A stretch of 64,000 nucleotides of DNA from Macrostomum lignano (taxonomy: Eukaryota), in contig NIVC01000236.1 of NCBI GenBank assembly GCA_002269645.1, forward strand, positions 526,882 to 590,881, given 5' to 3'. The notes beneath the pieces were generated by a model. That model was not told the origin of the DNA, searched no databases, and saw only the letters and a list, made by a program, of their open reading frames with translations. A program made the position numbers and the translations under genes. Shown here in pieces: positions 1 through 64,000 of this stretch; positions within the stretch are counted from its first letter, which is position 1; the number at the start of each line of letters is the position of its first letter.

Positions 1-3000
1 CTGCTGAAGCCTTGGCCTCCGCTGCGTCGGAGGGGGCGGCTGGGTGCGGCTCGACAGTAGCGGGTGGGGCAGCAGGTGTCGTGGATGTCGGCTGTTGGGC
101 TGCTGCGGTCGCTGGCTTAGCGGTGGCCCGCAGCTTGAGGAGGTCCTTCTGAACCGTCTGGCCATCGGCCGGCGGCTTCTCGATTGGCAGACCGCGACTG
201 GGCCGATGCGCTGGCCCGCTTAGCTGCGGCGGTGGCGACGGCTGGTGAATGCCGGCGGCTGCGGAACCGGCGGCGCTAGTTGAAGTCGCTGGTTTCTCAA
301 CGTGCACCTCCTCTTTCGTGTCCGGATTCACAATGGCCAGCCGCTTTCTTTCTCTTATTGGGGCCGCAGCCTCCTGTTGCTGCTGGCCAGCTTGCTGCTG
401 CTGCTGTGGCGCAGGCTGGTGCTGCTCAGGGCCGGGCCCGCCGTGCTGCATGAATGGCTGATGAGGCGCGGGGGCGGGTCCGGACGGGTGGAACTGAGCC
501 CTGGAGTGCAGCTGACCAGTCTGAGGCCGAGTGCCGCTAGCATAGGCGCCAGGCACGAACTGCTGAGGATATGCCGGATTTGGCTGCTGATGATGCGGCG
601 GCGGCGGCTGCTGCTGCATCGCCGGAATGCCGTAGGTTTGCGGGTTGGAGCCGGGGTAGTTGGCCATGGCGTTCCACGGCTGCATTGGCGGCTGTGTGGA
701 CGGGGTGAGTGTGGTTCAATAGAATTTCAGCGGTTTGAGCACGGCGGCAGCAGTAGAAATTATTAAAATTTGAAGCACAATATGAAGCAATTTTTTCTTT
801 AACTTCAATAATTTTATACCAAGTCCTCAAACTATTAAGAAACTCAAAGAAACTTAAGACAATTAAAATTATTCGAAATAAACAGTTATAAAATATAATA
901 ATTAACAGGCACTAAAATCGAGCTCATAAAACGAACAAAACAGCCGAGCGGCAGAAAAAGCACCGAAACTGGAACGGCCGGTTCTCACTTTTGCAATCAG
1001 CGGAGCGGCCATTGTGAACACCTGGAACTGTGGCTTTAAGCAGATTAAGAATATGTGACAGCATGGGAAAGATAGGGAGTATTCATACTAGTGTTTGCAC
1101 ACTTCAGAAACTTGCACCGACAATAGGTATAAAGAACCAACTTGGGCCTACTGTTTCTTAAAAAAACATTTTGGGTGCTGGTTTTGTGCGAAAAAAAACA
1201 GTGGAGATAGGCTTCTTTCCTACACAAAACGGCGATAGCTAATGCAGCCCTAAAACAGTTCCTCGTGCTTCTAATGATTTGTCCTCGCTGATATACACAA
1301 CTCCAACAGTCTGTTTTTAACTCACATAGCCTGGCGGAACTTGCGGGTGCTGCATGGGCATCATTGGCTGAACAGGCTGCTGCACATACGGCGCCATGTA
1401 CTGCTGCTGCATCGAGCTGGACGGAAACTGGCCTGGCATGTTGCCAGCTGGCCAGCCAGGCTGAAGAGAGCCGGCTCCCTGCTGCTGGTAGGCGGCATTT
1501 GGGTTCTGGCCATAGATCACCTGGGACTGCGGCTGTCCCTGTGAATACCGATAGTTCTGAGCCTGCACGTGAAAGTGGCAAAATGCTGTGCTGCAACCTC
1601 CAAGTTCTCCACAGCAGAGTTGATGCTGTTACCACAATTATAACCACAACTCATCAGCCATGGGTAATGTAAGTATTGTATGAAAAAAGTACTACAAAAA
1701 TTTGGTTGCTTACCAAGTGCGCACGATTTCCCTCTTGAAATTCCGTTTGATAAGGACCTAAATGAATAAAATATATCAAGTTTGTAAAATTATGAAAATC
1801 AATATAGAAAGAAATGGAATCTCAATATCTTACCTTGGATATAAGGGCTGTTTGGAGAGTTAGTTAATTTTGGCAGTTAAGGAAAATAAAGAACTTTAGA
1901 AAAAATAGTCACATTTATATGCTAGCTTTTTAATTTTAAATTAAGTTAACTAATCTATAAGCTATTAACCTAAAAACTAAATTATCTTACAGTATACTTG
2001 TTTAAGTAAAGCTAATTCAATTATCTCCTAGCTTGTGTTTTATATATAGCTACTTAGATTATACATTTGTTTTTGTAACATTTTCAGTAGTCTCATATGC
2101 CTAATTGCCAAAGAGAAACAATATTAATTGTTTAAATAAATATTGCTTTTATAGACCATGAGCTTTAAAATTGCCTTTTATTTATGAGATATTCATTAGG
2201 CAAGCAAAACTTGAAAAAAAGAATAATTTCATGGCTAATAATAAAATAATAATAATAATAATAATAATAATTGTTTATTATACCTGCCCTAAGAGATATG
2301 CAACCAATAGCTTAGTAGCAACTATTATGTAGCACATCTAAAGGGTATATACATAGCTATTTAGTTCAAGGACTAGGAAGTTGCCATATATACCTTTATT
2401 TATCTTGGCTAATGTTGGTACCCATGTTATAGGGGTCTCCCTAAAACACGCCCTGCACCACTACACATTCAAACAAATTAGACTATAACTGAAGACACTT
2501 CAAAATGTGTTTTATGTTAAGCTTTAAAGTTTTTTTATTAAATTTAGTTTTTTACTTTGAAATATAAAATTCGGTGAATAATAAGTGATATTAATAATAA
2601 TATTAATAAAATAATAATAATATAATTTAATAATGAAAATGAGAATATAAAAAATAATAATATTTATAATAATAATTAAAGATACTTATTCCATTACTCT
2701 TACAACAAATAGTTTTCCTTGCAATCAAATACTGCATTGACAAAAATTTTATAATGTATAGCAGTTTGGGGCAGTGCAATGCATGTTTTAGGAAGACCCA
2801 TGTTATAGCTAGGCAAATTGAAACAATATATAGTTAAATGTCTTGCTTAAGGACACAAATTGTTACAAATAAGTCAGAAATCCAAGCCTCAACCTTTTAG
2901 TTATAAATCTAGCATTCTAACTATAAGGCTATAACTTTTAGCCTTGTAACTAAATACTTGGAAAAATTGTTTTATTAATATATTGGTAAAGATCAAATTA

Positions 3001-3681
3001 TTAATTTCAAATGATATAAAAATAATACTAAACCAAATTAATCAATAAAAAAAATAGTTGATTTAATTTTTAATGTGGTAAGGAATTGTTATTGTTTTAT
3101 GTGTCATTAAAATATTGATACAAAACAATAGAAATTTTTAGTGATAATGCCAATGGTTTTTGTCTCTAACTTTAATTAGCTTACTTAATATAGTTATTAA
3201 TTATTTATATTAATAAAATCTATTTCTCCATAACTATAAAAATAGCCACTTTACCTTTTAAATCTAATGCATTTTATAAGTATATACAATGACTATAGTA
3301 TAAAATTTATACAATATTTATATACTATACGATATAATATAACCCTTTATTATTAATATCCCAAATCCCAAAATTTTATTTTTAATTTGATAATATTATG
3401 CTAAGTAATTCTACAAAAATTAAATATATAAAAATCTACGAGTAATAAAGAAATCCTTCTGTCTATTTAAAATTGAAGTTCTTGTTTTGGAAATTTTCAA
3501 ACCTTAGCTTACATAATTACAAAGTACAAATATAGCTAAGATTTAGCTGGCCAATTCAAAGACCTTTGAATTAGATACTGGTAGGGTCGGCATGAAGCTA
3601 CTTTAGCAGCATATAATATTTTTTAAAGATTTTTAAGAAAGGATACGGTTGTTGGTAGTCTTGTTGATGCCGGTTATTCAT
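1..3681 (-). CDS. eIF4G: eIF4G paralogue B, 5' part (runs off the left edge). Exons 3681-3647, 1847-1834, 1757-1714, 1562-1326, 691-<1
   Basis: Inverted homologue of the eIF4G exons at 30171-37260, with identical sizes for the first four exons (35, 14, 44, 237 nt), GT-AG ends and compatible phases. Protein MNNRHQQDYQQP..AQNYRYSQGQPQSQVIYGQNPN..PPMQPWNAMANY..PIRERKRLAIVNPDTKEEV is open to the window edge. Confidence 0.85.
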
Positions 3682-5539
3682 TTCCAGAAATATTGACGCT
3701 CTTTAAAATGACTCTCTACAATTAGAAAACAGGTAATGCAAAATGAAAGCATGCATATCAAGTTAAGTAATTAATACAGAATTTAAGAGAAAAGGAAAAA
3801 AATGAATAATCTTACCCATAAGAGAGTACAAACAACTTTTCGGAGGAAGCAAAAATTTGTATCCTCGTGCGGTTGCACAATATAGGCAAAACTTCTAATT
3901 TATATGAACTCTCAAATTATAACAAAACCTAGGTAAATCGAAGATGCATGAATTTTACCTCTGCAAAGCAAAATAGAGCCAGACTTGGATGATTTTGGTA
4001 ATTTTCGCATCTGATTTTTTAATAAATCGGCGTGTGCAGCCCATTACTTTACAAAAGAAAGGTCTACCGGTTAAAGTCAAAACTGGGGAGTCAGAAAATG
4101 TAGAAAAAAATTTGTTGTTTCAATTGGTAATTTTTTATACAATTTTTTATATTTCCGTTAAGTGGTCTCAAAAAAACATTTTTAAAGCACAAAATACACC
4201 TCTTAATAAATTTCCTACCCATTTGTTAATCTTCACTTTTACGGAACTGTACGGACGCAGAATCAGAAACTAAATATAGTATTCTAAAAATAAATGTTTT
4301 ATACAAACCCGTAAAAGTAGTTTTTATCTGAAAAAAATAGGTAAATATTGCAATAGATATTTTTTAAATAAATATTAAGCTGGATTTTGTTAAACTGCTT
4401 ACTTTGTTTACGTCGCGCCTGTTTGTGTTCTGAAATACTCTCGTTAATTTAGTTATCAGTTTCATGTTAATAAGTACTTTATTATTGATGTTTGGCCTGG
4501 TTCTTCTTACGGATGTGAAATATCAGCAAACTTTTTTGGATTGAATTAAATATGAGATTTAGATATTGATTACTGACTTCTGTATTTCAAGCATTGCAAA
4601 CGTCTAGCATCAATTTTCTGCTTATCTAATTTATGAACAATAATCGATCGAGGATTCTAGATATATGCTTTATTTTATAAGCCACGGCTTATGAATTGGC
4701 AAATGACTCATGAGACTGAGGTTTAAATAATTTTACTGAATAGAATGACAAATAAAGGTGTCTATCAAGTTTTTTTTATAAAATAGCTTTATCCACCGTC
4801 GCTCTTGTTTAACTATATTTTTGTTCTGAGGCATAATTTGTAGTCTAGTTCAGATTGCTATTTATATTTAACTGTCCGTGTCTTAGGCCTATTTGATTTT
4901 TTGCTAATGACGTAGTAATAAAAAATATAATGTAAATATAAAATTTTGTACAGCTTTACAGCTTAGGATTACTTCGAAACTGATATATGCTTTTTTACAA
5001 AAGCCATTGGGCCTTAGCTAAGTGATAATCTACCTTATGATTACTGATAATGATACTGTTTATTATAGCCATCACTATGCACTTTTAAGTATATATATAA
5101 TTTAAATTGCTAAATAATTAACAAGTAGCAAATAAAACTGGTAATAACTTTTTTAAACTTAAACTTTCTAGTTTCATATAATTTGCAATGTAAAAAGCTA
5201 TATAAAATGTGACTTGCACTATTCTTTAAAATGTATAATTGCAATATGTTTTCATTTGCATTATTTGTTACATTTATTTCATTTAAAGCTCACATTATGA
5301 GCTTTAAGAACTAAGAACATGTTAAAAGTTAAAAATGCAAAACCTGATATATTTGCTTTTAAAAAAATTAGAATATAGCATTATTTTATTATATATTTTA
5401 TTGTTTACAAACTGGCTTTAAATGCCTAGCAGGAGTGTTTCCTTTTATACTATAGTATATTTAATATACCAATAAATTCTTAACTTGCTTTAGTAGAAGT
5501 TTTTTAGACTTAAATGTAAGTAAAATATGTTAAATGTTT

Positions 5540-7469
5540 TTCACTTTAATTTATGCCATGCCAGAACTTCTTTGGGAGATCTTCTCAGCTGCATTTTATG
5601 ATATGCCTTTCATTCTGAGCTCTAAACCTGAGGCCTTACTTAAACAATGAAACTGGTGGACTTGCTGTATGTTACCTTTACATTTGGTTGAGTGAGTCTA
5701 GTGCTTTCTCCATGAACCAACCTGATCTGTCTGAGCAACCTGTTGCAATGTTGGCGACTCCTGCACCTAGCAGGCCACTTCTGCCCACAACTGGTTCAGG
5801 TGCTGCGCTGCTACTTTTGGATTCTGGCACCCAAGATTCTGGTGGCTATGTGGCCTACATTTTCTCTCAGACCACAAGACACACCTTTTTAGAACCTTAT
5901 GTTTTATAGTGTGTTTTATTGTATGGGCCTAGTGGCTATACCAAAAATCTTGTTTTGCATTTAAGTTAATAAAACTTCTGCTTCAGGAATTTATTACTTG
6001 TGCCTAAAAATTCTAAAACCTATTTCTGTTGCCTGTTCATCTTTTTCACTAAATCAAGAGGCATTAAGAGCTTCATTTAGAGCTCTGTGAGATTCACATT
6101 TGTATTGAAACTGTTTGGATAGGAGCATAACCATGCCCCCACCCAGATATCTTTTTTACCCTTCTTGAGGTAGCCATATTGATTTTCTGTTCTGGTCTGT
6201 GCAGACTGCTCTATACGTCCATGGCCATAGATTAAAATATTTGAGCTGATGCTGCTTTATTAATAAAACTTTTTATTATCAGATCAATGTGTTTGGGAAG
6301 TCGTGTTTTAAATTGTAGGCTCGTTTACTCGTATATTTGTTGAAATTAAGCAAGAGCTCATCAATCGTTTCGCGCTTGTTCCTGCAGTCTATCAATTGTG
6401 GGTCTGTAAGCCAAGCATATACCCATAAACTAATACGTGGCTGCTGGCAGCCACACATCATAGGTACATAGCTGGTTGAGCTTAAAAAGCACTTATTAAT
6501 TATATAAGGAGTATGCTATAGTCAAAATAAAAGCATCCTAGCTTTCAAAGCTAGAATGTTACAACGCTACCACGCTGAAGAGGGCTCGTACTCTCATGCC
6601 AGAGCAAACGCAGAAAAGTCAATACAAAAGAGGCCAAATTGCAACGTCAAAGTGAAAATAAGGCAGCACATACTGCCAGTGTTCTCAAACTCTGCTCGAG
6701 CAGCTCAGATTGGCCCTGCTGAAACTGAAGTGCAGCATACTGCCAGACTGTGCTCAAAATCTGCTTGTGTTGAACAAAGCTGAGTGACAGAGTCCAACTT
6801 GCAGCGATGCGCCAGACTGGATTCTGATCGACTACCCGCCGAACATAAGAGGTGGGGTTCTCTACAATGGTTGTCAATTATGTCGACACAAGTTGTTGCT
6901 GCGTGTAGCGATTTGTAGCGATTTTTATTTTCATTCCGTTTTCGAACAGCTGAAAGGTACATCTGTGGAGATGAACATTTTATTATTAGAGAGATAATGA
7001 GTGAACGCTTTGTCTGTATTTTTTGCTGTCTTCTTTCTATTCCAATAGGATTCTAGCACCATGCAGATTTCAAGATATTAAATTATGAGTTCCAAGTTAT
7101 TTAAGCATGATTACATAGTCTGTTACAATGCTATAACCTTCATGATGCCCCAAAATTATTGATCCTAGGTAAATCTGATGTCAGTTAAGCAGACCAATGA
7201 ATTTAAAGTAAATTTAAAGTCAATCAGACCTGATTATTTGGTGTTAGTAAGTGAAATCTGATTAATCTGGTGATCTTAGACTAGAATTGCTAGTCATAAA
7301 AAAATTTAAGTGATGGTCAATAAAAAGATGTTCAAAGTAATTTTTACAAAATTTACCTCAACTTATTCAGTATGAAATAAGCATAATAACTATCATTAAA
7401 AATAACTAAAGCCTAATTCATTACAAATTATACATTAAATGGCAATAAAATTATATTAGGTTGTCCCTG
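5540..7469 (-). mobile_element. Heavily decayed P-like transposon remnant (tentative)
   Basis: Terminus CAGGGACAAC on the minus strand at 7469 is identical to the terminus of the element at 22366. Weak translated similarity near 6880-6650 (NPTSYVRRVVDQNPVWRIAASWTL vs TPISVRDLLGFQPTLKRWSQL). The inner boundary is a guess. Confidence 0.35.
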
Positions 7470-9320
7470 CTGCAAAGCCAAAAAAATGCTTCTTTATAGG
7501 GTTCTTTGCAGTGCCTTGATGAAATATCTAAGCTTTTCATTGTACATGCTCCATACAGTGGGCTTCCGGAGAAAAAAATCATGACAAAAACTAACATTTA
7601 TGGCATTTAAGAGCCAACAAAGAGTACCATTTAGTAAAGAAAAAAAATGCTTCAAGCTTGATAGGTGTGTAATAACATATTTCAATTCTAAAAACTGGCA
7701 ATTATTCATTTTGATGCAACAGACTACTGGAGAAAATCACTTTGTGCTCTCTAACTATTAAAAAGTATTTTTATATTGTTATAGAATGTTATACAATAAG
7801 TATTATATTAGGCTTTTTCAATAAAAAGCATCGATTTTATGCTAAATTATTTTCTAAAATGTAAAAGTGAATAATCCAATTGGATACATCAATCTAGATT
7901 AGTTTTTAACATATTCTCATATGAGCATATAGGTGGGATGTCATAATCAATGTTTACTACCAAAACGAAGAATATTCGAACTACAGTAGGGTTTATACAA
8001 ATAAAGCATTACTCATGCATGCATTTAATGCAAATTAACTCAAAACTTTCACCATCTGTATTAATTCCTACATTTTTAGCCCTTATTTGTAAATTATATA
8101 GAATTTTTTTCACACGTGTTCAACGTGGTTGAAATTCCGCCAAAAAAATTATCGCTGAAAAGGACATATTTTGTCTTTTAGAGGAGCGAAAAAGACTAAT
8201 TTTACTTAGATTATAGTAAAATTATTTATAATTCACAGTTTAATGCAAGATTTAACCGGCCATACTCATTAGAAAACAGATACAATTAGGTATTACAAAG
8301 TTTGAATGGTGTAAACTCGCGATGCCCTCGTTTTGACTTTGCCCCCTACTATCAAACTTTTTCTCGGCCTTTTAAACCTTTTTGTAGTTGTTCCGCTTAC
8401 TGTCTACGTCATCTGCTTATTTGTAAAATTAATAATTTCATTTGAATCCGCGAACTTAAGCTACTGCGCCTCATTATATTTTCAAAAACGAAACTTGAAC
8501 ATAAAACAATAAAAACCTATAAAAGTATTATATTTCCGTTGCACTTGCAGCATAACATTACGCTTGTTTATTGATGTCGCATACATGCCCATGATAAGGA
8601 GGGCGCAATTTTCTATCTTCGTCTCCGTCTCTATTAGTTCTAGCAGCCCAATAAAAAAATTGTTTTTTTTCGCCAAGATTACTGCATGGATTTTAGATTA
8701 AGGTCACTGCGCGGACCAAGAAGCAACGCTGAAATGCAGTTACCAAGTCAATCAACCAACTTAATCATATGTATCAATATGCATCAATCATATAAGCTGC
8801 ATGGTATGCAAATCATCTGCCAGTAATGTTCTTTAATACAGTCTCAGCTAGCAGCGAAGCGGCAAGAACCCAGTGATCTCCTGCTGAAGGCTCTGATCAT
8901 CATCAGCGCTATCTGTCAGTCGACGATTGTTCAAATTTGAGGCCAAAAGCATGCAAATACATGTACATATGCTTCCTGGGAATTCAATAATGTAATTGCG
9001 CCCGTAAATTCAACGGTGCATGTACAGACATCTTGCAGTAGTCCTCTCGTAGTCCCCAGCAGTGTCCTTTTAATTGGCTATGACTTCGCGATGGACAGTA
9101 TAAAGATCGAGACACATCATGCAGGCTATATTTTTATCGAAGTAAAACCAGTCAGTGCCCTTGTCGAAAATTCGATTTCGTAAGAATCTGGTTTGTTGAG
9201 CCAGTTCGCACGGATTGGTGGTGACGGGTTTGGTCAGTCTGCTCAGTTTGCTCAGTTTGATTCCTGTTTCAAATTCTCCAGCTGCTTGTCTCGCTGTCTT
9301 CTCTTAGACATTTGGTAGGA

Positions 9321-9360
9321 CCTACTCGCAAGGACTACTTAAGTAGTCCTTGCCTACTCG
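9321..9360. mobile_element. P-type excision footprint: 24-bp palindrome between 8-bp target-site duplications
   Basis: CCTACTCG + CAAGGACTACTTAAGTAGTCCTTG + CCTACTCG. The inner ends match the CAAGGACAAC termini of the element at 15372-18439. Confidence 0.8.
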
Positions 9361-9890
9361 TAGCTGCTTGCCACGTACATCTTTGCTGACCATCTGACAG
9401 GAGTGGCGGGCCAAGAGCGCTCAGTTTTATTGCCGCGCCCTGAGGCCCGAAAAGCTCCGATGAAAGTGTTGTGTCGTGTAACCTGACAGACCAACTTAAT
9501 GATAGATAATATTTTACGAATATTTCTACTATAACGTAAATGCTACCTATATTATTATTATTGTCTATTACTTATACTGCCATTTTAAGTAGAGTAGTTG
9601 ATAAATTATCTGTATAATGTATTATTAATCACGTGATATCTCTAGTTCTTGAATTTATCGATCGTGCAGTTTTTCTAGTGTAGTTAAAATATCGATCATG
9701 TAGTTTTTCTTAAATAACAAAAATATAAATAAAGCAACTGTGCGCACCTAGCACTTTACTTTTCAACTCAACTGGAAAACTTCAAGCCTTGGCTACACAA
9801 CACAAAGGCTTAAGAAATTAGCCGAACCCGAGTCAATGGTATGCAGAAGTTTATGATCAAAGACCACTTGGAAGCTATCGTTTCTATAGA

Positions 9891-10570
9891 ATGATCATCA
9901 ACACGCTGAAGATCGAGGTGCTGACTGTGCCGGCCGACATTCCAGACCTTTTGACGTGCCGCGGCGCAGACGCGCAGACGACCAAGCTCGCACGCTGCCA
10001 GCGGTTCACCTACATCAGCGGTCTGGTGCCCCACGTGGAAGAGGACCCCCGCCAGCGCAGAGGACTTGCCTGGGCGGCCTTTCGTTCGATCCGAGCCGTC
10101 CTCCAGTCCGAAAGCGCTGCCTGACCGCCAGAGGGCTCGGCTGTGGCAGGCGGTGGTCGAAACCGTCCTGCTATACAACGCCGAGACGTGGACGCTGACG
10201 GCTACGCTAGAGCGGCAGCTGGACTCGGCGCACTCAGGGCTGCTCCGTGCGGCCTTTCGAGCTGACGAGAGCGTCGGGACCGAGGCCCTGTACGATCGGG
10301 CCAAGCTGCAGCGCCCGTCCATCATCCTGCGCCGGCGGCGACTTCAACTGGCGGGCCACGTGATCCGGGCCGAGGGCTACTGCCCCCAACCTGTTCGGGA
10401 CGTCCTGCTGCTCACCTTGCAGGGTCCGTTCAGGGGTTTCAGGCCTGAACCCGTCGATACGTGGACTGCCTGCTGTGCGATGCTGGGGCGCCCGACACTG
10501 CCAACGGAGCGGACTTTGTTCGCTCCCAGGCTCTGCGGCGCGCCATCTGAACCGCCCTGTTCTAACTGTG
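9891..10570 (+). mobile_element. 5'-truncated RTE-type LINE (C-terminal RT region), frameshifted
   Basis: Translations FTYISG..RRGLAWAAFRSI and RARLWQAVVETVLLYNAETWTLTATLERQLDSAHSGLLRAAF..RRRRLQLAGHVIR are typical of the RTE RT C-terminus. Confidence 0.85.
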
Positions 10571-11099
10571 ACCTTTGCTTGCGGGGCCGCGTATTTTGTT
10601 GTTATTTTTGTTGTTATAGAGTTTTTGAAATTTAGTACTCTCGTATATGAAAAATCTTTTTTTTCATATCCATTGTGCATCACCAACAGAAGTCAACCTT
10701 TAATTTATAACTTAAAACGCTTTCGTACCATCTACCATTTGCCGTTTACACATAGCCAAACTACATTCATTCTATGTTCACAAGTTTCCACTCCGAAAGC
10801 AGTGGTCAAGATTTCTCAGATCGCAGCTAGAAGTAAAATGAGTGCAATGATCCTGCAGGCTGCAGTTCAAGAGTAGGACTCAAATTAGCGCGGGTAAAAC
10901 AAACTCAAGTTCCTATGCAGAACTGAAAAGCTGCTTCTCAATTAGCCGCTCAGGTTGTATGGACTTGGAAAGGTTTTGAGAGTTTTTAATTGTAATTTTG
11001 CATGAGCGCTGGCGTTAACCGTTGGCTCTAAGTCTGATGTCGGCAGCGGTGCACTGCAGACAGGTATGAATTTGCATGTACACCAGTCACCATGCTCAT

Positions 11100-12926
11100 G
11101 TGAATTCATATGCCTTTTGTGTGCCTACGTACGCCATCATCGGCAGGCAGAGGAACACTGGGATTGACGTCCTGCGAGTCTGGCCACCACCGACAGCCGG
11201 CCAGCAGGTGCTGCAGGTCGCTGACGGCTTTCTCAGCGACACGAGATCTAGCGGAGTGCTCCAAGGACATATCGAGGACATCGGCAGGGTACTGCGTAGC
11301 ACGCCAGCGTGTTCAGTGGCATCGGCTACTTCACCGGGCCGCTTCATCCACATCCACCTCACCGACAGCGCCCACCCGGTCTGCCATGCACCGTCGAAGG
11401 TGCCGATCCACCTGGCAGGCGCGGTAGAAAAGGAACTTCAGCTGCTGGAACAGCTCGGGATCATCAGGCCCGTCAACGCAGCGGCACCGTGGGTCGCGCA
11501 GATGGTCGTCGTGCCCAAAAAGAGCCGGGTGAGGTGCGCATCACATAGGATCCCCGCAATGTCAACCGCTACGTCATCCGCGAGCGGCACCAGATTCCGA
11601 CTTTGGAGGAGGCGACCCGGGACATGGCCAGCAACGATAGCGGCGACGCAAGGGGGCCGGTGGGATACGGTCGCTCTGCGCGCTGCGAGAGGAGCTGTCT
11701 GCGGTGGACGGAGTTCTCCTTTGGCACCAGCGAATCGTCGTGCCAGCTGGTCTCGGCAGCAGATGCTCGAATTGGCCCAACCAAGGACATCAGTGCTCGC
11801 AGAAGATGATCGCCAGGCTCAGTGTGGTGGCCGAGGATGGCAACTTCGCACACACCAGCCGTTCGTGCTACGCCTCTGCAGCCGACGCCGATCCCCGTGG
11901 GCGCCTGGCTGTTGATCGGCGCCGACTTCGTAGGACCCATCAACAACAACATCGCTTCAGGATCCCGCAGGAGCTCGTGATAGACAATGGACCGCCCTTC
12001 TCTTCCAAGGAGTTCGGCCGGTTCTTGGCGAGCTACGGGACCAAGCACCGCCTCATCACGCCCTAACTACCCATCGGCCAACGGCATGACCGAGCGACTC
12101 AACTCCTCCATCAAAAAATTCGTGCGAGCAGCCCTCGAGAAGCGGCGGAACTGAAGGGCCGCTCTGGACGAGTGGCTGCTGGCCTACAGGAACACGCCGC
12201 ACACGGCCACCGCGCGCGCACCAGCCGTTGGCCGGCGGCAAAACGACGTCATCCCCGCTGCCCGGCCATCCTAGCGAGTCCGCATCAACAAGCAGCGGCT
12301 AAGAGAAGCGGACACCGGCGCCAAGGCGGCACAACGTCCGGGTCGGTGCTACGATGGCGGGTCGGTGCCAGCAAGACGCAGACGTCATTCGAGAGCGGTG
12401 CCCGGACAGTCCAGCGAGCAACTCGCTGCTGCTACGACGGGATGACACGACCTGCTGGTGGCACTGCACGGCGGTCAAGGTCGTCAGTCCCAACTTGGCC
12501 GACGCTGGCGCCAGGCCGCGGACCGCTACACCGAGAGCTCCAGATGAGGCGAGCCGAGACCAACCCGCCTCCTATTCAAATATCTTATTTTCTCAATATT
12601 TTAATCTCCGCATTATCGCTGAGCCTTTCGAGTTTTGAAATTTTTTGTTCTTTTTAATCGGGTTTCTTCTCTCTCAGTCTCTATTTTAAGGGGGAGAGAT
12701 TTAGTGTGCGTACGCACGGCATGTCGGCCCAAGTGTACGCTGATTGGCTGGGGAGTGGGTGGGTGTCGCCACCCCAATTCTAACTTTACCATATATAAAT
12801 GCGTGCCCAGCGCAGCGAGAGTGTAAGAGTTTGGTGGCTTCACCGACTGGCGCTGTCTCAATGTCCTATGATGACATTGTCGTTCATGTACCTCTCGAGC
12901 TCGTTCGCTCAGATAGCTATAGTACA
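11100..12926 (+). mobile_element. Degenerate, internally deleted Ty3/Gypsy element with PPT and 3' LTR
   Basis: RT-start motif VPIHLAGAVEKELQLLEQLGIIRPV..WVAQMVVVPKK; integrase motifs IPQELVIDNGPPFSSKEF and WLLAYRNTPH; PPT AAGGGGGAGAGA at 12688-12699, followed by an LTR-like segment about 12700-12926 with TATATAAA. Confidence 0.8.
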
Positions 12927-13438
12927 GTTTCCTGACTTTGATTTTGCTTGTAGACATGGGGGAAGGATTATGATGGACAATGCTCTTTCCTGTTATTGGC
13001 TTCGAGCGAATATAAATATCTCTACGCGGTAGGGCAAGATTTACTTGTACTCAAACTTCAAAATAATTTGCAGGCCAAGTAGGCATATTTTGGACTTACG
13101 ACAGGGTCGCTATTAGCTGTTTCAGAGTTGCAATTATCTCTGTTGAGTGCTAAACAGCTATTATTATTAGTATTGGAGAGTGGGAAGAAATATATAGTGT
13201 TAAATCTATTATTAAAAAGCACCTAAATATTTTGCTAAACACCTCCTTTGTTACTTTACAACGCTTTCCAAGCCTCTTCATAAGCCAAAAATAGACAATA
13301 AAGACTCAAAGCATTACAATTCAGCCAGTCAGCTTGCTACATCAATGGCGGTGTATATTTGCAGCGTTTAGGAAAAGCCGACGCGCTATCAGTCAGCGCC
13401 AGCAGCTTCGATGGCCCGCGAGGCTGGTATAGTCTGCA

Positions 13439-14170
13439 TCAGGGCGTGTCGGGCCTCTTGCCGAACCTGAAATTTTTTCATTTTTGAGTGGTATGGAAGC
13501 GGTGCGCGACAGTTGCTGAGGATTCTAAAGCTTTTCCTTTAAAAGGAAACGTGGAAACGTGGCTGCCAAAAAGGTTTCGAGCATTGATCAGAAAAATCTA
13601 AATGTAAAAAGCGATGCTCTTTGAGTTGCTCGCCTCTGCTTCTGGCATGAATGCTCATGTTTAGCGAACATTATAAAAACAGCAAAGCAGCAATTTTTCC
13701 ATTGTCTCCGACTGAAACAATGTCTATAGTAGGTTTTTTGCATTTTCCATAAAATCGTCTTTCTATATTGCGGGGCTGGCACTGCTGTGACAATCTGTCT
13801 ATGGGGAACACTTCAGGGACTCTCTGGTCCATCTGGAAGCTTACTACTTCAAGAGCGCTGCTATCAAGACAGTTTTACTTCACCCCTCAACAGCTGTGCT
13901 TCACGTACTGCAACCACAAGTGCACTTCTGATTTCTCACACAAACAGTGGCTCACCTGGGCCGGGCGATGAGGGTCATGTAGCCGCGCAGGTTCTGCAGG
14001 TATTCCTTGATCCAAGACGGCTTTTCCAGAGGGGGCTGCTGCTCGCGCTTACCAACGGGAGCTTCTTCTGAGGCCGGGCTGGCCGCGCCGCCCGAGGCCT
14101 GCAGCAGCACCAGCAGGTGCACGAGTCCCAGCAAGATTAGGGCCTTGGTATGGGCTGTCACTACCGGCAT
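13439..14170 (-). CDS. npf: Neuropeptide F/Y precursor. Exons 14170-13956 and 13466-13439
   Basis: MPVVTAHTKALILLGLVHLLVLLQASGGAASPASEEAPVGKREQQPPLEKPSWIKEYLQNLRGYMTLIARPR|FGKRPDTP*. It has a signal peptide, Tyr at positions 10 and 17 from the amidated end, RPRF-GKR, and the NPY-family phase-2 intron inside the Arg codon before Phe. Confidence 0.93.
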
Positions 14171-14269
14171 TGCTTGGCAAGTTTCTTTAGTTGACTCTTG
14201 ACGGGAGAGGGTTCAAACTTGACTCTGAGCTGTTGCTCTGCTGTAAGGCTGCAGTTCGGAGGCCAGCAG

Positions 14270-14350
14270 CGGCAGGATCGGGTCGCACAGGCATTTAAAA
14301 CCTGCGCCCCCCCCCACCACTCCATAGGCTTTTGCGCAGCCAATAAGAAA
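14270..14350 (-). promoter_or_regulatory. Candidate NPF promoter
   Basis: CCAAT box, G-rich tract and TTTTAAAT TATA-like element about 125-175 bp upstream of the NPF ATG. Confidence 0.3.
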
Positions 14351-15053
14351 TGCTCGATACAATGATTTACTGTGTGAAGCATTTCAGCTTTGCTTCCTTA
14401 ATTTCCCTACTGCAGAGAGCAGCTAGCTTGAGAAATCATTGATAGACCTGACTTAGCTAATTGTTCGAATTTGAGTAGAGACAGTGGCTCACGAACTCCT
14501 ACAGACTTGAACTCCTCTGGATTGGTATGGCCAGTTTAACTGTCTGCAGTTTTAATCCCACAGGGATGAGATGAGCTTTCGTTTGCTATACAGCCCGGCC
14601 ATCAACCGAAGCCGTCTTCTCCACCTTGAGCCCTACCAGTGCGGCTTGTTTTGCAATTAACAAAATTACATTTGTTTTTTAAATTCTAGAAAATTCTATC
14701 TTCTCTCAGAATTTTGAAGCCGACACGCTCGTCTGTTGCTCCAGTCGAAATAACATCTGCATGGGCTCGAATGCCTGATGAAATGCAATCAGTTTAATTG
14801 GAAGACCGACACACTTAGCCAACTGAACTATACATCAGACTGCCACGCATTTTCCCTTCTTGCCAATCAGCACGCCCACGCACTCTGAGCTCACTGCGGA
14901 TACTCATTTGCCAGCAGATTTTCAAGAGAATTGTCGCGCCATGTGGCTTAACAACGCAGCTATGAATGAGACCTGCATGCGGGCGGCTTGAAATGAGAAT
15001 AAGCAACTGTCATTCCTTTTGTTTTGCTTTCAATATCTTTTCTTCTTAATCTA

Positions 15054-18000
15054 TCACTTTGAGCTTTCTGACAATGGCAGAAGAAATTCGAGGGCTCTCA
15101 GCAATCTATCTGAGATGCGAGCGAGATTCAAATTCAGATTTGTCAATTCATTTGTAATTAATTAAACATGTTTAAGCATAGAATACAGGTGTAGCTCGTA
15201 GCCTCGAACCACTGTGAAACTAGCTTGAATATGAGTAGTGTTTGAGCAGCGCACAGGTCGAGTGCCGAATTCAAAGACACCAAGTAGTCAGGGTGCCAGA
15301 AGCAAAACAGCGATTTTGTGTGCTTCGTGTAGTCTGAAAAAGAAAATGGTTGCTCAGATTTATTTCTGTGCCAAGGACAACTTGATAACTCAGGACCGGA
15401 AACGAGCCAATTCATGGCGAAAAAAGTATGAGGCTCGTTTAAAAGCATTGTTCTATGGCCCATCCAAAGCTACGAAAGCGAAGAAATCTGAGCTGAAAAT
15501 TGAACTCTTCGCATGCACTTGCAATTGAGAAAGAGAACTTTTATTCTCGCTGAAACTAAATATCATGCCGAGAAAATGCAGCGTCATTTTTTGTTGTGCA
15601 AACTACAATAGTAACCGTGATCGGAATTTTGCAGTATTTTCGTTTCCTAAGGATGTAACTGAACGAGAGGCTTGGCGGCTGTCACTGCCTAATCAACTGA
15701 CGGTAAGACTTTCTTCAAATGTGCTTTGTGAATCAGATTTAGCCTGGCCACATGAATTCATTAGCAATTTTGTTGTTGTTTAGACCGTGACAGACTACAT
15801 GGGCGTGTGTGCTAAGCACTGGCCTCAAGATGCACCAATGATAAAGGGAAGAAATGAAAGGCCGCTACATGGTTCTGCGGGTTTTCGTTTCACCAAACTA
15901 TTCCGTGCGATGGTTTCGGTTACACTCACCAGTTGCGGCTTGAGATCTGCTTGGATTTCAACCAACATTAAAGTATTGGTCGCAACTTGAAGCTATCATA
16001 AATCGTTGTAAAAACTCTACAGTGGACGTCGAAAGTGAGGTGAGGGCATTATCTAAGAACCTTTCTATTGCCTTTAACCACGATGGAGTTGTACCGGACA
16101 CATCGGTTACATTCATCCTGAAGCTACTCGAGTTCGCCACAACGCACCCAAACAATCGACGATACGACATTGCCACTATGCGCCAATCTGCTTTGCTTTA
16201 CCTGATTAGCAGTTCTGCATACGCGCATGCACAGACGCTCCTTCCTTTGCCCCACCAACGCACATTACGCACTCAGTTGGCTGGTCTAGGAGAGATTGGC
16301 ACTGAAAAGGATGCACACGAGATCGTAAAGGTCGCATTTGCCAAACTGAAACCGCAGCAGAAGTCTTGTGTGTTGATTTCCGATGAAATGTATGTCCAGC
16401 CATCGATTCGCTATCGGTGCCAACATCTGCTCGGCCAAGCGTCAGACAATCATAACAAAACTGCTCGAACAGTGCTCGCAATAATGTTGAAGCCATTGTT
16501 CGGCGGTAAGCCATTTGTTCTAAGGCTGATACCGATTTTTCTTCTTTCCGCCGACTTTTTGTACCATCAGCTTCGAAAGTGCATTCAACTCGTCAATCAA
16601 CATGGAGGCCTCGTTGTAGCGCTTGTGTGTGACAACCATCCCACAAACAGAAAGTGCTTCTCGATGTTTGCTGCTCAACAGACAAAACCTTGGATCGGCA
16701 AATCTGAATCACAGGAGTCTACTTTCTTTTTGCTCCATGATGTTGTACACCTTTTGAAGTCAATTCGGAACAATTGGCAGTCTGAGTCTGATGGAATGCT
16801 AACCATTCGTTTGCCCAAGTCTACAACAGTCGTCACGGCTAAGTGGTCAGACATTGTAGAACTGTATAAATCTGAAGCAGATCACATTGTTAAGCGTACA
16901 GGCATTACATACGAAGCGTGTTTCCCAACAAATGTCCAAAAGACTAAAGTCAATTTAGCTCTTCAAGTTTTCTGCGACAACGTTGCTGCCGCCCTAAAAT
17001 GCGACGGGAAGAATGGAACAGCTGCATTCATTGACGTTATTTCAAAATTCTGGAAAATTGTGAACTGCAAGAACCCGCATCTTCATGTTAGACTTAATGA
17101 CCCAGACAGACGGGCTGTCTATTCAGTTCAAGATCCAAACATCAAGTTCCTGCGCGCGCTTTGCGAATCGATTGAGGAGATGCGCAGTGGAAAGGGAAGA
17201 ACAAGACACCAATCTCTGACGTCAGAGACGAAGAGGTCATTAGCTTACACTATTCATGCAATCATAGAACTATGCGAACGACTGCTCTGCGAATCTGGTG
17301 CAACGTACATTCTCATAGCGGAGTTGCAAAGTGATCCTCTGGAAGCAGAATTTGGTGTTTATCGCCAAATGAGCGGAGGCAATTACTTTATCTCAGTAGA
17401 GCAAGTTCTTCTCAGCGCTCGACTCCGACGAATGAAACTCTACACAGTGTTAGAGCTGGATGGATTCGTGCACAACAAAGGACTTTGCTGCGACACGCCC
17501 CTTTCAGACGAAGAACTTTCGACGCTCGATGACTGCTACGTCAAAGCTGAGAGCCTATCAATTGCCGAAAAGGCATCTGTTTATTATATATCAGGTAAGG
17601 CATGCATTTGTGTTACTTGAACTTGGATGGAAATAACGATTGCTGAGGCGAAGGACAACTGAGGCATAATAATAACATTTCAGGCTACATAACGTTTAAG
17701 GAGAAAATTACCTGTGATGATCCTGCCGAAAATTTAAACACCCCACTCGGTGAATTCACTGAAATGATTTCCCGGGGAAAGTTGAAGCACCCGCCAAAGT
17801 GGCTGTTCAATTTTGCTTGCCTTTGTTTCGGATGCTTCATTTCGCTGCGATCACCGTCATGTGCTTTGCGAGTGCGCAAATTGTTTTCTGCCGTTGGCGA
17901 GTTTTACTTCCCTGAAGCAGATGTTCTGGGATGCTGCGTGCGCCTCACCAACTGTTTCTTCAAGGGTTATGTTCAACGAGGAGCAAAGAGCGCTCCTTCA

Positions 18001-18694
18001 CCGGATAAAGTGCACGATAGAAAAATACTGAAGCTGAGTGGACAGTGAGCGAACCTGGAGCAAACACTTCACTATTTATCATAGTCAGCTCTTGTCCCGT
18101 TCTGTGACTGTTATTTTCCTCTCTGTTTGTAGTTCAGATGAAGAAAAAATCGTAAATTTTTCTCGAGTTTCCTTATACATGTGCTGTGTGTACAGCTTTC
18201 CCATTGTGTATTTTCACGACGGTTACTTTATGTAATAAAAATATTCAACATTTAAGAAAACCGACCCTGCACCCGCCTTCTGACTGCCTATCAAAAAGTC
18301 AAATATGATACGAGTATGCATTGGCAACTGAAAGCATGCGCATACGGATGGGCCATAGAACAATGCTTTTAAACGAGCCTCATACTTTTTTCGCCATGAA
18401 TTGGCTCGTTTCCGGTCCTGAGTTATCAAGTTGTCCTTGGATACAGATTAAATCTTAGTGATTAGCAATCTGTAGAACTCAGCAGTATTTTTTTAATTTT
18501 TTGGTCTTCAATGATATGTTTTCAAAGCCTAATTGTCTCGAGTAACTTGTGACTGTGAATCTACCTTCGACAAAGGACACGCATGTACTTGCTATATTCC
18601 CGATAACCTTCAGCAGCATCCGCAATTCTTTGTAGAAGTTGCGGGCCGCGTCTCTTTGGCAACGCCCTCTTTCTGATAGGAATTCAGAGTTCCT
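15054..18694 (-). CDS. 3' exons of an unidentified gene: 18694-18565, 15333-15187, 15109-15054
   Basis: Three GT-AG exons in compatible phases (1, 1) giving RNSEFLSERGRCQRDAARNFYKELRMLLKVIGNIASTCVSFVEDYTKHTKSLFCFWHPDYLVSLNSALDLCAAQTLLIFKLVSQWFEATSYTYRLLRALEFLLPLSESSK*. No family recognised. Confidence 0.5.
15372..18439 (+). mobile_element. P-like (THAP9-type) DNA transposon P1, defective
   Basis: Perfect 94-bp TIRs (15372-15465 and 18346-18439) starting CAAGGACAAC. THAP exon 15565-15702 (MPRKCSVIFCC), VCAKHW in the next exon, and transposase motifs CVLISDEMYV, CDNHPTNRK, DVVHLLKSIRNNW, LQSDPLEAEFGVYRQMSGG. Internal deletion after the THAP domain and a TGA at 15941 where P2 has Arg. No TSD found. 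Confidence 0.92.
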
Positions 18695-19622
18695 CTGGTG
18701 AAGAACTCACAAGACTTGTTATAATGACATCTAAGGTGGGAGGTGTTGTCGTGATTTGATTGAAAGAAATTTCTCTCCACTGTATTGTTTAAATGCTTTT
18801 TCCCCCCATACTTCTACTATCAGTAAAGCACCAAATATAAGATTAATATAAATAACTTTATTCGCATAATGTTCCGCTATTTCTACTGTAAGTAAAGTAT
18901 TGAATATAATGGAATGCTGCTCGTATGTATAGTAATTATATCTGCATTCTCTGTGAAAGTAATTCATGGCCTCCACAGATATGGATGTACTGGAGCGTCT
19001 ACAACCACAAAAAACTACTAGAGTACTGTTTACATGTACAGGGCCGGCCTTGACAACTGGGTCCTCTGAGCGGCAAACCGAGAAAGAGAAAGAAACAAAG
19101 GGCAATGTGGCTCCCTAATTGCAATGAGCCCGCTTAAGACAAACACAAGCAAACTGCAATCCGGCACTGAAAGAAGATTATCGAAATTGCGGCTCAAGCC
19201 ATCGATACCGCTCTTGCTGCGTCTCTCGGTGTAGTTATGAAATTCTATTAGTTGAAGATATTGTTTTGTACTTTCTCGGCGGTGCGTGAACTATTAGGTT
19301 AAGTAGCATCAGTCTGAGCCAGCGACGCTTTGATTGGGTAGCAGGGATTTGCCCCCGCATGTACTCAAATTTCTCTCGCATGCTGATTGGTTGGAAAACT
19401 TTACAGCAGCCGTTTTCTGTCTTCTCGCCACGTTTTTTGATGCGTGACTGCCTGTTCGCGCTGTGTAGTGTGAGCATCTTTTGCGTATTCTATTAGTTAG
19501 GTTTTGCATTATTGTTATTGAATTGTTATTTTGCTTTAGTTTAGTCATACGTTTTTGGTGTACTTTTTCCTTGTTAGTTAGAATCAATTTTGCGTAAACA
19601 GGTTAGAGTTAGACGCCAAATT

Positions 19623-20281
19623 TGTGACTCAGCGGAGGGTTGAGTTTGTCTGCGAACCCCAGCTTTGCGCGGCCAGCCAATCAGAACCGGCCTGGACCCT
19701 GGCACGCGGCAAGTTTCAATTCTACCCGGCGCCGCGGGCACAGTGCAAGTCGGCTTAAGCAAGCGGCCGGCCAGACGACCACCACCCGGCTTGAGGGGGG
19801 GGTTTTGAGGGGTTGTGACTCTGACTATATATGAAAGTGTATCTGGCAATCGGATCTCACTTCTCTCTCTCTTTCCCCGGTTTTGTCTTGTCCAGCTTCC
19901 CGGCCGGTGGCCTGTTCCCTTTGGTTCGCGCTTTGAGGCGTTTTGATTCATCACCCCGGTCCATAGCTTTGTCCCCCGCCCAACCGCTTCAGCCTTGTAG
20001 CGTAACGATTCGGCATTCCTGTCTGAAGTCGTCGCTGTCAAGCGCGGTTAGATAGAGACTGTCGGATCTGATCAAGTACGCGGCCTCGACCCCGAGGGCC
20101 TCAGTGTTACACTGAAGGGCAGTGCCGATAGAATTTAGTCGGTACTCCGTTGAACGGTCGATTCGGCAGGGCTCTCGTTTGAGAGTAGGTTCTGGCTTAG
20201 GCCAGGGGTTAGGAGTCTTCTCCGTGGTCCTGTGTTCGGTGCCTCCTTCTCCTTCTTCTTCAAGCTGAGATCCGCTTGTCA
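19623..20281. mobile_element. LTR-like segment (TG...CA)
   Basis: Begins TGTGAC and ends TGTCA, with an internal TATATATGAAA and a CT-rich tract, next to a Gypsy fragment. No TSD seen. Confidence 0.35.
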
Positions 20282-20699
20282 GTGCGTAATATAATCATTA
20301 TTATTATAATAATATTACATTATTATAATCATTAATATAATCATAATCATTATCATTATGTTTTTTGGCTATTTACTGTTCTCAAGGGCTGACATCTTAC
20401 GCTCTGCAAGTGAGACAAAAACGCTCCGACAGGGCAGAGTCCCAGAGCTGAGACACAGCGCGCCTTGAATAGAGAACGCCCCCCGCCAGCAACTTCAGTA
20501 GAACAAAGACACTCAGTAGAACAAAGTCGATCGAGTGGAGTTCGAACTCGAATCGGGTAGCGCCACCAGCGCTCGCCTCGGTTGCCGGTGGCGCGGTCGG
20601 CGCGCTCTCTGCGGCTGCAGTTCCCGTCGAGACAGCCAGCGGGGTGGCGCTGGCGGATGGCTGGAAAGTCTCGGCACGTCCAGCAAGTGCTGCTAGCAG

Positions 20700-21620
20700 C
20701 TGGCCAGTGTGCCGAGTTTGCACGATGGGCCCAGAGCCGACAGTGCAATGGTGGTCACCGCGGCGATGTCGATGACGACCTCAGCCCAGCGACTGCTTTC
20801 CACTGCTGTGGCTGAAGAAACTGAAGTCTTGATAGAGCAGGCGGTCGCTGATTTGGAACTGGCAGGCCGCCCTCTGCTGCTCAAGTCGCTGCTCCTGCCG
20901 CTGTTGCACGGCGCTGGTCAGTGATGGCACCAGGAGACCCAAACGTCGGCTGGAAGCAGAGACTCTGACACTGTGTGGCGCATTGTAGTAGGCCAACAGC
21001 AGACGTTGGAGCTCCGCTTCGGAGTGGCCGCTCTTGCTCAGCTGCCGCTTCAGGACGGCCCGGCTGTTGGTCACCCGATGGAACGGCGCCGAAAATGCGT
21101 GCTGGATGCCGTTGGACTTGACGAACTCGGGGAACCCGGGGCGAATCGCGGCCCATTATCGGACACCAGAACTCTTGGCAGACCGAGGCGAGCAAAGATC
21201 TCTCTCATGCAGGTACTTGTGGCAGCTGCTATGCATGCGCTGGACCTCCATCCACTGCCAGTGCGCATCCACCAGAACCAGGTTGCTGTAGCCGTCCACA
21301 GGTCCCGCAAAGTCGATGGGCAGCCACTTCGATGGCTCGACTGGAGACTCGACCGGGTCCACTTGATTGAGCTGGCATGGATGTGCGACAGGCCTTGACC
21401 GCAGTCTTCAGGGCCTTGTCGATGTTCCACCACCAGACGTAGCTCTGGGCTAGTGCACGCATCCGGCTGATGCCAAGGCGGTCGTGAAGCTCGCTAAGCA
21501 CAAGCTCTCCAATGCTGTCAGAATTGCGGCTCTGGTGCCCCACAGAAAGCAGCCTTGGTTGCCAGCAGCTGAGGTTGACTCCCGAGTGACGTACAGCAGC
21601 TTTGGAGAGACGGTTCGCAC
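20700..21620 (-). mobile_element. Gypsy integrase remnant, frameshifted
   Basis: ELHDRLGISRMRALAQSYVWWWNIDK, IDFAGPVDGYSNLVLVDAH, LGLPRVLVSDNGPRF, LLAYYNAPH. Confidence 0.85.
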
Positions 21621-22365
21621 AACTAAAAAAGTTGAGCTGGCACCTGAACCATGGCGATCGAACCTCTGACGAAAAACAGGATCAAAAACAGACCAAAATC
21701 GTAAGGGAAAGTGCGAGGGATGCAGGAGAAAAATTAGTAGAAAATGAATTGTCAAACGAGATCAACAGATCGATAATCCCTTAAAAACATCGACAAAGGC
21801 GCGGGAAAATGTATAGTGCGCTCGTAAATTCATCAACAGTTTACAAAAGGCTTTCAAGCTGCAAAACTCTCATGATTTATGAATTCAAACACAAGGCTCA
21901 GGCTATAATATAGCCGAGGCGCCAAAGAGTCAAAACCACCGAACTGAGCACCAGGGTCGAAGCAAGGGCTTCTAGCTGACTATAAAAGATTTACACCATT
22001 CTACAGTAGAGCTAATTAATGCGTATTTTTTTCAATCTTGTTTTGATTCTCTGAATTTCACACCGCGTTGAAACTAAAGTTGGTACATCGCGTACGAAAT
22101 CAAGGATTGAGCGCATACATGTATGCAATTGCATCGATTGTTGTGGGCCCCGACGATCGGGCTTCTATCGTTACTACACGTTTGTCAACCGGCAGTTTCA
22201 ACTGATGACCCATATTATTGTACATGAATAATTAAACACTTACTTTGTCCCTTTCAAGCGCCTGAATATCTATGAGCTGCAGTATCTGACCTCACTCGTA
22301 GATAAATGTATGTACCGATCTCAACACAACTGATTGTTCTGTAAGATTCTGGATTTGACCCCACG

Positions 22366-25300
22366 CAGGGACAACTAAAACCCTCGGGACGCGAAACGAG
22401 CCAATTCATGGCAAAAAATCTGAGGGGCTCGCTTAAAAGTATTGTTCTATGGCTTTTTCAAGTCTTCTCTGCTATCAGGCATTAACGGTTAGATTAAATA
22501 GTAAAGCGAGGCAATGTCGAGTATTTAATTTAAAGAATAGGAACCAGTGATATAATTACAATGTAATTTACAATAAAGTAACCGCCATATCAACAAAAAA
22601 CTCCAACGGCAAGAAGATAAAAGATGAAAGCAAAGATATAACTCCAACGGCAAGAAGATAAAAGATGAAAGCAAAGATATAACTCCACCGGCAAGAAGAT
22701 AAAGGATGAAAGCGAAGATGAAACTCCAACGGCAAGAAAATAGAAGCAAATACGGAACTCCAAGGACAAGACGACACAAACAGTCAGTAGCTCGTACATA
22801 AAGGTAACGCTGGAACTTCACCTACTGAGCATCTAACTTCCGAAGCTTTCTATCATGGGATGTCGTCGGTATTGGTGGGAGTTTTGACGAGCGTCTTACT
22901 AGTCCTTTGAAAAAAACGTTGGCTAGCCGACGGGACACTGTCCATGCTGAACTGTGTCTTAGTTGGAAAGTAAAAGTCCTTAATAACATAAAACAGCTTC
23001 TGCACGCGAGTTGCGCACGTAGGAGAGTGCAGAATAAAACTGCTGTAGCAGAGACAGGATAAGTCTAACAGCCATTGTGGAGGATGACAAAGCTTTCCGC
23101 GAGATAACTCTTCAGTGAATTCGCTGGCTGGAATGCTCGTCTCTGATATCAAATCTGTTCCTTTGATGCCTGCCTTCTTTAGTCGCTGTATAACCTGTCA
23201 ATTTCCAATTAAGCACGGTTTGAATTGTTTTTTATGAGATTGTGTAAAACCTCGTTGTGAATTAAATTTTAATTAATATCCAGCTTACCTGCGATATAGT
23301 GTAGAGCGAAGCCATCTCCGAAATGGAAAGCTCCTCTGATTTAGCGGCACAATTATCAATGGTCGCCAGTTCAATTTCATTCAGCTGTTCATTGCAACAT
23401 TTGCTCCGATCGTGCTTGTAGTCTGCTAATTCAAGGGATGCCAATAATTTCATTCGTCGGAGTCGAGCACTGAGCAGCACTTGCTCCACAGATACATAGT
23501 AGTTGCCGCCGCTCATTTGGCGATATACGCCAGCCAGCCAGCAGAACGTAGCTGATTCGTGGGTCGGACAAAAGAACCTCACACATCTCACAGGCTCCGC
23601 GCAGTGAGTTTACTAGCGCTGACTTGGTCTCGGGCGTCAATGAATGATGGCGAGCTCGGCCTTTTCCACAATGTGTCGAATCAAACGAATCCGCGAGCGC
23701 GCTAAGAAATTGTATGCTTTCATCTTGAACGGAATAGACTGGTCGCCTGTCCGGATCCCGTAGTCGTGCGTGTAGATCAGGATTTTTACAATTGACAATT
23801 TTCCAGAATCTCACTATGGTTTTGATAAATTCCGCAGTGTCTGAGTATCCATCACACTTCAATGCAGCGGCAACCCTTTCATCGAGAACTTGGAGAGCGA
23901 GACTGACTTTAGTTTTCTGAGTGCTTGTGGGATAACAGGCCTCATGAGTTAGACATGTGCGCTTGACTACGTGGTCTTTCTCCATTTGGTACAGGCGTAC
24001 CACGTCTGACCATTTAGCGGATATCTGTCTGTCAGCGCCAGGAGGTTGAATGCTTAGAATTCCATTCGCTTCCATTTGCCAATTGTTGCGAATGCATTTG
24101 ATAATGTGAACGAAATCGAACAGCATGAAGAATTCCGACTCCTGTGCAGCATCCGTTCCAATCCATGGCTTCTCTCTTCCATCGCTAAATAAAGCAAAAC
24201 ACTTGCGGTTGGTCGGGTGATTGTCGCTGACGAGAGCAACGACACGGCTACCGTTGTTGTTAATTGCTTTAATACATTGGCTGACGCATTTTCGCAGAAA
24301 CTCCGCAGACAAAATGTATGTCGGCAATAGTCGGACTACAAACAGTTTTCCACCAAGTAATGGCTTTACCATTATGGCCAAAATTGTCCTAGCAACCTGG
24401 TCCGGATCGAACATATTACGCAGTTTCGCTGAGCTCCTGATAGACTAGCAAAAACTGACTGGATCACATCGGCTGCGTCGGTTTCTGTGCCAACTTCTCC
24501 TGTACCTGCTAGTTGCAGCTGCAGCGTTCGGGGATGAGGCAATGGCAATAGCTTCCGTAGGTAAGAGTAAGCCGAACTACTGATCAAGTAGAGCAATGCT
24601 GACTGTCGCACTAGTGAAATGTCATAGCGGCGATTGTTCCGATTTACTAATGTAAGGCTAAGTTGTCGAATCAAAAACTGAAGCGACCGATCCAAATCAG
24701 AGTCAGAATCTATATCGTCACTGATTCTACTAACAAACGCTTCGACTTCACGTTGGGGATTGGCGTCGGAATTTTTGCACCGCACGACAACAGCATCCAG
24801 TTGCGACCAGCGCTTGAGTGTCGGTTGAAATCCCAACAAGTCTCGAACCGAAATCGGTGTATGCAGTTTGAATGCACGAATCAGAAAGTTGGGTGAGACA
24901 AAAATTCGAACAGACAGGTCTCCATCTTTATCTAACGTAAACAAGTAAACGTCTTCGTTCAGAATAGCTGTGTTCAGTGCATGTCGAGATACGACATCCG
25001 AATTTTTCACCTCAGCTCGAAAACTTTCCCATGCCGGCAAAAAATCAAGCAGCTGAAAAGCGTCCATCTCATCGATGTCGCTGCACCTCGCGTCAGAAAG
25101 AACACCGCGCTTTTCGGCCTGTCGGTCTTGGTCTAAAATAAGAGTAAAAATAAAAGTAAGATAATTGTGAGCGGCAAAATCGATATAGACGCTAAGTGTT
25201 GAGCAATCTTTAAGTTACGTACCTTGGTTCTGAACAAAACACGAGCTAGGAACTCCATTAAAAACAGAAGGAGGATTAATTGGCCTTTTGGTAGAGTTTT

Positions 25301-25800
25301 TCTTGACCATTGGAGCATCGCTTGGCCAATGCTTTACGCACACGCCCATATTGTCAGTCACTCTAAACTAATAAATTTTGGGTTTCAAGTTGTTTGGACG
25401 AGACTGGCATGCAGAATTGAAGCGGAATTATGCAGCAGTAATGACAGCAAATGATCTGGTTTCTTACCTGGAGAATATTTGGCAGCGCCTTTCTCCATCG
25501 CTCTCGCTCCTGTGGATCTCTGGGAAACGCAAATGTCCGTGTTCGAACGGCTTCAGAGTTGTAATTTGACGAGCACGGAAATACGCTGCACTTTCTTGGC
25601 ATTTCATCAAGTGAATAAAAAATGCTTCTCTTGATATAGTTCAGCTTAGCTTCACTGCTGGCCGCAGCTAAAGCAATTTTAATTTGCCTGATAGCAGAGA
25701 AGACTTGAAAAAGCCATAGAACAATACTTTTAAGCGAGCCCCTCAGATTTTTTGCCATGAATTGGCTCGTTTCGCGTCCCGAGGGTTTTAGTTGTCCCTG
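22366..25800 (-). mobile_element. P-like (THAP9-type) DNA transposon P2, defective
   Basis: 116-bp TIRs (22366-22481 and 25685-25800) starting CAGGGACAAC; 8-bp TSD ACCCCACG at 22358-22365 and 25801-25808; THAP MPRKCSVFPC..VCVKHW; transposase homologous to P1 with two small deletions in catalytic segments. Confidence 0.95.
22598..22762. repeat. 41-bp tandem repeat, about 4 copies, inside P2
   Basis: Unit AACTCCAACGGCAAGAAGATAAAAGATGAAAGCAAAGATAT; CTCC recurs at 22601, 22642, 22683 and 22724. Confidence 0.9.
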
Positions 25801-25939
25801 ACCCCACGCTGATGGCAAAGGGTCGGGGGTTGCAGCTAAGGGAACGCATTGCACCGAGTAACCTAAAGAAGGGACAACTTATAAGATCGACTCAACTCTT
25901 TGGTTTTTGCAATCTATTTTACCATTCTGTTAGACATTT

Positions 25940-26470
25940 GAGCCGTATGAATAAAGTGAGCAGTTACTCAAACTCAAACTCAATATTTTCAGAAATTCTC
26001 AGTTTGAGCATTTACTTCTGTCAGTATGAAAAATCGGATCATAAACTAAATTGCGAAGCATTTGCTCAAGATGCAGCGAGGCTGCCCTAGTCTGCCCTGC
26101 CCTAGTCACAGCAGACATTATAAGAAAAGCCTTCGGACATGGCAGAATCATGCCCAAAAAGGCCCCAGCGCGCCGCAAAAGCTATTTAGTTTTCATTCTC
26201 ACAAGCCACTCTCTTGGTATATAAGCTTCAGATGCATGTAAAGGTCAATAGAATAGAGTGGGAAGACGTTTTGTCTATGGTTTAAAGTGGCTGAGGATTT
26301 GCTCCATGGTCGCGGAGGAAATTCTCAGAGCTTGATCGAGGACTTTCTTTATTCATGTCCTCTTTGAGCATTTGCTCGTACTCGGAGAATATTTGGCCGT
26401 ATGAATAAAGTGAGTAGTTGCTCAAACTCGGCGAGATTCTCAAATCAGTATGAATAAAATGAGTGCGTCC
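25940..26470. repeat. Dispersed repeat with GCCGTATGAATAAAGTGAG motif
   Basis: Motif occurs at about 25944 and 26397, with an inverted relative at about 35900-35985. Confidence 0.55.
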
Positions 26471-27350
26471 TCCTGAGCAGTCTTGACTTACTTGACTTAG
26501 CTGCAGGGCTGTCCTGTGCTCAAAATCAATTTCCCAAGAGTTAGTGCTCTCCCCGTGAGCAAATGCTCGGTGGCTGAGTAGAGACTCGCTTCAGTATTAA
26601 TAAACTCTGGTCATAGACAAATTGTCTTGAGATCTTGCTCAGCAAAAGTTGAGTCTCCTCTGTAGTAGACTCACTGGTTGAGCAGCATCCAGCCACTGCT
26701 TTGAAAGTGAATCTTCCAGCCACTGCCTGCCACTGGCTACTTGTGTTATTCCAGATGGCCGAATTCATTCCAGACAGAGTGCCAGCGGAGCAAAAACTAT
26801 ATATGGAGCGACACAGTATGGACGTGTATCGGACGATGAGTATAAGCGGCTCTTTCGTTTCCCTCGTGAAAGCGTTGGGTTTCTGGGATCTCGTCGTCGT
26901 CAGTTTCTACCGGGCCCATCTCTGTTGAATTCCTGTTGAAATCAAACTAACGCAAAGCTAAGCTAAGTCTACTTCTACTTCGAGACAGACGCTAGGATGA
27001 AAAGATAAGACGATGTATCCCCACTCGCCCCGGGCGAACGTCTATGGTCTCAGTGTAAATTTCATTTATTTGCATCGGTACAAATAAATGGTTTATTTCA
27101 CTCGCCCAAAGACAATATGAAACGCTGCTTCTATAACTGCTCACTTGGCTACATAGAGAGAATTGTATAGAAATTCTGCTATAGACCATAGACATTCTTC
27201 AACGTGGGGGCACGTAGGATATAAAATTAACATAGAATCCTAATTTTAAAAACAAAAGCCTAATGATTATGAAATAGAGCTATAAGAAAGGCAAGACATA
27301 AAAATATAATCCATAATATGAAAAGTCTGCCTCCTAAAGCAATGGTAGAT

Positions 27351-28310
27351 TGTGTAGTATGTATTAGGCTAATATAGGATTTTTCGTTTGATTTCATAAA
27401 ATTGTCATTTGATTTCGTCCATAGAAGTTGGCAGCGCGGCCATAGAGTCTATGGCAATAAAGTGCGCTGTTTTCCGATTGAATTCATAACTTTGCCACTA
27501 ATTAATTTCGACATACCCAGTAGAAAGGCAACCGAAAAGTCGATGCGCTTGTCCAGTACAGAAAGAACTGTTAAAAACAGAAAGCTGTGTATTTAAGTCA
27601 CATGAGGAAGTAGGCAGTTGCAACAGTGAAATCAGTTATGTCCGCCAAAGTTAATGCTCGTTCGCTGCAACAAGCTACAAATTTCACATTATCTGCTGCT
27701 CATTGATGCACAGGGGCAGAAACCGCATCACATGTCGTTCCCAGGCAAGGCACTTCGCGGCGGAAATTTCCTCTCGTGCAACGTAGCCGCAGCGGAAAAG
27801 CACCATGAGTCTCCACTGCGTTAGGTTGATGCCATCAGGCGGATTGCTAAGTTCCTGTTGAAGCTCAGGTGTTGCTAGCTGGCGTTTAAGCGAAGCCTTG
27901 AGACAACTGTGTGCCTGCTTCGCGGCGTTAAGAAATGGAGAGTACGGTGGCAGAGTTCGCAGTTGAATACGATTGGCCGCGTTTATACGTTTCCAATGGA
28001 CGCGTATGCAGCCATTTTTAGGCACACAAGGAAGGTGACTGTTGCCCAAGAAGAGGACACGTTCATATAGGGTTTTCATTTCTATGAGAGGTTTGGCCAT
28101 AGATATTCACCCACTGGTATCCCAGCCCCCTCTGACAGTGTTTGAGTCACTCCGCGCGTCAAGTCGAAATGAAGTGGCAAAGTTATGAATTCAATCGGAA
28201 AACAGCGCACTTTTTTGCCATAGACTCTATGGCCGCGCTGCCAACTTCTATGGACAAAATCAAATGACAATTTTATGAAATCAAACGAAAAATCCTATAC
28301 ATACTACACA
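27351..28310 (-). mobile_element. Internally deleted Tc1/IS630-type element
   Basis: TIRs of about 150 bp (27351-27510 and 28163-28310). ORF 28100-27684 contains IQLRTLPPYSPFLNAAKQAHSCLK, the C-terminal DDE region. Confidence 0.85.
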
Positions 28311-28699
28311 CGCTCATTACTCTATGGCCAAGAGTCCCGCGATCATTACGTACCGCATAGATGTTTTCATTTCGTACTGCTTAGAATTGTCTCGAAGGAC
28401 TGGCCATAAACAATTTTTAGAGCTTGGATAGAATTTCTAGAGATGAGTAGAAGAGTAGAGGGCATACGGTCGACCATGCATAGACCAAGACTAAAGACTC
28501 GATCTTTAAGGGTCTGTTTTCTAAGGCACGACAAGAGAAATTTCACGCTTGTCTCAAGATGGCTTTGATCAATTGGAAACATCTTTCCTGCGAATCGTTG
28601 GACATGGAGTTAGCGACTGTGAACTGAGCTCTATTACTGAGCTAAGAATTATACTGATCACCACGACGACACCGATCTACAGAATTTTATTGGCTTCCT

Positions 28700-28970
28700 T
28701 TACGAATCTACAGGCAAACTCTGAAGATTATGTTTCCGGAGTCAAATTGCCAGAATTACCAGAGTCTGTTGCTGCCGACATAGACAATTAAAGTCGAGTT
28801 AGACTTGTTACCGCGCTTCACCCAAGAACAAATGATGCAAAAGGGAGGACGATTCATTGACTTCATCCGCAAGCATACGGCCGAAGAAGTACAAAGCATG
28901 ACAAACGAGAAGCTAGGAGAGTATCTTCGTTTCTATTACTTTGGACTAAAGAAATCTGATGGAAGTGTTA
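28700..28970 (+). pseudogene. Crypton/DUF3504-associated (tyrosine-recombinase N-terminal) remnant
   Basis: SMTNEKLGEYLRFYYFGLKKSDGS resembles the L..FY.E.RKKDG motif of Crypton/KCTD1-type proteins. Frameshifted. Confidence 0.45.
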
Positions 28971-29167
28971 TACTGATCATATTGCAGTGTCTGATATACG
29001 CATATTTCATATATACATGTATGTATTCTCAAATGCCTAGTGTATTTATGGTCCCTTCTGTTAAATAAACTGTTTTGTCTATGGTTGAAATGCGCGTAGG
29101 AAGCCTGAAATAATGGTGTTCCTTGGAAAATCATTATGACTCGGGTAGGCCATAGAATAATGATAGA

Positions 29168-29278
29168 TTGTGTATATGGTTTTGGAGGTAGCTCGTAGAC
29201 AATGATAAAATTTTCACGAGTGGCGAAGCCACGAGTGACTAAAATTTATCATTGTCTATGACAAAACCATATACACAA
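29168..29278. repeat. Imperfect hairpin of about 110 bp
   Basis: Arms TTGTGTATATGGTTTT..TAGACAATGATAAA and TTTATCATTGTCTA..AAAACCATATACACAA around ACGAGTGGCGAAGCCACGAGTG. Confidence 0.8.
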
Positions 29279-30170
29279 ACACATTGTCTCATGAATGTAT
29301 TTTTAGAAGCCTAAAATAATGATTCCTAAGCGTGGAATAATGAGCGTACAGCATGACACAATGATAATTTTTGTGCTGAAGAAATGAAATGTACGAGTAT
29401 AAAACGTTTTTCGGTGAAAATGGCCTCCTAAAATTTTTCCAAGAACCGTAGTTTGTATTCCTTTTACTTGAATAGTCCTTTTACTCAATTAATTTCTTAG
29501 ATAAAATGCTGGGAGACAGGTAAATGAAAGTATTTCTGTCGTATCGCTAAGTGCAGTTAGTATCTAGAGCACTTTAGCTGAATGGGGTTTCGCCCCATTT
29601 TCTAATCTGCGCTAGAAAAATCCGATTTCTTTTGAGCGAAATTAATTGTATCGGTTGTACAAAGACTCTATTGACCAAACATGTTCATTCTGACACATGT
29701 ACTTAATAATTTTTAAAATCCCGGAATTGTTTCACTTTTAGAAATTTTAACACTCTTGCACCATTCTTATGTAAATAGTAAAAAATCAGCAAAAAGCAAA
29801 ATAACTTTTATTGGGATAATACATTTCATAATTATTCATTGATATTTTGATCTTTCAACTGATCTAGAAAACGAAAAGGCGCAAATTCATGTTACTGGTC
29901 ATGCGGCAATTTTATTATTAATAATAAAGAATTGTTTATTAAATTCGTTAAGCTAGGAATGAAGTTTCGCTCCCTTAGAAAAGTTTTTGGTGCTTGTACT
30001 GTCTTATGGGTAAGTAAGAATAATTATTTTCTGAAATTCTTTACTAATTACTTAAATAGAGTTAAATTCTTTCATTTTGCATTGCCTGTTTCTGCTGTTT
30101 TTTTATTGTAGAGCCTTAGATGGTCATTTTAATTTTTAAGGAGTGTCAATGAATGACAATATTTCTGGAA

Positions 30171-33100
30171 ATGAATAACCGGCACCAACAAGACTACCAA
30201 CAACTGTATCCTTTCTAACTAGGGCCTAACTTTCTATTATTAACTGCTGCGAAATTAACTTCATGTTAAACTGTTAACCCTTACAGTTTGTAATTGATTT
30301 TTCAATAATCTTTTTTGCTTTTATTCTACTACTATTAATAATACTAAAGATTATTTATTTGGTTAACCAACAAGCAACATATTAATAGTTAATAACTTTG
30401 AACAAACTGACTTACTTTAATACCTACTAATTGATTTAGGATGGTTCTTAGTCTTAGAAATATATTTCTAGAATTATTTGGTTAGCTATTAGTATTAGTT
30501 AGATTATAATAATGAATGTCTATTTGTTAAGTATTGTATGCTTAAGTTGTCTTAAGAACTTTAAAATTTAATTTTGCAATATACTAGGAGTTGACTTTAA
30601 TTCTACCACCAAGCTACAAGTTATGATAAAGATGTTTTTTCTTACTATAAGTATCTTAAAACTTAAAAGATATGTATGTATGTGCATAGTAGTTCAACTT
30701 AAAAAAATAAAGAGCAACCTGTGCTCAAATTCATATCTATGGCCAAGCCATAGCATCTTCCCCCTTTAGTTAATTCTGTTCAGGTCACGTCCTAGTCAGC
30801 CTTTCCCAATTAGGTCCTGTAGAAAACTCTTGGTTTCTATCTCAGTCTTTGGCTACGCCTTGGTTTGGGGCTGCACTCTGGCTCCGGTGATTGTGTTGGC
30901 TTGTCCAACTCAGCAATCTTTTCTGGTAGCGACTCCTAGGCCTGGTCCTAATTGACTTGTAGGGGTCTCTGGTCTGTAGCCTATTCACCCTTTGGCTCAT
31001 CTTGCCAAAATGGTAGCAATTAATTGAAGTGTGCCTTTTTGAACTTTGGATTTCTTTGTCCGTCTTGATCATTGCCATGCTTCTCCCTATTAGGAGAACA
31101 ATCTTGGCTGGAATGGGTGCGTCGTGCAAGTTTTTGTAGAAAACCTCGTCCTGTAGGTTCACCTCTCTGGTAGTGAAGGGAACTTGCAACTTCTGACTAA
31201 ACATGAGCTCTGCTGGAGATTCTCCTGCCCTGTTGCTAGATGATCAGTAGAATAGAAAAATGCAATCGATGGTCTTTTGGCTGAATCCATTCACTTTTAT
31301 TCCTTCTTTGATTGTATGAACGAAGCACATTGCAGTACCATTACTTTGCGGATAGTAGGCAGATGATGTCAGATGTGCGCAATCAATCCCTTTGAACCAT
31401 TCAGTGAACTCGTGACTCACAAAACTTGGACCATTATCAGATATAAGCATGCAAGGAATTCCAAATTGAGCAAATGTTCTCCTAAGTCTCTGTATTACTG
31501 TTCAGGCTGTCATGTCATTTCTGATATGCACCTCCAGGTATCCAGAGAATGAGTCCATAATCACCAACAGATATTGTCCCTAAATCAGGCCAGCAAAATC
31601 AATATGGTTGCAATCTCATGGTCCTGATGTCTCTGGCTACAAAGTGTAAAAATTTTGATTAGACAGCTTTGCCATTTGACATATCTGACACTTATTGATA
31701 GCACTTTCTATGTCCTTATCTATTGCTGGCCACCAGAACTCTATCCTTGCTAGCAATTTCAATCTGGCAATACTCCCTATAGAAAAGTTGTAAATCCGCG
31801 GACAGCGTCCGACGCACTTTAGAAATTTTTTTAAAGTGCGGTGCACGCACAGGCGCGCAGTGCCTGCATGCGCTGCCTTTTCTTGCTGGCTACTGCTCTA
31901 GCAAATACATATGCATGGAAAGGGGTCATCTAATACCTCTGTGGAAGGGGCCTATACACTTATAATTTATAAAGCTTAGAGATGTTCCAAAATTTCAATT
32001 TGAATTTTCCAAAATTAGAATTTTTATTAAGAGCAAATTTCAATTTCGAATAAAATTAGAACTTAAAATTTGGAAGCGTCTAAAAAATTGCTAAATATAT
32101 ACTAATTTCTGCTACATATACATGTATTTCATTTTGCATAAGCAGTAAATTGAATGTAAAAAGTGAGCATTGGTCATACTAAACTTTGTTTTTCTGCATT
32201 TTGATTTTGGAAAATTTCAATTTTGAATTTGGAAAGTTAACAAATTTTGATTTCAAGGAAACTGCTCTTTCAGGACATCTCTAATAATCCTAAAGCGCGG
32301 GAAAATAATTTGACTTTATTCTAAAGCACGCGTCTGCGGGTTTTCAACATTTATTCTAATAGGGGCAATACTAAGGTGGGTCTAGTGAACTAACTGCCTT
32401 GATTGCTCTAGCTCTCAGTGATCTTGGAATAACCATTCATTGTCCTTGTAGAATCACTCCAGCTTGCGTACTCAACTTTCCCTAGACATACTTATGAAGT
32501 TCCTTGGCACTGAAATCCTCCTGGACAATGGCCTTCCAGAGCTGAGACATTTCAGTGCATCTTCGTGTGGCTGAATTAACTTCCCTGTACGATAAAAGAT
32601 TCTCTGGCAGGTCCACATGGCCTATCTCCAGCGTTGTTTTGTTCTCTTGTGCAATCACCATTCGGGACAGAGCATCAGATATCATGTTTTTTGTTGATTG
32701 ATACTCGATCTTGTAATCATATGCTGTCAGGAAGATGGCCCATCTCTGCAGTCTAGCCAAAACTTGCACTGGAAGTTCCTGGTCTGCTGCTAGTAAGAAG
32801 ATGATTGGCCTGTGATCTGTAATCTGTTATGTCCTAAGACAGACCAGCCAGCTTCGTCTCGCACTCTGTACAAGCAGGGAAACTCAGCCCCAGTCCTGCT
32901 GCTTGCCAACCCACTATTGCACAAATGCGCAGGCAGTAGGCTGGCAACCAGGGTCGCAGCAAATGCACAGGCCCTGGTGACGATAACCTAATCAGGGGCT
33001 AAGATCTGAGGAAAGTTGACCATTGGTTTTGGGATAGAAACTTTAACATGTTGCTAAGTGTATATAGTTTTTATATCTATACATGTAGCATTGTCTAAAT

Positions 33101-36100
33101 AATTAAGGACTATTATATAAACTTAAGCTCATAAATTAGTCTCTAAATTTCTCCTTGCTTGTTCTCTCCTATCCTAGGTCTAATTTTTTCACTGCCAAAT
33201 CCAGTTTATTGATGTCACTATAAGCAAAATGACATAAATTTGTATACATAGGTTACTTGGGCTCCACTTTATGAGCTCAAGTTGATAGGCCCTTTATATC
33301 TATCTTGAGAAAGTGAAATTTTGAAGCTTGATTTTGCTCCAAAAGCTTAATATGCATAACATAGCTTTTTTAAACAAAACTAGGAAAAATACCAAATGTG
33401 TTGTTGATAGTAGAAAAATCATATACAATTGTAGTATAAATATGAAGCATCAAAAGATTAGAATAAAAGTAGGAATTTCAAAGTGGCAAGTTGCAATATT
33501 TAAAAAAAGCTAACATGATGAAACAACATTATTTGACAATCTAGAAGCAAAATCATATTAGCTATATAATTCTACTTATTCTACTTTAAAAAATAGAATA
33601 GTTCTACTTAAAAAAAACTTAAAGATATTATTTTTGGCCATGCTTTTTTAGCCTTTATATAAATTTTCTATAATACAAATAGTTCAATTCAGGCTCTTGT
33701 TGAAGGCATTGCATTTAAACTAATTTTAAATTTGCCTTTGTACTATTGCAAACTACTATATATTGCATTATATTCATACATTATTTGACAACAATATGCT
33801 CAACTCAACATGCGCATCATGACAACCCTTGTATTTAAAAGTGTGCCAGATAAATGGTTATAAAGCTATCATACAAATCTGACCATGTTTTCGAAAGTTC
33901 TTTCTTTTCCTTAACTGCCAAAATTAACTAACTCTCCAAACAGCCCTTATATACAAGGTGAGATATTGAGATTCAATTTCTTTCTATATTGATTTTCATA
34001 ATTTTACAAACTTGATATATTCTATTCATTTAGGTCCTTATCAAACGGAATTTCAAGAGGGAAATCGTGCACACTTGGTAAGCAACCAAATTTGTGTAGT
34101 ACTTTTATTTTCATACAATACTTACATTACCCATGGCTGATGAGTTGTGGTCATAATTGTGGTAACAGCACCAACTCTGCTCTGGAGAACTTGGAGGTTG
34201 CAGCACAGCATTTTGCCACTTTCACCTGCAGGCTCAGAACTATCGGTATTCACAGGGACAGCCGCAGTCCCAGGTGATCTATGGCCAGAACCCAAATGCC
34301 GCCTACCAGCAGCAGGGAGCCGGCTCTCTTCAGCCTGGCTGGCCAGCTGGCAACATGCCAGGCCAGTTTCCGCCCAGCTCGATGCAGCAGCAGTACATGG
34401 CGCCGTATGTGCAGCAGCCTGTTCAGCCAATGATGCACATGCAGCACCCGCAAGTTCCGCCAGGCTATGTGAGTTAAAAACAGACTGTTGGAGTTGTGTA
34501 TATCAGCGAGGACAAATCATTTGAGGTGGGGGCGGCTTCGATTTGGTCTCCGGTGGGATTGTCCGGTGTTCTCTTCATACATGCGCAACTTTGGGAATCA
34601 CCCGGCCGTTTCTATTGGCAACACGCACATGTAAGTCGCTATTGGCTGATACCAGTCACGTGACTACTTTTCCGTCCAATAGCGACTTACATGTGTGTGT
34701 TGCCAATAGAAACGGCCGAGTGAATCCCAAGGTTGCGCCCAAGCATGGTTCTCTTGATTTAATGTTGAGTTTGAGCGGCTCAGGCCTTCGAATTGGCGCC
34801 GTCGTCAGTTCGCACTAATTAAATCCGGAAAATTTGCGTGGACGAATCCCGATAGAAATGTCTCGAAGTTTACTCCGTCTGCCGGGGTCCTCAATCCCGG
34901 GGGGAGGGTAGTTTAGTCGTAGGCGAGCGGTCTTCGTTTGGCGCGAGCGTTCATATGCGGGTCCTCAGACACCGAATTCAATGTACCTCGTATGCTTGCT
35001 TTGTTACTAACAGTAGAGTAGCGCTGCCACCACCGTAATCCGCGTATTACGGAACGTAGAAGTCTCAGAGCTTGCTTCGAGATGAGACTGGGTTATTTTA
35101 CGCCCCTCGGGCAAATGACTCAAGATAAGCTATGGCTTTTAATCCAGGCACGGAGAAATAACTGTAGTAGATTGCTGCGGACTTATTAAAAGGCTGAATA
35201 ATTGAAAACTGATTAAGTTATTATTTTATTATTTAATTAGAACGACGAGCTATGAAAACGGTGGTGCCGCGAGGGCGACTATAAATTAGCAACTATTAAT
35301 GAAAGGATTTACTAGCAGTGCACAGGTAATGAGTCAAAGTAAGGTTAAACTAAGCACAAGAAGGAGAAGGAGACGGATAACGAACAAAACAACAAGAAGG
35401 GGTGAATTAAACTTTCCTCGCATCATAGTATTTATAATAGTAAGCAGAACATTTAGTGGCATCGTAGGTACAGAAAAAGGAAAGATGGTTATTAAACTAA
35501 ACCATAACGTCATAATTATGAGCATAAGAAAATTAGCACTGGGGAGATGGGCAAAAACAACAAGTTCAAAAAAGGGGCACGGTGGCCAGAACCGGGGAAC
35601 CAAGGGTCAGAACCAGGGAGCGGGAGATGACGGAAGGGTGACGTCAGGGCAGCACCATAAGGTGGACGGAGGAGGGCCAAACCCGGGACAACGGCAAAAA
35701 TAACGAACAGAAACGGAACGAAGATTAAATTTCAAAAAGGTCAGTGGGGGGCTCATCCTACCACACATTAGAAGCACGAGGAATTGTTTCTTAGAAACTG
35801 TTTAGGGGCTGCACTAGCTAGCTAAGAAAATGCTCAAATTTTGAGAATATTCTGAAAATATTCAGCAACAGCTCAGGAGCAAGAACTCCTGAGCAAATGC
35901 TCATGAGCTCTTGCTCACTTTATTCATGCAGACCAGAGTCGATGCTTGAGTTTGAGCAACTGCTTACTAGCTTTATTCATACAGCCTTATGTTTTTAGAA
36001 ATTTTTTGGAGCTGCAAAGCAATACACTAAGAACACTTATTCTGCTTGATCTGAAAAAGCTATTTGAGTTTATTTTTTCGCAAGACGATTTTAAGCTGTA

Positions 36101-39100
36101 TGATAAGCAATCGGGTGTTTTGCCAATGTTATTGCTCCTTCTAGGCTCAAATTCAGAATCACGTTGTCTACTTTCAGGCTGCTTATTTACGTCAGCATCC
36201 ACGGTATTGAGTAGATCAGGTGGTTTGTCCGGTTTTTGGTCGTTCTACCTCCTCCAAATTTGGGCTTTGAGTCATCATGTCCGACGGATAAACCAAGATC
36301 AATTTCGACTGTCTGCAAAGGTATTAGGTCTTAGCAGCAATTTTAGTATATTAGATATGCTCCAGAACCTTGGTTGATAAAGACGTCGCCGAATACGAGA
36401 AACTTATGATCTTTGTTCATCGCAATGTCTACAGTAACGCGTTCGAGAAATGCCTCAAAGTCGGCCCAGCTACTCTTACTTAGATTGGCAGTTACTGTCC
36501 TCCATTCTGTATGCGGAAGTTTCTGCTTTTCTTCGAGCAGCTGCTCATACCCGCCTCGTCACCGTTTCTTCCATTAAAGAAAAAATTCCTGAACATGGGG
36601 CTTCGAAATGTGATAATTTCTATTGAGATTGAAGCCCACTCACCCTGTCCACACAGCCGCAAATGCAGCCGTGGAACGCCATGGCCAACTACCCCGGCTC
36701 CAACCCGCAAACCTACGGCATTCCGGCGATGCAGCAGCAGCCGCCGCCGCCGCATCATCAGCAGCCAAATCCGGCATATCCTCAGCAGTTCGTGCCTGGC
36801 GCCTACGCTAGCGGCACTCGGCCTCAGACTGGTCAGCTGCACTCCAGGGCTCAGTTCCACCCGTCCGGGCCCGGCCCTGAGCAGCACCAGCCTGCGCCAC
36901 AGCAGCAGCAGAATCCGAACACTAAGGAGGTGCACATGGATAAACCAGCGACTTCAACTAGCGCCGCCGGTTCCGCAGCCGCCGACACTCACCAGCCGTC
37001 GCCACCACCGCCGCAGCTAAGCGGGCCAGCGCATCGGCCCAGTCGCGGACTGACAATCGAGAAGCCGCCGGCCGATGGCCAGACGGTTCAGAAGGACCTC
37101 CTCAAGCTGCGGGCCACCGCTAAGCCAGCGACAGCAGCAGCCCAACAGCCGACATCCACGACACCTGCTGCCCCACACGCTGCCGCCGCTACCGTCGAGC
37201 CGCACCCAGCCGCCCTTTCAGCAGCAGTGTTCGCTCCCGCCGCCCAGCCCGAGTCGAACTCCATTAAGCTTTCACCGCTAGTTCAACCAAATTTCAAGCC
37301 GGAGCCGTCGACTAAGCTGGACAAGAAGCTGAAGTACGACCGAGACTTTCTGCTGAGCCTGCAGTTCACTGACTTAAGCTGCCAACGGCCCCAGCTGCCG
37401 GGCGACATTCCTGAGCTGCTGCCCAGAAGCGACTCTGTAAGTGCTTGTGAATTAGCCAGTTGGGTTATACAGTACAATGTGTCTGCACCTGCACATCAAA
37501 AATTTCAAAATTGTGGTTAGGATTTTACATAAGCAATTTATTGCTTTGACGTGGCCAATATGTTTATCTTTTTACTTTATCATAAAAATAAGGCCAACAG
37601 CGAGTGGACCGCAATAACGACGACTCACAAGGCACAGAAAATGGACGCTCACAAGATGGTCGTCGGCAGCAACCAGGAGCAGGGCCAGTCACAGACTCGG
37701 CTCGGCTATGCGACCTCTCAGGTCCCGGCGCGCTGTCCACCCGCCCTGGAGGCGTCGTCAAGAAAGGAACTTACATACTCGTATTTGCAAGAAGAATGTT
37801 GTCAGCCTTTTTCGGAACTGGTCAGGATTTTGCCTTTTGCTCACTTGGTTTTCGAAACTCTTGAGTTATAGCAATCGACTGGTAATTGTCATTTATTTTG
37901 CAGCAGTGCTTCAAGTCTGAGGCAGATGTTGACTTCAGCGGTTGCCCAGTGACTCCTGATGCCGAAGAGCTGGCCGAAATCGGGCTCAAGATTCGACCGA
38001 TATTCGAGTCTCTTGATCAGTCTAACTTGGAGTCCAGCTTGCAGCAACTGAAGAGCTTTTATGAGCTCATGACACTGGCTGGTCTCTGGGCCTGCGCTGA
38101 CGCAGTCTACCAGAAGGTCAGCGTTTAATTTATTTTGAACTCCTAAATGTGTCTTTCTTACCTTACCTCACCTCATAACTCTTGGAAGTTGGAAACTGAT
38201 CAGCGTGCAAGAATTTTCGGCTTTTCTTTCTTTGCTACTCGTTTAGTAGGCGATCTAGTTTGTGATTAACTTTTCTGTTGTTTTTTTGCGACAGGCAACA
38301 GGGAAAAGGTCCGACGCAGGCTTGTGCGCCGAGTTCAGCAGCCAGCTGGTCCATGTAAGTTGAGCATTTCTGAACCTGTAATGCTGTTCTTTGTATATCT
38401 TGTTATGATGCTGTCTTCTATCCGGCCACGATCTTTTTGTAGTTGAAGGCAAATTTTCAAGGTGCGTCGAATGATGGCCACTGGCAGTTTGTCAGCTTTA
38501 AGTCCCTGCTGATGCACAAGTGCCAAGAGGCGTTGCGAGCTCCTTTGATTGAGCAGTTGGCGCGAGTGGCAGCTCATTGGCAGTCGAAGATTGACGCGGA
38601 GGTCTCGGATGACGGCAAGAAAGTGTTGGAGGAGCGGACAGACGAACAGGTGAAGGACGCGAGGACCCGGTACTACGGCAATATAGTGTGAGTTCGTGCA
38701 GATGATGACCTGTCAGATTTGTGTTGCGCAAGCATTGATAAGTTAAGGAGAATAAATACTTATAATCCTTCTGTATTGCCAAAAAGCTTCTGAACTTTTG
38801 TATGTAAGTTAGTCACGATACAACAGGACGGACTGTAACTGAGCTTGAATTTCGGTTATTTGTCGGTCTTGTTAGTCTTGCTAGTCAGGTTGCACATGAG
38901 GTCATGAGTCATGTGAAATAATGAGACAGCTCTTCTGGTCCAGAAAGTGAGAAGATGATCAATTCGTGCAAACAAACCATAATTCCGATCCCCCGATCTT
39001 TCCATTACATTGACTTTACAGTTTCGTTGGCGAGCTCTACCTTCGAGGAGTCCTGCCGGTTGCCGAGGTGCACCGCGGCATCCAGTCGCTGCTGAAGTCG

Positions 39101-42100
39101 GAGTCCTACAGCTACAGCGACGGCTCGCTTGCCGACTCGCTCGAGTGCCTCTGCGACCTGATGAAGATAATCAAGAACAAGCTGATAGACGAGGGACAAC
39201 ATAGCGCCTTGGACCGGTACTTCAGCGACCGGTACTTCCGTCTGATTCGCAATGACATTGTAGCGCCCGAGACTCGAGTCCGGCTATGTGAGATTGTCGG
39301 CACAAGGGGAGTGCAGAGCGCAGGAGGGCTGCGGGCACCCTGGCGCAACGCCTTCAGCGACATCGTCCCACAACCAACGGTGAGGCGATTTTGTCCATTC
39401 TGCTGACTCCTGAGCATGCAAGCGCGCCATACTGTACTCAAGCACGCACTCATGCACACGCTCAGGGTGTACGGTGGCCCTGACTTTCTAATGTCTTGTC
39501 TTTCCCTGTCTGTGCCTTGGAGGCTCATGGGCGGGAATCGCATGACAAGCCCCTGGCCAATTTTCATACACAGGCCGCGCGTTTACCGCTGAGCTGCTCA
39601 GCCACGGTTGCTTTAATTTATTGGCGAGTAGTATGTTTTGTTTCTTTAGTGCTCAGTTGGCAGTGCGGTCACCCAGTCTACTCAAGAGCATATGCAGCTT
39701 GGTCTGAGGCGCACAAGTTCACCGCCTGGCATTTAGTGAATTTGCCAATGGAAACTGGCGCACAGGCAAAGTACTTTGACTGTGCGACCATCCTCAGTAA
39801 TTTTCTTTGTTATTTGCGATATTTTTAAACCACATCGTTTGATGTACATTTGAGAGTCATCTTTAACTCTTGAAGTACGGGTCCATGAGATTTGCCCGTC
39901 GAGATTTGCCCGCAGTGCAATTTTCCTGCAGCGCTTTTGGTCACGTGACAGATATTTTCTGCACGCCCCCAATGCTTAATAAGTCTTAATAAAGAGATTT
40001 ACCCGATAAAAAAGTTTCGATAGTGACAGCATATCAATGCATCTTTTTCGTGTATGTATTCGTTCTATATACATGAAGGGTACATCTACTCAGCACAGCT
40101 GTTGCTACAAGCGTAAATTCCGATTTCGCGTTTAACTGGTACATAAAATTTTCCCGCTATTTCTGGGGCACCCTCCTCTGGTACTGATGTAAAGTTTGTC
40201 TTTCACTACTGCGACTGAAGATTTACCTTCTCAAATTCTCAAAAAATTTTTAAGCAGCAACCGCCGCCTCGAACCGTTCACGTCTTCGACTCCACGCCTA
40301 CTTTCGTGGCGCAGCCGAACACGTCCTACAGATCTCAGCCGAAACCGGCGCCCAAGCCGCTGTTTGTGGTTGAATTGCGGAAGGACAAGGTCGACCTGCG
40401 CAAGGCCGACTGTCCCTACGTGCCCGGATTCCTGCAGAAGAAGCCTGACGACCAGGAGCAGCTCAAGAAGGAGAAGACCGAGCGGAACATTCGGTCCATC
40501 CTGAACAAGATTGCTCCGCAGAACTTTGAGTCCTGCTTCTCTCAGCTGACCACAACCTGCGATATCGGCAGCATCCAAGGTCTCAATGCCTGCGTTGACA
40601 TCATCTTTGAGAAGGTATGGGAGGACTCTAATGCATTGCAGTGGTCTGTACTCCACCTATCCTGACTGAATTGTCTATGCCTTGTATTAAATATTTCAGT
40701 CCACTCGCGAAATTCTTTATTCATCTGTTTATGCTGAAATCTGCAAGCGACTGGCATTTGTGAGCCCCAGTGTATTTATTGACTGGTAGAACTCATTTAG
40801 AAAATCGTATATTTGGATATGCTAACTGACTCCAGGACACTACAAAACCTTTTTTCCAGCTCAAGGTGAGTTTTCCCGAGCAGTCTCAGGAAAATAAACA
40901 GTTCATCGGTTTCCGGTCTCTGCTGCTGAAGAAATGCCAGGAAATGTTCGAGACTCCGCTGAAGAAGCAGATGGAGCAGAAGGGGGCGCAGTGGCAAGAG
41001 AAGATCGACGCAGAAGAGAAGGAAGACAAGAAGAAGGCGCTGGAAGAGGAGAGGGACGAGCAGATGAAGAAAGCAAAGGACCAATATTACGGGAACATCA
41101 GGTGAGTTTCTGTTAGAAGCTGGGTTAATAAAATGGGGTCCTTTATTGTGTATTGTGTGATTTCATGCTGCCTCACTGCAGATTCATCGGCGAGCTGTTC
41201 ATGAAGGACATCCTGACGGCAAACATCATCCATCAGTGCATTGTATCACAGCTGAAGTCAGACCACAGCAGCAAGAGCATGTTCACGGAGTCGCTGGAGT
41301 GCCTGTGCGAGCTGCTGAAGACAGTCGGCAAAAAGCTGGAGAGTGAGAACAACTCCAAGGCTCGAATCGACCAGTACTTTGAGCGGATCAAGAAGCTGAT
41401 CAACAGCAAGGAGATCGAGTCGAAGGTTCGGTTCCGCCTGCAGGACATCGTAGAGATGCGACAGCGGAACTGGGAGCGGCGCGAGATGGAGATTCGGTTG
41501 CACGAGAGGCCGATGACGAAGGAGGAGCTGGAGCAGAAAGCCAGACAGGAGTCGCGGAAGCAGCAGCTGGCAGGCATGCAGCAGCAGCAGACTCGAGGTG
41601 GCCGGCAGGGCTGCTTCAGTCGGCCACCTGCCTGGCCAACCCCTGCGGCCAACAGCGAGTGGACCGCAGTAACAACGACTCGCAAGGCACAGAAGATGGA
41701 CGCCCGCAAGATGGTCATCGGCAGCAGCCAGGAGCAGGGCCAGTCACAGACTCGGTTTAGCTCGTCTCGAAAGTCGTTGGTGGCCAAGGCAAGGCCCGGC
41801 GGCAAGGATGACGGAGGCCGTGGCACGCCGAGGTGAGAATATTCTGAGCATCCGTGGTATAACCTATTATAGGAAAGAACATAAAATGGTTTCCACCTAT
41901 ACTAAATGTCTAAGATTTGTCGTATACTAAAATTCAGAGAATGGAAAACACTGTCTTTGATTCTCGACGTCCTCAATTAGTTTTCCTGTTCTGGACCTCA
42001 GAAATGTTTAGAATTTGCTAAACACAAACTCGCTCCTCCGCTAGGCTGGGCAGTCAGAAGAACTCGCGAGAGTCCAGCGCCAGTCGTGGCACCAGTCGGG

Positions 42101-44738
42101 AGGCCTCGCTGCACCTGGATCCGCAGCAGCTGCAGCAACCCGCCGTGGCAGCGTTGGCGGCCTCCGGCAAGATGCCGCGCTCTCAGTCCAGCCAGGAGCT
42201 GCCGGCGCGGGCCGTTGAGTCGCCACGGTCCGTTGAGCCGCCGCCGATACCGCGGGACGTTCTGGAGCGGAAGAGCAAAAACATAATGATGGAGTGGCTC
42301 GGCTCCCTGTGCTCGCTAGAAGTAAGCTCTTGCCTTGCATGAATGTGTCTGAAGAATCTGAAGCACCGCATCCTCTCCCTCACCTTCTTCCATTCAGGAC
42401 ACCAAATCCAACTTCATTGAAATCTCGCGTCACCCAGAAATCAGCGCCTTCGTGGAGGTGAACGCGGAGCACCTGCTGAATGAAAACAGCAAAGAGCTTC
42501 GGGAGAGGGGCGGCCAGCTGCTCTTCGAGTTGCTGCACAGCGAGCTGCTCAGCTCGAAAGATCTTATTGAGGGGTGAGTCTGGGCAAAGTGATGAAGCTG
42601 CTCACCGCGATGCGTCAGCAGGATGAATTTTGGAATTACCGTCTGACCCGGTGAGGCCCCCGAGGCCCCCGGCTGACGAAGTTTTTGCTGTCTGAAGCTC
42701 GACGCGATCCCAGCTGTCAGGAGCCTGGGAGGCCCAGCTGTCAGAAGCCTGGGAGGCCCAGCTGTCAGCAGCCTGGGAGGCCCAGCTGTCAGCAGCCTGG
42801 GAGGCCCAGCTGTCAGCAGCCTGGGAGGCCCAGCTGCCAGCAGCCTGGAATTACCGTCTGACCCGGTGAGGCCCCCGAGGCCCCCGGCTGACGAAGTTTT
42901 TGCTGTCTGAAGCTCGACGTGATCCCAGCTGTCAGGAGCCTGGGAGGCCCAGCAGCCCAGTCAGCAGCCTGGGAGGCCCAGCTGCCAGCAGCCTGGGAGG
43001 CCCAGCAGCCCAGTCAGCAGCCTGGGAGGCCCAGCAGCCCAGTCAGCAGCCTGGGAGGCCCAGCTGCCAGCAGCCTGGGAGGCCCAGCTGCCAGCAGCCT
43101 GGGAGGCCCAGCAGCCCAGTCAGCAGCCTGGGAGGCCCAGCTGCCAGCAGCCTGGGAGGCCCAGCTGCCAGCAGCCTGGGAGGCCCAGCAGCCCAGTCAG
43201 CAGCCTGGGAGGCCCAGCTGCCAGCAGCCTGGGAGGCCCAGCAGCCCAGTCAGCAGCCTGGGAGGCCCAGCTGCCAGCAGCCTGGGAGGCCCAGCAGCCC
43301 AGTCAGCAGCCTGGGAGGCCCAGCTGCCAGCAGCCTGGGAGGCCCAGCTGCCAGCAGCCTGGGAGGCCCAGCAGCCCAGTCAGCAGCCTGGGAGGCCCAG
43401 CTGCCAGCAGCCTGGGAGGCCCAGCAGCCCAGTCAGCAGCCTGGGAGGCCCAGCTGCCAGCAGCCTGGGAGGCCCAGCAGCCCAGTCAGCAGCCTGGGAG
43501 GCCCAGCTGCCAGCAGCCTGGGAGGCCCAGCTGCCAGCAGCCTGGGAGGCCCAGCTGCCAGGAGCCTGGGAGGCCCAGCTGTCAGAAGCCTGGGAGGCGC
43601 AGCTGTCAGCAGCCTGGGTGGCACAGCGGCTCTGGGCCCTGGGTTGTGAATTGATTATAGTAGATTGCAGACTCCCACCCATCATCCGCTCCCCCGCAGC
43701 TTCTCACCCATCATGGAGATGGCGGACGACTTCCTGTCGGACTTCCCGCTTCTGTCCAGCTACCTGGGAGAGATTTTCTCCTCCTTTGTGCAGAAGGCGG
43801 CCTCCTACCTGTCCTGCGTGCAGCAGCTGGTGCTGAGGATCCCCGCCGACCTGCGAGACTCGAGCCGGCGACCTCTGCGGGGCGAGGTGGTGTCGCGGGC
43901 GCTGCACCTGGCCAGCGGGCGGCTCGACCACGACCGGGTGGGCGCGGCGTTCCGGGAGGCGGGGATGGCGTGGCACAGCCTGCTGGAGCTGCCGCAGGCG
44001 GACGCGGCGGACTTCGTTGCAGCCAACAAGCTGGAGTTCACTCTGCATGAGACGACGCTGTCGCCATCGCCCATCGCCCTGGACGTCGTCGGCGAGCGGA
44101 TCGAGCAGAAAATCGGCAACGCAGACGGCGACGCCTCGGCGAAGGACCTACTGTCCGAGGAGCTGATCGCCCTCATAGAGAAGGAGGTGGACAAGAAGCA
44201 GATGGAGTCTCGGGAGTTCATCCGGGTTCTCGTGCGAAGCGTTTGTCGCGGCTGCACTCGTGAGTGGGCAGTCGGTGATGTGCATTTGCAGTGATGGGGC
44301 ATCTTTATGGCAGGTCAGTTGTGACTTGAATTCTCACACTTTGCAGAGAGCAAGAAGCTGAACAAGCCGCTGTTCCTGCTGGTTAAGCCAGTCCTTATGC
44401 GGCACATTGAGACCCATGAGCAGCAACAGCAGTGGGTTCTCAGCGCCACCTGCGACACCATAAAGAGTGCAGGCCTTTCACTTGGTGAGTTTTGCTTTGC
44501 TGGTAGCAATGCTCTGACCTTTCTACTCACTGTGCTTCAGTAGTTTCAACTGCGCATTCCTTCCAAATGCACTGCAGAGTTGATAAACGACCTCTTCTTC
44601 GCCTACCTTGATAACGCAATCATCTGCGAGGACTCGTTCAAGCAGTGGTACCAGGAGGCCGGCAAGGAGCTTCAGGACGCCACTCAGGTGTTTATTAACA
44701 CTCTGGAGTCCACGCACAGCCCCAGCACTGACTCCTAG
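30171..44738 (+). CDS. eIF4G: eIF4G paralogue A. Exons 30171-30205, 33944-33957, 34034-34077, 34232-34468, 36657-37436, 37904-38116, 38295-38354, 38443-38687, 39022-39379, 40315-40614, 40700-40759, 40860-41101, 41182-41832, 42045-42321, 42398-42573, 43700-44259, 44347-44484, 44578-44738
   Basis: The exons sum to 4551 nt (1516 aa plus stop) with compatible phases. eIF4E-binding motif YDRDFLL at 37335-37355; MIF4G (RSILNKI..FIGEL..ESLECLCELL..RFRLQD); MA3 region; W2 region (IICEDSFKQW). Confidence 0.93.
30525..32850 (-). mobile_element. Gypsy remnant (RNase H to integrase, PPT, 3' LTR) inside the eIF4G U12 intron
   Basis: RLQRWAIFLTAYDYKIEY, RLKLLARIEFWWPAIDKDIE, LISDNGPSFVSHEF..YYPQSNG. PPT at 30756-30767 is followed by TGCTATGG; the LTR end at about 30525 is approximate. 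Confidence 0.85.
31775..32364. mobile_element. Non-autonomous DNA element with 8-bp TSD, containing a nested MITE (about 31977-32283)
   Basis: TSD GCAATACT at 31767-31774 and 32365-32372; imperfect TIRs CCCTAT...ATAGGG; nested TAGAGATG...CATCTCTA element. The insertion interrupts the integrase HHCC region. Confidence 0.8.
34522..35765. mobile_element. Solo LTR-like insertion (1244 bp) in an eIF4G-A intron
   Basis: TGAGGTGGG...CCTACCACA flanked by the 4-bp TSD CATT (34518-34521 and 35766-35769). The empty site is present in paralogue B at about 1273-1276. Confidence 0.85.
34583..34738. repeat. 63-bp-arm inverted repeat inside the solo LTR
   Basis: Arms 34583-34645 and 34676-34738 have about 4 mismatches; the loop contains the palindrome AGTCACGTGACT. 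Confidence 0.92.
37593..37700 (+). repeat. Recent 108-bp duplicate of eIF4G coding sequence from about 41650-41757
   Basis: 8 differences in 108 nt by manual alignment, all transitions. Confidence 0.9.
42631..43620. repeat. Intronic GC-rich minisatellite (24/30-bp units) plus a 215-bp-period direct repeat
   Basis: Unit CAGCTGCCAGCAGCCTGGGAGGCC; TGGAATTACCGTCTGACC occurs at 42631 and 42846. Confidence 0.92.
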
Positions 44739-45905
44739 CCCCTGCATTTTGCGAGCCCAAGCCACCGAATCCCCTGATTGGCCCGATTCGCGATTAACGG
44801 CACCGATTTCCGCCGATTTCCGATTTCATGTTTTGCAGAATTTATCTTCTTATTTTATGTTATAGTTATTGCTTTGTTTAACTTTCGCTCGCGTAGTCAT
44901 TGAGTTGTTATTGAATCGAATCCAGACAAAGAAAATATCTTTTAAACGTGAAGTCTTCGCCAGCATTGATAACTGCTACTACTAAGCACTACTAACTGCT
45001 GTGTCAAATTTCACCAATTTTACCAACTGCGTCCAGCCCTCCAACCCTAGGCGAGTCTTTCGTGTGCTTGTTTAGGATTTAGGGACTGTTTGGCGGATTT
45101 AGGCTAGGTGTGTTGCGTGTAAGATCGCAGGGTTTTTTAATTTTCGATGTGCTGGGAAACTCGTGTCCGGGACATGATAGCAGAATGCGAATTTAATCTG
45201 TGCTCGAATCAAGAAATCTAAACTGAGGAACAAGAAGCCAATGCTCCCAAGATGCCCCCAATCAAGGGGTTCATGCTGATCATGCCGATCCTTTGCCTGA
45301 GCAATCAGGATTTCCGTCATAGACAACTATTCTACAAAATAGTCATGACTTTCAACACACCTATACACTAAATGTCAGCGATTTAGACAAAAACAGGATG
45401 TGTCCTCAGGACGCCACTCAAGTGTTTATTAAATCTCCGGAGTCCACGCACATTTTGAACTAAATTTCTCAAGATCAAGAATAATGAACTGCATCAGAAC
45501 CCCCCCCCCCCAGTGTTGTTTGTGAAGCACTCGTAGTTCATTGCACACTGTCATGCTTTTCTATTTTGATCTTTTATTTAATCATGTTTATGAGAATTGA
45601 TATTTATTGATAATTGCTAATAGTTGAGAATTTTGCTATTTTTTGTGATTTTTCGTAGGATTGATAAATTGTGTCTATAGTATGAGCAGGTATATTCAAG
45701 TATACTCAATGCTGTCTAGCCCAGCCTATGCCTGTCATTAAGCACAGGCTACGGATGCCTCTTACTGCCATTGGACCAAGACTGCCTGCCAACCAGACGA
45801 GAATTTGTCCAACTAAAAGTATTTAATAAACGCATTCAGCAGTTTTTATTCACCTGGCACACAGCAGCTTAGCTATTCAACTTTGCAAAGCTCGAATCCA
45901 AAAAG

Positions 45906-46839
45906 ATGTTCCGCCGTCCGCTTTTGCCGTCTCGAGTTCCGCCGCTTCTCTTGCTGGCCCTGTGGCTGCTGCTGGCCGGGCCGGAATTCGCTGTGGCCGA
46001 TCGATCGCTGTGGCTGGAGTCTGACAGCCAATGCGGAGCTGTCCGGCTGTCTGTGAGCAGCCGCGGTCTCGTGCAGTGCCTGTACGAGTGCTCCATCTTG
46101 AGCTGGTGCCTCTGCGCTCGCTTCGCAGACTCCGAGTGCTCCCTGATGCTTCCCGGCGGCGAGGTGTCGCCCACAGCTGCCGGGCTGGCCGCTGCCGGGA
46201 CCGTGTACAAGAACCAGCAGTTCGATTGTGAGCAAAGGGGCATAAGATATGGCTATTCATGCATCTGTTTACATGCAGTCATCATTTGCACGGGTGATGT
46301 ACAAAAGTAGCGAAAGCCTAGTGATCTGATTCATCTGATGGTCTGCATCTATAGTATTTGTATCTCTGTTGCTTCAAAAGGGGGAAGTGCCGTTCCCAAT
46401 CACTCCAATAAGCCAGCAGTTCCACCTTTTATTGCTTTTAGTCTCCAGCATCTGCAAGCTGCCGCTCTCCGGCTGCGAGCAGAGCACCGTGTATTCGACC
46501 GGCAACCTGTGCGGCAAGGCTGCTGACGGCAACGTGGCCCAGGCGTTCTCGACTTGCTTCTGCACCGAATCCGGCGTCAACGAGTGGTGGGAGGCTGGCA
46601 CAGCTGACCCGGCCTTCATCACTGAGGTGACGCTGTACAACCGCGGCGACTGCTGCCCGCACCGGCTCAACAACTTCGTCATCACGGTGGACGGCGTCGC
46701 CTGTGTGGACTTCGTCACCTCAACCGCTTTCTCGGTGCGGAACTTCACCTGCAACATGGCCGGCCGCAGGCTGCGGGTGACCAACCGGCTGAACGGGCAC
46801 CTCACCTTCTGCGAGGTGGTCGCTTACGGCTACATGTGA
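45906..46839 (+). CDS. Secreted protein with a Cys-rich PAN/apple-like segment and an F-type lectin (fucolectin) domain. Exons 45906-46227 and 46442-46839
   Basis: Signal peptide MFRRPLLPSRVPPLLLLALWLLLAG; QCLYECSILSWCLC; AADGN..WW..EVTLYNRGDCCPHRL..LTFCEVVAYG*. The phase-1 junction is compatible. Confidence 0.82.
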
Positions 46840-47097
46840 TTGACAGGCTTGCCTGGTCTCTGAGCAAAGCTGACGAACATTTTTCTCTTCTTACAATCGA
46901 TCAAGCTGCATACAGAGGGGACTTGAGGAGGTCGGGAAACGTTGTTTCTAAGAAAAGCTTTATAAAGCAGATCATTCCAAGTTTTTTCCTACAAAAGTAG
47001 CTCGTATTGTTCGTGCAAAAGCAGCCCCAACATATTTTCTAAGAAGTGAGATTTCCTGTCTTTCTACTTCCATACTTAGGCTGTTGAACTTAATGTC

Positions 47098-47672
47098 GCT
47101 ACTGCAGATCCTGCTTTGGCACTCTGCACCTGTGCCCTGTCCTCACTGCAGATCCTGCTTTGGCTCTCTGCACCTGTGCCCTGTCCCCACTGCAGATCCT
47201 GCTTTGGCTCTCTGCACCTGTGCCCTGTCCCCACTGCAGATCCTGCTTTGGCTCTCTGCACCTGTGCCCTGTCCCCACTGCAGATCCTGCTTTGGCTCTG
47301 CACCTGTGCCCTGTCCCCACTGCAGATCCTGCTTTGGCTCTGCACCTGTGCCCTGTCCCCACTGCAGATCCTGCTTTGGCTCTCTGCACCTGTGCCCTGT
47401 CCCCACTGCAGATCCTGCTTTGGCTCTCTGCACCTGTGCCCTGTTCCCACTGCAGATCCTGCTTTGGCTCTCTGCACCTGTGCCCTGTTCCCACTGCAGA
47501 TCCTGCTTTGGCTCTCTGCACCTGTGCCCTGTTCCCACTGTAGATCCTGCTTTGGCTCTCTGCACCTGTGCCCTGTCCCCACTGCAGATCCTGCTTTGGC
47601 TCTCTGCACCTGTGCCCTGTCCCCACTGCAGATCCTGCTTTGGCTCTCTGCACCTGTGCCCTGTTCCCACTG
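47098..47672. repeat. 44-bp minisatellite, about 13 copies
   Basis: Unit TGGCTCTCTGCACCTGTGCCCTGTCCCCACTGCAGATCCTGCTT. Confidence 0.95.
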
Positions 47673-48589
47673 CCAATCAGAGCAAATTACCTTTTAACCC
47701 GCGAATCCAGTTTTTTTAATATTTTCTAATTTTAAATGCCTTCAAAATTACTCGAAATATTTTAGAATTTTTTATTTTAAAATTATTTATTTTTTACATG
47801 TACATCAGCAAAAGCGTCAATGGGAGACTCTGCTTGCTATGAAAAAACTTTTGTGCGAGCACCCCATGGTGATAATAATTTATATCAACATGTTGATGGA
47901 ACACCGTGTCCACAGTTATCCAAAAAGTTTGTTTGAATTTCACTGTTTTTTTTTTATTTCTCAAGTACTTAGCATATCACACTCCTAGACGCCTATGCAA
48001 GTTTTGTAGATCAACTCGATCGATCTTGCCATGCAAGATACTGATGAAGCTCTCATGAGGATGCGGAGAGGAACTATGAAACTTGAATCAATGAATTCTG
48101 ATTTAAATTTCAATCTCTTCGCCTTTTCCGTTCTGCACTCATTCCGCCTGCTGTTTTATTCAGCGGAATGACAGCTGCGAAATTAGGGAGGCAGCAGCAA
48201 TAGAAGACATTTTCTTAGAATGCATAAATAGAAGAATCCAGCAACACTTGCTCTTCGTATAAAAACTGGTCAAAAAGATGCCCTCTCGTTTGACGAAATG
48301 CATCGGCAGCGGAGAAAATTACTAAAATCATCTGTGGTCATGCTGCCTTCATTTGTTTACACTATCGTGCCAGCTGCATTACGCCTGTTTCTTAGAGAAA
48401 ATGTTTTAGTAGGTAAAAGCTTTGCCCGTCTCAGCTGCGGCTATGAATAGACTGAGCACTGACTTGATATCTGCAGTGCTTGCTTTGCAATTATTTCACT
48501 GTTTGATTGCTGTGGGTCAGTGCAGTTTGTGAGTTTATATTTCAGTATGAAACTTTTCTCTATTCACGAGTCAAACGCATTGAAGCATA

Positions 48590-49105
48590 TCCTACCAGAA
48601 GCATATTTTACTAGAAGCATATTCTACTAAGATCATATTCTACTAAGATCATATTCTACTAGAAGCAGCATATTCTACTAGAAGCATATTCTACTAGAAG
48701 CATTCTACTAGAAGCAGCATATTCTACTAGAAGCATATTCTACTAGAAGCATTCTACTAGAAGCAGCATATTCTACTAGAAGCATATTCTACTAGAAGCA
48801 TATTCTATTGGAAGCAGCATATTCTACTAGAAGCATATTCTACTAGAAGCATATTCTACTAAGATCATATTCTACTAGAAGCATATTCTACTAAGATCAT
48901 ATTCTACTAGAAGTAGTGCAGATTCTACTATAGAAGCATATTCTACTAGAAGCAGATTCTACAATAGAAGCAGATTCTACAATAGAAGCAGATTCTACAA
49001 TAGAAGCAGATTCTACAATAGAAGCATATTCTACTAGAAGCATATTCTACTATAGAAGCATATTCTACTATAGAAGCATATTCTAATGGAAGCATATTCT
49101 AGTAG
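48590..49105. repeat. 16-bp-based minisatellite
   Basis: Unit AGAAGCATATTCTACT and variants. Confidence 0.95.
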
Positions 49106-49442
49106 AAGAATATTCTGAAGCCTTTGATTTGAAGGAGAAGTAAGAGTTCACGTTCCGGGTGAACGATTCCCATCGGCACCCATTGTGTGGCAAAGTTGAC
49201 CAACACAATGGAATATTGAACGAGCTGGCAGACAAGAGTCAGCAACTTCCCCCCGTTCCAGCAGCACAGCAGCAGACTATTGAGCTGTCTAAACAAAAGG
49301 CCTCAGCGCCGGCAAAAAAGCGCAGGTCGGCTGCAAGAATTCAAGTGGGAGGAAACTCAAGTGGAGTAAAACATATTTTTCCTGTTGCCCTCCTCAAACT
49401 CTGTAGTTCCCGTGTTTCTTCCCACATATCTTTCCTCCAAGA

Positions 49443-49620
49443 CAGGGGCGCACCAAGGAGTAGGCGGGGCGGCGGTCGCCCCCTTCGGCGGAGACCTGAA
49501 AATAATGACAGGGGGAGCAAGTGCATTTTGCCAAAAACAGAGCCACCCCTCTGCCCCCCTTTGAGATCTTCCCTCCAGAATCCGCCCCTCCCCATCAAGA
49601 AATTTCTGGTTGCGCCACTG
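49443..49620. mobile_element. hAT-type MITE (178 bp)
   Basis: Termini CAGGGGCG...CGCCACTG with the 8-bp TSD CTCCAAGA at 49435-49442 and 49621-49628. Confidence 0.88.
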
Positions 49621-49949
49621 CTCCAAGACAGTCTCTACCCTTTTGCCGAGTCAGGCTACTCTCCTTTGCGAGGAAAATACAATGGGAGCCAAGGACAGCT
49701 AAATACTGTATGGACGGGAAGCTATACAGCGATTCGTGCAAAAAGACTTGAAGGCAGGACCCCATTTTCCCCACTGGCACATTTTTAACTGCTTCCAAAA
49801 GCATTCCAACTGCACTACTGCCGGAAAGTAGGCAATATTGACTGTTAGCACACTGGCCCTCTTGGGAGAATGCAGTTATAACGCAACAACTTTCTATTTA
49901 AAGCATGAAGTGCTTTAAGACAAATGTTAAGAAAAAATAGCAGCCCCCC

Positions 49950-50790
49950 ATTTGAGCATTGGAAATCTCAGCAACCCCTCATTTGAGCATTGGCATCTCA
50001 GCAACCCCTCATTTGAGCATTGGGATCTCAGCAACCCCTCATTTGAGCATTGGAAATCTCAGTAACCCCTCATTTGAGCATTGGAAATCTCAGTAACCCC
50101 TCATTTGAGCATTGGAAATCGATCAGTAACCCCTCATTTGAGCATTGGAAATCGATCAGTAACCCCTCATTTGAGCATTGGAAATCGATCAGTAACCCCT
50201 CATTTGAGCATTGGAAATCTCAGTAACCCCTCATTTGAGCATTGGAAATCGATCAGTAACCCCTCATTTGAGCATTGGAAATCTCAGTAACCCCTCATTT
50301 GAGCATTGGAAATCGATCAGTAACCCCTCATTTGAGCATTGGAAATCGATCAGTAACCCCTCATTTGAGCATTGGAAATCGATCAGTAACCCCTCATTTG
50401 AGCATTGGAAATCTCAGTAACCCCTCATTTGAGCATTGGAAATCGATCAGTAACCCCTCATTTGAGCATTGGAAATCGATCAGTAACCCCTCATTTGAGC
50501 ATTGGGATCTCAGCAACCCCTCATTTGAGCATTGGGATCTCAGCAACCCCTCATTTGAGCATTGGAAATCTCAGTAACCCCTCATTTGAGCATTGGAAAT
50601 CTCAGTAACCCCTCATTTGAGCATTGGAAATCTCAGCAACCCCTCATTTGAGCATTGGAAATCTCAGCAACCCCTCATTTGAGCATTGGAAATCTCAGCA
50701 ACCCCTCATTTGAGCATTGGAAATCTCAGTAACCCCTCATTTGAGCATTGGAAATCTCAGTAACCCCTCATTTGAGCATTGGAAATCTCA
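49950..50790. repeat. 31/33-bp minisatellite
   Basis: Unit CATTTGAGCATTGGAAATCTCAGTAACCCCT. Confidence 0.95.
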
Positions 50791-51644
50791 GCAGCTCCCC
50801 GCCCTTGACCCTCGTCAACCCCCAATGTCTGCAGGTGCCGGTGAAAAAAAGCCAGCTAGGAAGTAGTTCAAGATCCCAGCTGATACTCACTGCAAGGAAG
50901 AGACCCAGTGGCAGTCTCGTATTGCAAATGCACGCATTTTGCCACGCCAGAAATTAATGAAAACATAAGGAAATTGCCTCGCACTGGCATTTCTTTTTCT
51001 CTCTCTCTGCAACTGGAAAATTTGAAAACAGAAGCAAAGTTGGAAACCCAGAAAGCACTTTATTGCCCGCTTGATGAACGCTTGGTGACTGCAACGGCCT
51101 CTGCCTCTCCCTCAGCCGCCTCTCCCTGCTTCGCGCTTACACAAGTATTAAAGCCTGAACTGCAGCTGCAAGCGCCCAACTTTGCAGGCATTCAAATCTG
51201 AATTTCAAACAAGAAAATCACGACTCGAGATCTCCAGCGCCGTTTCGTTCGACATTCAAGATTATCCGTTCCGTGTTCTCGTAGCCTAGCTTCGCAGTCT
51301 GAGAATTCTCCCAGTTTCAATGCTTCAACTTCCCAGTTTCGATCAGCAGCGGAGTTCCTTCAAAGCCGCCGAGCTCCAGCTGGCCGCCGCGCTGCGCTCG
51401 CTGCGGGAACTTCGGCTGGAGCGGCCGGCGGGTCCGGCGGCGGCCAACGAGGTCGATCAGCCGGCGGCCCGAAGTCTCCAGGTCACAAGGACTCGAATTT
51501 GCGGCCGGGTGAGCTGCCTGCACCTGGCGCCGGGGGACATCCGGGTGAGGCCTTGTGTTGTTCGGCGCAGATTGTGTTGGATGGAAATTCATTTTTTTAT
51601 TCAATGTAGCTGCATGCCCTGTGTATGCCGCAACGATTTTGTTG

Positions 51645-52165
51645 CGAATGTGAATCCGAATATTGTTCCGAATGTAGACCCGAATCTTGTTCCGAATGTA
51701 GACCCGAATCTTGTTCCGAATGTAGACCCGAATCTTTGTTCCGAATGTAGACCCGAATCTTGTTCCGAATGTAGACCCGAATCTTGTTCCGAATGTAGAC
51801 CCGAATCTTGTTCCGAATGTAGACCCGAATCTTTTTCCGAATGTGGAACCGAACAGTGTTCCGAATGTGGATCCGAACAGTGTTCCGAATGTGGAACCGA
51901 ACAGTGTTCCGAATGTGGATCCGAACAGTGTTCCGAATGTGGAACCGAACAGTGTTCCGAATGTGGATCCGAACAGTGTTCCGAATGTGGAACCGAACAG
52001 TGTTCCGAATGTGGAACCGAACAGTGTTCCGAATGTGGATCCGAACAGTGTTCCGAATGTGGATCCGAACAGTGTTCCGAATGTGGAACCGAACAGTGTT
52101 CCGAATGTGGAACCGAACAGTGTTCCGAATGTGGAACCGAACAGTGTTCCGAATGTGGACCCAAT
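51645..52165. repeat. 24-bp minisatellite with two sub-arrays
   Basis: TTGTTCCGAATGTAGACCCGAATC followed by GTGTTCCGAATGTGGAACCGAACA. Confidence 0.95.
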
Positions 52166-52899
52166 TATTGTTCTGAATGTGAATCGAAATAATTGCTTCA
52201 AATCTGTTTCCTTGCGGAACATTGTACTTTTAATTCACAACTATTTAAGCCATTTCGCTTAAACAATCTTTTCTGGTGAAAGCGGTATTTGTCATTACTA
52301 CTTTACCAGACTTCTAGCTCCATCAGAAACAGTTACACGGGCCTGCAGGAATTCCTTTCAAACCTGTTTCTCCGGCTCATGTTATGGCGATGATTTATGG
52401 CTGCTGGAATAACTGCCGCCGTCGCTAGCGCTGTCCCAAGCTCCAGCCGAGAGAAGGAAACCTCTGCTTTCTTTTGGCCCAAATTGCCGCCGAAATGACT
52501 CTGAAATGACAAAACTGCCAAAGCTAATTTTAGCGTGGCAGCTGAAGACCTGAAGTCAGGCTCGAAAATAGCTTTGCTCTTTGCTGCATTGACCATGGAC
52601 TTCTAAAAATAGAACATGGAATCAAGAAGTCCATGCCGAGCGTGTAATCAGAATTAATTTTAGAAGCATTTGCAACTTGTCATTCTGATTTGTTTATCAG
52701 TGACCAGTGCGTTTTGCTTGACCTTGGAAACTGGAATTTCCTGAATACGAGCGTAGATTTGAGTCGGGCTGCTTCTGATTTGACTCTTTTCGGAGCACCA
52801 GAACTGCCCGCCGGTATTTTCCGCTTTTATGGAAATGTCGGCGAGTCAATCATGCGCTCGGAGCAGCCAGCTTCGAGCAAAAACTTTTGTAGCCTGTGC

Positions 52900-53810
52900 C
52901 TCTGTAGCTGGCGCCCCTCTGTAGCTGGCGCCCCTCTGTAGCTGGCGCCCCTCTGTAGCTGGCGCCCCCTCTGTAGCTGGCGCCCCTCTGTAGCTGGCGC
53001 CCCCTCTGTAGCTGGCACCCCCTCTGTAGCTGGCGCCCCTCTGTAGCTGGCGCCCCCTCTGTAGCTGGCGCCCCCTCTGTAGCTGGCGCCCCCTCTGTAG
53101 CTGGCGCCCCCTCTGTAGCTGGCGCCCCCTCTGTAGCTGGCGCCCCCTCTGTAGCTGGCGCCCCTCTGTAGCTGGCGCCCCCTCTGTAGCTGGCACCCCC
53201 TCTGTAGCTGGCGCCCCTCTTTATCTGGCACCCCCTCTTTATCTGGCATCCCCTCTGTAGCTGGCGCCCCTCTGTAGCTGGCGCCCCTCTGTAGCTGGCG
53301 CCCCTCTGTAGCTGCGCCCCTCTGTAGCTGGCGCCCCTCTGTAGCTGGCGCCCCCTCTGTAGCTACCGCCCCTTTGTAGCTGGCACCCCCTCTGTAGCTG
53401 GCACCCCCTCTTTAGCTGGCACCCCTTCTGTAGCTGGCACCCCCTCTGTAGCTGGCGCCCCTCTTTATCTGGCACCCCCTCTTTATCTGGCATCCCCTCT
53501 GTAGCTGGCGCCCCTCTGTAGCTGGCGCCCCCTCTGTAGCTGGCGCCCCTCTGTAGCTGCGCCCCTCTGTAGCTGGCGCCCCTCTGTAGCTGGCACCCCT
53601 CTGTAGCTGGCGCCCCCTCTGTAGCTGGCGCCTCCTCTGTAGCTGGCACCCCTCTGTAGCTGGCGCCCCCTCTGTAGCTGGCGCCCCCTCTGTAGCTGGC
53701 GCCCCTCTGTAGCTGCGCCCCTCTGTAGCTGGCGCCCCTCTGTAGCTGGCGCCCCCTCTGTAGCTACCGCCCCTTTGTAGCTGGCGCCCCCTCTGTAGCT
53801 GGCGCCCCTT
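52900..53810. repeat. 19/20-bp minisatellite with a higher-order duplication
   Basis: Unit CCTCTGTAGCTGGCGCCC(C); the variant block CTCTTTATCTGGCA recurs at about 53216 and 53461. Confidence 0.95.
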
Positions 53811-54785
53811 ATAAGATATTCAGTGCAATCTGAAAAATTCAAGCAACTAAACTGCACAGCAGACAATGTGACGTCATGCTCTGGAACCTTTTTTAAAAAT
53901 TCTTATACAAGTTCGATTCTTTTACGTGTATAGTATCTGTGGTTATGAGTTAATTTAAATTAAATTTAATTTAATGTTTTATAAATCATTTATTTACAAG
54001 GTGCTGCTAAATTTCGAGCTAGATTGAGAATCGTTGAACGAACGCCTTGGAGAATTGTTTTTCAGAATTTCTTGCACTCCGGCGGCTCCGTCTCCTGTGC
54101 TGCCCGACGCGCCAGTTTCTTATAGCGGGTCGCTACTCTGAAAGACTGAAAAGCCTGTTGGTGCGGTGCGCCTCGCAACCATGGGATAAATGAATCTCGG
54201 AGCGCTCGATATAGCGGCTGTCCCCGAATATCTGCGGGTGGAGATTCGAAATTCCCATCCGCATAGGGAAATCGATTCGCAGAATGAGCTGAGCTCGAGT
54301 AGCGGCGCTCACAGCCGCACCTCAGCGCTGCCAGAGGAGGTGACGTCAGCCTCTGGGGCTCTCGGGCGGAGGAGGCAAATCTGAGGGGGGGGGGTTGAGC
54401 GGCGCGAGGGGTTCTTTTCCAGCTTATCCTGCCCAAGTTCCCAAAACTCTATTGGCAAGGCCAGCCAGCTCTCCTCCCCTATCCGAGTGTACATTGGGGA
54501 GAAACACTGAGGGTAATGGCTGTTATTGGTCGGCCTCCCCTTCTTCGCGTGTCACCCCCCTTCAGTCTGTCCTCTCCTACACAAACCCGCCTCTCCCGCA
54601 TCCCCAAGACGTGCGGGACACGCTGGGACCCCTTAATATAGATCTCCCCACCCTCGCTTGCGGAGTCACGCCCGCCTCTCTGCCAAAGTCGTCTGGGGCA
54701 AAGCAGGGGCTCGCGAACCGACTTTGATAGCCCCACACAACCCTGCCGGATCCGCGATGGGGACCGCGAGATAGCGGAACTCGGC

Positions 54786-56173
54786 ATGGCTGACAACTGC
54801 TGCGGCGAAAGCAAACTGGACTTTCTGGCCATGATTTCCTGGCCATTTCTGCTGCTGCTGAAGCTGACAGCTCTGCTGCTGCTGACAGTGGATCAGCTGA
54901 TTGACTGCCTCCGCGCTTTTTTCATTGAGCAGGCGCGAATCGAGCCCGCGACCTTGTCGAACTGTGTGGGAAAGTTGAACTTTGAGTCGGGAAATTGGTG
55001 AGTGCTTTCAGAAACCCTAAACTTCACAAACCCTCCACATCACTCTTCACAAGCCCTCAACTTCACAAACCCTCCACATCACTCTTCACAAGCCCTCAAC
55101 TTCACAAACCCTCCACTTCACTCTTCACAAACCCTTCACTTCACAAACCGTTCACTTCACAAACCCTAAGCTTCACAAATCCTACACTTCACAAACCCTA
55201 CACTTAACAAACCCTACACTTCACAAACCCTACACTTCACAAACCCTACACTTCACAAATCCTACACTTCACAAACCCTACACTTCACAAACCCTACACT
55301 TCACAAACCCTCCACTTCACTCTTCACAAACCCTTCACTTCACAAACCGTTCACTTCACAAACCCTAAGCTTCACAAATCCTACACTTCACAAACCCTAC
55401 ACTTCACAAACCCTACACTTCACAAACCCTAAGCTTCACAAATCCTACACTTCACAAATCCTACACTTCACAAACCCTACACTTCACAAATCCTACACTT
55501 CACAAATCCTACACTTAACAAACCCTACACTTCACAAATCCTACACTTCACAAACCCTACACTTCACAAATCCTACACTTCACAAACCCTACACTTCACA
55601 AACCCTACACTTAACAAACCCTACACTTCACAAATCCTACACTTCACAAACCCTACACTTCACAAACCCTACACTTCACAAATCCTACACTTCACAAATC
55701 CTACACTTCACAAACCCTACACTTCACAAATCCTACACTTCACAAACCCTACACTTAACAAACCCTACACTTCACAAATCCTACACTTCACAAACCCTAC
55801 ACTTAACAAACCCTACACTTCACAAATCCTACACTTCACAAACCCTACACTTAACAAACCCTACACTTCACAAATCCTACACTTCACAAACCCTACACTT
55901 AACAAACCCTACACTTCACAAACCCTCAACTTTAGGAATTCAGATTTTTGTTACTTTTACCGTTTTACCATTTGGGGGAATGAAATGCAATTTGTAATTA
56001 TAAAAATTAGGATCTGGGAAAGTCCGAGGTCTGGGCTGTCCAGACTGTACTGCAAGTACCGAAATCCCTGTCTTCAACTTTCAGCACCAGCCGCCATGAG
56101 CTGGAGCCCTCCCACCGCAAAGAGGCATTTTCACCAACTGTAATCCGCGCTGCAGATGGAGTGAAAACCTCTG
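54786..56173 (+). CDS. First exons of an unidentified gene with a hydrophobic segment. Exons 54786-54997 and 56084-56173
   Basis: ATG downstream of a GC-rich CCAAT/TGACGTCA region; MADNCCGESKLDFLAMISWPFLLLLKLTALLLLTVDQL..; GTGAGT and GTAAGT donors with a compatible phase-2 junction. Confidence 0.4.
55020..55930. repeat. 16-bp minisatellite
   Basis: Unit CTTCACAAACCCTACA. Confidence 0.95.
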
Positions 56174-56297
56174 GTAAGTTTCTTTTGGGGTTGAGAAGTT
56201 TCGAGATTTCAGAAAAACGTGGAATAATAAACACTCTGAGTTCTGAATTTTTGGGACGTGAACACAGGAGATTATCAATCTAGAGGACTTTAAACAA

Positions 56298-56806
56298 AGG
56301 ATTGTGAACACAGGGGATTGTGAACACAGGGGATTGTGAACACAGGGGATTGTGAACACAGGGGATTGTGAACACAGGGGATTGTGAACACAGGGGATTG
56401 TGAACACAGGGGATTGTGAACACAGGGGATTGTGAACACAGGGGATTGTGAACACAGGGGATTGTGAACACAGGGGATTGTGAACACAGGGGATTGTGAA
56501 CACAGGGGATTGTGAACACAGGGGATTGTGAACACAGGGGATTGTGAACACAGGGGATTGTGAACACAGGGGATTGTGAACACAGGGGATTGTGAACACA
56601 GGGGATTGTGAACACAGGGGATTGTGAACACAGGGGATTGTGAACACAGGGGATTGTGAACACAGGGGATTGTGAACACAGGGGATTGTGAACACAGGGG
56701 ATTGTGAACACAGGGGATTGTGAACACAGGGGATTGTGAACACAGGGGATTGTGAACACAGGGGATTGTGAACACAGGGGATTGTGAACACAGGGGATTG
56801 TGAACT
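56298..56806. repeat. Near-perfect 16-bp minisatellite
   Basis: Unit GGGGATTGTGAACACA. Confidence 0.97.
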
Positions 56807-57304
56807 CAGGTGTCACGGGTTCAAATTTTGGGGGCAGGAGAATAGTGCTCAAGCCTGGAACCCCATAAAAAATTCAGTTTAAATACACGAGGAAGTTTTC
56901 TTGCTCAAGAGAAAAATTTCCCCAAAGCTGACCCGAGTTCGAAAAAATGCCATTAAAAGTGCGGAGGTTCCCTCCCAATCTGGCGGAAAACCTGTTGGTC
57001 TAAAGATCCCATGGGATCTGGCTGGAGAGCCACCCGTTGCGCAAATGCAAATTGATGGCCCGCTGCTGTTGGATTTTCTCTCTTCTAGAAGAAAGAATTT
57101 GCCTAGGAGAAGCAGGAAAATCGCGGCAACAACTTCCAGATGTGCGCAGGCCGTTCCAACAAGATTGGAAACTGCTTGCTTGCTTCTTGGGAGTTCGAAC
57201 GAACTCTGTTGCACTCGGCTGCAGCTCAGTCTGCTTTTATTGCCTTCGAATTTGCATTGCGCCCTGCTTTGCAAGGCCACTGCGCGAACCGTTCAATTCC
57301 TGGT

Positions 57305-57975
57305 AGAAATCCCCATTGGGATCTGCTCCCCATTCTGATTCCGTGTGTGAGTCCTAGATAGAAATCCCCATTGGGATCTGCTCCCCATCCTGATTCCGTA
57401 TGTGAGTCCCAGGTAGAAATCCCCATTGGGATCTGTTCCCCATCCTGATTCCGTGTGTGAGTCCCAGGTAGAAATCCCCATTGGGATCTGCTCCCCATCC
57501 TGATTCCGTGTGTGAGTCCCAGGTAGAAATCCCCATTGGGATCTGCTCCCCATCCTGATTCCGTGTGTGAGTCCCAGGTAGAAATCCCCATTGGGATCTG
57601 CTCCCCATCCTGATTCCGTGTGTGAGTCCCAGGTAGAAATCCCCATTGGGATCTGCTCCCCATCCTGATTCCGTGTGTGAGTCCCAGGTAGAAATCCCCA
57701 TTGGGATCTGCTCCCCATCCTGATTCCGTGTGTGAGTCCCAGGTAGAAATCCCCATTGGGATCTGTTCCCATCCTGATTCCGTGTGTGAGTCCCAGGTAG
57801 AAATCCCCATTGGGATCTGCTCCCATCCTGATTCCGTGTGTGAGTCCCAGGTAGAAATCCCATTGGGATCTGCTCCCTATCCTGATTCCGTGTGTGAGTC
57901 CCAGGTAAAAATCCCCATTGGGATCTGCTCCCCATCCTGATTCCGTGTGCTAAACCCAGATAGAAATCCCCATTC
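57305..57975. repeat. 55-bp minisatellite, about 12 copies
   Basis: Unit GAAATCCCCATTGGGATCTGCTCCCCATCCTGATTCCGTGTGTGAGTCCCAGGTA. Confidence 0.95.
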
Positions 57976-59246
57976 ATACGAGTATTGGCAATTTCAACGC
58001 CAAGATTGTGCCAGGAAAGTTGCATAAACTGCTGGAGACAGGGGCAGCACAGGCAGCAGGCAAGCCAGCAGACAGCAGGAGGAACTGCATGCAGCAAATG
58101 CCTCTGACTTATTAGCAGTGACGCAATCTGCAAGAATCGGCAACAGCTGAGGGCCCGACAGGCCACTCATTCACTGCCGGGGGTCGGAGGGAAGGAGTTC
58201 CAGAGGAATTTGTAGTGAAATCCCAGACTGACTGACTGCGAAAGCCAAGGGGAAATTATTGCAAGAGAATATATTATTATTGATATTAGTCCCCAGATCT
58301 CCTCAGAGCTCCCCCAAAGCAGACTCGGGCCAACAAAGCCGGAGAGAGGGGCTCCTCAGACTGTTTTGATTGATTCAATGCTAATGGCTCTGCGGCAGTC
58401 CGGCGCGAATAAACTTGGGCCTCTCCTTGCTTCCTCTTGTTTATCAGTCCAGAATCCCCGTGCACTCCCCGGTCCTCCACTCGTCAACTTCCCCCCTTGC
58501 CCCGGAGTGGGTTACGTAATCCCCATTTGAGGATCCCGGGGCGAAGTGGGCGCGAGGCTGCATGCGGGCAGTGAGGAGTTGGGGCAGGAAATCCCAAAGC
58601 CCGGCATTCATAAACCGAGCCGGCTTTGACTGGCGTAGGCGGCGCTCAAGTGAGTCACGTGATCCGACTCGGAAGCGGAGATGCAGGGAGAGAATGGGAG
58701 AATGGGAGGACTTGAAATTTCCTGTCGAATACGAGTAAAATTAACTTCAGCAACCGAAATGCCTACTAGCAGTAATCTGCTGCGCATGCCGTGGCTCCTT
58801 GGCCCCCGAACTGGTCGCATTTTTAGCTCCTAATTTTCAAGCCACCGCCCTACTTCCCCAGCTGCGGCATTCCGGCCCCGACCTCAGCATCCATCGCTGA
58901 TTATCCCCCTCCCAGCTGCGGCATTCCACCTTTCCTGCCTCCATCGGCTCCCCTCACCGGGCGGGAAGTTGCGGACGGTCCCAGGCACGCCGCCCCATCC
59001 GTCCCTATCCCTCTCCATCCATCCCTTTCCTCAATGAATGCGCACTTTAAGCCACCGGGGCGCTCCGCTCCCACAGCACGGGGGTTATAAACATGGGGCC
59101 GCAAGCTGCAGCCGGGTGCCGCTGTCTCTCGTTCAGTCTGCATTGGAAAATCTTTTCCAGTTCCCGGCCGCTGTAGTTCGGCAGCTGCGAACGACCCGCC
59201 TGAGCCGCGACTTCGGACCGCCTGCGGCAGATCCGCCACTGCGGCG

Positions 59247-62200
59247 ATGAGCGCCGGCGCCGGGGATGGCGCCGAGTCGGCGCGGCGCAGCCTGACGCTC
59301 AGCCTGGCGCTGGCGGAGCAGTTCGCTCACGTTGACAGCAGCAGCGAGGAGGAGGCGGAGGAGACAGCAGCGGTCAGTGGCGATTTGGGATGCCTGATTG
59401 GGATCTGGGATGCCTGATTGGGATCTGGGATGCCTGATTGGGATCTGGCATGCCTGATTGGGATCTGGGATGCCTGATTGGGATCTGGGATGCCTGATTG
59501 GGATCTGGGATGCCTGATTGGGATCTGGCATGCCTGATTGGGATCTGGGATGCCTGACTGGGATTCTGGAATGCCTGGTTGGGATTTGGGATGCCTGTTT
59601 GGGATCTGGGATGCCTGGTCGAGATCTGCGATGTCTGGTTGGGATCTGATATGCCTGATTGGGGTCTGGGATTCCTGATTAGAATCTGGGATGCTTAGTT
59701 TGAATCTGGGATTCCAATTAGTTTAGTTTTTTAGATTTGTTTTTATGGATGTCTTTTTGATATCAATATTTGTGTGCTGCGAATCAGGGACTACACGCGG
59801 ATGTTTTAATAAATGTAAATTAAGGTATTAGGAAAGTCAATTTATTAACTAATAGGAATTTATCAGAGATAATTCCAAGCATTTTATTAGGATCCGGTTA
59901 GGCCAGCCATAAAAAATCTGCGGGACAGGGACATGCGAACCTGCATTTCCAATCTGTCCGATATGAGATATTCCAAACGCCATGGAAGACGGCAGGTTCT
60001 ACAAGGCTCGCTGATTCTGTTCAATGGTAAACAGACAGCAGCGCTGACATCCGAGGTGGAAAATTGAATTTGAACTGGAAATTCCCCATCAAGGATCCGA
60101 CCTGTCCTGGCCCGGGAGTAATTAGTGCGGCGGCGTCAGTGCGGCCGTGAGGAGTTGCAGCGCCCGATGTGGCGTCCAGCTGGGCTGAAAAAGTGCACGA
60201 AAACAGGAGGCTGCAGAGACTTTCAGAGGGACCGATGAAGGTTTCCTCAGGTGGTCGCTGGGCCAAAGGCGTGACTGACGACCCGGAGGTCTGGGGTTTC
60301 GGCTGGGCTAGCGAAAATAAATGGATCGGCCAGTCAGGCTTTTCTGCGATTCTTCTGCCCTTTCAGATGCCAGTCAGCAATGGGGCCTGCGAACAGGGCT
60401 GTCCTGCTGTGGTTGCTGGGGCCGCTGACCAGCTCGAGGACCAGCACCAGCACCAGCACCAGCACCAGCACCAGAACCAGCACCAGCACCAGAACCAGCA
60501 CCAGCACCAGAACCAGCACCAGAACCAGCACCAGAACCAGCACCAGCACCAGCAGTCGGAGATTCACCAGTGTCGCAGCTGGGACTCGGGAACACAGCAG
60601 CATCAGTTGGCGAGGCGCGTTGCGCCGCACGAGAGGCTAATCATTGAGAGTGAGTCCAACCCAATCCAATCCAATCCAACCCAATCCAATCCAATCCAAT
60701 CCAACTCAACCCAACCCAATCCAATCCAACCCAATCCAATCCAATCCAATCCAATCCAATCCAATCCAACCCAACCCAATCCAATCCAATCCAACCCAAT
60801 CCAATCCAATCCAACACAATCCAATCCAATCCAACCCAATCCAACCCAATCCAATCCAATCCAATCCAACCCAATCCAACCCAATCCAATCTAATCCAAT
60901 CCAATCCAATCCAACTCAACCCAATCCGATCCAATTCAATCCAATCCAATCCAATCCAATCCAATCCAACTCAACCCAATCCAATCCAACTCAACCCAAT
61001 CCAATCCAACTCAACCCAATCCAATCCAATCCAACTCAACCCAATCCGATCCAATTCAATCCAATCCAATCCAATCCAATCCAATCCAATCCAATCCAAC
61101 TCAACCCAATCCAATCCAACTCAACCAACCCAATCCAATCCAGTCCAATCCAATTCAAGCCAGTCCAATCCAATTCAATCCAATTCCTCTTCCGTAGACC
61201 AGCGCCGCAAAGTGTGCGAAGAGATCGTGGAGACGGAGCGCAAGTACTGCTTCTGTCTGTGGACTCTCATTGACCTGATTGGCGGTTCGCTGAGGGCCGC
61301 CGCCTTCATCAGCACTCGGGATCTCTGGTGAGTGACAGAATGAGATGAGTCCGGAGTGACGGAATGGGGGTGACTCCAGAGTGACAGAATGAGATGACTC
61401 CAGAGTGACAGAATGAGATGAGTCCGAGTGACAGAATGAGGTGACTCTGGAGTGACAGAATGAGATGACTCCGGAGTGACAGAATGAGATGAGTCCGGAG
61501 TGACAGAATGAGGTGTCCGGATTGAAATAATGAGATGACTCCGGAGTGACATAATGAGATGAGTCCGGAGTGACAGAATGAGATGAGTCCGGAGTGACAG
61601 AATGAGGTGTCCGGATTGAAATAATGAGATGACTCCGGAGTGACATAATGAGATGACTCCGGAGTGACAAAATGAGGTGATTCCAGAGTGACAGAATGAG
61701 ATGAGTCCGGAGTGACAGAATGAACCCATCGCTGTATGAGCACAGTAATGGCTGAGAACATCTCATCATTTCGCCCCCTGCCCATCCGCAGCCTGATCTT
61801 CCCGAACACGCTGCCCGCCTCTACGACATTCACGCGGCCTTCTCGGCAGCCTGGAGGAGTCAGATGACTGCTCAGTGCAGCGCCAGCCGCCGCTGCCGCA
61901 GTGCAGCCTGGCGCAGGCCGTCCAGCAGTTCCTGCAGCGGCACGAGCGCCGGCTGCTGCAGCTGTACCGCAGCTACGTTGCCCAGTTCGGCGCCGCCATG
62001 CGCTGCGTTCGCCGTCTGAGACGCCGGTCGCGCAAATTTCGCGACCTCCTGCTGAGCCTCCAGCGGCATCCGGACTGCGAGGGACTCGAACTCACGGCCT
62101 TCCTGCTCACCCCTGTGCAGCGGCTGCCCCGCTACTTGCTGCTGCTGCGCCAGCTGGCCGACCGCACCGACCGCGCCACCCGGACCTTCGGCCACCTGAC

Positions 62201-63010
62201 CCGCGCACCGACCGCCTGCGGGGTCTCCTTGACCAGCTCAACTGCAGCATTCAGGGCGCCCTGGCTGAGGCCACCGCTTGGCCAGCAGGGGACTCGTCGG
62301 CAGCGACGGCTGCTGCTGTGGACGAGGAAGCCGCCGCCTCCTTTGGCGACCGGCAGCAGCAGCAGCAGCATTTCCTGCTGGGCGCCGGGCAGTCCTCGCG
62401 GCAGCGCGGCGTTCCACACAGCCGGAGGCGCTGGCCACCACCCCTGGGACTCGCCCAGGCACCTCAAGCGGTCGCAGCGGCGGGTCGCCGGGCAGCAGGC
62501 CGAGCAGCCGGACAGCAGCGGTGCCGCTCTGTCCCGCCAGAAGAGGCCAGCGGCAGCCGGAGCAGAATGGTCGTCTTCGAGTGGTTGCCATGGTAACCAA
62601 ATGTAGAGATTGTTGAATGACTTGAAGTGTTGCTGAGTTCCAAGTTTATTGCTATGGTAACCAGACGCAGGCACATTGTTGCTGTTTTCCAAGTTGGTTT
62701 CCATGGCAATGCGATACCCTAAACCACTCCCGACTCGAACCCCCTCCGGTCTGCAGATCAGCCCGGAGACCGCCCGCCGGCTTCGACCCGGCGACCGGAG
62801 CCGCTCAGCCGGTGACGTCATCGCCAGCGGCGGCTCGGCCATACAGGGCGGCTCCCTGCACCAAGCGGCGCCGGGCGCGGTGGCGACTTCTTCAACGGGG
62901 GCAGCGTCGCCTGCGACGGCGTTGTCGGGGCGGCGGCAGGCGACGAAAATCGTCCCCGAGAACCGCCGTGAAGGAGACCTTCCGGAAGATGTTCCTGTCG
63001 CGAAGAAAGT
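59247..63010 (+). CDS. RhoGEF (Dbl-homology domain) gene, partial. Exons 59247-59372 (tentative), 60367-60649, 61198-61327, 61792 to about 62595, about 62758-63010
   Basis: QRRKVCEEIVETERKY; LIFPN; LYRSYV; FLLTPVQRLPRYLLLLRQL. Three apparent 1-bp deletions in the GC-rich exon are possibly sequencing errors. Confidence 0.82.
59385..59710. repeat. 20-bp minisatellite
   Basis: Unit TGGGATGCCTGATTGGGATC. Confidence 0.93.
60655..61185. repeat. (CCAAT)n pentanucleotide array filling an intron
   Basis: About 530 bp of CCAAT/CCAAC between the donor at 60650 and the acceptor at 61197. Confidence 0.97.
61330..61722. repeat. About 24-bp minisatellite
   Basis: Unit GAGTGACAGAATGAGATGAGTCCG. Confidence 0.93.
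62584..62711. promoter_or_regulatory. Cluster of three RFX X-box-like palindromes
   Basis: GTTGCCATGGTAAC (62584), ATTGCTATGGTAAC (62648) and GTTTCCATGGCAAT (62698). Confidence 0.55.
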
Positions 63011-63044
63011 GAGAGCTAAGTTGCTGTCGATTTAGTCTTCTCTA

Positions 63045-63330
63045 GATCTACAGAATCCTGTAGATTTGGTTTATAGATCTACACAGAATTCTTTAGATTT
63101 GGTTTATAGATCTACACAGAATTCTGTAGATTTGTTTAATTGATCTACACAGAAATCTGTAGATTTGTTTAACTGATCTACACTGAATTCTGTAGATTTG
63201 GTTTATAGATCTATACAGAATTCTGTAGATTTGTTCAATTGATCTATACAGCATTCTGTAGATTTGTTTAATTGATCTATACAGAATTCTGTAGATTTGT
63301 TCAATTGATCTATACAGAATTCTGTAGATT
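63045..63330. repeat. About 33-bp minisatellite with a palindromic core
   Basis: Unit TCTACACAGAATTCTGTAGATTTGGTTTATAGA and variants. Confidence 0.92.
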
Positions 63331-64000
63331 TTGTTTCTTATGCACACACAGTAAGGACAACTTACTTGTAAATTGTTTCTTGGATCTAGATCTGTAGATT
63401 TACTCTCTAGATATTTCAGTTGAGTCGGTTTCTTAGATATTTAAGCTAAAGTATCTTTACTGGGATCTAAGAGTCAACTAATGCTGATTTCCATCACATT
63501 TTTACAAGCCGCGAACTCGCGACCTTCTCCTCATTTAACAGAGTGTCGACAGTCGACTCGACAGCTCTTGGGGTGACCTGTGAAAGGCCCTGTCAGCATC
63601 TGACAGCATCTGACAGCCTCTGACAGCCCGCTTGCATTCCACTAGTTGCCATTTCTGCGGCAGCCGCCTCCGCGCCGCGCACCGCTCAGCTGATGCGGCA
63701 CCGCTCATCGCATCCGCTTCATCCCCTCGCCCCTCCTCAGCCTCTCCACTTCATCAATGGCGGGCGCATGTACAGGCATGGGGCAAGGGCAGTGTGTTGC
63801 AGTGACGGGCTGGGTGAGTCACCCGGATCCTATACCCCTCAGCGCTGATCGTTCAAATTAGTTCGCGCAATTTGCCTTTTTTCTGTCTGCCGCACAATGA
63901 TTTGCTTGCATCATACAGCTATTGTACCGTTTGCACACTTTTCTCCCGTTAGTTGCGTCCCGCCTACTGCAAGTAGGCTGGCTAAGAATTTTAGCCCGCA

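Follow-up and report, generated by a model that had tools for sequence, protein, structure and literature searches.

Can an eIF4G paralogue keep its eIF4E-binding site and do without the site for PABP? The question is raised by a locus of the flatworm Macrostomum lignano in which one of two neighbouring eIF4G genes lacks a PABP-binding-type motif that the other carries. The need for the eIF4E-eIF4G-PABP closed loop in translation is actively debated. PAM1 residues 166-200 bind RRM2 of PABP (PMC12709193). When the human motif was changed to AAAATIAAAA, co-immunoprecipitation of PABP was abolished and translation was still rescued (PMC13081929). The M. lignano genome has undergone extensive recent duplication. 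Its assembly is long-read and highly redundant, and the GenBank gene models of the assembly were built from RNA-seq (PMC5730564). The stretch analysed here (the window, 64,000 nucleotides) is the final 64 kb of contig NIVC01000236.1. In this study, we compared its two eIF4G genes with each other and with eIF4Gs of other metazoans.

Results

Two eIF4G genes lie head to head in the window

The two genes, copy A and copy B, are arranged head to head with approximately 26 kb between them. Copy A is on the plus strand (30153-44738) and encodes a protein of 1617 aa, PAA87386.1 (P0241) of gene Mlig022532g1. Copy B is on the minus strand, extends past the window start, and encodes protein P0089 of 1427 aa. 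They are neither alleles nor homeologues, because both are on one contig in opposite orientation. Beyond M. lignano, the best matches in a protein search with the full-length query were vertebrate eIF4G3 and eIF4G1 (E 1e-85 to 1e-53). A is an older paralogue, whose two ends have stayed similar to B, probably through gene conversion.

The B exons were placed by spliced mapping of P0089, on the basis of the 100% identity between L003 1-13681 and window 13681-1. Exons 1-4 are at 3647-3681 (with the ATG), 1834-1847 (a 14-nt micro-exon), 1714-1757, and 1326-1562 of the minus strand. Exon 5 is partial at the window start (1..691, minus strand, exact mapping on L003) and encodes the Q/P-rich N-terminus and a PAM1-like motif. 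From its sequence, B is predicted to have the complete metazoan layout of a PAM1-like motif, a YxxxxL-phi eIF4E-binding site, MIF4G, MA3, and W2, in this order. The B N-terminus is also contained in P0001.

Copy A has a complete gene model and a second MIF4G domain

A matches P0241 exactly over 19 GT-AG exons with an open frame. Exons 1-4 were mapped to 30153-30205, 33944-33957, 34034-34077, and 34232-34468 of the plus strand; exon 1 holds the ATG and, ahead of it, a further ATG in the same frame. Upstream, the 5' region also shows partial conservation. The long inverted-repeat arms end at 33858, so A was also considered as a 5'-truncated gene; this was rejected when a short-word search found exon 1 and its ATG at 30171-30205. 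Exon 5 (36657..37436) encodes the shortened N-terminus, the deletion junction described below, and the eIF4E-binding region.

The canonical MIF4G and linker follow at 40258-40614, 40700-40759, 40860-41101, and 41182-41832, and the MA3 and W2 exons at 42045-42321, 42398-42573, 43700-44259, 44347-44484, and 44578-44738 (stop), all on the plus strand. MIF4G (PF02854) was detected in A in two stretches (E 1.3e-36) and in B with E 2.5e-27. MA3 (PF02847) scored 23.5 bits in A and 25.2 bits in B, with a cut-off of 23.2. The last exon matched W2 (PF02020) with E 8e-4 and 19.8 bits, under the cut-off of 30, and it aligns with the W2 end of vertebrate eIF4G3. The MIF4G-MA3-W2 core of A appears intact. 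One A intron carries a 24/29-nt tandem repeat at 42644-43690.

Two further regions are found in A only; both were placed on the plus strand by mapping of the annotated protein, and both enter and leave in phase 0. The first is a coding exon at 37593..37820 (ANSEWTAITTTHKAQKMDAHKMVVGS...PFSEL), the first ~115 nt of which repeat the post-MIF4G linker of exon 9 at ~92% identity. This exon reads as an exonised linker fragment gained by A. The second is the alpha cassette of four exons (37904-38116, 38295-38354, 38443-38687, and 39022-39379), whose product is a second MIF4G domain, itself strongly diverged. Among A, B, C, and Mlig006204, the Pfam check found two MIF4G stretches only in A. Distant structural neighbours of alpha include the MIF4G domains of UPF2, and the MIF4G domain of Paip1 (6yxj_B) is also among its structural neighbours. 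The alpha exons are not pseudo-exons, since the annotated mRNA has them (P0095 and P0241).

Copy B carries a PAM1-type motif upstream of the eIF4E site

Window 1-703 of the minus strand translates to ...PAPQQQQQAGQQQQEAAAPIRERKRLAIVNPDTKEEVHVEKP..., and the motif region in B reads ...APIRERKRLAIVNPDTKEEV.... Within it, RERKRLAIVNP aligns with human PAM1: a cluster of basic residues precedes [IL]-x-I-x-[DN]-P, and the eIF4E site lies C-terminal to both. The first-pass annotation had taken this peptide for a metazoan PABP-binding-type motif, and the comparison with other N-termini agrees with it. The pattern [KR]-rich-x-[IL]-x-I-x-[DN]-P-x-T is found at the equivalent place in vertebrate, sea urchin, ant, and two Logan-assembly eIF4Gs, and in Mlig006204 of M. 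lignano. A profile built without B gives the B motif +18 bits. A search of the PDB with the single motif peptide as query gave no match; with a profile from non-vertebrate motifs, the best PDB match was the PABP/NSP3-binding peptide of human eIF4GI (1LJ2 chain C), at a marginal E of 0.041. B differs from vertebrates in having NP in place of DP and in the absence of the DITEEI tail. Judged by sequence and position, the peptide of B belongs to the PAM1 type. The motif is ancestral and hence was lost by A, because the older paralogue Mlig006204 and other metazoan eIF4Gs have it.

The core of the motif is removed in frame from copy A

Window 36645-37439 of the plus strand translates to ...PAPQQQQNPNTKEVHMDKP..., and further on to KKLKYDRDFLLSLQF. 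In the DNA alignment of A and B the gap is exactly 66 nt, opposite B 329..394 (minus strand), which encodes QAGQQQQEAAAPIRERKRLAIV, the basic/hydrophobic, N-terminal half of the PAM1-like motif. In A the two flanks meet at 36911..36912 (plus strand; CAGCAGCAGCAG/AATCCG in DNA and QQQQ/NPNTKEVHMDKP in protein), near position 563,792 of the contig. The peptide IRERKRLAIV is thereby removed from A, and NP-x-TKE-V, the C-terminal half, is still present. The gap is not an unannotated intron, since it has no GT..AG ends. Only 1 nt of microhomology is found at the deletion ends.

A clean 66-nt deletion had been proposed at first pass. Its length and frame are as described; it is, however, not the sole lesion. 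The same DNA alignment also shows deletions of 42 nt and 3 nt and insertions of 3 nt and 9 nt in A. The 42-nt segment (B 440..481, minus strand; GPAPAPHQPFMQHG) was lost in frame, with flanks that are 100% identical between A and B and share a 3-nt microhomology. Over the full protein alignment, A has lost 14, 22, 1, 8, 109, 6, 4, 1, 21, and 1 aa in ten in-frame deletions and gained 1 and 3 aa in two insertions; each of these 12 coding indels has a nucleotide length divisible by three.

The gap could in principle be an artefact of assembly or annotation, produced by an indel error in long reads or by the collapse of a repeat in an A gene that truly has the motif. The sequence here is rich in CAG, and the assembly is highly redundant. 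The missing segment itself, however, is not a simple repeat, and a clean in-frame loss of this length with several nearby substitutions is rare for a sequencing error. The deleted state is found both in GenBank PAA87386.1 and in a separate UniParc entry, P0095 (UPI0007A16EE9, for which MetaClust is the sole source listed); an error limited to one record is therefore unlikely. We regard an artefact as extremely improbable.

The first-pass annotation had named an equivalent motif elsewhere in A as grounds for rejecting its reading. None was found: in a scan of P0241 with the profile built without B, the best score was -1.2 bits, at the NPNTKEVHMD remnant. A related reading is that the deletion has no effect on the closed loop, either because the motif in B does not serve flatworms as a PABP site or because A reaches PABP otherwise, through the NPNTKEV remnant, a PAIP1-like adaptor, or the extra MIF4G. 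The marginal profile match, the two differences from vertebrates, and the Paip1 neighbour of alpha are in its favour, as is one study in which a KRERK mutant of human eIF4G still bound PABP in part (PMC4174440). Against these stand the loss of PABP co-immunoprecipitation on replacement of the corresponding human residues, and the conservation of motif position and of the basic/hydrophobic/[DN]P pattern from vertebrates to a second M. lignano paralogue. An indirect contact of A with PABP could exist; that the deletion is without effect is, in our judgement, quite unlikely.

The eIF4E-binding segment of copy A is under constraint

The putative eIF4E motif upstream of MIF4G, YxxxxL-phi by sequence, reads KYDRDFLL in A and KYDRGFLL in B. 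As first noticed from the translation, A has kept YDRDFLL (37335-37355), within the segment KKLKYDRDFLLSLQFTDLSCQRPQLPGDIPELLPRSDS (37323..37436, plus strand). A helix over YDRDFLLS was given by the AlphaFold2 prediction. In the 38 codons of this segment, omega between A and B is 0.15 (dS 0.52, p = 5e-4), and the segment is tightly conserved though it lies in the block of greatest divergence (dS 0.3-0.5). Strong purifying selection thus maintains in A both the putative canonical eIF4E-binding element and the downstream ones. The pairwise dN/dS of A and B is 0.35 overall, 0.15 in MIF4G, and 0.04 in MA3-W2, a constraint not assignable to A alone. On the A branch, the core has 20 synonymous and 19 non-synonymous changes, with ~1:3.4 expected if neutral, and an omega of ~0.3. 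A looks functional because its model is RNA-seq-derived, its 19 exons are GT-AG, its frame is open, and its dN/dS is below 1.

The N-terminus gives another picture, and the PAM1 loss may be incidental to its general trimming under relaxed constraint. The ten deletions take ~187 of ~590 residues, about a third of the disordered N-terminus of A, so the chance loss of a 22-aa motif is not improbable. Omega is about 0.5 over the N-terminus (0.48, A vs B pairwise) and 0.62 in the tract around the deletion, which is indistinguishable from neutral. The equivalent, syntenic copy on NIVC01000003.1 (Mlig018935g1, P0002) has no exons 1-5 and is annotated from MRKTDCPYVPGY; the loss of its whole N-terminus suggests that this part of the A-type paralogue is dispensable. 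One intact A-type copy was found, vs three of B. Nothing on Mlig022532, Mlig018935, or M. lignano eIF4G was found in the literature and supplements, and no expression data were found there. The suggestion made at first pass, that A may serve a different mRNA class or cell type such as stem cells or germline, drew no support from the present results.

In a genome with such extensive recent duplication, A may be a redundant duplicate whose N-terminus is being whittled away, in drift to a DAP5-like truncated form or to pseudogenisation, with its PABP independence unselected. Against this stand indels that are all in frame, 19 of 19 splice sites intact, a gene model derived from RNA-seq, the low omega of the A-branch core, and an eIF4E-binding segment that stays conserved inside the most diverged block. 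Moreover, gene conversion homogenised the flanks and the motif was not restored. Incidental loss is a possibility that we take seriously and nevertheless lean against.

Discussion

A is probably a naturally 'open-loop' variant of eIF4G. It retains the eIF4E-binding segment and the core that would bind eIF4A and eIF3; the gene is transcribed, and purifying selection acts on its reading frame. The 66-nt deletion took the counterpart of the human stretch needed for PABP co-immunoprecipitation. With the PAM1 core gone and the eIF4E site and core kept, A is predicted to form a cap-bound eIF4F that cannot make the canonical contact with PABP RRM2. The first-pass view of A as 'cap-binding but PABP-independent' is plausible on these sequence grounds. 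Taken as a whole, a transcribed and constrained paralogue that would form eIF4F without canonical PABP contact is the explanation we favour, with some confidence. Competence of A for initiation, its loss of PABP binding, and any specialised role are inferred from the sequence.

A more far-reaching proposal is that Mlig022532 is a neofunctionalised eIF4G. It would reach the cap via eIF4E, would have lost the RGG-rich segment and most of the linker along with its contact to PABP, and would have gained the duplicated post-MIF4G linker motif and the second, fast-evolved MIF4G. Such a protein could bind a pair of DEAD-box helicases, or some other helicase or partner, and promote initiation without the closed loop on one class of mRNAs; the persistence of the deletion in a gene-converted tract would then reflect selection against restoring PAM1. 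We consider this unlikely.

A transcribed natural paralogue with a constrained eIF4E site and without the PAM1 core would amount to an evolutionary experiment on the closed-loop question. M. lignano is a regenerating flatworm open to transgenesis, and the alpha exons, unique to A, would allow probes and RNAi to be directed at this paralogue alone. Should the loss be only incidental decay in a highly duplicated genome, it is a case of ordinary paralogue erosion.

Several known systems resemble A in part. UPF2 and CBP80 (NCBP1) share with A the presence of more than one MIF4G-fold domain per chain; unlike A, they are not eIF4G-type initiation scaffolds. The Drosophila testis paralogue eIF4G2 is tissue-specialised and has a divergent N-terminus, but it is no precedent for PABP loss, since it co-immunoprecipitates PABP (PMC4388691). 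eIF4G2/DAP5/p97/NAT1 is, like A, an eIF4G-family paralogue without a PABP-binding site (PMC12709193), and the sister copy Mlig018935g1 resembles it in its MIF4G-MA3-W2-only layout, in layout only. DAP5 is also without the eIF4E site, whereas A keeps this segment under strong constraint; the core of A is >95% identical to that of B, and A is not a DAP5 orthologue. The caspase-3 middle fragment of eIF4G (casp3-cpM) has, like A, the eIF4E, eIF4A, and eIF3 sites without the PABP domain, and it sustains translation (PMC13081929, PMC12709193). Unlike A, it is a proteolytic product, not encoded as such by a gene, and also lacks the C-terminal eIF4A/MNK part. Isoform a of human eIF4GI, the shortest N-terminal isoform, and the engineered delta-PABP eIF4G1 also resemble A: in them the eIF4E site, MIF4G, MA3, and W2 are kept and the PABP-binding region is not working. 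eIF4GIa does not co-immunoprecipitate PABPC1 (PMC4141738), and delta-PABP eIF4G1 rescues bulk translation in human cells (2026 preprint, PMC13081929). These human forms arise by alternative initiation codons or by mutagenesis of a single gene, whereas A is a separate paralogue with an internal 66-nt deletion and an upstream Q/P-rich N-terminus that is kept.

Sequence comparison

The window covers the last 64 kb of contig NIVC01000236.1 (assembly GCA_002269645.1, Mlig_3_7); adding 526,881 to a window position gives the contig position. The locus of protein P0089 (L003) matches window 13681-1 with 100% identity over 13,681 nt. The two head-to-head eIF4G paralogues are referred to as A (plus strand) and B (minus strand). 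For identity along the coding sequence, A (30153-44738) was compared with B (L003 10001-18638). The dN/dS ratios (omega) between A and B are Nei-Gojobori estimates. Changes in the shared core were polarised using three B copies and C, the copy on a sister contig.

Gene structures of A and B

B encodes P0089 (1427 aa), whose mapping gave 14 exons, of which the window contains the first four and part of the fifth. A was initially read as lacking its first exon, based on the long inverted-repeat arms ending at 1933/33858. This reading was overturned by a short-word search, which located exon 1, with its ATG at 30171-30205, together with a 5' region that is partly conserved. Among protein-cluster representatives, P0095 matched the exons of alpha, an A-only cassette. 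The P0095 cluster includes P0241, which is PAA87386.1 ("hypothetical protein BOX15_Mlig022532g1", 1617 aa, from the 590,881-nt contig). The match of P0241 to the window was exact, with 19 GT-AG coding exons spanning 30153-44738. Since the GenBank models of this assembly derive from a genome-guided RNA-seq transcriptome (StringTie/TACO plus de novo assembly) and are not ab initio predictions (PMC5730564), A is a transcribed, annotated gene, and the deletion described below is present in its annotated product.

In A, an additional in-frame ATG precedes the shared start by six codons (MTIFLE-MNNRH...; 30153-30173, plus strand, versus 3681-3700, minus strand). It arose by substitutions missing from B, and the annotated A protein begins there. 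Intron 4 is about 2.2 kb in A versus 634 nt in B. The extra 2.1 kb or so (34524-36628, plus strand) is probably an inserted repeat element; it holds two ORFs (35299-35703 and 35946-36377), neither of which had a Pfam match.

The 66-nt deletion

Translation of window 1-703 (minus strand) gave the B peptide HQPAPQQQQQAGQQQQEAAAPIRERKRLAIVNPDTKEEVHVEKP; 36645-37439 (plus strand) gave the A peptide HQPAPQQQQNPNTKEVHMDKP, followed further on by KKLKYDRDFLLSLQF. DNA alignment left a gap of exactly 66 nt in A. The segment is present only in B, at 329-394 (minus strand), and the P0241 mapping places the junction in A at 36911/36912 (plus strand). An intron was ruled out because the segment lacks GT..AG ends. 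The first-pass annotation, which had described a clean 66-nt deletion, was therefore correct about the deletion itself, but the gap is not the sole difference: the same alignment contains two further deletions in A, one of 42 nt located 45 nt upstream and one of 3 nt located 15 nt downstream, and insertions of 3 and 9 nt in A. Over the whole protein, A differs from B by ten in-frame deletions (14, 22, 1, 8, 109, 6, 4, 1, 21, and 1 aa) and two insertions (1 and 3 aa), all except one within the N-terminal third. About one third of the N-terminal region is gone through the ten deletions, one of which removed an RGG-rich stretch that follows the eIF4E site.

Homology and loss of the PAM1-like motif

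PAM1, the PABP-binding motif of eIF4G, comprises residues 166-200 of human eIF4G1 and binds PABP RRM2 (PMC12709193). Replacement of an 11-residue stretch in human eIF4G1 abolished PABP co-immunoprecipitation (PMC13081929); residual PABP binding of a KRERK mutant was observed in one study (PMC4174440). Related peptides occur at the same place in other eIF4G relatives, where the Q/P/Y-rich N-terminus ends, ahead of the eIF4E site: a 24-residue peptide in vertebrate eIF4G3/eIF4G1, STRERKLIRIQDPNTNQDITD in sea urchin, QNAILDIVNPLTGKNISDEI in ant, RRQRSLIQIVDPSTGKDISDEI and NKKILIINPATGEEI in the Logan-assembly proteins P0020 and P0081, and TQKKILTFIDPRTNSAIEL in Mlig006204, the older M. lignano paralogue. 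The B peptide IRERKRLAIVNPDTKEEV is consistent with this pattern. A profile of non-vertebrate motifs had as its best PDB match the human eIF4GI peptide (24 residues; 1LJ2 chain C); its E-value was marginal (0.041), but none of the 177,635 sequences ranked higher. A second profile, from which B had been left out, gave +18 bits for B at the motif. Assignment of the B peptide as a PABP-binding motif, as first proposed, is well supported by this homology.

The deletion in A takes the whole counterpart of a 10-residue human stretch and leaves only NP-x-TKE-V. The profile lacking B gave no score above -1.2 bits anywhere in A. Since the motif is present in the outgroup paralogue and in other metazoans, its absence from A reflects a loss in A.

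Second MIF4G domain of A

In A, exon 5 is separated from the canonical MIF4G exons by two additions that were overlooked in the first-pass annotation. One is an extra exon (37593-37820, plus strand) that begins with a ~115-nt copy (~92%) of the conserved post-MIF4G linker motif. The other is alpha (37904-39379, plus strand), a four-exon cassette encoding a second MIF4G domain. Both are phase 0 in and out; therefore, the reading frame would be kept if they were skipped. Alpha shares its exon phases with the canonical MIF4G exons, with 42% protein and 45-62% DNA identity, and retains 15 of 32 family-conserved positions. Its divergence is about 45%, whereas that of the adjoining linker fragment is only 8%. 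The predicted structure of alpha (pLDDT above 90) best matched human eIF4G HEAT1 (8huj_B, target TM-score 0.79, E 4e-10) and DAP5 MIF4G. Two MIF4G stretches were recovered in P0241 by Pfam, and the annotated PAA87386.1 thus has two tandem MIF4G domains. Further alpha-like proteins were found in neither of two protein databases.

Selection and probable gene conversion

Omega between A and B was 0.35 for the whole coding sequence, 0.48 for the N-terminus, 0.15 for MIF4G, and 0.04 for MA3-W2. In the shared core, 20 synonymous and 19 non-synonymous changes fell on the A branch (neutral expectation, about 1:3.4), and 8 and 15, respectively, on the C branch. Coding identity is a mosaic, 98-100% in alignment columns 1-320 and 720-1431 and about 80% in columns 321-720; the diverged block flanks intron 5 (dS about 0.3). 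The mosaic suggests that A and B stem from an old duplication and that gene conversion between the inverted copies homogenised A with B at its ends. Within the diverged block, the eIF4E-binding segment (38 codons) has an omega of 0.15 (dS 0.52, dN 0.08, p = 5e-4), which we read as pointing to an eIF4E-binding function of A conserved throughout. Over a short tract around the PAM1 deletion, identity drops to 94%; the omega of this tract, 0.62, is indistinguishable from neutral.

At the eIF4E site, all three B copies have YDRGFLL (P0089 residues about 497-503, outside the window), which still conforms to the YxxxxL-phi consensus. A, Mlig006204, and most metazoan eIF4Gs have YDR[DE]FLL.

Surrounding sequence

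The B-A spacer contains two P-element-like DNA transposons (15353-18458 and 22366-25800), each flanked by 113-116-nt terminal inverted repeats; the transposon ORFs match TNP-like RNase H, GTP-binding, and P-transposase HTH domains. A 127-nt inverted repeat (27373-27499 and 28173-28299; 98% complementary, arms 673 nt apart) could be a small non-autonomous transposon. The intron between the MA3 exons of A (42644-43690) is filled by a GC-rich 24/29-nt tandem repeat. Downstream of A lies a gene (45906-46839, plus strand) whose product has an F5/8 type C (NedA-like galactose-binding) domain and an N-terminus resembling a signal peptide; in the UniRef-only predictions P0003, P0093, and P0094, this gene is fused to the eIF4G C-terminus. 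The final 17 kb (47000-64000) consist almost wholly of 10-55-nt tandem repeat arrays up to the contig end.

Interpretation and comparison with known eIF4G forms

The proposal that A is a cap-binding, PABP-independent eIF4G is plausible in that the motif is lost and the eIF4E segment kept. Because the PAM1 loss is one of ten deletions in a region that lost about a third of its length, loss of the 22-aa motif by chance is not unlikely and need not reflect selection for PABP independence. On balance, we lean towards A being a cap-binding eIF4G unable to contact PABP by the canonical route.

Copy C (Mlig018935g1, P0002, 825 aa) lies in NIVC01000003.1:458027-481738 (L002), syntenic with window 14217-55413. 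Its layout is DAP5-like, without exons 1-5 or the alpha cassette and with an annotated start (MRKTDCPYVPGY) just before MIF4G. No similarity to A exons 1-5 or alpha was found in the 6 kb upstream of C, and its exon 6 is nearer B (94%) than A (88%). This paralogue type can thus lose its N-terminus entirely in one genomic copy.

Forms of eIF4G without a PABP site are already known: human eIF4G isoform a (PMC4141738), the caspase-3 middle fragment of eIF4G and the engineered delta-PABP eIF4G1 (PMC13081929), and DAP5 (PMC12709193). The novelty of A lies in carrying this loss as a fixed feature of a separate paralogue that also has a tandem MIF4G domain.

Follow-up and report, generated by a model that had tools for sequence, protein, structure and literature searches.

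The eIF4G-family gene BOX15_Mlig022532g1 of Macrostomum lignano probably carries an ancient internal tandem duplication of its MIF4G (HEAT1) exons, the extra copy (MIF4G') being spliced into the mRNA, retaining a selected fold, presenting an altered eIF4A surface and adding a further structured module to the protein. The duplicate would have landed in a former phase-0 intron, downstream of the exon for eIF4E binding and ahead of MIF4G exon 1. Cap-dependent initiation is built around eIF4G as its central scaffold, in which a single HEAT1/MIF4G domain serves as the docking site for eIF4A, RNA and viral IRESs.

Gene architecture and the inserted exons

The window analysed covers the final 64 kb of scaffold NIVC01000236.1 from M. 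lignano, and all positions below are window positions. The deposited CDS of the gene (PAA87386.1), already public under the GenBank label "hypothetical", was placed on the window at 100% in 18 exons with the extra MIF4G exons among them. The tandem-MIF4G eIF4G proposed in the first-pass annotation is present in a deposited RNA-seq-derived model, where the extra exons are spliced ahead of the canonical MIF4G with the frame kept. The order in the protein from this mRNA model is 4E motif, L' segment, MIF4G', canonical MIF4G, eIF3-type linker and MA3. A literature search on tandem-MIF4G eIF4G, Macrostomum eIF4G and Mlig022532 returned no description of this architecture. The features are as follows.

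34-1933, minus strand: paralogue B, an inverted copy of the gene's 5' exons, 91-96% identical and running past the window start
36657-37436, plus strand: exon e1, Q/P-rich N-terminal region (PAA87386.1 residues 117-376), phase-0 end
37335-37364, plus strand: eIF4E-binding motif YDRDFLLSLQ, inside exon e1
37593-37820, plus strand: extra inserted exon L', 228 nt, phase 0/0 (PAA87386.1 residues 377-452)
37904-38116, plus strand: extra-block exon 1, degenerate site-3 motif GCPVTP and first helix IRPIFESL
38295-38354, plus strand: extra-block exon 2, the conserved 60-nt exon
38443-38687, plus strand: extra-block exon 3, phase-2 end within YYGNI(V)
39022-39379, plus strand: extra-block exon 4, with FVGEL, SLECLCDLM and RVRLCE; a new donor restores phase 0
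40258-41832, plus strand: canonical MIF4G and linker (Pfam MIF4G, 96.9 bits)
41647-41755, plus strand: source copy L, post-MIF4G motif ANSEWTAV..., duplicated in the L' exon (self-BLASTN)
42045-44738, plus strand: remainder of the gene, MA3 domain and C-terminal region (exon mapping), stop codon at its end

Like canonical metazoan eIF4G (human eIF4GI/eIF4GII), the protein has the YxxxxLL motif, a HEAT1 domain, an eIF3-aligning linker and MA3. Its eIF4E-binding motif (KYDRDFLLSLQ) conforms to the pattern Y-x4-L-hydrophobic, and the canonical MIF4G keeps IRSILNK and VRFRLQD, matching the SILNK/RFxLQD consensus. The canonical block consists of exons 40258-40614, 40700-40759, 40860-41101 and 41182-41832 (1310 nt in total, phase-2 end); its first exon had been placed at 40315, which the deposited CDS corrects to 40258. 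Five 3' exons follow (42045-42321, 42398-42573, 43700-44259, 44347-44484, 44578-44738) and encode an MA3/HEAT2 domain (PF02847), a marginal match whose 23.8 bits barely exceed the cut-off of 23.2. The protein differs from canonical eIF4G in having two tandem HEAT1-type domains, the first without the SILNK/RFxLQD contact consensus, in an upstream duplicate of the linker motif, and in the absence of the PABP-type motif, which paralogue B retains. The C-terminal region is long enough for a W2/HEAT3 domain, for which Pfam gave no match at E <= 0.1.

The extra block is placed downstream of the eIF4E-binding exon and upstream of the canonical MIF4G. Its four exons were confirmed at the positions first proposed, each bounded by AG...GT, with intron phases 0, 0 and 2 and lengths of 213, 60, 245 and 358 nt; together they form a stop-free frame of 876 nt (292 codons), while the remaining five frames contain 1-16 stops each and none of 20000 shuffles was stop-free. 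The parallel drawn earlier with the canonical exons also held, the two domains sharing 38% identity over 276 aa (BLASTP, E 2e-56), and all four quoted motif pairs (RSILNK to RPIFES among them) were found exactly as given. Intron positions, including the 60-nt exon, are common to the extra block, the canonical block and two paralogous genes. With 38.7 bits, the block clears the Pfam MIF4G (PF02854) gathering threshold of 30.8, and the match spans model positions 3-197 of 203.

The insert had been described as a cassette of four exons; those four stand, and the deposited mRNA model adds a fifth, L', which precedes the MIF4G' block. The first ~109 nt of L' duplicate the L motif at 41647-41755 with 93% identity; that motif aligns with DDGGWNTV... 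of human eIF4G1 at about residues 1047-1071, within the human eIF3-binding segment. No homologue was detectable for the rest of L'. Derivation of this part from a diverged 5' portion of the duplicated exon 1 was considered and rejected, as 4115 of 5000 shuffles scored as high in local protein alignment and 1884 of 2000 in local nucleotide alignment. A relic of a duplicated linker was sought by TBLASTN in the intron 39380-40257 and was not found.

The tandem arrangement is not general in the lineage, a possibility raised at the outset, since Mlig006204g2 has a plain intron where the extra block sits. No remnant of the block was found in the e1-to-MIF4G intron of that gene or over the 10 kb of sequence preceding Mlig018935g1, a truncated paralogue with a DAP5-like architecture.

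Inclusion of the inserted exons in the mRNA models

The evidence for splicing consists of StringTie/TACO models, which can merge exons of separate isoforms. A second, independent and older model (UPI0007A16EE9) likewise links e1, L' and the extra MIF4G block. The proposal that the cassette can be skipped was upheld as far as frame is concerned: the junction from e1 to 40258 and every combination of presence or absence of L' and the extra block give a single open frame. Skipping itself was not seen, both public models showing inclusion only, and no skipped product was found among the retrievable M. lignano proteins, where clustered databases and masked self-searches could hide one. A model in which a transcript uses either one MIF4G block or the other was rejected, as the canonical block of 1310 nt leaves a remainder of 2 on division by three and its skipping leads to a stop at codon 686.

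Two other accounts of the transcripts were weighed. The main isoform may skip the extra exons and be an ordinary single-MIF4G eIF4G, with the tandem form minor or tissue-specific; that all four combinations of L' and block stay in frame, and that phase 0 at both block ends is typical of skippable modules, would suit this, but the agreement of two independent models on inclusion makes it a possibility we regard as somewhat unlikely. Germline and neoblasts are examples of tissues in which such a tandem isoform might be used. It is far less probable that the gene model is an artefact in which the 4E motif, L' and MIF4G' belong to one transcript and the canonical part to another, even though UPI0007A16EE9 terminates exactly at ...PQPT, read-through of the donor there meets a stop after 8 codons with an AATAAA at 39988, and ~7% of assembled M. 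lignano transcripts are multi-gene precursors (PMC5730564). UPI0007A16EE9 has neither a start Met nor the 8-codon read-through tail and so is just a fragment; the canonical block has no ATG until mid-MIF4G and thus could not be translated on its own, and canonical exon 1 from 40258 is homologous to the Mlig006204g2 exon immediately downstream of the 4E exon. Moreover, the GenBank annotation of Mlig_3_7, built from RNA-seq, transcriptome assemblies and TransDecoder only, comes from a pipeline that splits units where trans-splice or poly(A) evidence exists, and this unit was kept whole (PMC5730564). Intronic polyadenylation after exon 39022-39379 and a precursor transcriptional unit are the routes by which such an artefact might arise.

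Age, selection and eIF4A-contact surface of the extra domain

The duplication is old, as had been suggested, with dS between the extra and canonical blocks of about 1.2-1.4 compared to 0.11 between the recent paralogues A and C. The pS from the extra block to A/C (0.60-0.63) is lower than that between A and Mlig006204 (0.77), and in a neighbour-joining tree the extra block falls within the Macrostomum clade (84% bootstrap) and groups with A/C (65% bootstrap). The lineage of the extra block is ~7x longer, or faster-evolving, than that of the canonical domain. Its dN/dS is high at roughly 0.7, a time-averaged value from a rough split, so constraint has been weak or episodic, and the extra domain may recently have lost function.

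The earlier suggestion that the duplicate has been under selection was supported by simulation. None of 4000 neutral simulations left the extra block open, and its GC3 is 0.705 compared to 0.43 in introns. A drift model was also run 400 times, with neutral change and rejection of stop codons alone, and scored against a family profile built from 30 non-Macrostomum eIF4G MIF4Gs; the extra block scored 111.7 bits compared to 6.7±7.8 (maximum 35.6) under drift, and amino-acid identity was 0.40 compared to a simulated 0.27. The AF2 model of the extra domain is confident (pLDDT 87.7, pTM 0.86, helices paired throughout) and predicts an all-helical HEAT-repeat structure of five helical hairpins. The best Foldseek match of this predicted model was human eIF4G HEAT1 (8HUJ_B; E 9.7e-10, TM-score 0.80), followed by the DAP5 MIF4G (4IUL), and the best sequence match in the PDB was 1HU3; in sequence as in predicted fold, eIF4G HEAT1 (1HU3, 8HUJ) is the closest match for both Macrostomum copies. 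Judged from the sequence and this model, the reading frame and HEAT-repeat fold of the extra domain have been maintained by selection.

Family-conserved columns are kept at 58 of 79 positions in the canonical domain and 35 of 79 in the extra domain, whose losses fall mainly in the RSILNKLTPQxF helix (RSILNK to RPIFES) and the RFxLQD...W end. These two surfaces contact eIF4A, and the majority of their family-conserved residues are gone from the extra domain. Contact residues were taken from the mapped human set (R764, S767, T773, Q779 and Q783, the invariant N770 and K771, D982 and the site-3 Trp; PMC7470955). In the extra domain Q783 alone is identical, and D982 is replaced conservatively by E. 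Elsewhere S767 is P, N770 is E, K771 is S, T773 is D, the site-3 aromatic is V, F978 is V (V259, with the preceding Arg, human R977, kept) and the W close to the end of the domain is S. The canonical Macrostomum domain also departs from the mapped contacts (R764N, T773A, Q779S, W735Y). At the sequence level the eIF4A-contact consensus of the extra copy is degraded, and loss of consensus does not prove loss of binding. MIF4G' would not bind eIF4A in the canonical manner, and could be a structured module between the cap-binding and the helicase/ribosome-binding parts, either a new platform or a spacer that changes their geometry. It may have changed partner or act as a decoy, as the first-pass annotation proposed. 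Taken together, the HEAT1 module, the eIF3-site motif copy and the loss of the PABP motif could tentatively be read as a re-purposed scaffold with a new partner in a specialised eIF4F complex of a regenerating flatworm, a reading to which we give a low probability. Such a partner might be a different DEAD-box helicase, but also an RNA element or some regulator.

Two further explanations bear on what the domain does. The exons might be constitutive and the domain a functionless, drifting passenger, open only through selection against stops and frameshifts, which would cut off the essential part encoded downstream. The ~7x lineage and the dN/dS of approximately 0.7 are what such a passenger might show; the drift model, however, simulates this very situation, and its low profile scores and identities, together with the confident AF2 model and the coding-type GC3 that is kept, make the explanation very improbable. 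It is also doubtful that the extra domain has retained binding of eIF4A, or of some other DEAD-box helicase, and that the scaffold thereby loads two helicases, one on each of two HEAT1 modules. Human eIF4G has more than one eIF4A-binding HEAT domain, and the kept fold (AF2, Foldseek) and the retained R766, Q783 and acidic residue at D982 would be consistent with this. Against it, SILNK has lost its invariant N and K, F978 and the W close to the end of the domain are also replaced, the site-3 aromatic is missing, and S767 has become P at the position where S767D/E abolishes binding of wild-type eIF4A1 by human eIF4GI (PMC7470955).

Comparison with other multi-MIF4G proteins

We compared the preferred reading, a selected ancient duplicate with an altered contact surface, with other proteins of this kind. 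UPF2, with three MIF4Gs, resembles the Macrostomum eIF4G in carrying tandem MIF4G domains within a single polypeptide, of which one copy alone has classical partner binding according to the published account (PMC3936715). It differs in belonging to another family and to the NMD pathway, and its repeats are ancient and eukaryote-wide, not a lineage-specific exon duplication; UPF2 domains were distant fold matches of the extra domain only (E > 0.03). DAP5/p97/eIF4G2 offers a parallel as a specialised relative of eIF4G with a MIF4G that differs in its use of partners, but it is a separate gene without the 4E-binding region, whereas in Macrostomum the diverged domain has been added to an otherwise complete eIF4G.

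Gene models of eIF4G-like proteins with several MIF4G domains are not rare in databases: at least two such domains were present in 35 of 197 fetched proteins, a set enriched for multi-MIF4G. Predicted eIF4G-like proteins in which an eIF4G-type MIF4G occurs two or three times within one gene model included those of Argiope bruennichi (XP_055935271.1), Olea europaea (XP_022854892.1) and Clavelina lepadiformis (P0001), and no studies of the multi-MIF4G eIF4G-like proteins found in other taxa were located. The copies in other taxa are mostly 67-98% identical, and so are recent duplications or model fusions, and they keep SILNK, whereas the two Macrostomum domains share 38% identity and have lost contact residues unequally.

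Three things limit the impact of the finding: the feature is confined to one lineage, the protein has already been deposited, and models with several MIF4G domains exist elsewhere. A second HEAT1 fold with a rewritten eIF4A surface would be a natural experiment on the roles of HEAT1 besides holding eIF4A, and on the spacing between cap binding and helicase/eIF3 binding and its effect on initiation. Transgenesis is established in M. lignano, so the hypothesis is testable. The M. lignano genome is neopolyploid, and its eIF4G copies illustrate paralogue diversification in such a genome: a copy that has two MIF4G domains in tandem and lacks the PABP-type motif, a DAP5-like copy truncated at its 5' end, and a conventional copy.

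Exon structure and gene model

The tandem-MIF4G arrangement of eIF4G gene A is real and old; the public RNA-based model has it expressed, and selection has conserved its structure. The inserted block lies between the eIF4E-binding exon (e1, 36657-37436) and the canonical MIF4G domain and consists of the following exons.

Exons of the inserted block (window coordinates)
37593-37820, + strand, extra exon L', 228 nt, phase 0/0, coding in the deposited CDS, precedes the cassette
37904-38116, + strand, cassette exon 1, 213 nt
38295-38354, + strand, cassette exon 2, 60 nt
38443-38687, + strand, cassette exon 3, 245 nt
39022-39379, + strand, cassette exon 4, 358 nt

Each cassette exon has a pyrimidine tract and AG on its 5' side and GT on its 3' side, and the exon lengths give intron phases of 0, 0 and 2. 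Spliced, they form 876 nt (292 codons) free of stops. The remaining five frames contain 1-16 stops, and a stop was present in every one of 20000 shuffles. The coordinates and phases proposed in the first-pass annotation were thus recovered, as were its motif pairs, all of which are present in the alignment (RSILNK/RPIFES, YYGNIR-FIGEL/YYGNIV-FVGEL, SLECLCELL/SLECLCDLM, RFRLQD/RVRLCE). Two boundaries needed revision: the block is not limited to four exons, since L' precedes them, and canonical exon 1 starts at 40258 in the deposited model rather than at 40315, the 19 added codons being homologous to the corresponding exon start in a paralogue. The cassette translation aligned to the downstream MIF4G region over 276 residues at 38% identity (E 2e-56), and the cassette by itself scored 38.7 bits with Pfam MIF4G (gathering threshold 30.8) compared to 96.9 bits for the canonical copy of gene A.

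A search with the canonical domain retrieved an older protein model, a 624-aa UniParc entry (P0002; UPI0007A16EE9) in which e1 is followed by an extra segment and the cassette. Its 90% cluster includes PAA87386.1 (1617 aa), already deposited in GenBank as "hypothetical protein BOX15_Mlig022532g1" from Macrostomum lignano, which matches the window, the final 64 kb of scaffold NIVC01000236.1, residue for residue in 18 exons. In this CDS the cassette exons have the coordinates listed above and are in frame, after the eIF4E-binding exon (YDRDFLLSLQ) and before the canonical MIF4G. RNA-seq was the sole basis of the GenBank annotation for this assembly, which used StringTie and TACO, a mapped de novo transcriptome and TransDecoder ORFs, with unit boundaries cut where there was trans-splice and poly(A) evidence (PMC5730564). 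Although indirect, the model thus gives real evidence that the cassette is transcribed and spliced in. No description of an eIF4G with two MIF4G domains was found in the searchable literature. In older ML2/UniProt models (P0028, P0176, P0177) the eIF4G C-terminus is fused to the next downstream gene (45906-46839), which codes for a signal-peptide protein beginning MFRRPLLPSRVPPLLLL; read-through probably accounts for these chimeric models.

Exon 1 of the canonical block starts in phase 0 and e1 ends in phase 0, and all four combinations of L' and the cassette, each present or absent, keep the frame open. We hypothesize that the cassette might be included or skipped. Leaving out just cassette exon 3, just cassette exon 4 or the whole canonical block breaks the frame, so the two MIF4G blocks cannot be mutually exclusive. 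Nor can the canonical block be translated alone, since its first ATG comes no earlier than mid-domain. Read-through at the 39379 donor meets a stop after 8 codons, with an AATAAA at 39988, making a short product of the 4E motif plus MIF4G' (the cassette domain) conceivable but unsupported.

Origin, age and distribution of the duplication

The cassette shares identical intron positions (FEK/ATRE at the 60-nt exon, SF/LKV and GNI(R)/FIGEL, the slash marking the intron) with the canonical block, with the paralogue Mlig018935g1 (gene C) and with the more distant paralogue Mlig006204g2, which points to an origin by genomic exon duplication. The cassette was 38-40% identical to the A/C-type canonical domains, 34% to Mlig006204g2 and below 31% to every other eIF4G retrieved. 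Neighbour-joining placed it with A/C (bootstrap 65%) within the Macrostomum clade (84%) on a very long branch.

Substitution rates (Nei-Gojobori)
A vs C: dS 0.114, dN 0.038
Cassette vs A: dS 1.39, dN 0.556
Cassette vs C: dS 1.21, dN 0.546
A vs Mlig006204g2: dS saturated (pS 0.77), dN 0.381

The dS of 1.21-1.39 to A/C, compared to 0.114 between A and C, bears out the proposal of an old duplication and makes its age at least 10 times that of the recent duplication separating A and C. The split from the Mlig006204 type probably came earlier still. From Kimura-corrected protein distances, a three-point calculation gave branches of ~0.97 for the cassette and ~0.14 for the canonical domain, indicating roughly sevenfold faster evolution of the cassette. 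With dS divided evenly, dN/dS averaged over time is roughly 0.7 on the cassette lineage, a crude value that is probably too high since dS is close to saturation.

Over its first ~109 nt, L' matches 41647-41755, within the long canonical exon, at 93% identity (self-BLASTN), and no homologue was detectable for the rest of L'. By HMMER, the copied motif (ANSEWTAV TTTRKAQKMDARKM) aligns to human eIF4G1 (chain 8OZ0_2, positions 851-875), corresponding to human ~1047-1071 by the offset taken from the MIF4G alignment, which falls within the eIF3-binding site at 1015-1104 (PMC4949329). The inserted block is accordingly a partial copy of the eIF3-site motif followed by MIF4G'. Either the motif copy arose much later than the domain copy, or gene conversion has homogenised it with its source.

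Within the M. lignano genome the tandem arrangement is not general, as Mlig006204g2 (PAA87740.1, 1477 aa) has a single MIF4G and a plain 1-kb intron in the place of L' and the cassette. Across databases a tandem MIF4G is less exceptional than the first-pass annotation took it to be: at least two long MIF4G matches were found in 35 of 197 eIF4G-like proteins fetched, a set biased towards multi-domain proteins. Spider and olive RefSeq models are among the 35, and several pairs are less than 50% identical. Fusion of gene models probably explains part of the multi-MIF4G set; artefacts of assembly or modelling may explain some cases and real internal duplication others. P0001, P0031-P0045 and many other predicted eIF4G-like proteins (plants, fish, tunicate, spider) have two or three MIF4G domains with copies 30-99% identical.

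Mlig018935g1 (PAA94720.1; NIVC01000003.1, locus L001 9790-13712) is a 5'-truncated paralogue whose homology with A starts ~70 bp upstream of canonical exon 1 (L001 ~9790, window ~40186-40196), with an in-frame TAA and then a new ATG (L to M) directly ahead of the MIF4G. Both e1 and the cassette are absent within 10 kb upstream, and its predicted product, which has no 4E-binding motif, resembles DAP5. Paralogue B (34-1933, minus strand) continues past the window start. Its copy of e1 (1-760, minus strand, against 36657-37436) is open and retains the segment APIRERKRLAIVNPDTKEEV, which we take to resemble the eIF4G PABP-binding motif. Gene A has a deletion at this PABP-like segment, where Mlig006204g2 has KKILTFIDPRTNSAIEL.

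Selection, fold and the eIF4A-contact surface

The suggestion that the duplicate is under selection was upheld by three tests (frame, GC3 and passenger simulation). When a canonical-like ancestor was evolved neutrally until it reached the divergence observed, the frame was open in 0 of 4000 runs (d ≥ 0.45). GC3 was 0.705 in the cassette and 0.766 in the canonical exons, compared to 0.39-0.43 in the surrounding introns. The rival model is an in-frame passenger from which only nonsense changes are purged, the exons being upstream of an essential domain. Simulated to the observed nucleotide distance of 0.445 (n = 400), such passengers scored 6.7±7.8 bits (maximum 35.6) on a profile built from 30 non-Macrostomum eIF4G MIF4Gs, compared to 111.7 bits for the real cassette. 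They were 0.27 identical to the canonical domain (maximum 0.317), compared to an observed 0.40. The MIF4G fold itself has persisted. The cassette was modelled by AlphaFold2 (21-sequence alignment) as all-helical with a pLDDT of 87.7 and pTM of 0.86, and the best Foldseek matches were human eIF4G HEAT1 (8HUJ_B, TM-score 0.80) and the DAP5 MIF4G.

Among 79 columns at least 70% identical in thirty other eIF4Gs, the canonical Macrostomum domains keep 58 and the cassette 35. Those kept lie in the central repeats (KCQ, YYGNI.F.GEL, SLECLC.L, D.YF) and those lost mainly in the first helix and the C-terminal end. Contacts of human eIF4GI, transposed from the yeast eIF4A-eIF4G structure, are R764/S767, T773, Q779/Q783, D982 and S738 (beside the site-3 Trp), and S767D/E gives no binding to wild-type eIF4A1 (PMC7470955); contact sites 1-3 are defined in PMC9177959.

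Cassette residues at human eIF4G positions
S767: P
N770, K771 (invariant N and K of SILNK): E, S
T773: D
W735 (site-3 aromatic): V (Y in the canonical Macrostomum domain)
F978: V
D982: E
W after the last helix: S
R766, Q783: retained

These losses support, short of proof, degraded canonical eIF4A interfaces in the cassette, whose eIF4A-contact surfaces are rewritten. We hypothesize that the domain could act as a decoy or with a new partner. The canonical domains of Macrostomum all carry a tyrosine (ADCPYVPG, 40384-40420) in place of the conserved site-3 tryptophan, which other animals have in NAWKP, and several further mapped eIF4A contacts deviate (R764N, T773A, Q779S). The eIF4G-eIF4A interface of the Macrostomum lineage may be somewhat different overall.

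Surroundings of the gene

A gene annotated as TNP-like (transposase-related) lies between the two eIF4G copies, together with fragments of retroelement-like ORFs. Self-BLASTN revealed a GC-rich tandem-repeat array within an MA3-region intron of the eIF4G gene and many more arrays filling the last 17 kb of the scaffold.

Surrounding features (window coordinates)
23431-24414 (minus strand), 10000-12700 and 32482-32769, TNP-like gene and retroelement-like ORF fragments
42574-43699, GC-rich array in the MA3-region intron
~47.1-47.7, 48.6-49.1, 49.9-50.8, 51.6-52.2, 52.9-53.8, 55.0-55.9, 56.3-56.8, 57.3-58.0 and 59.4-63.3 kb, tandem arrays
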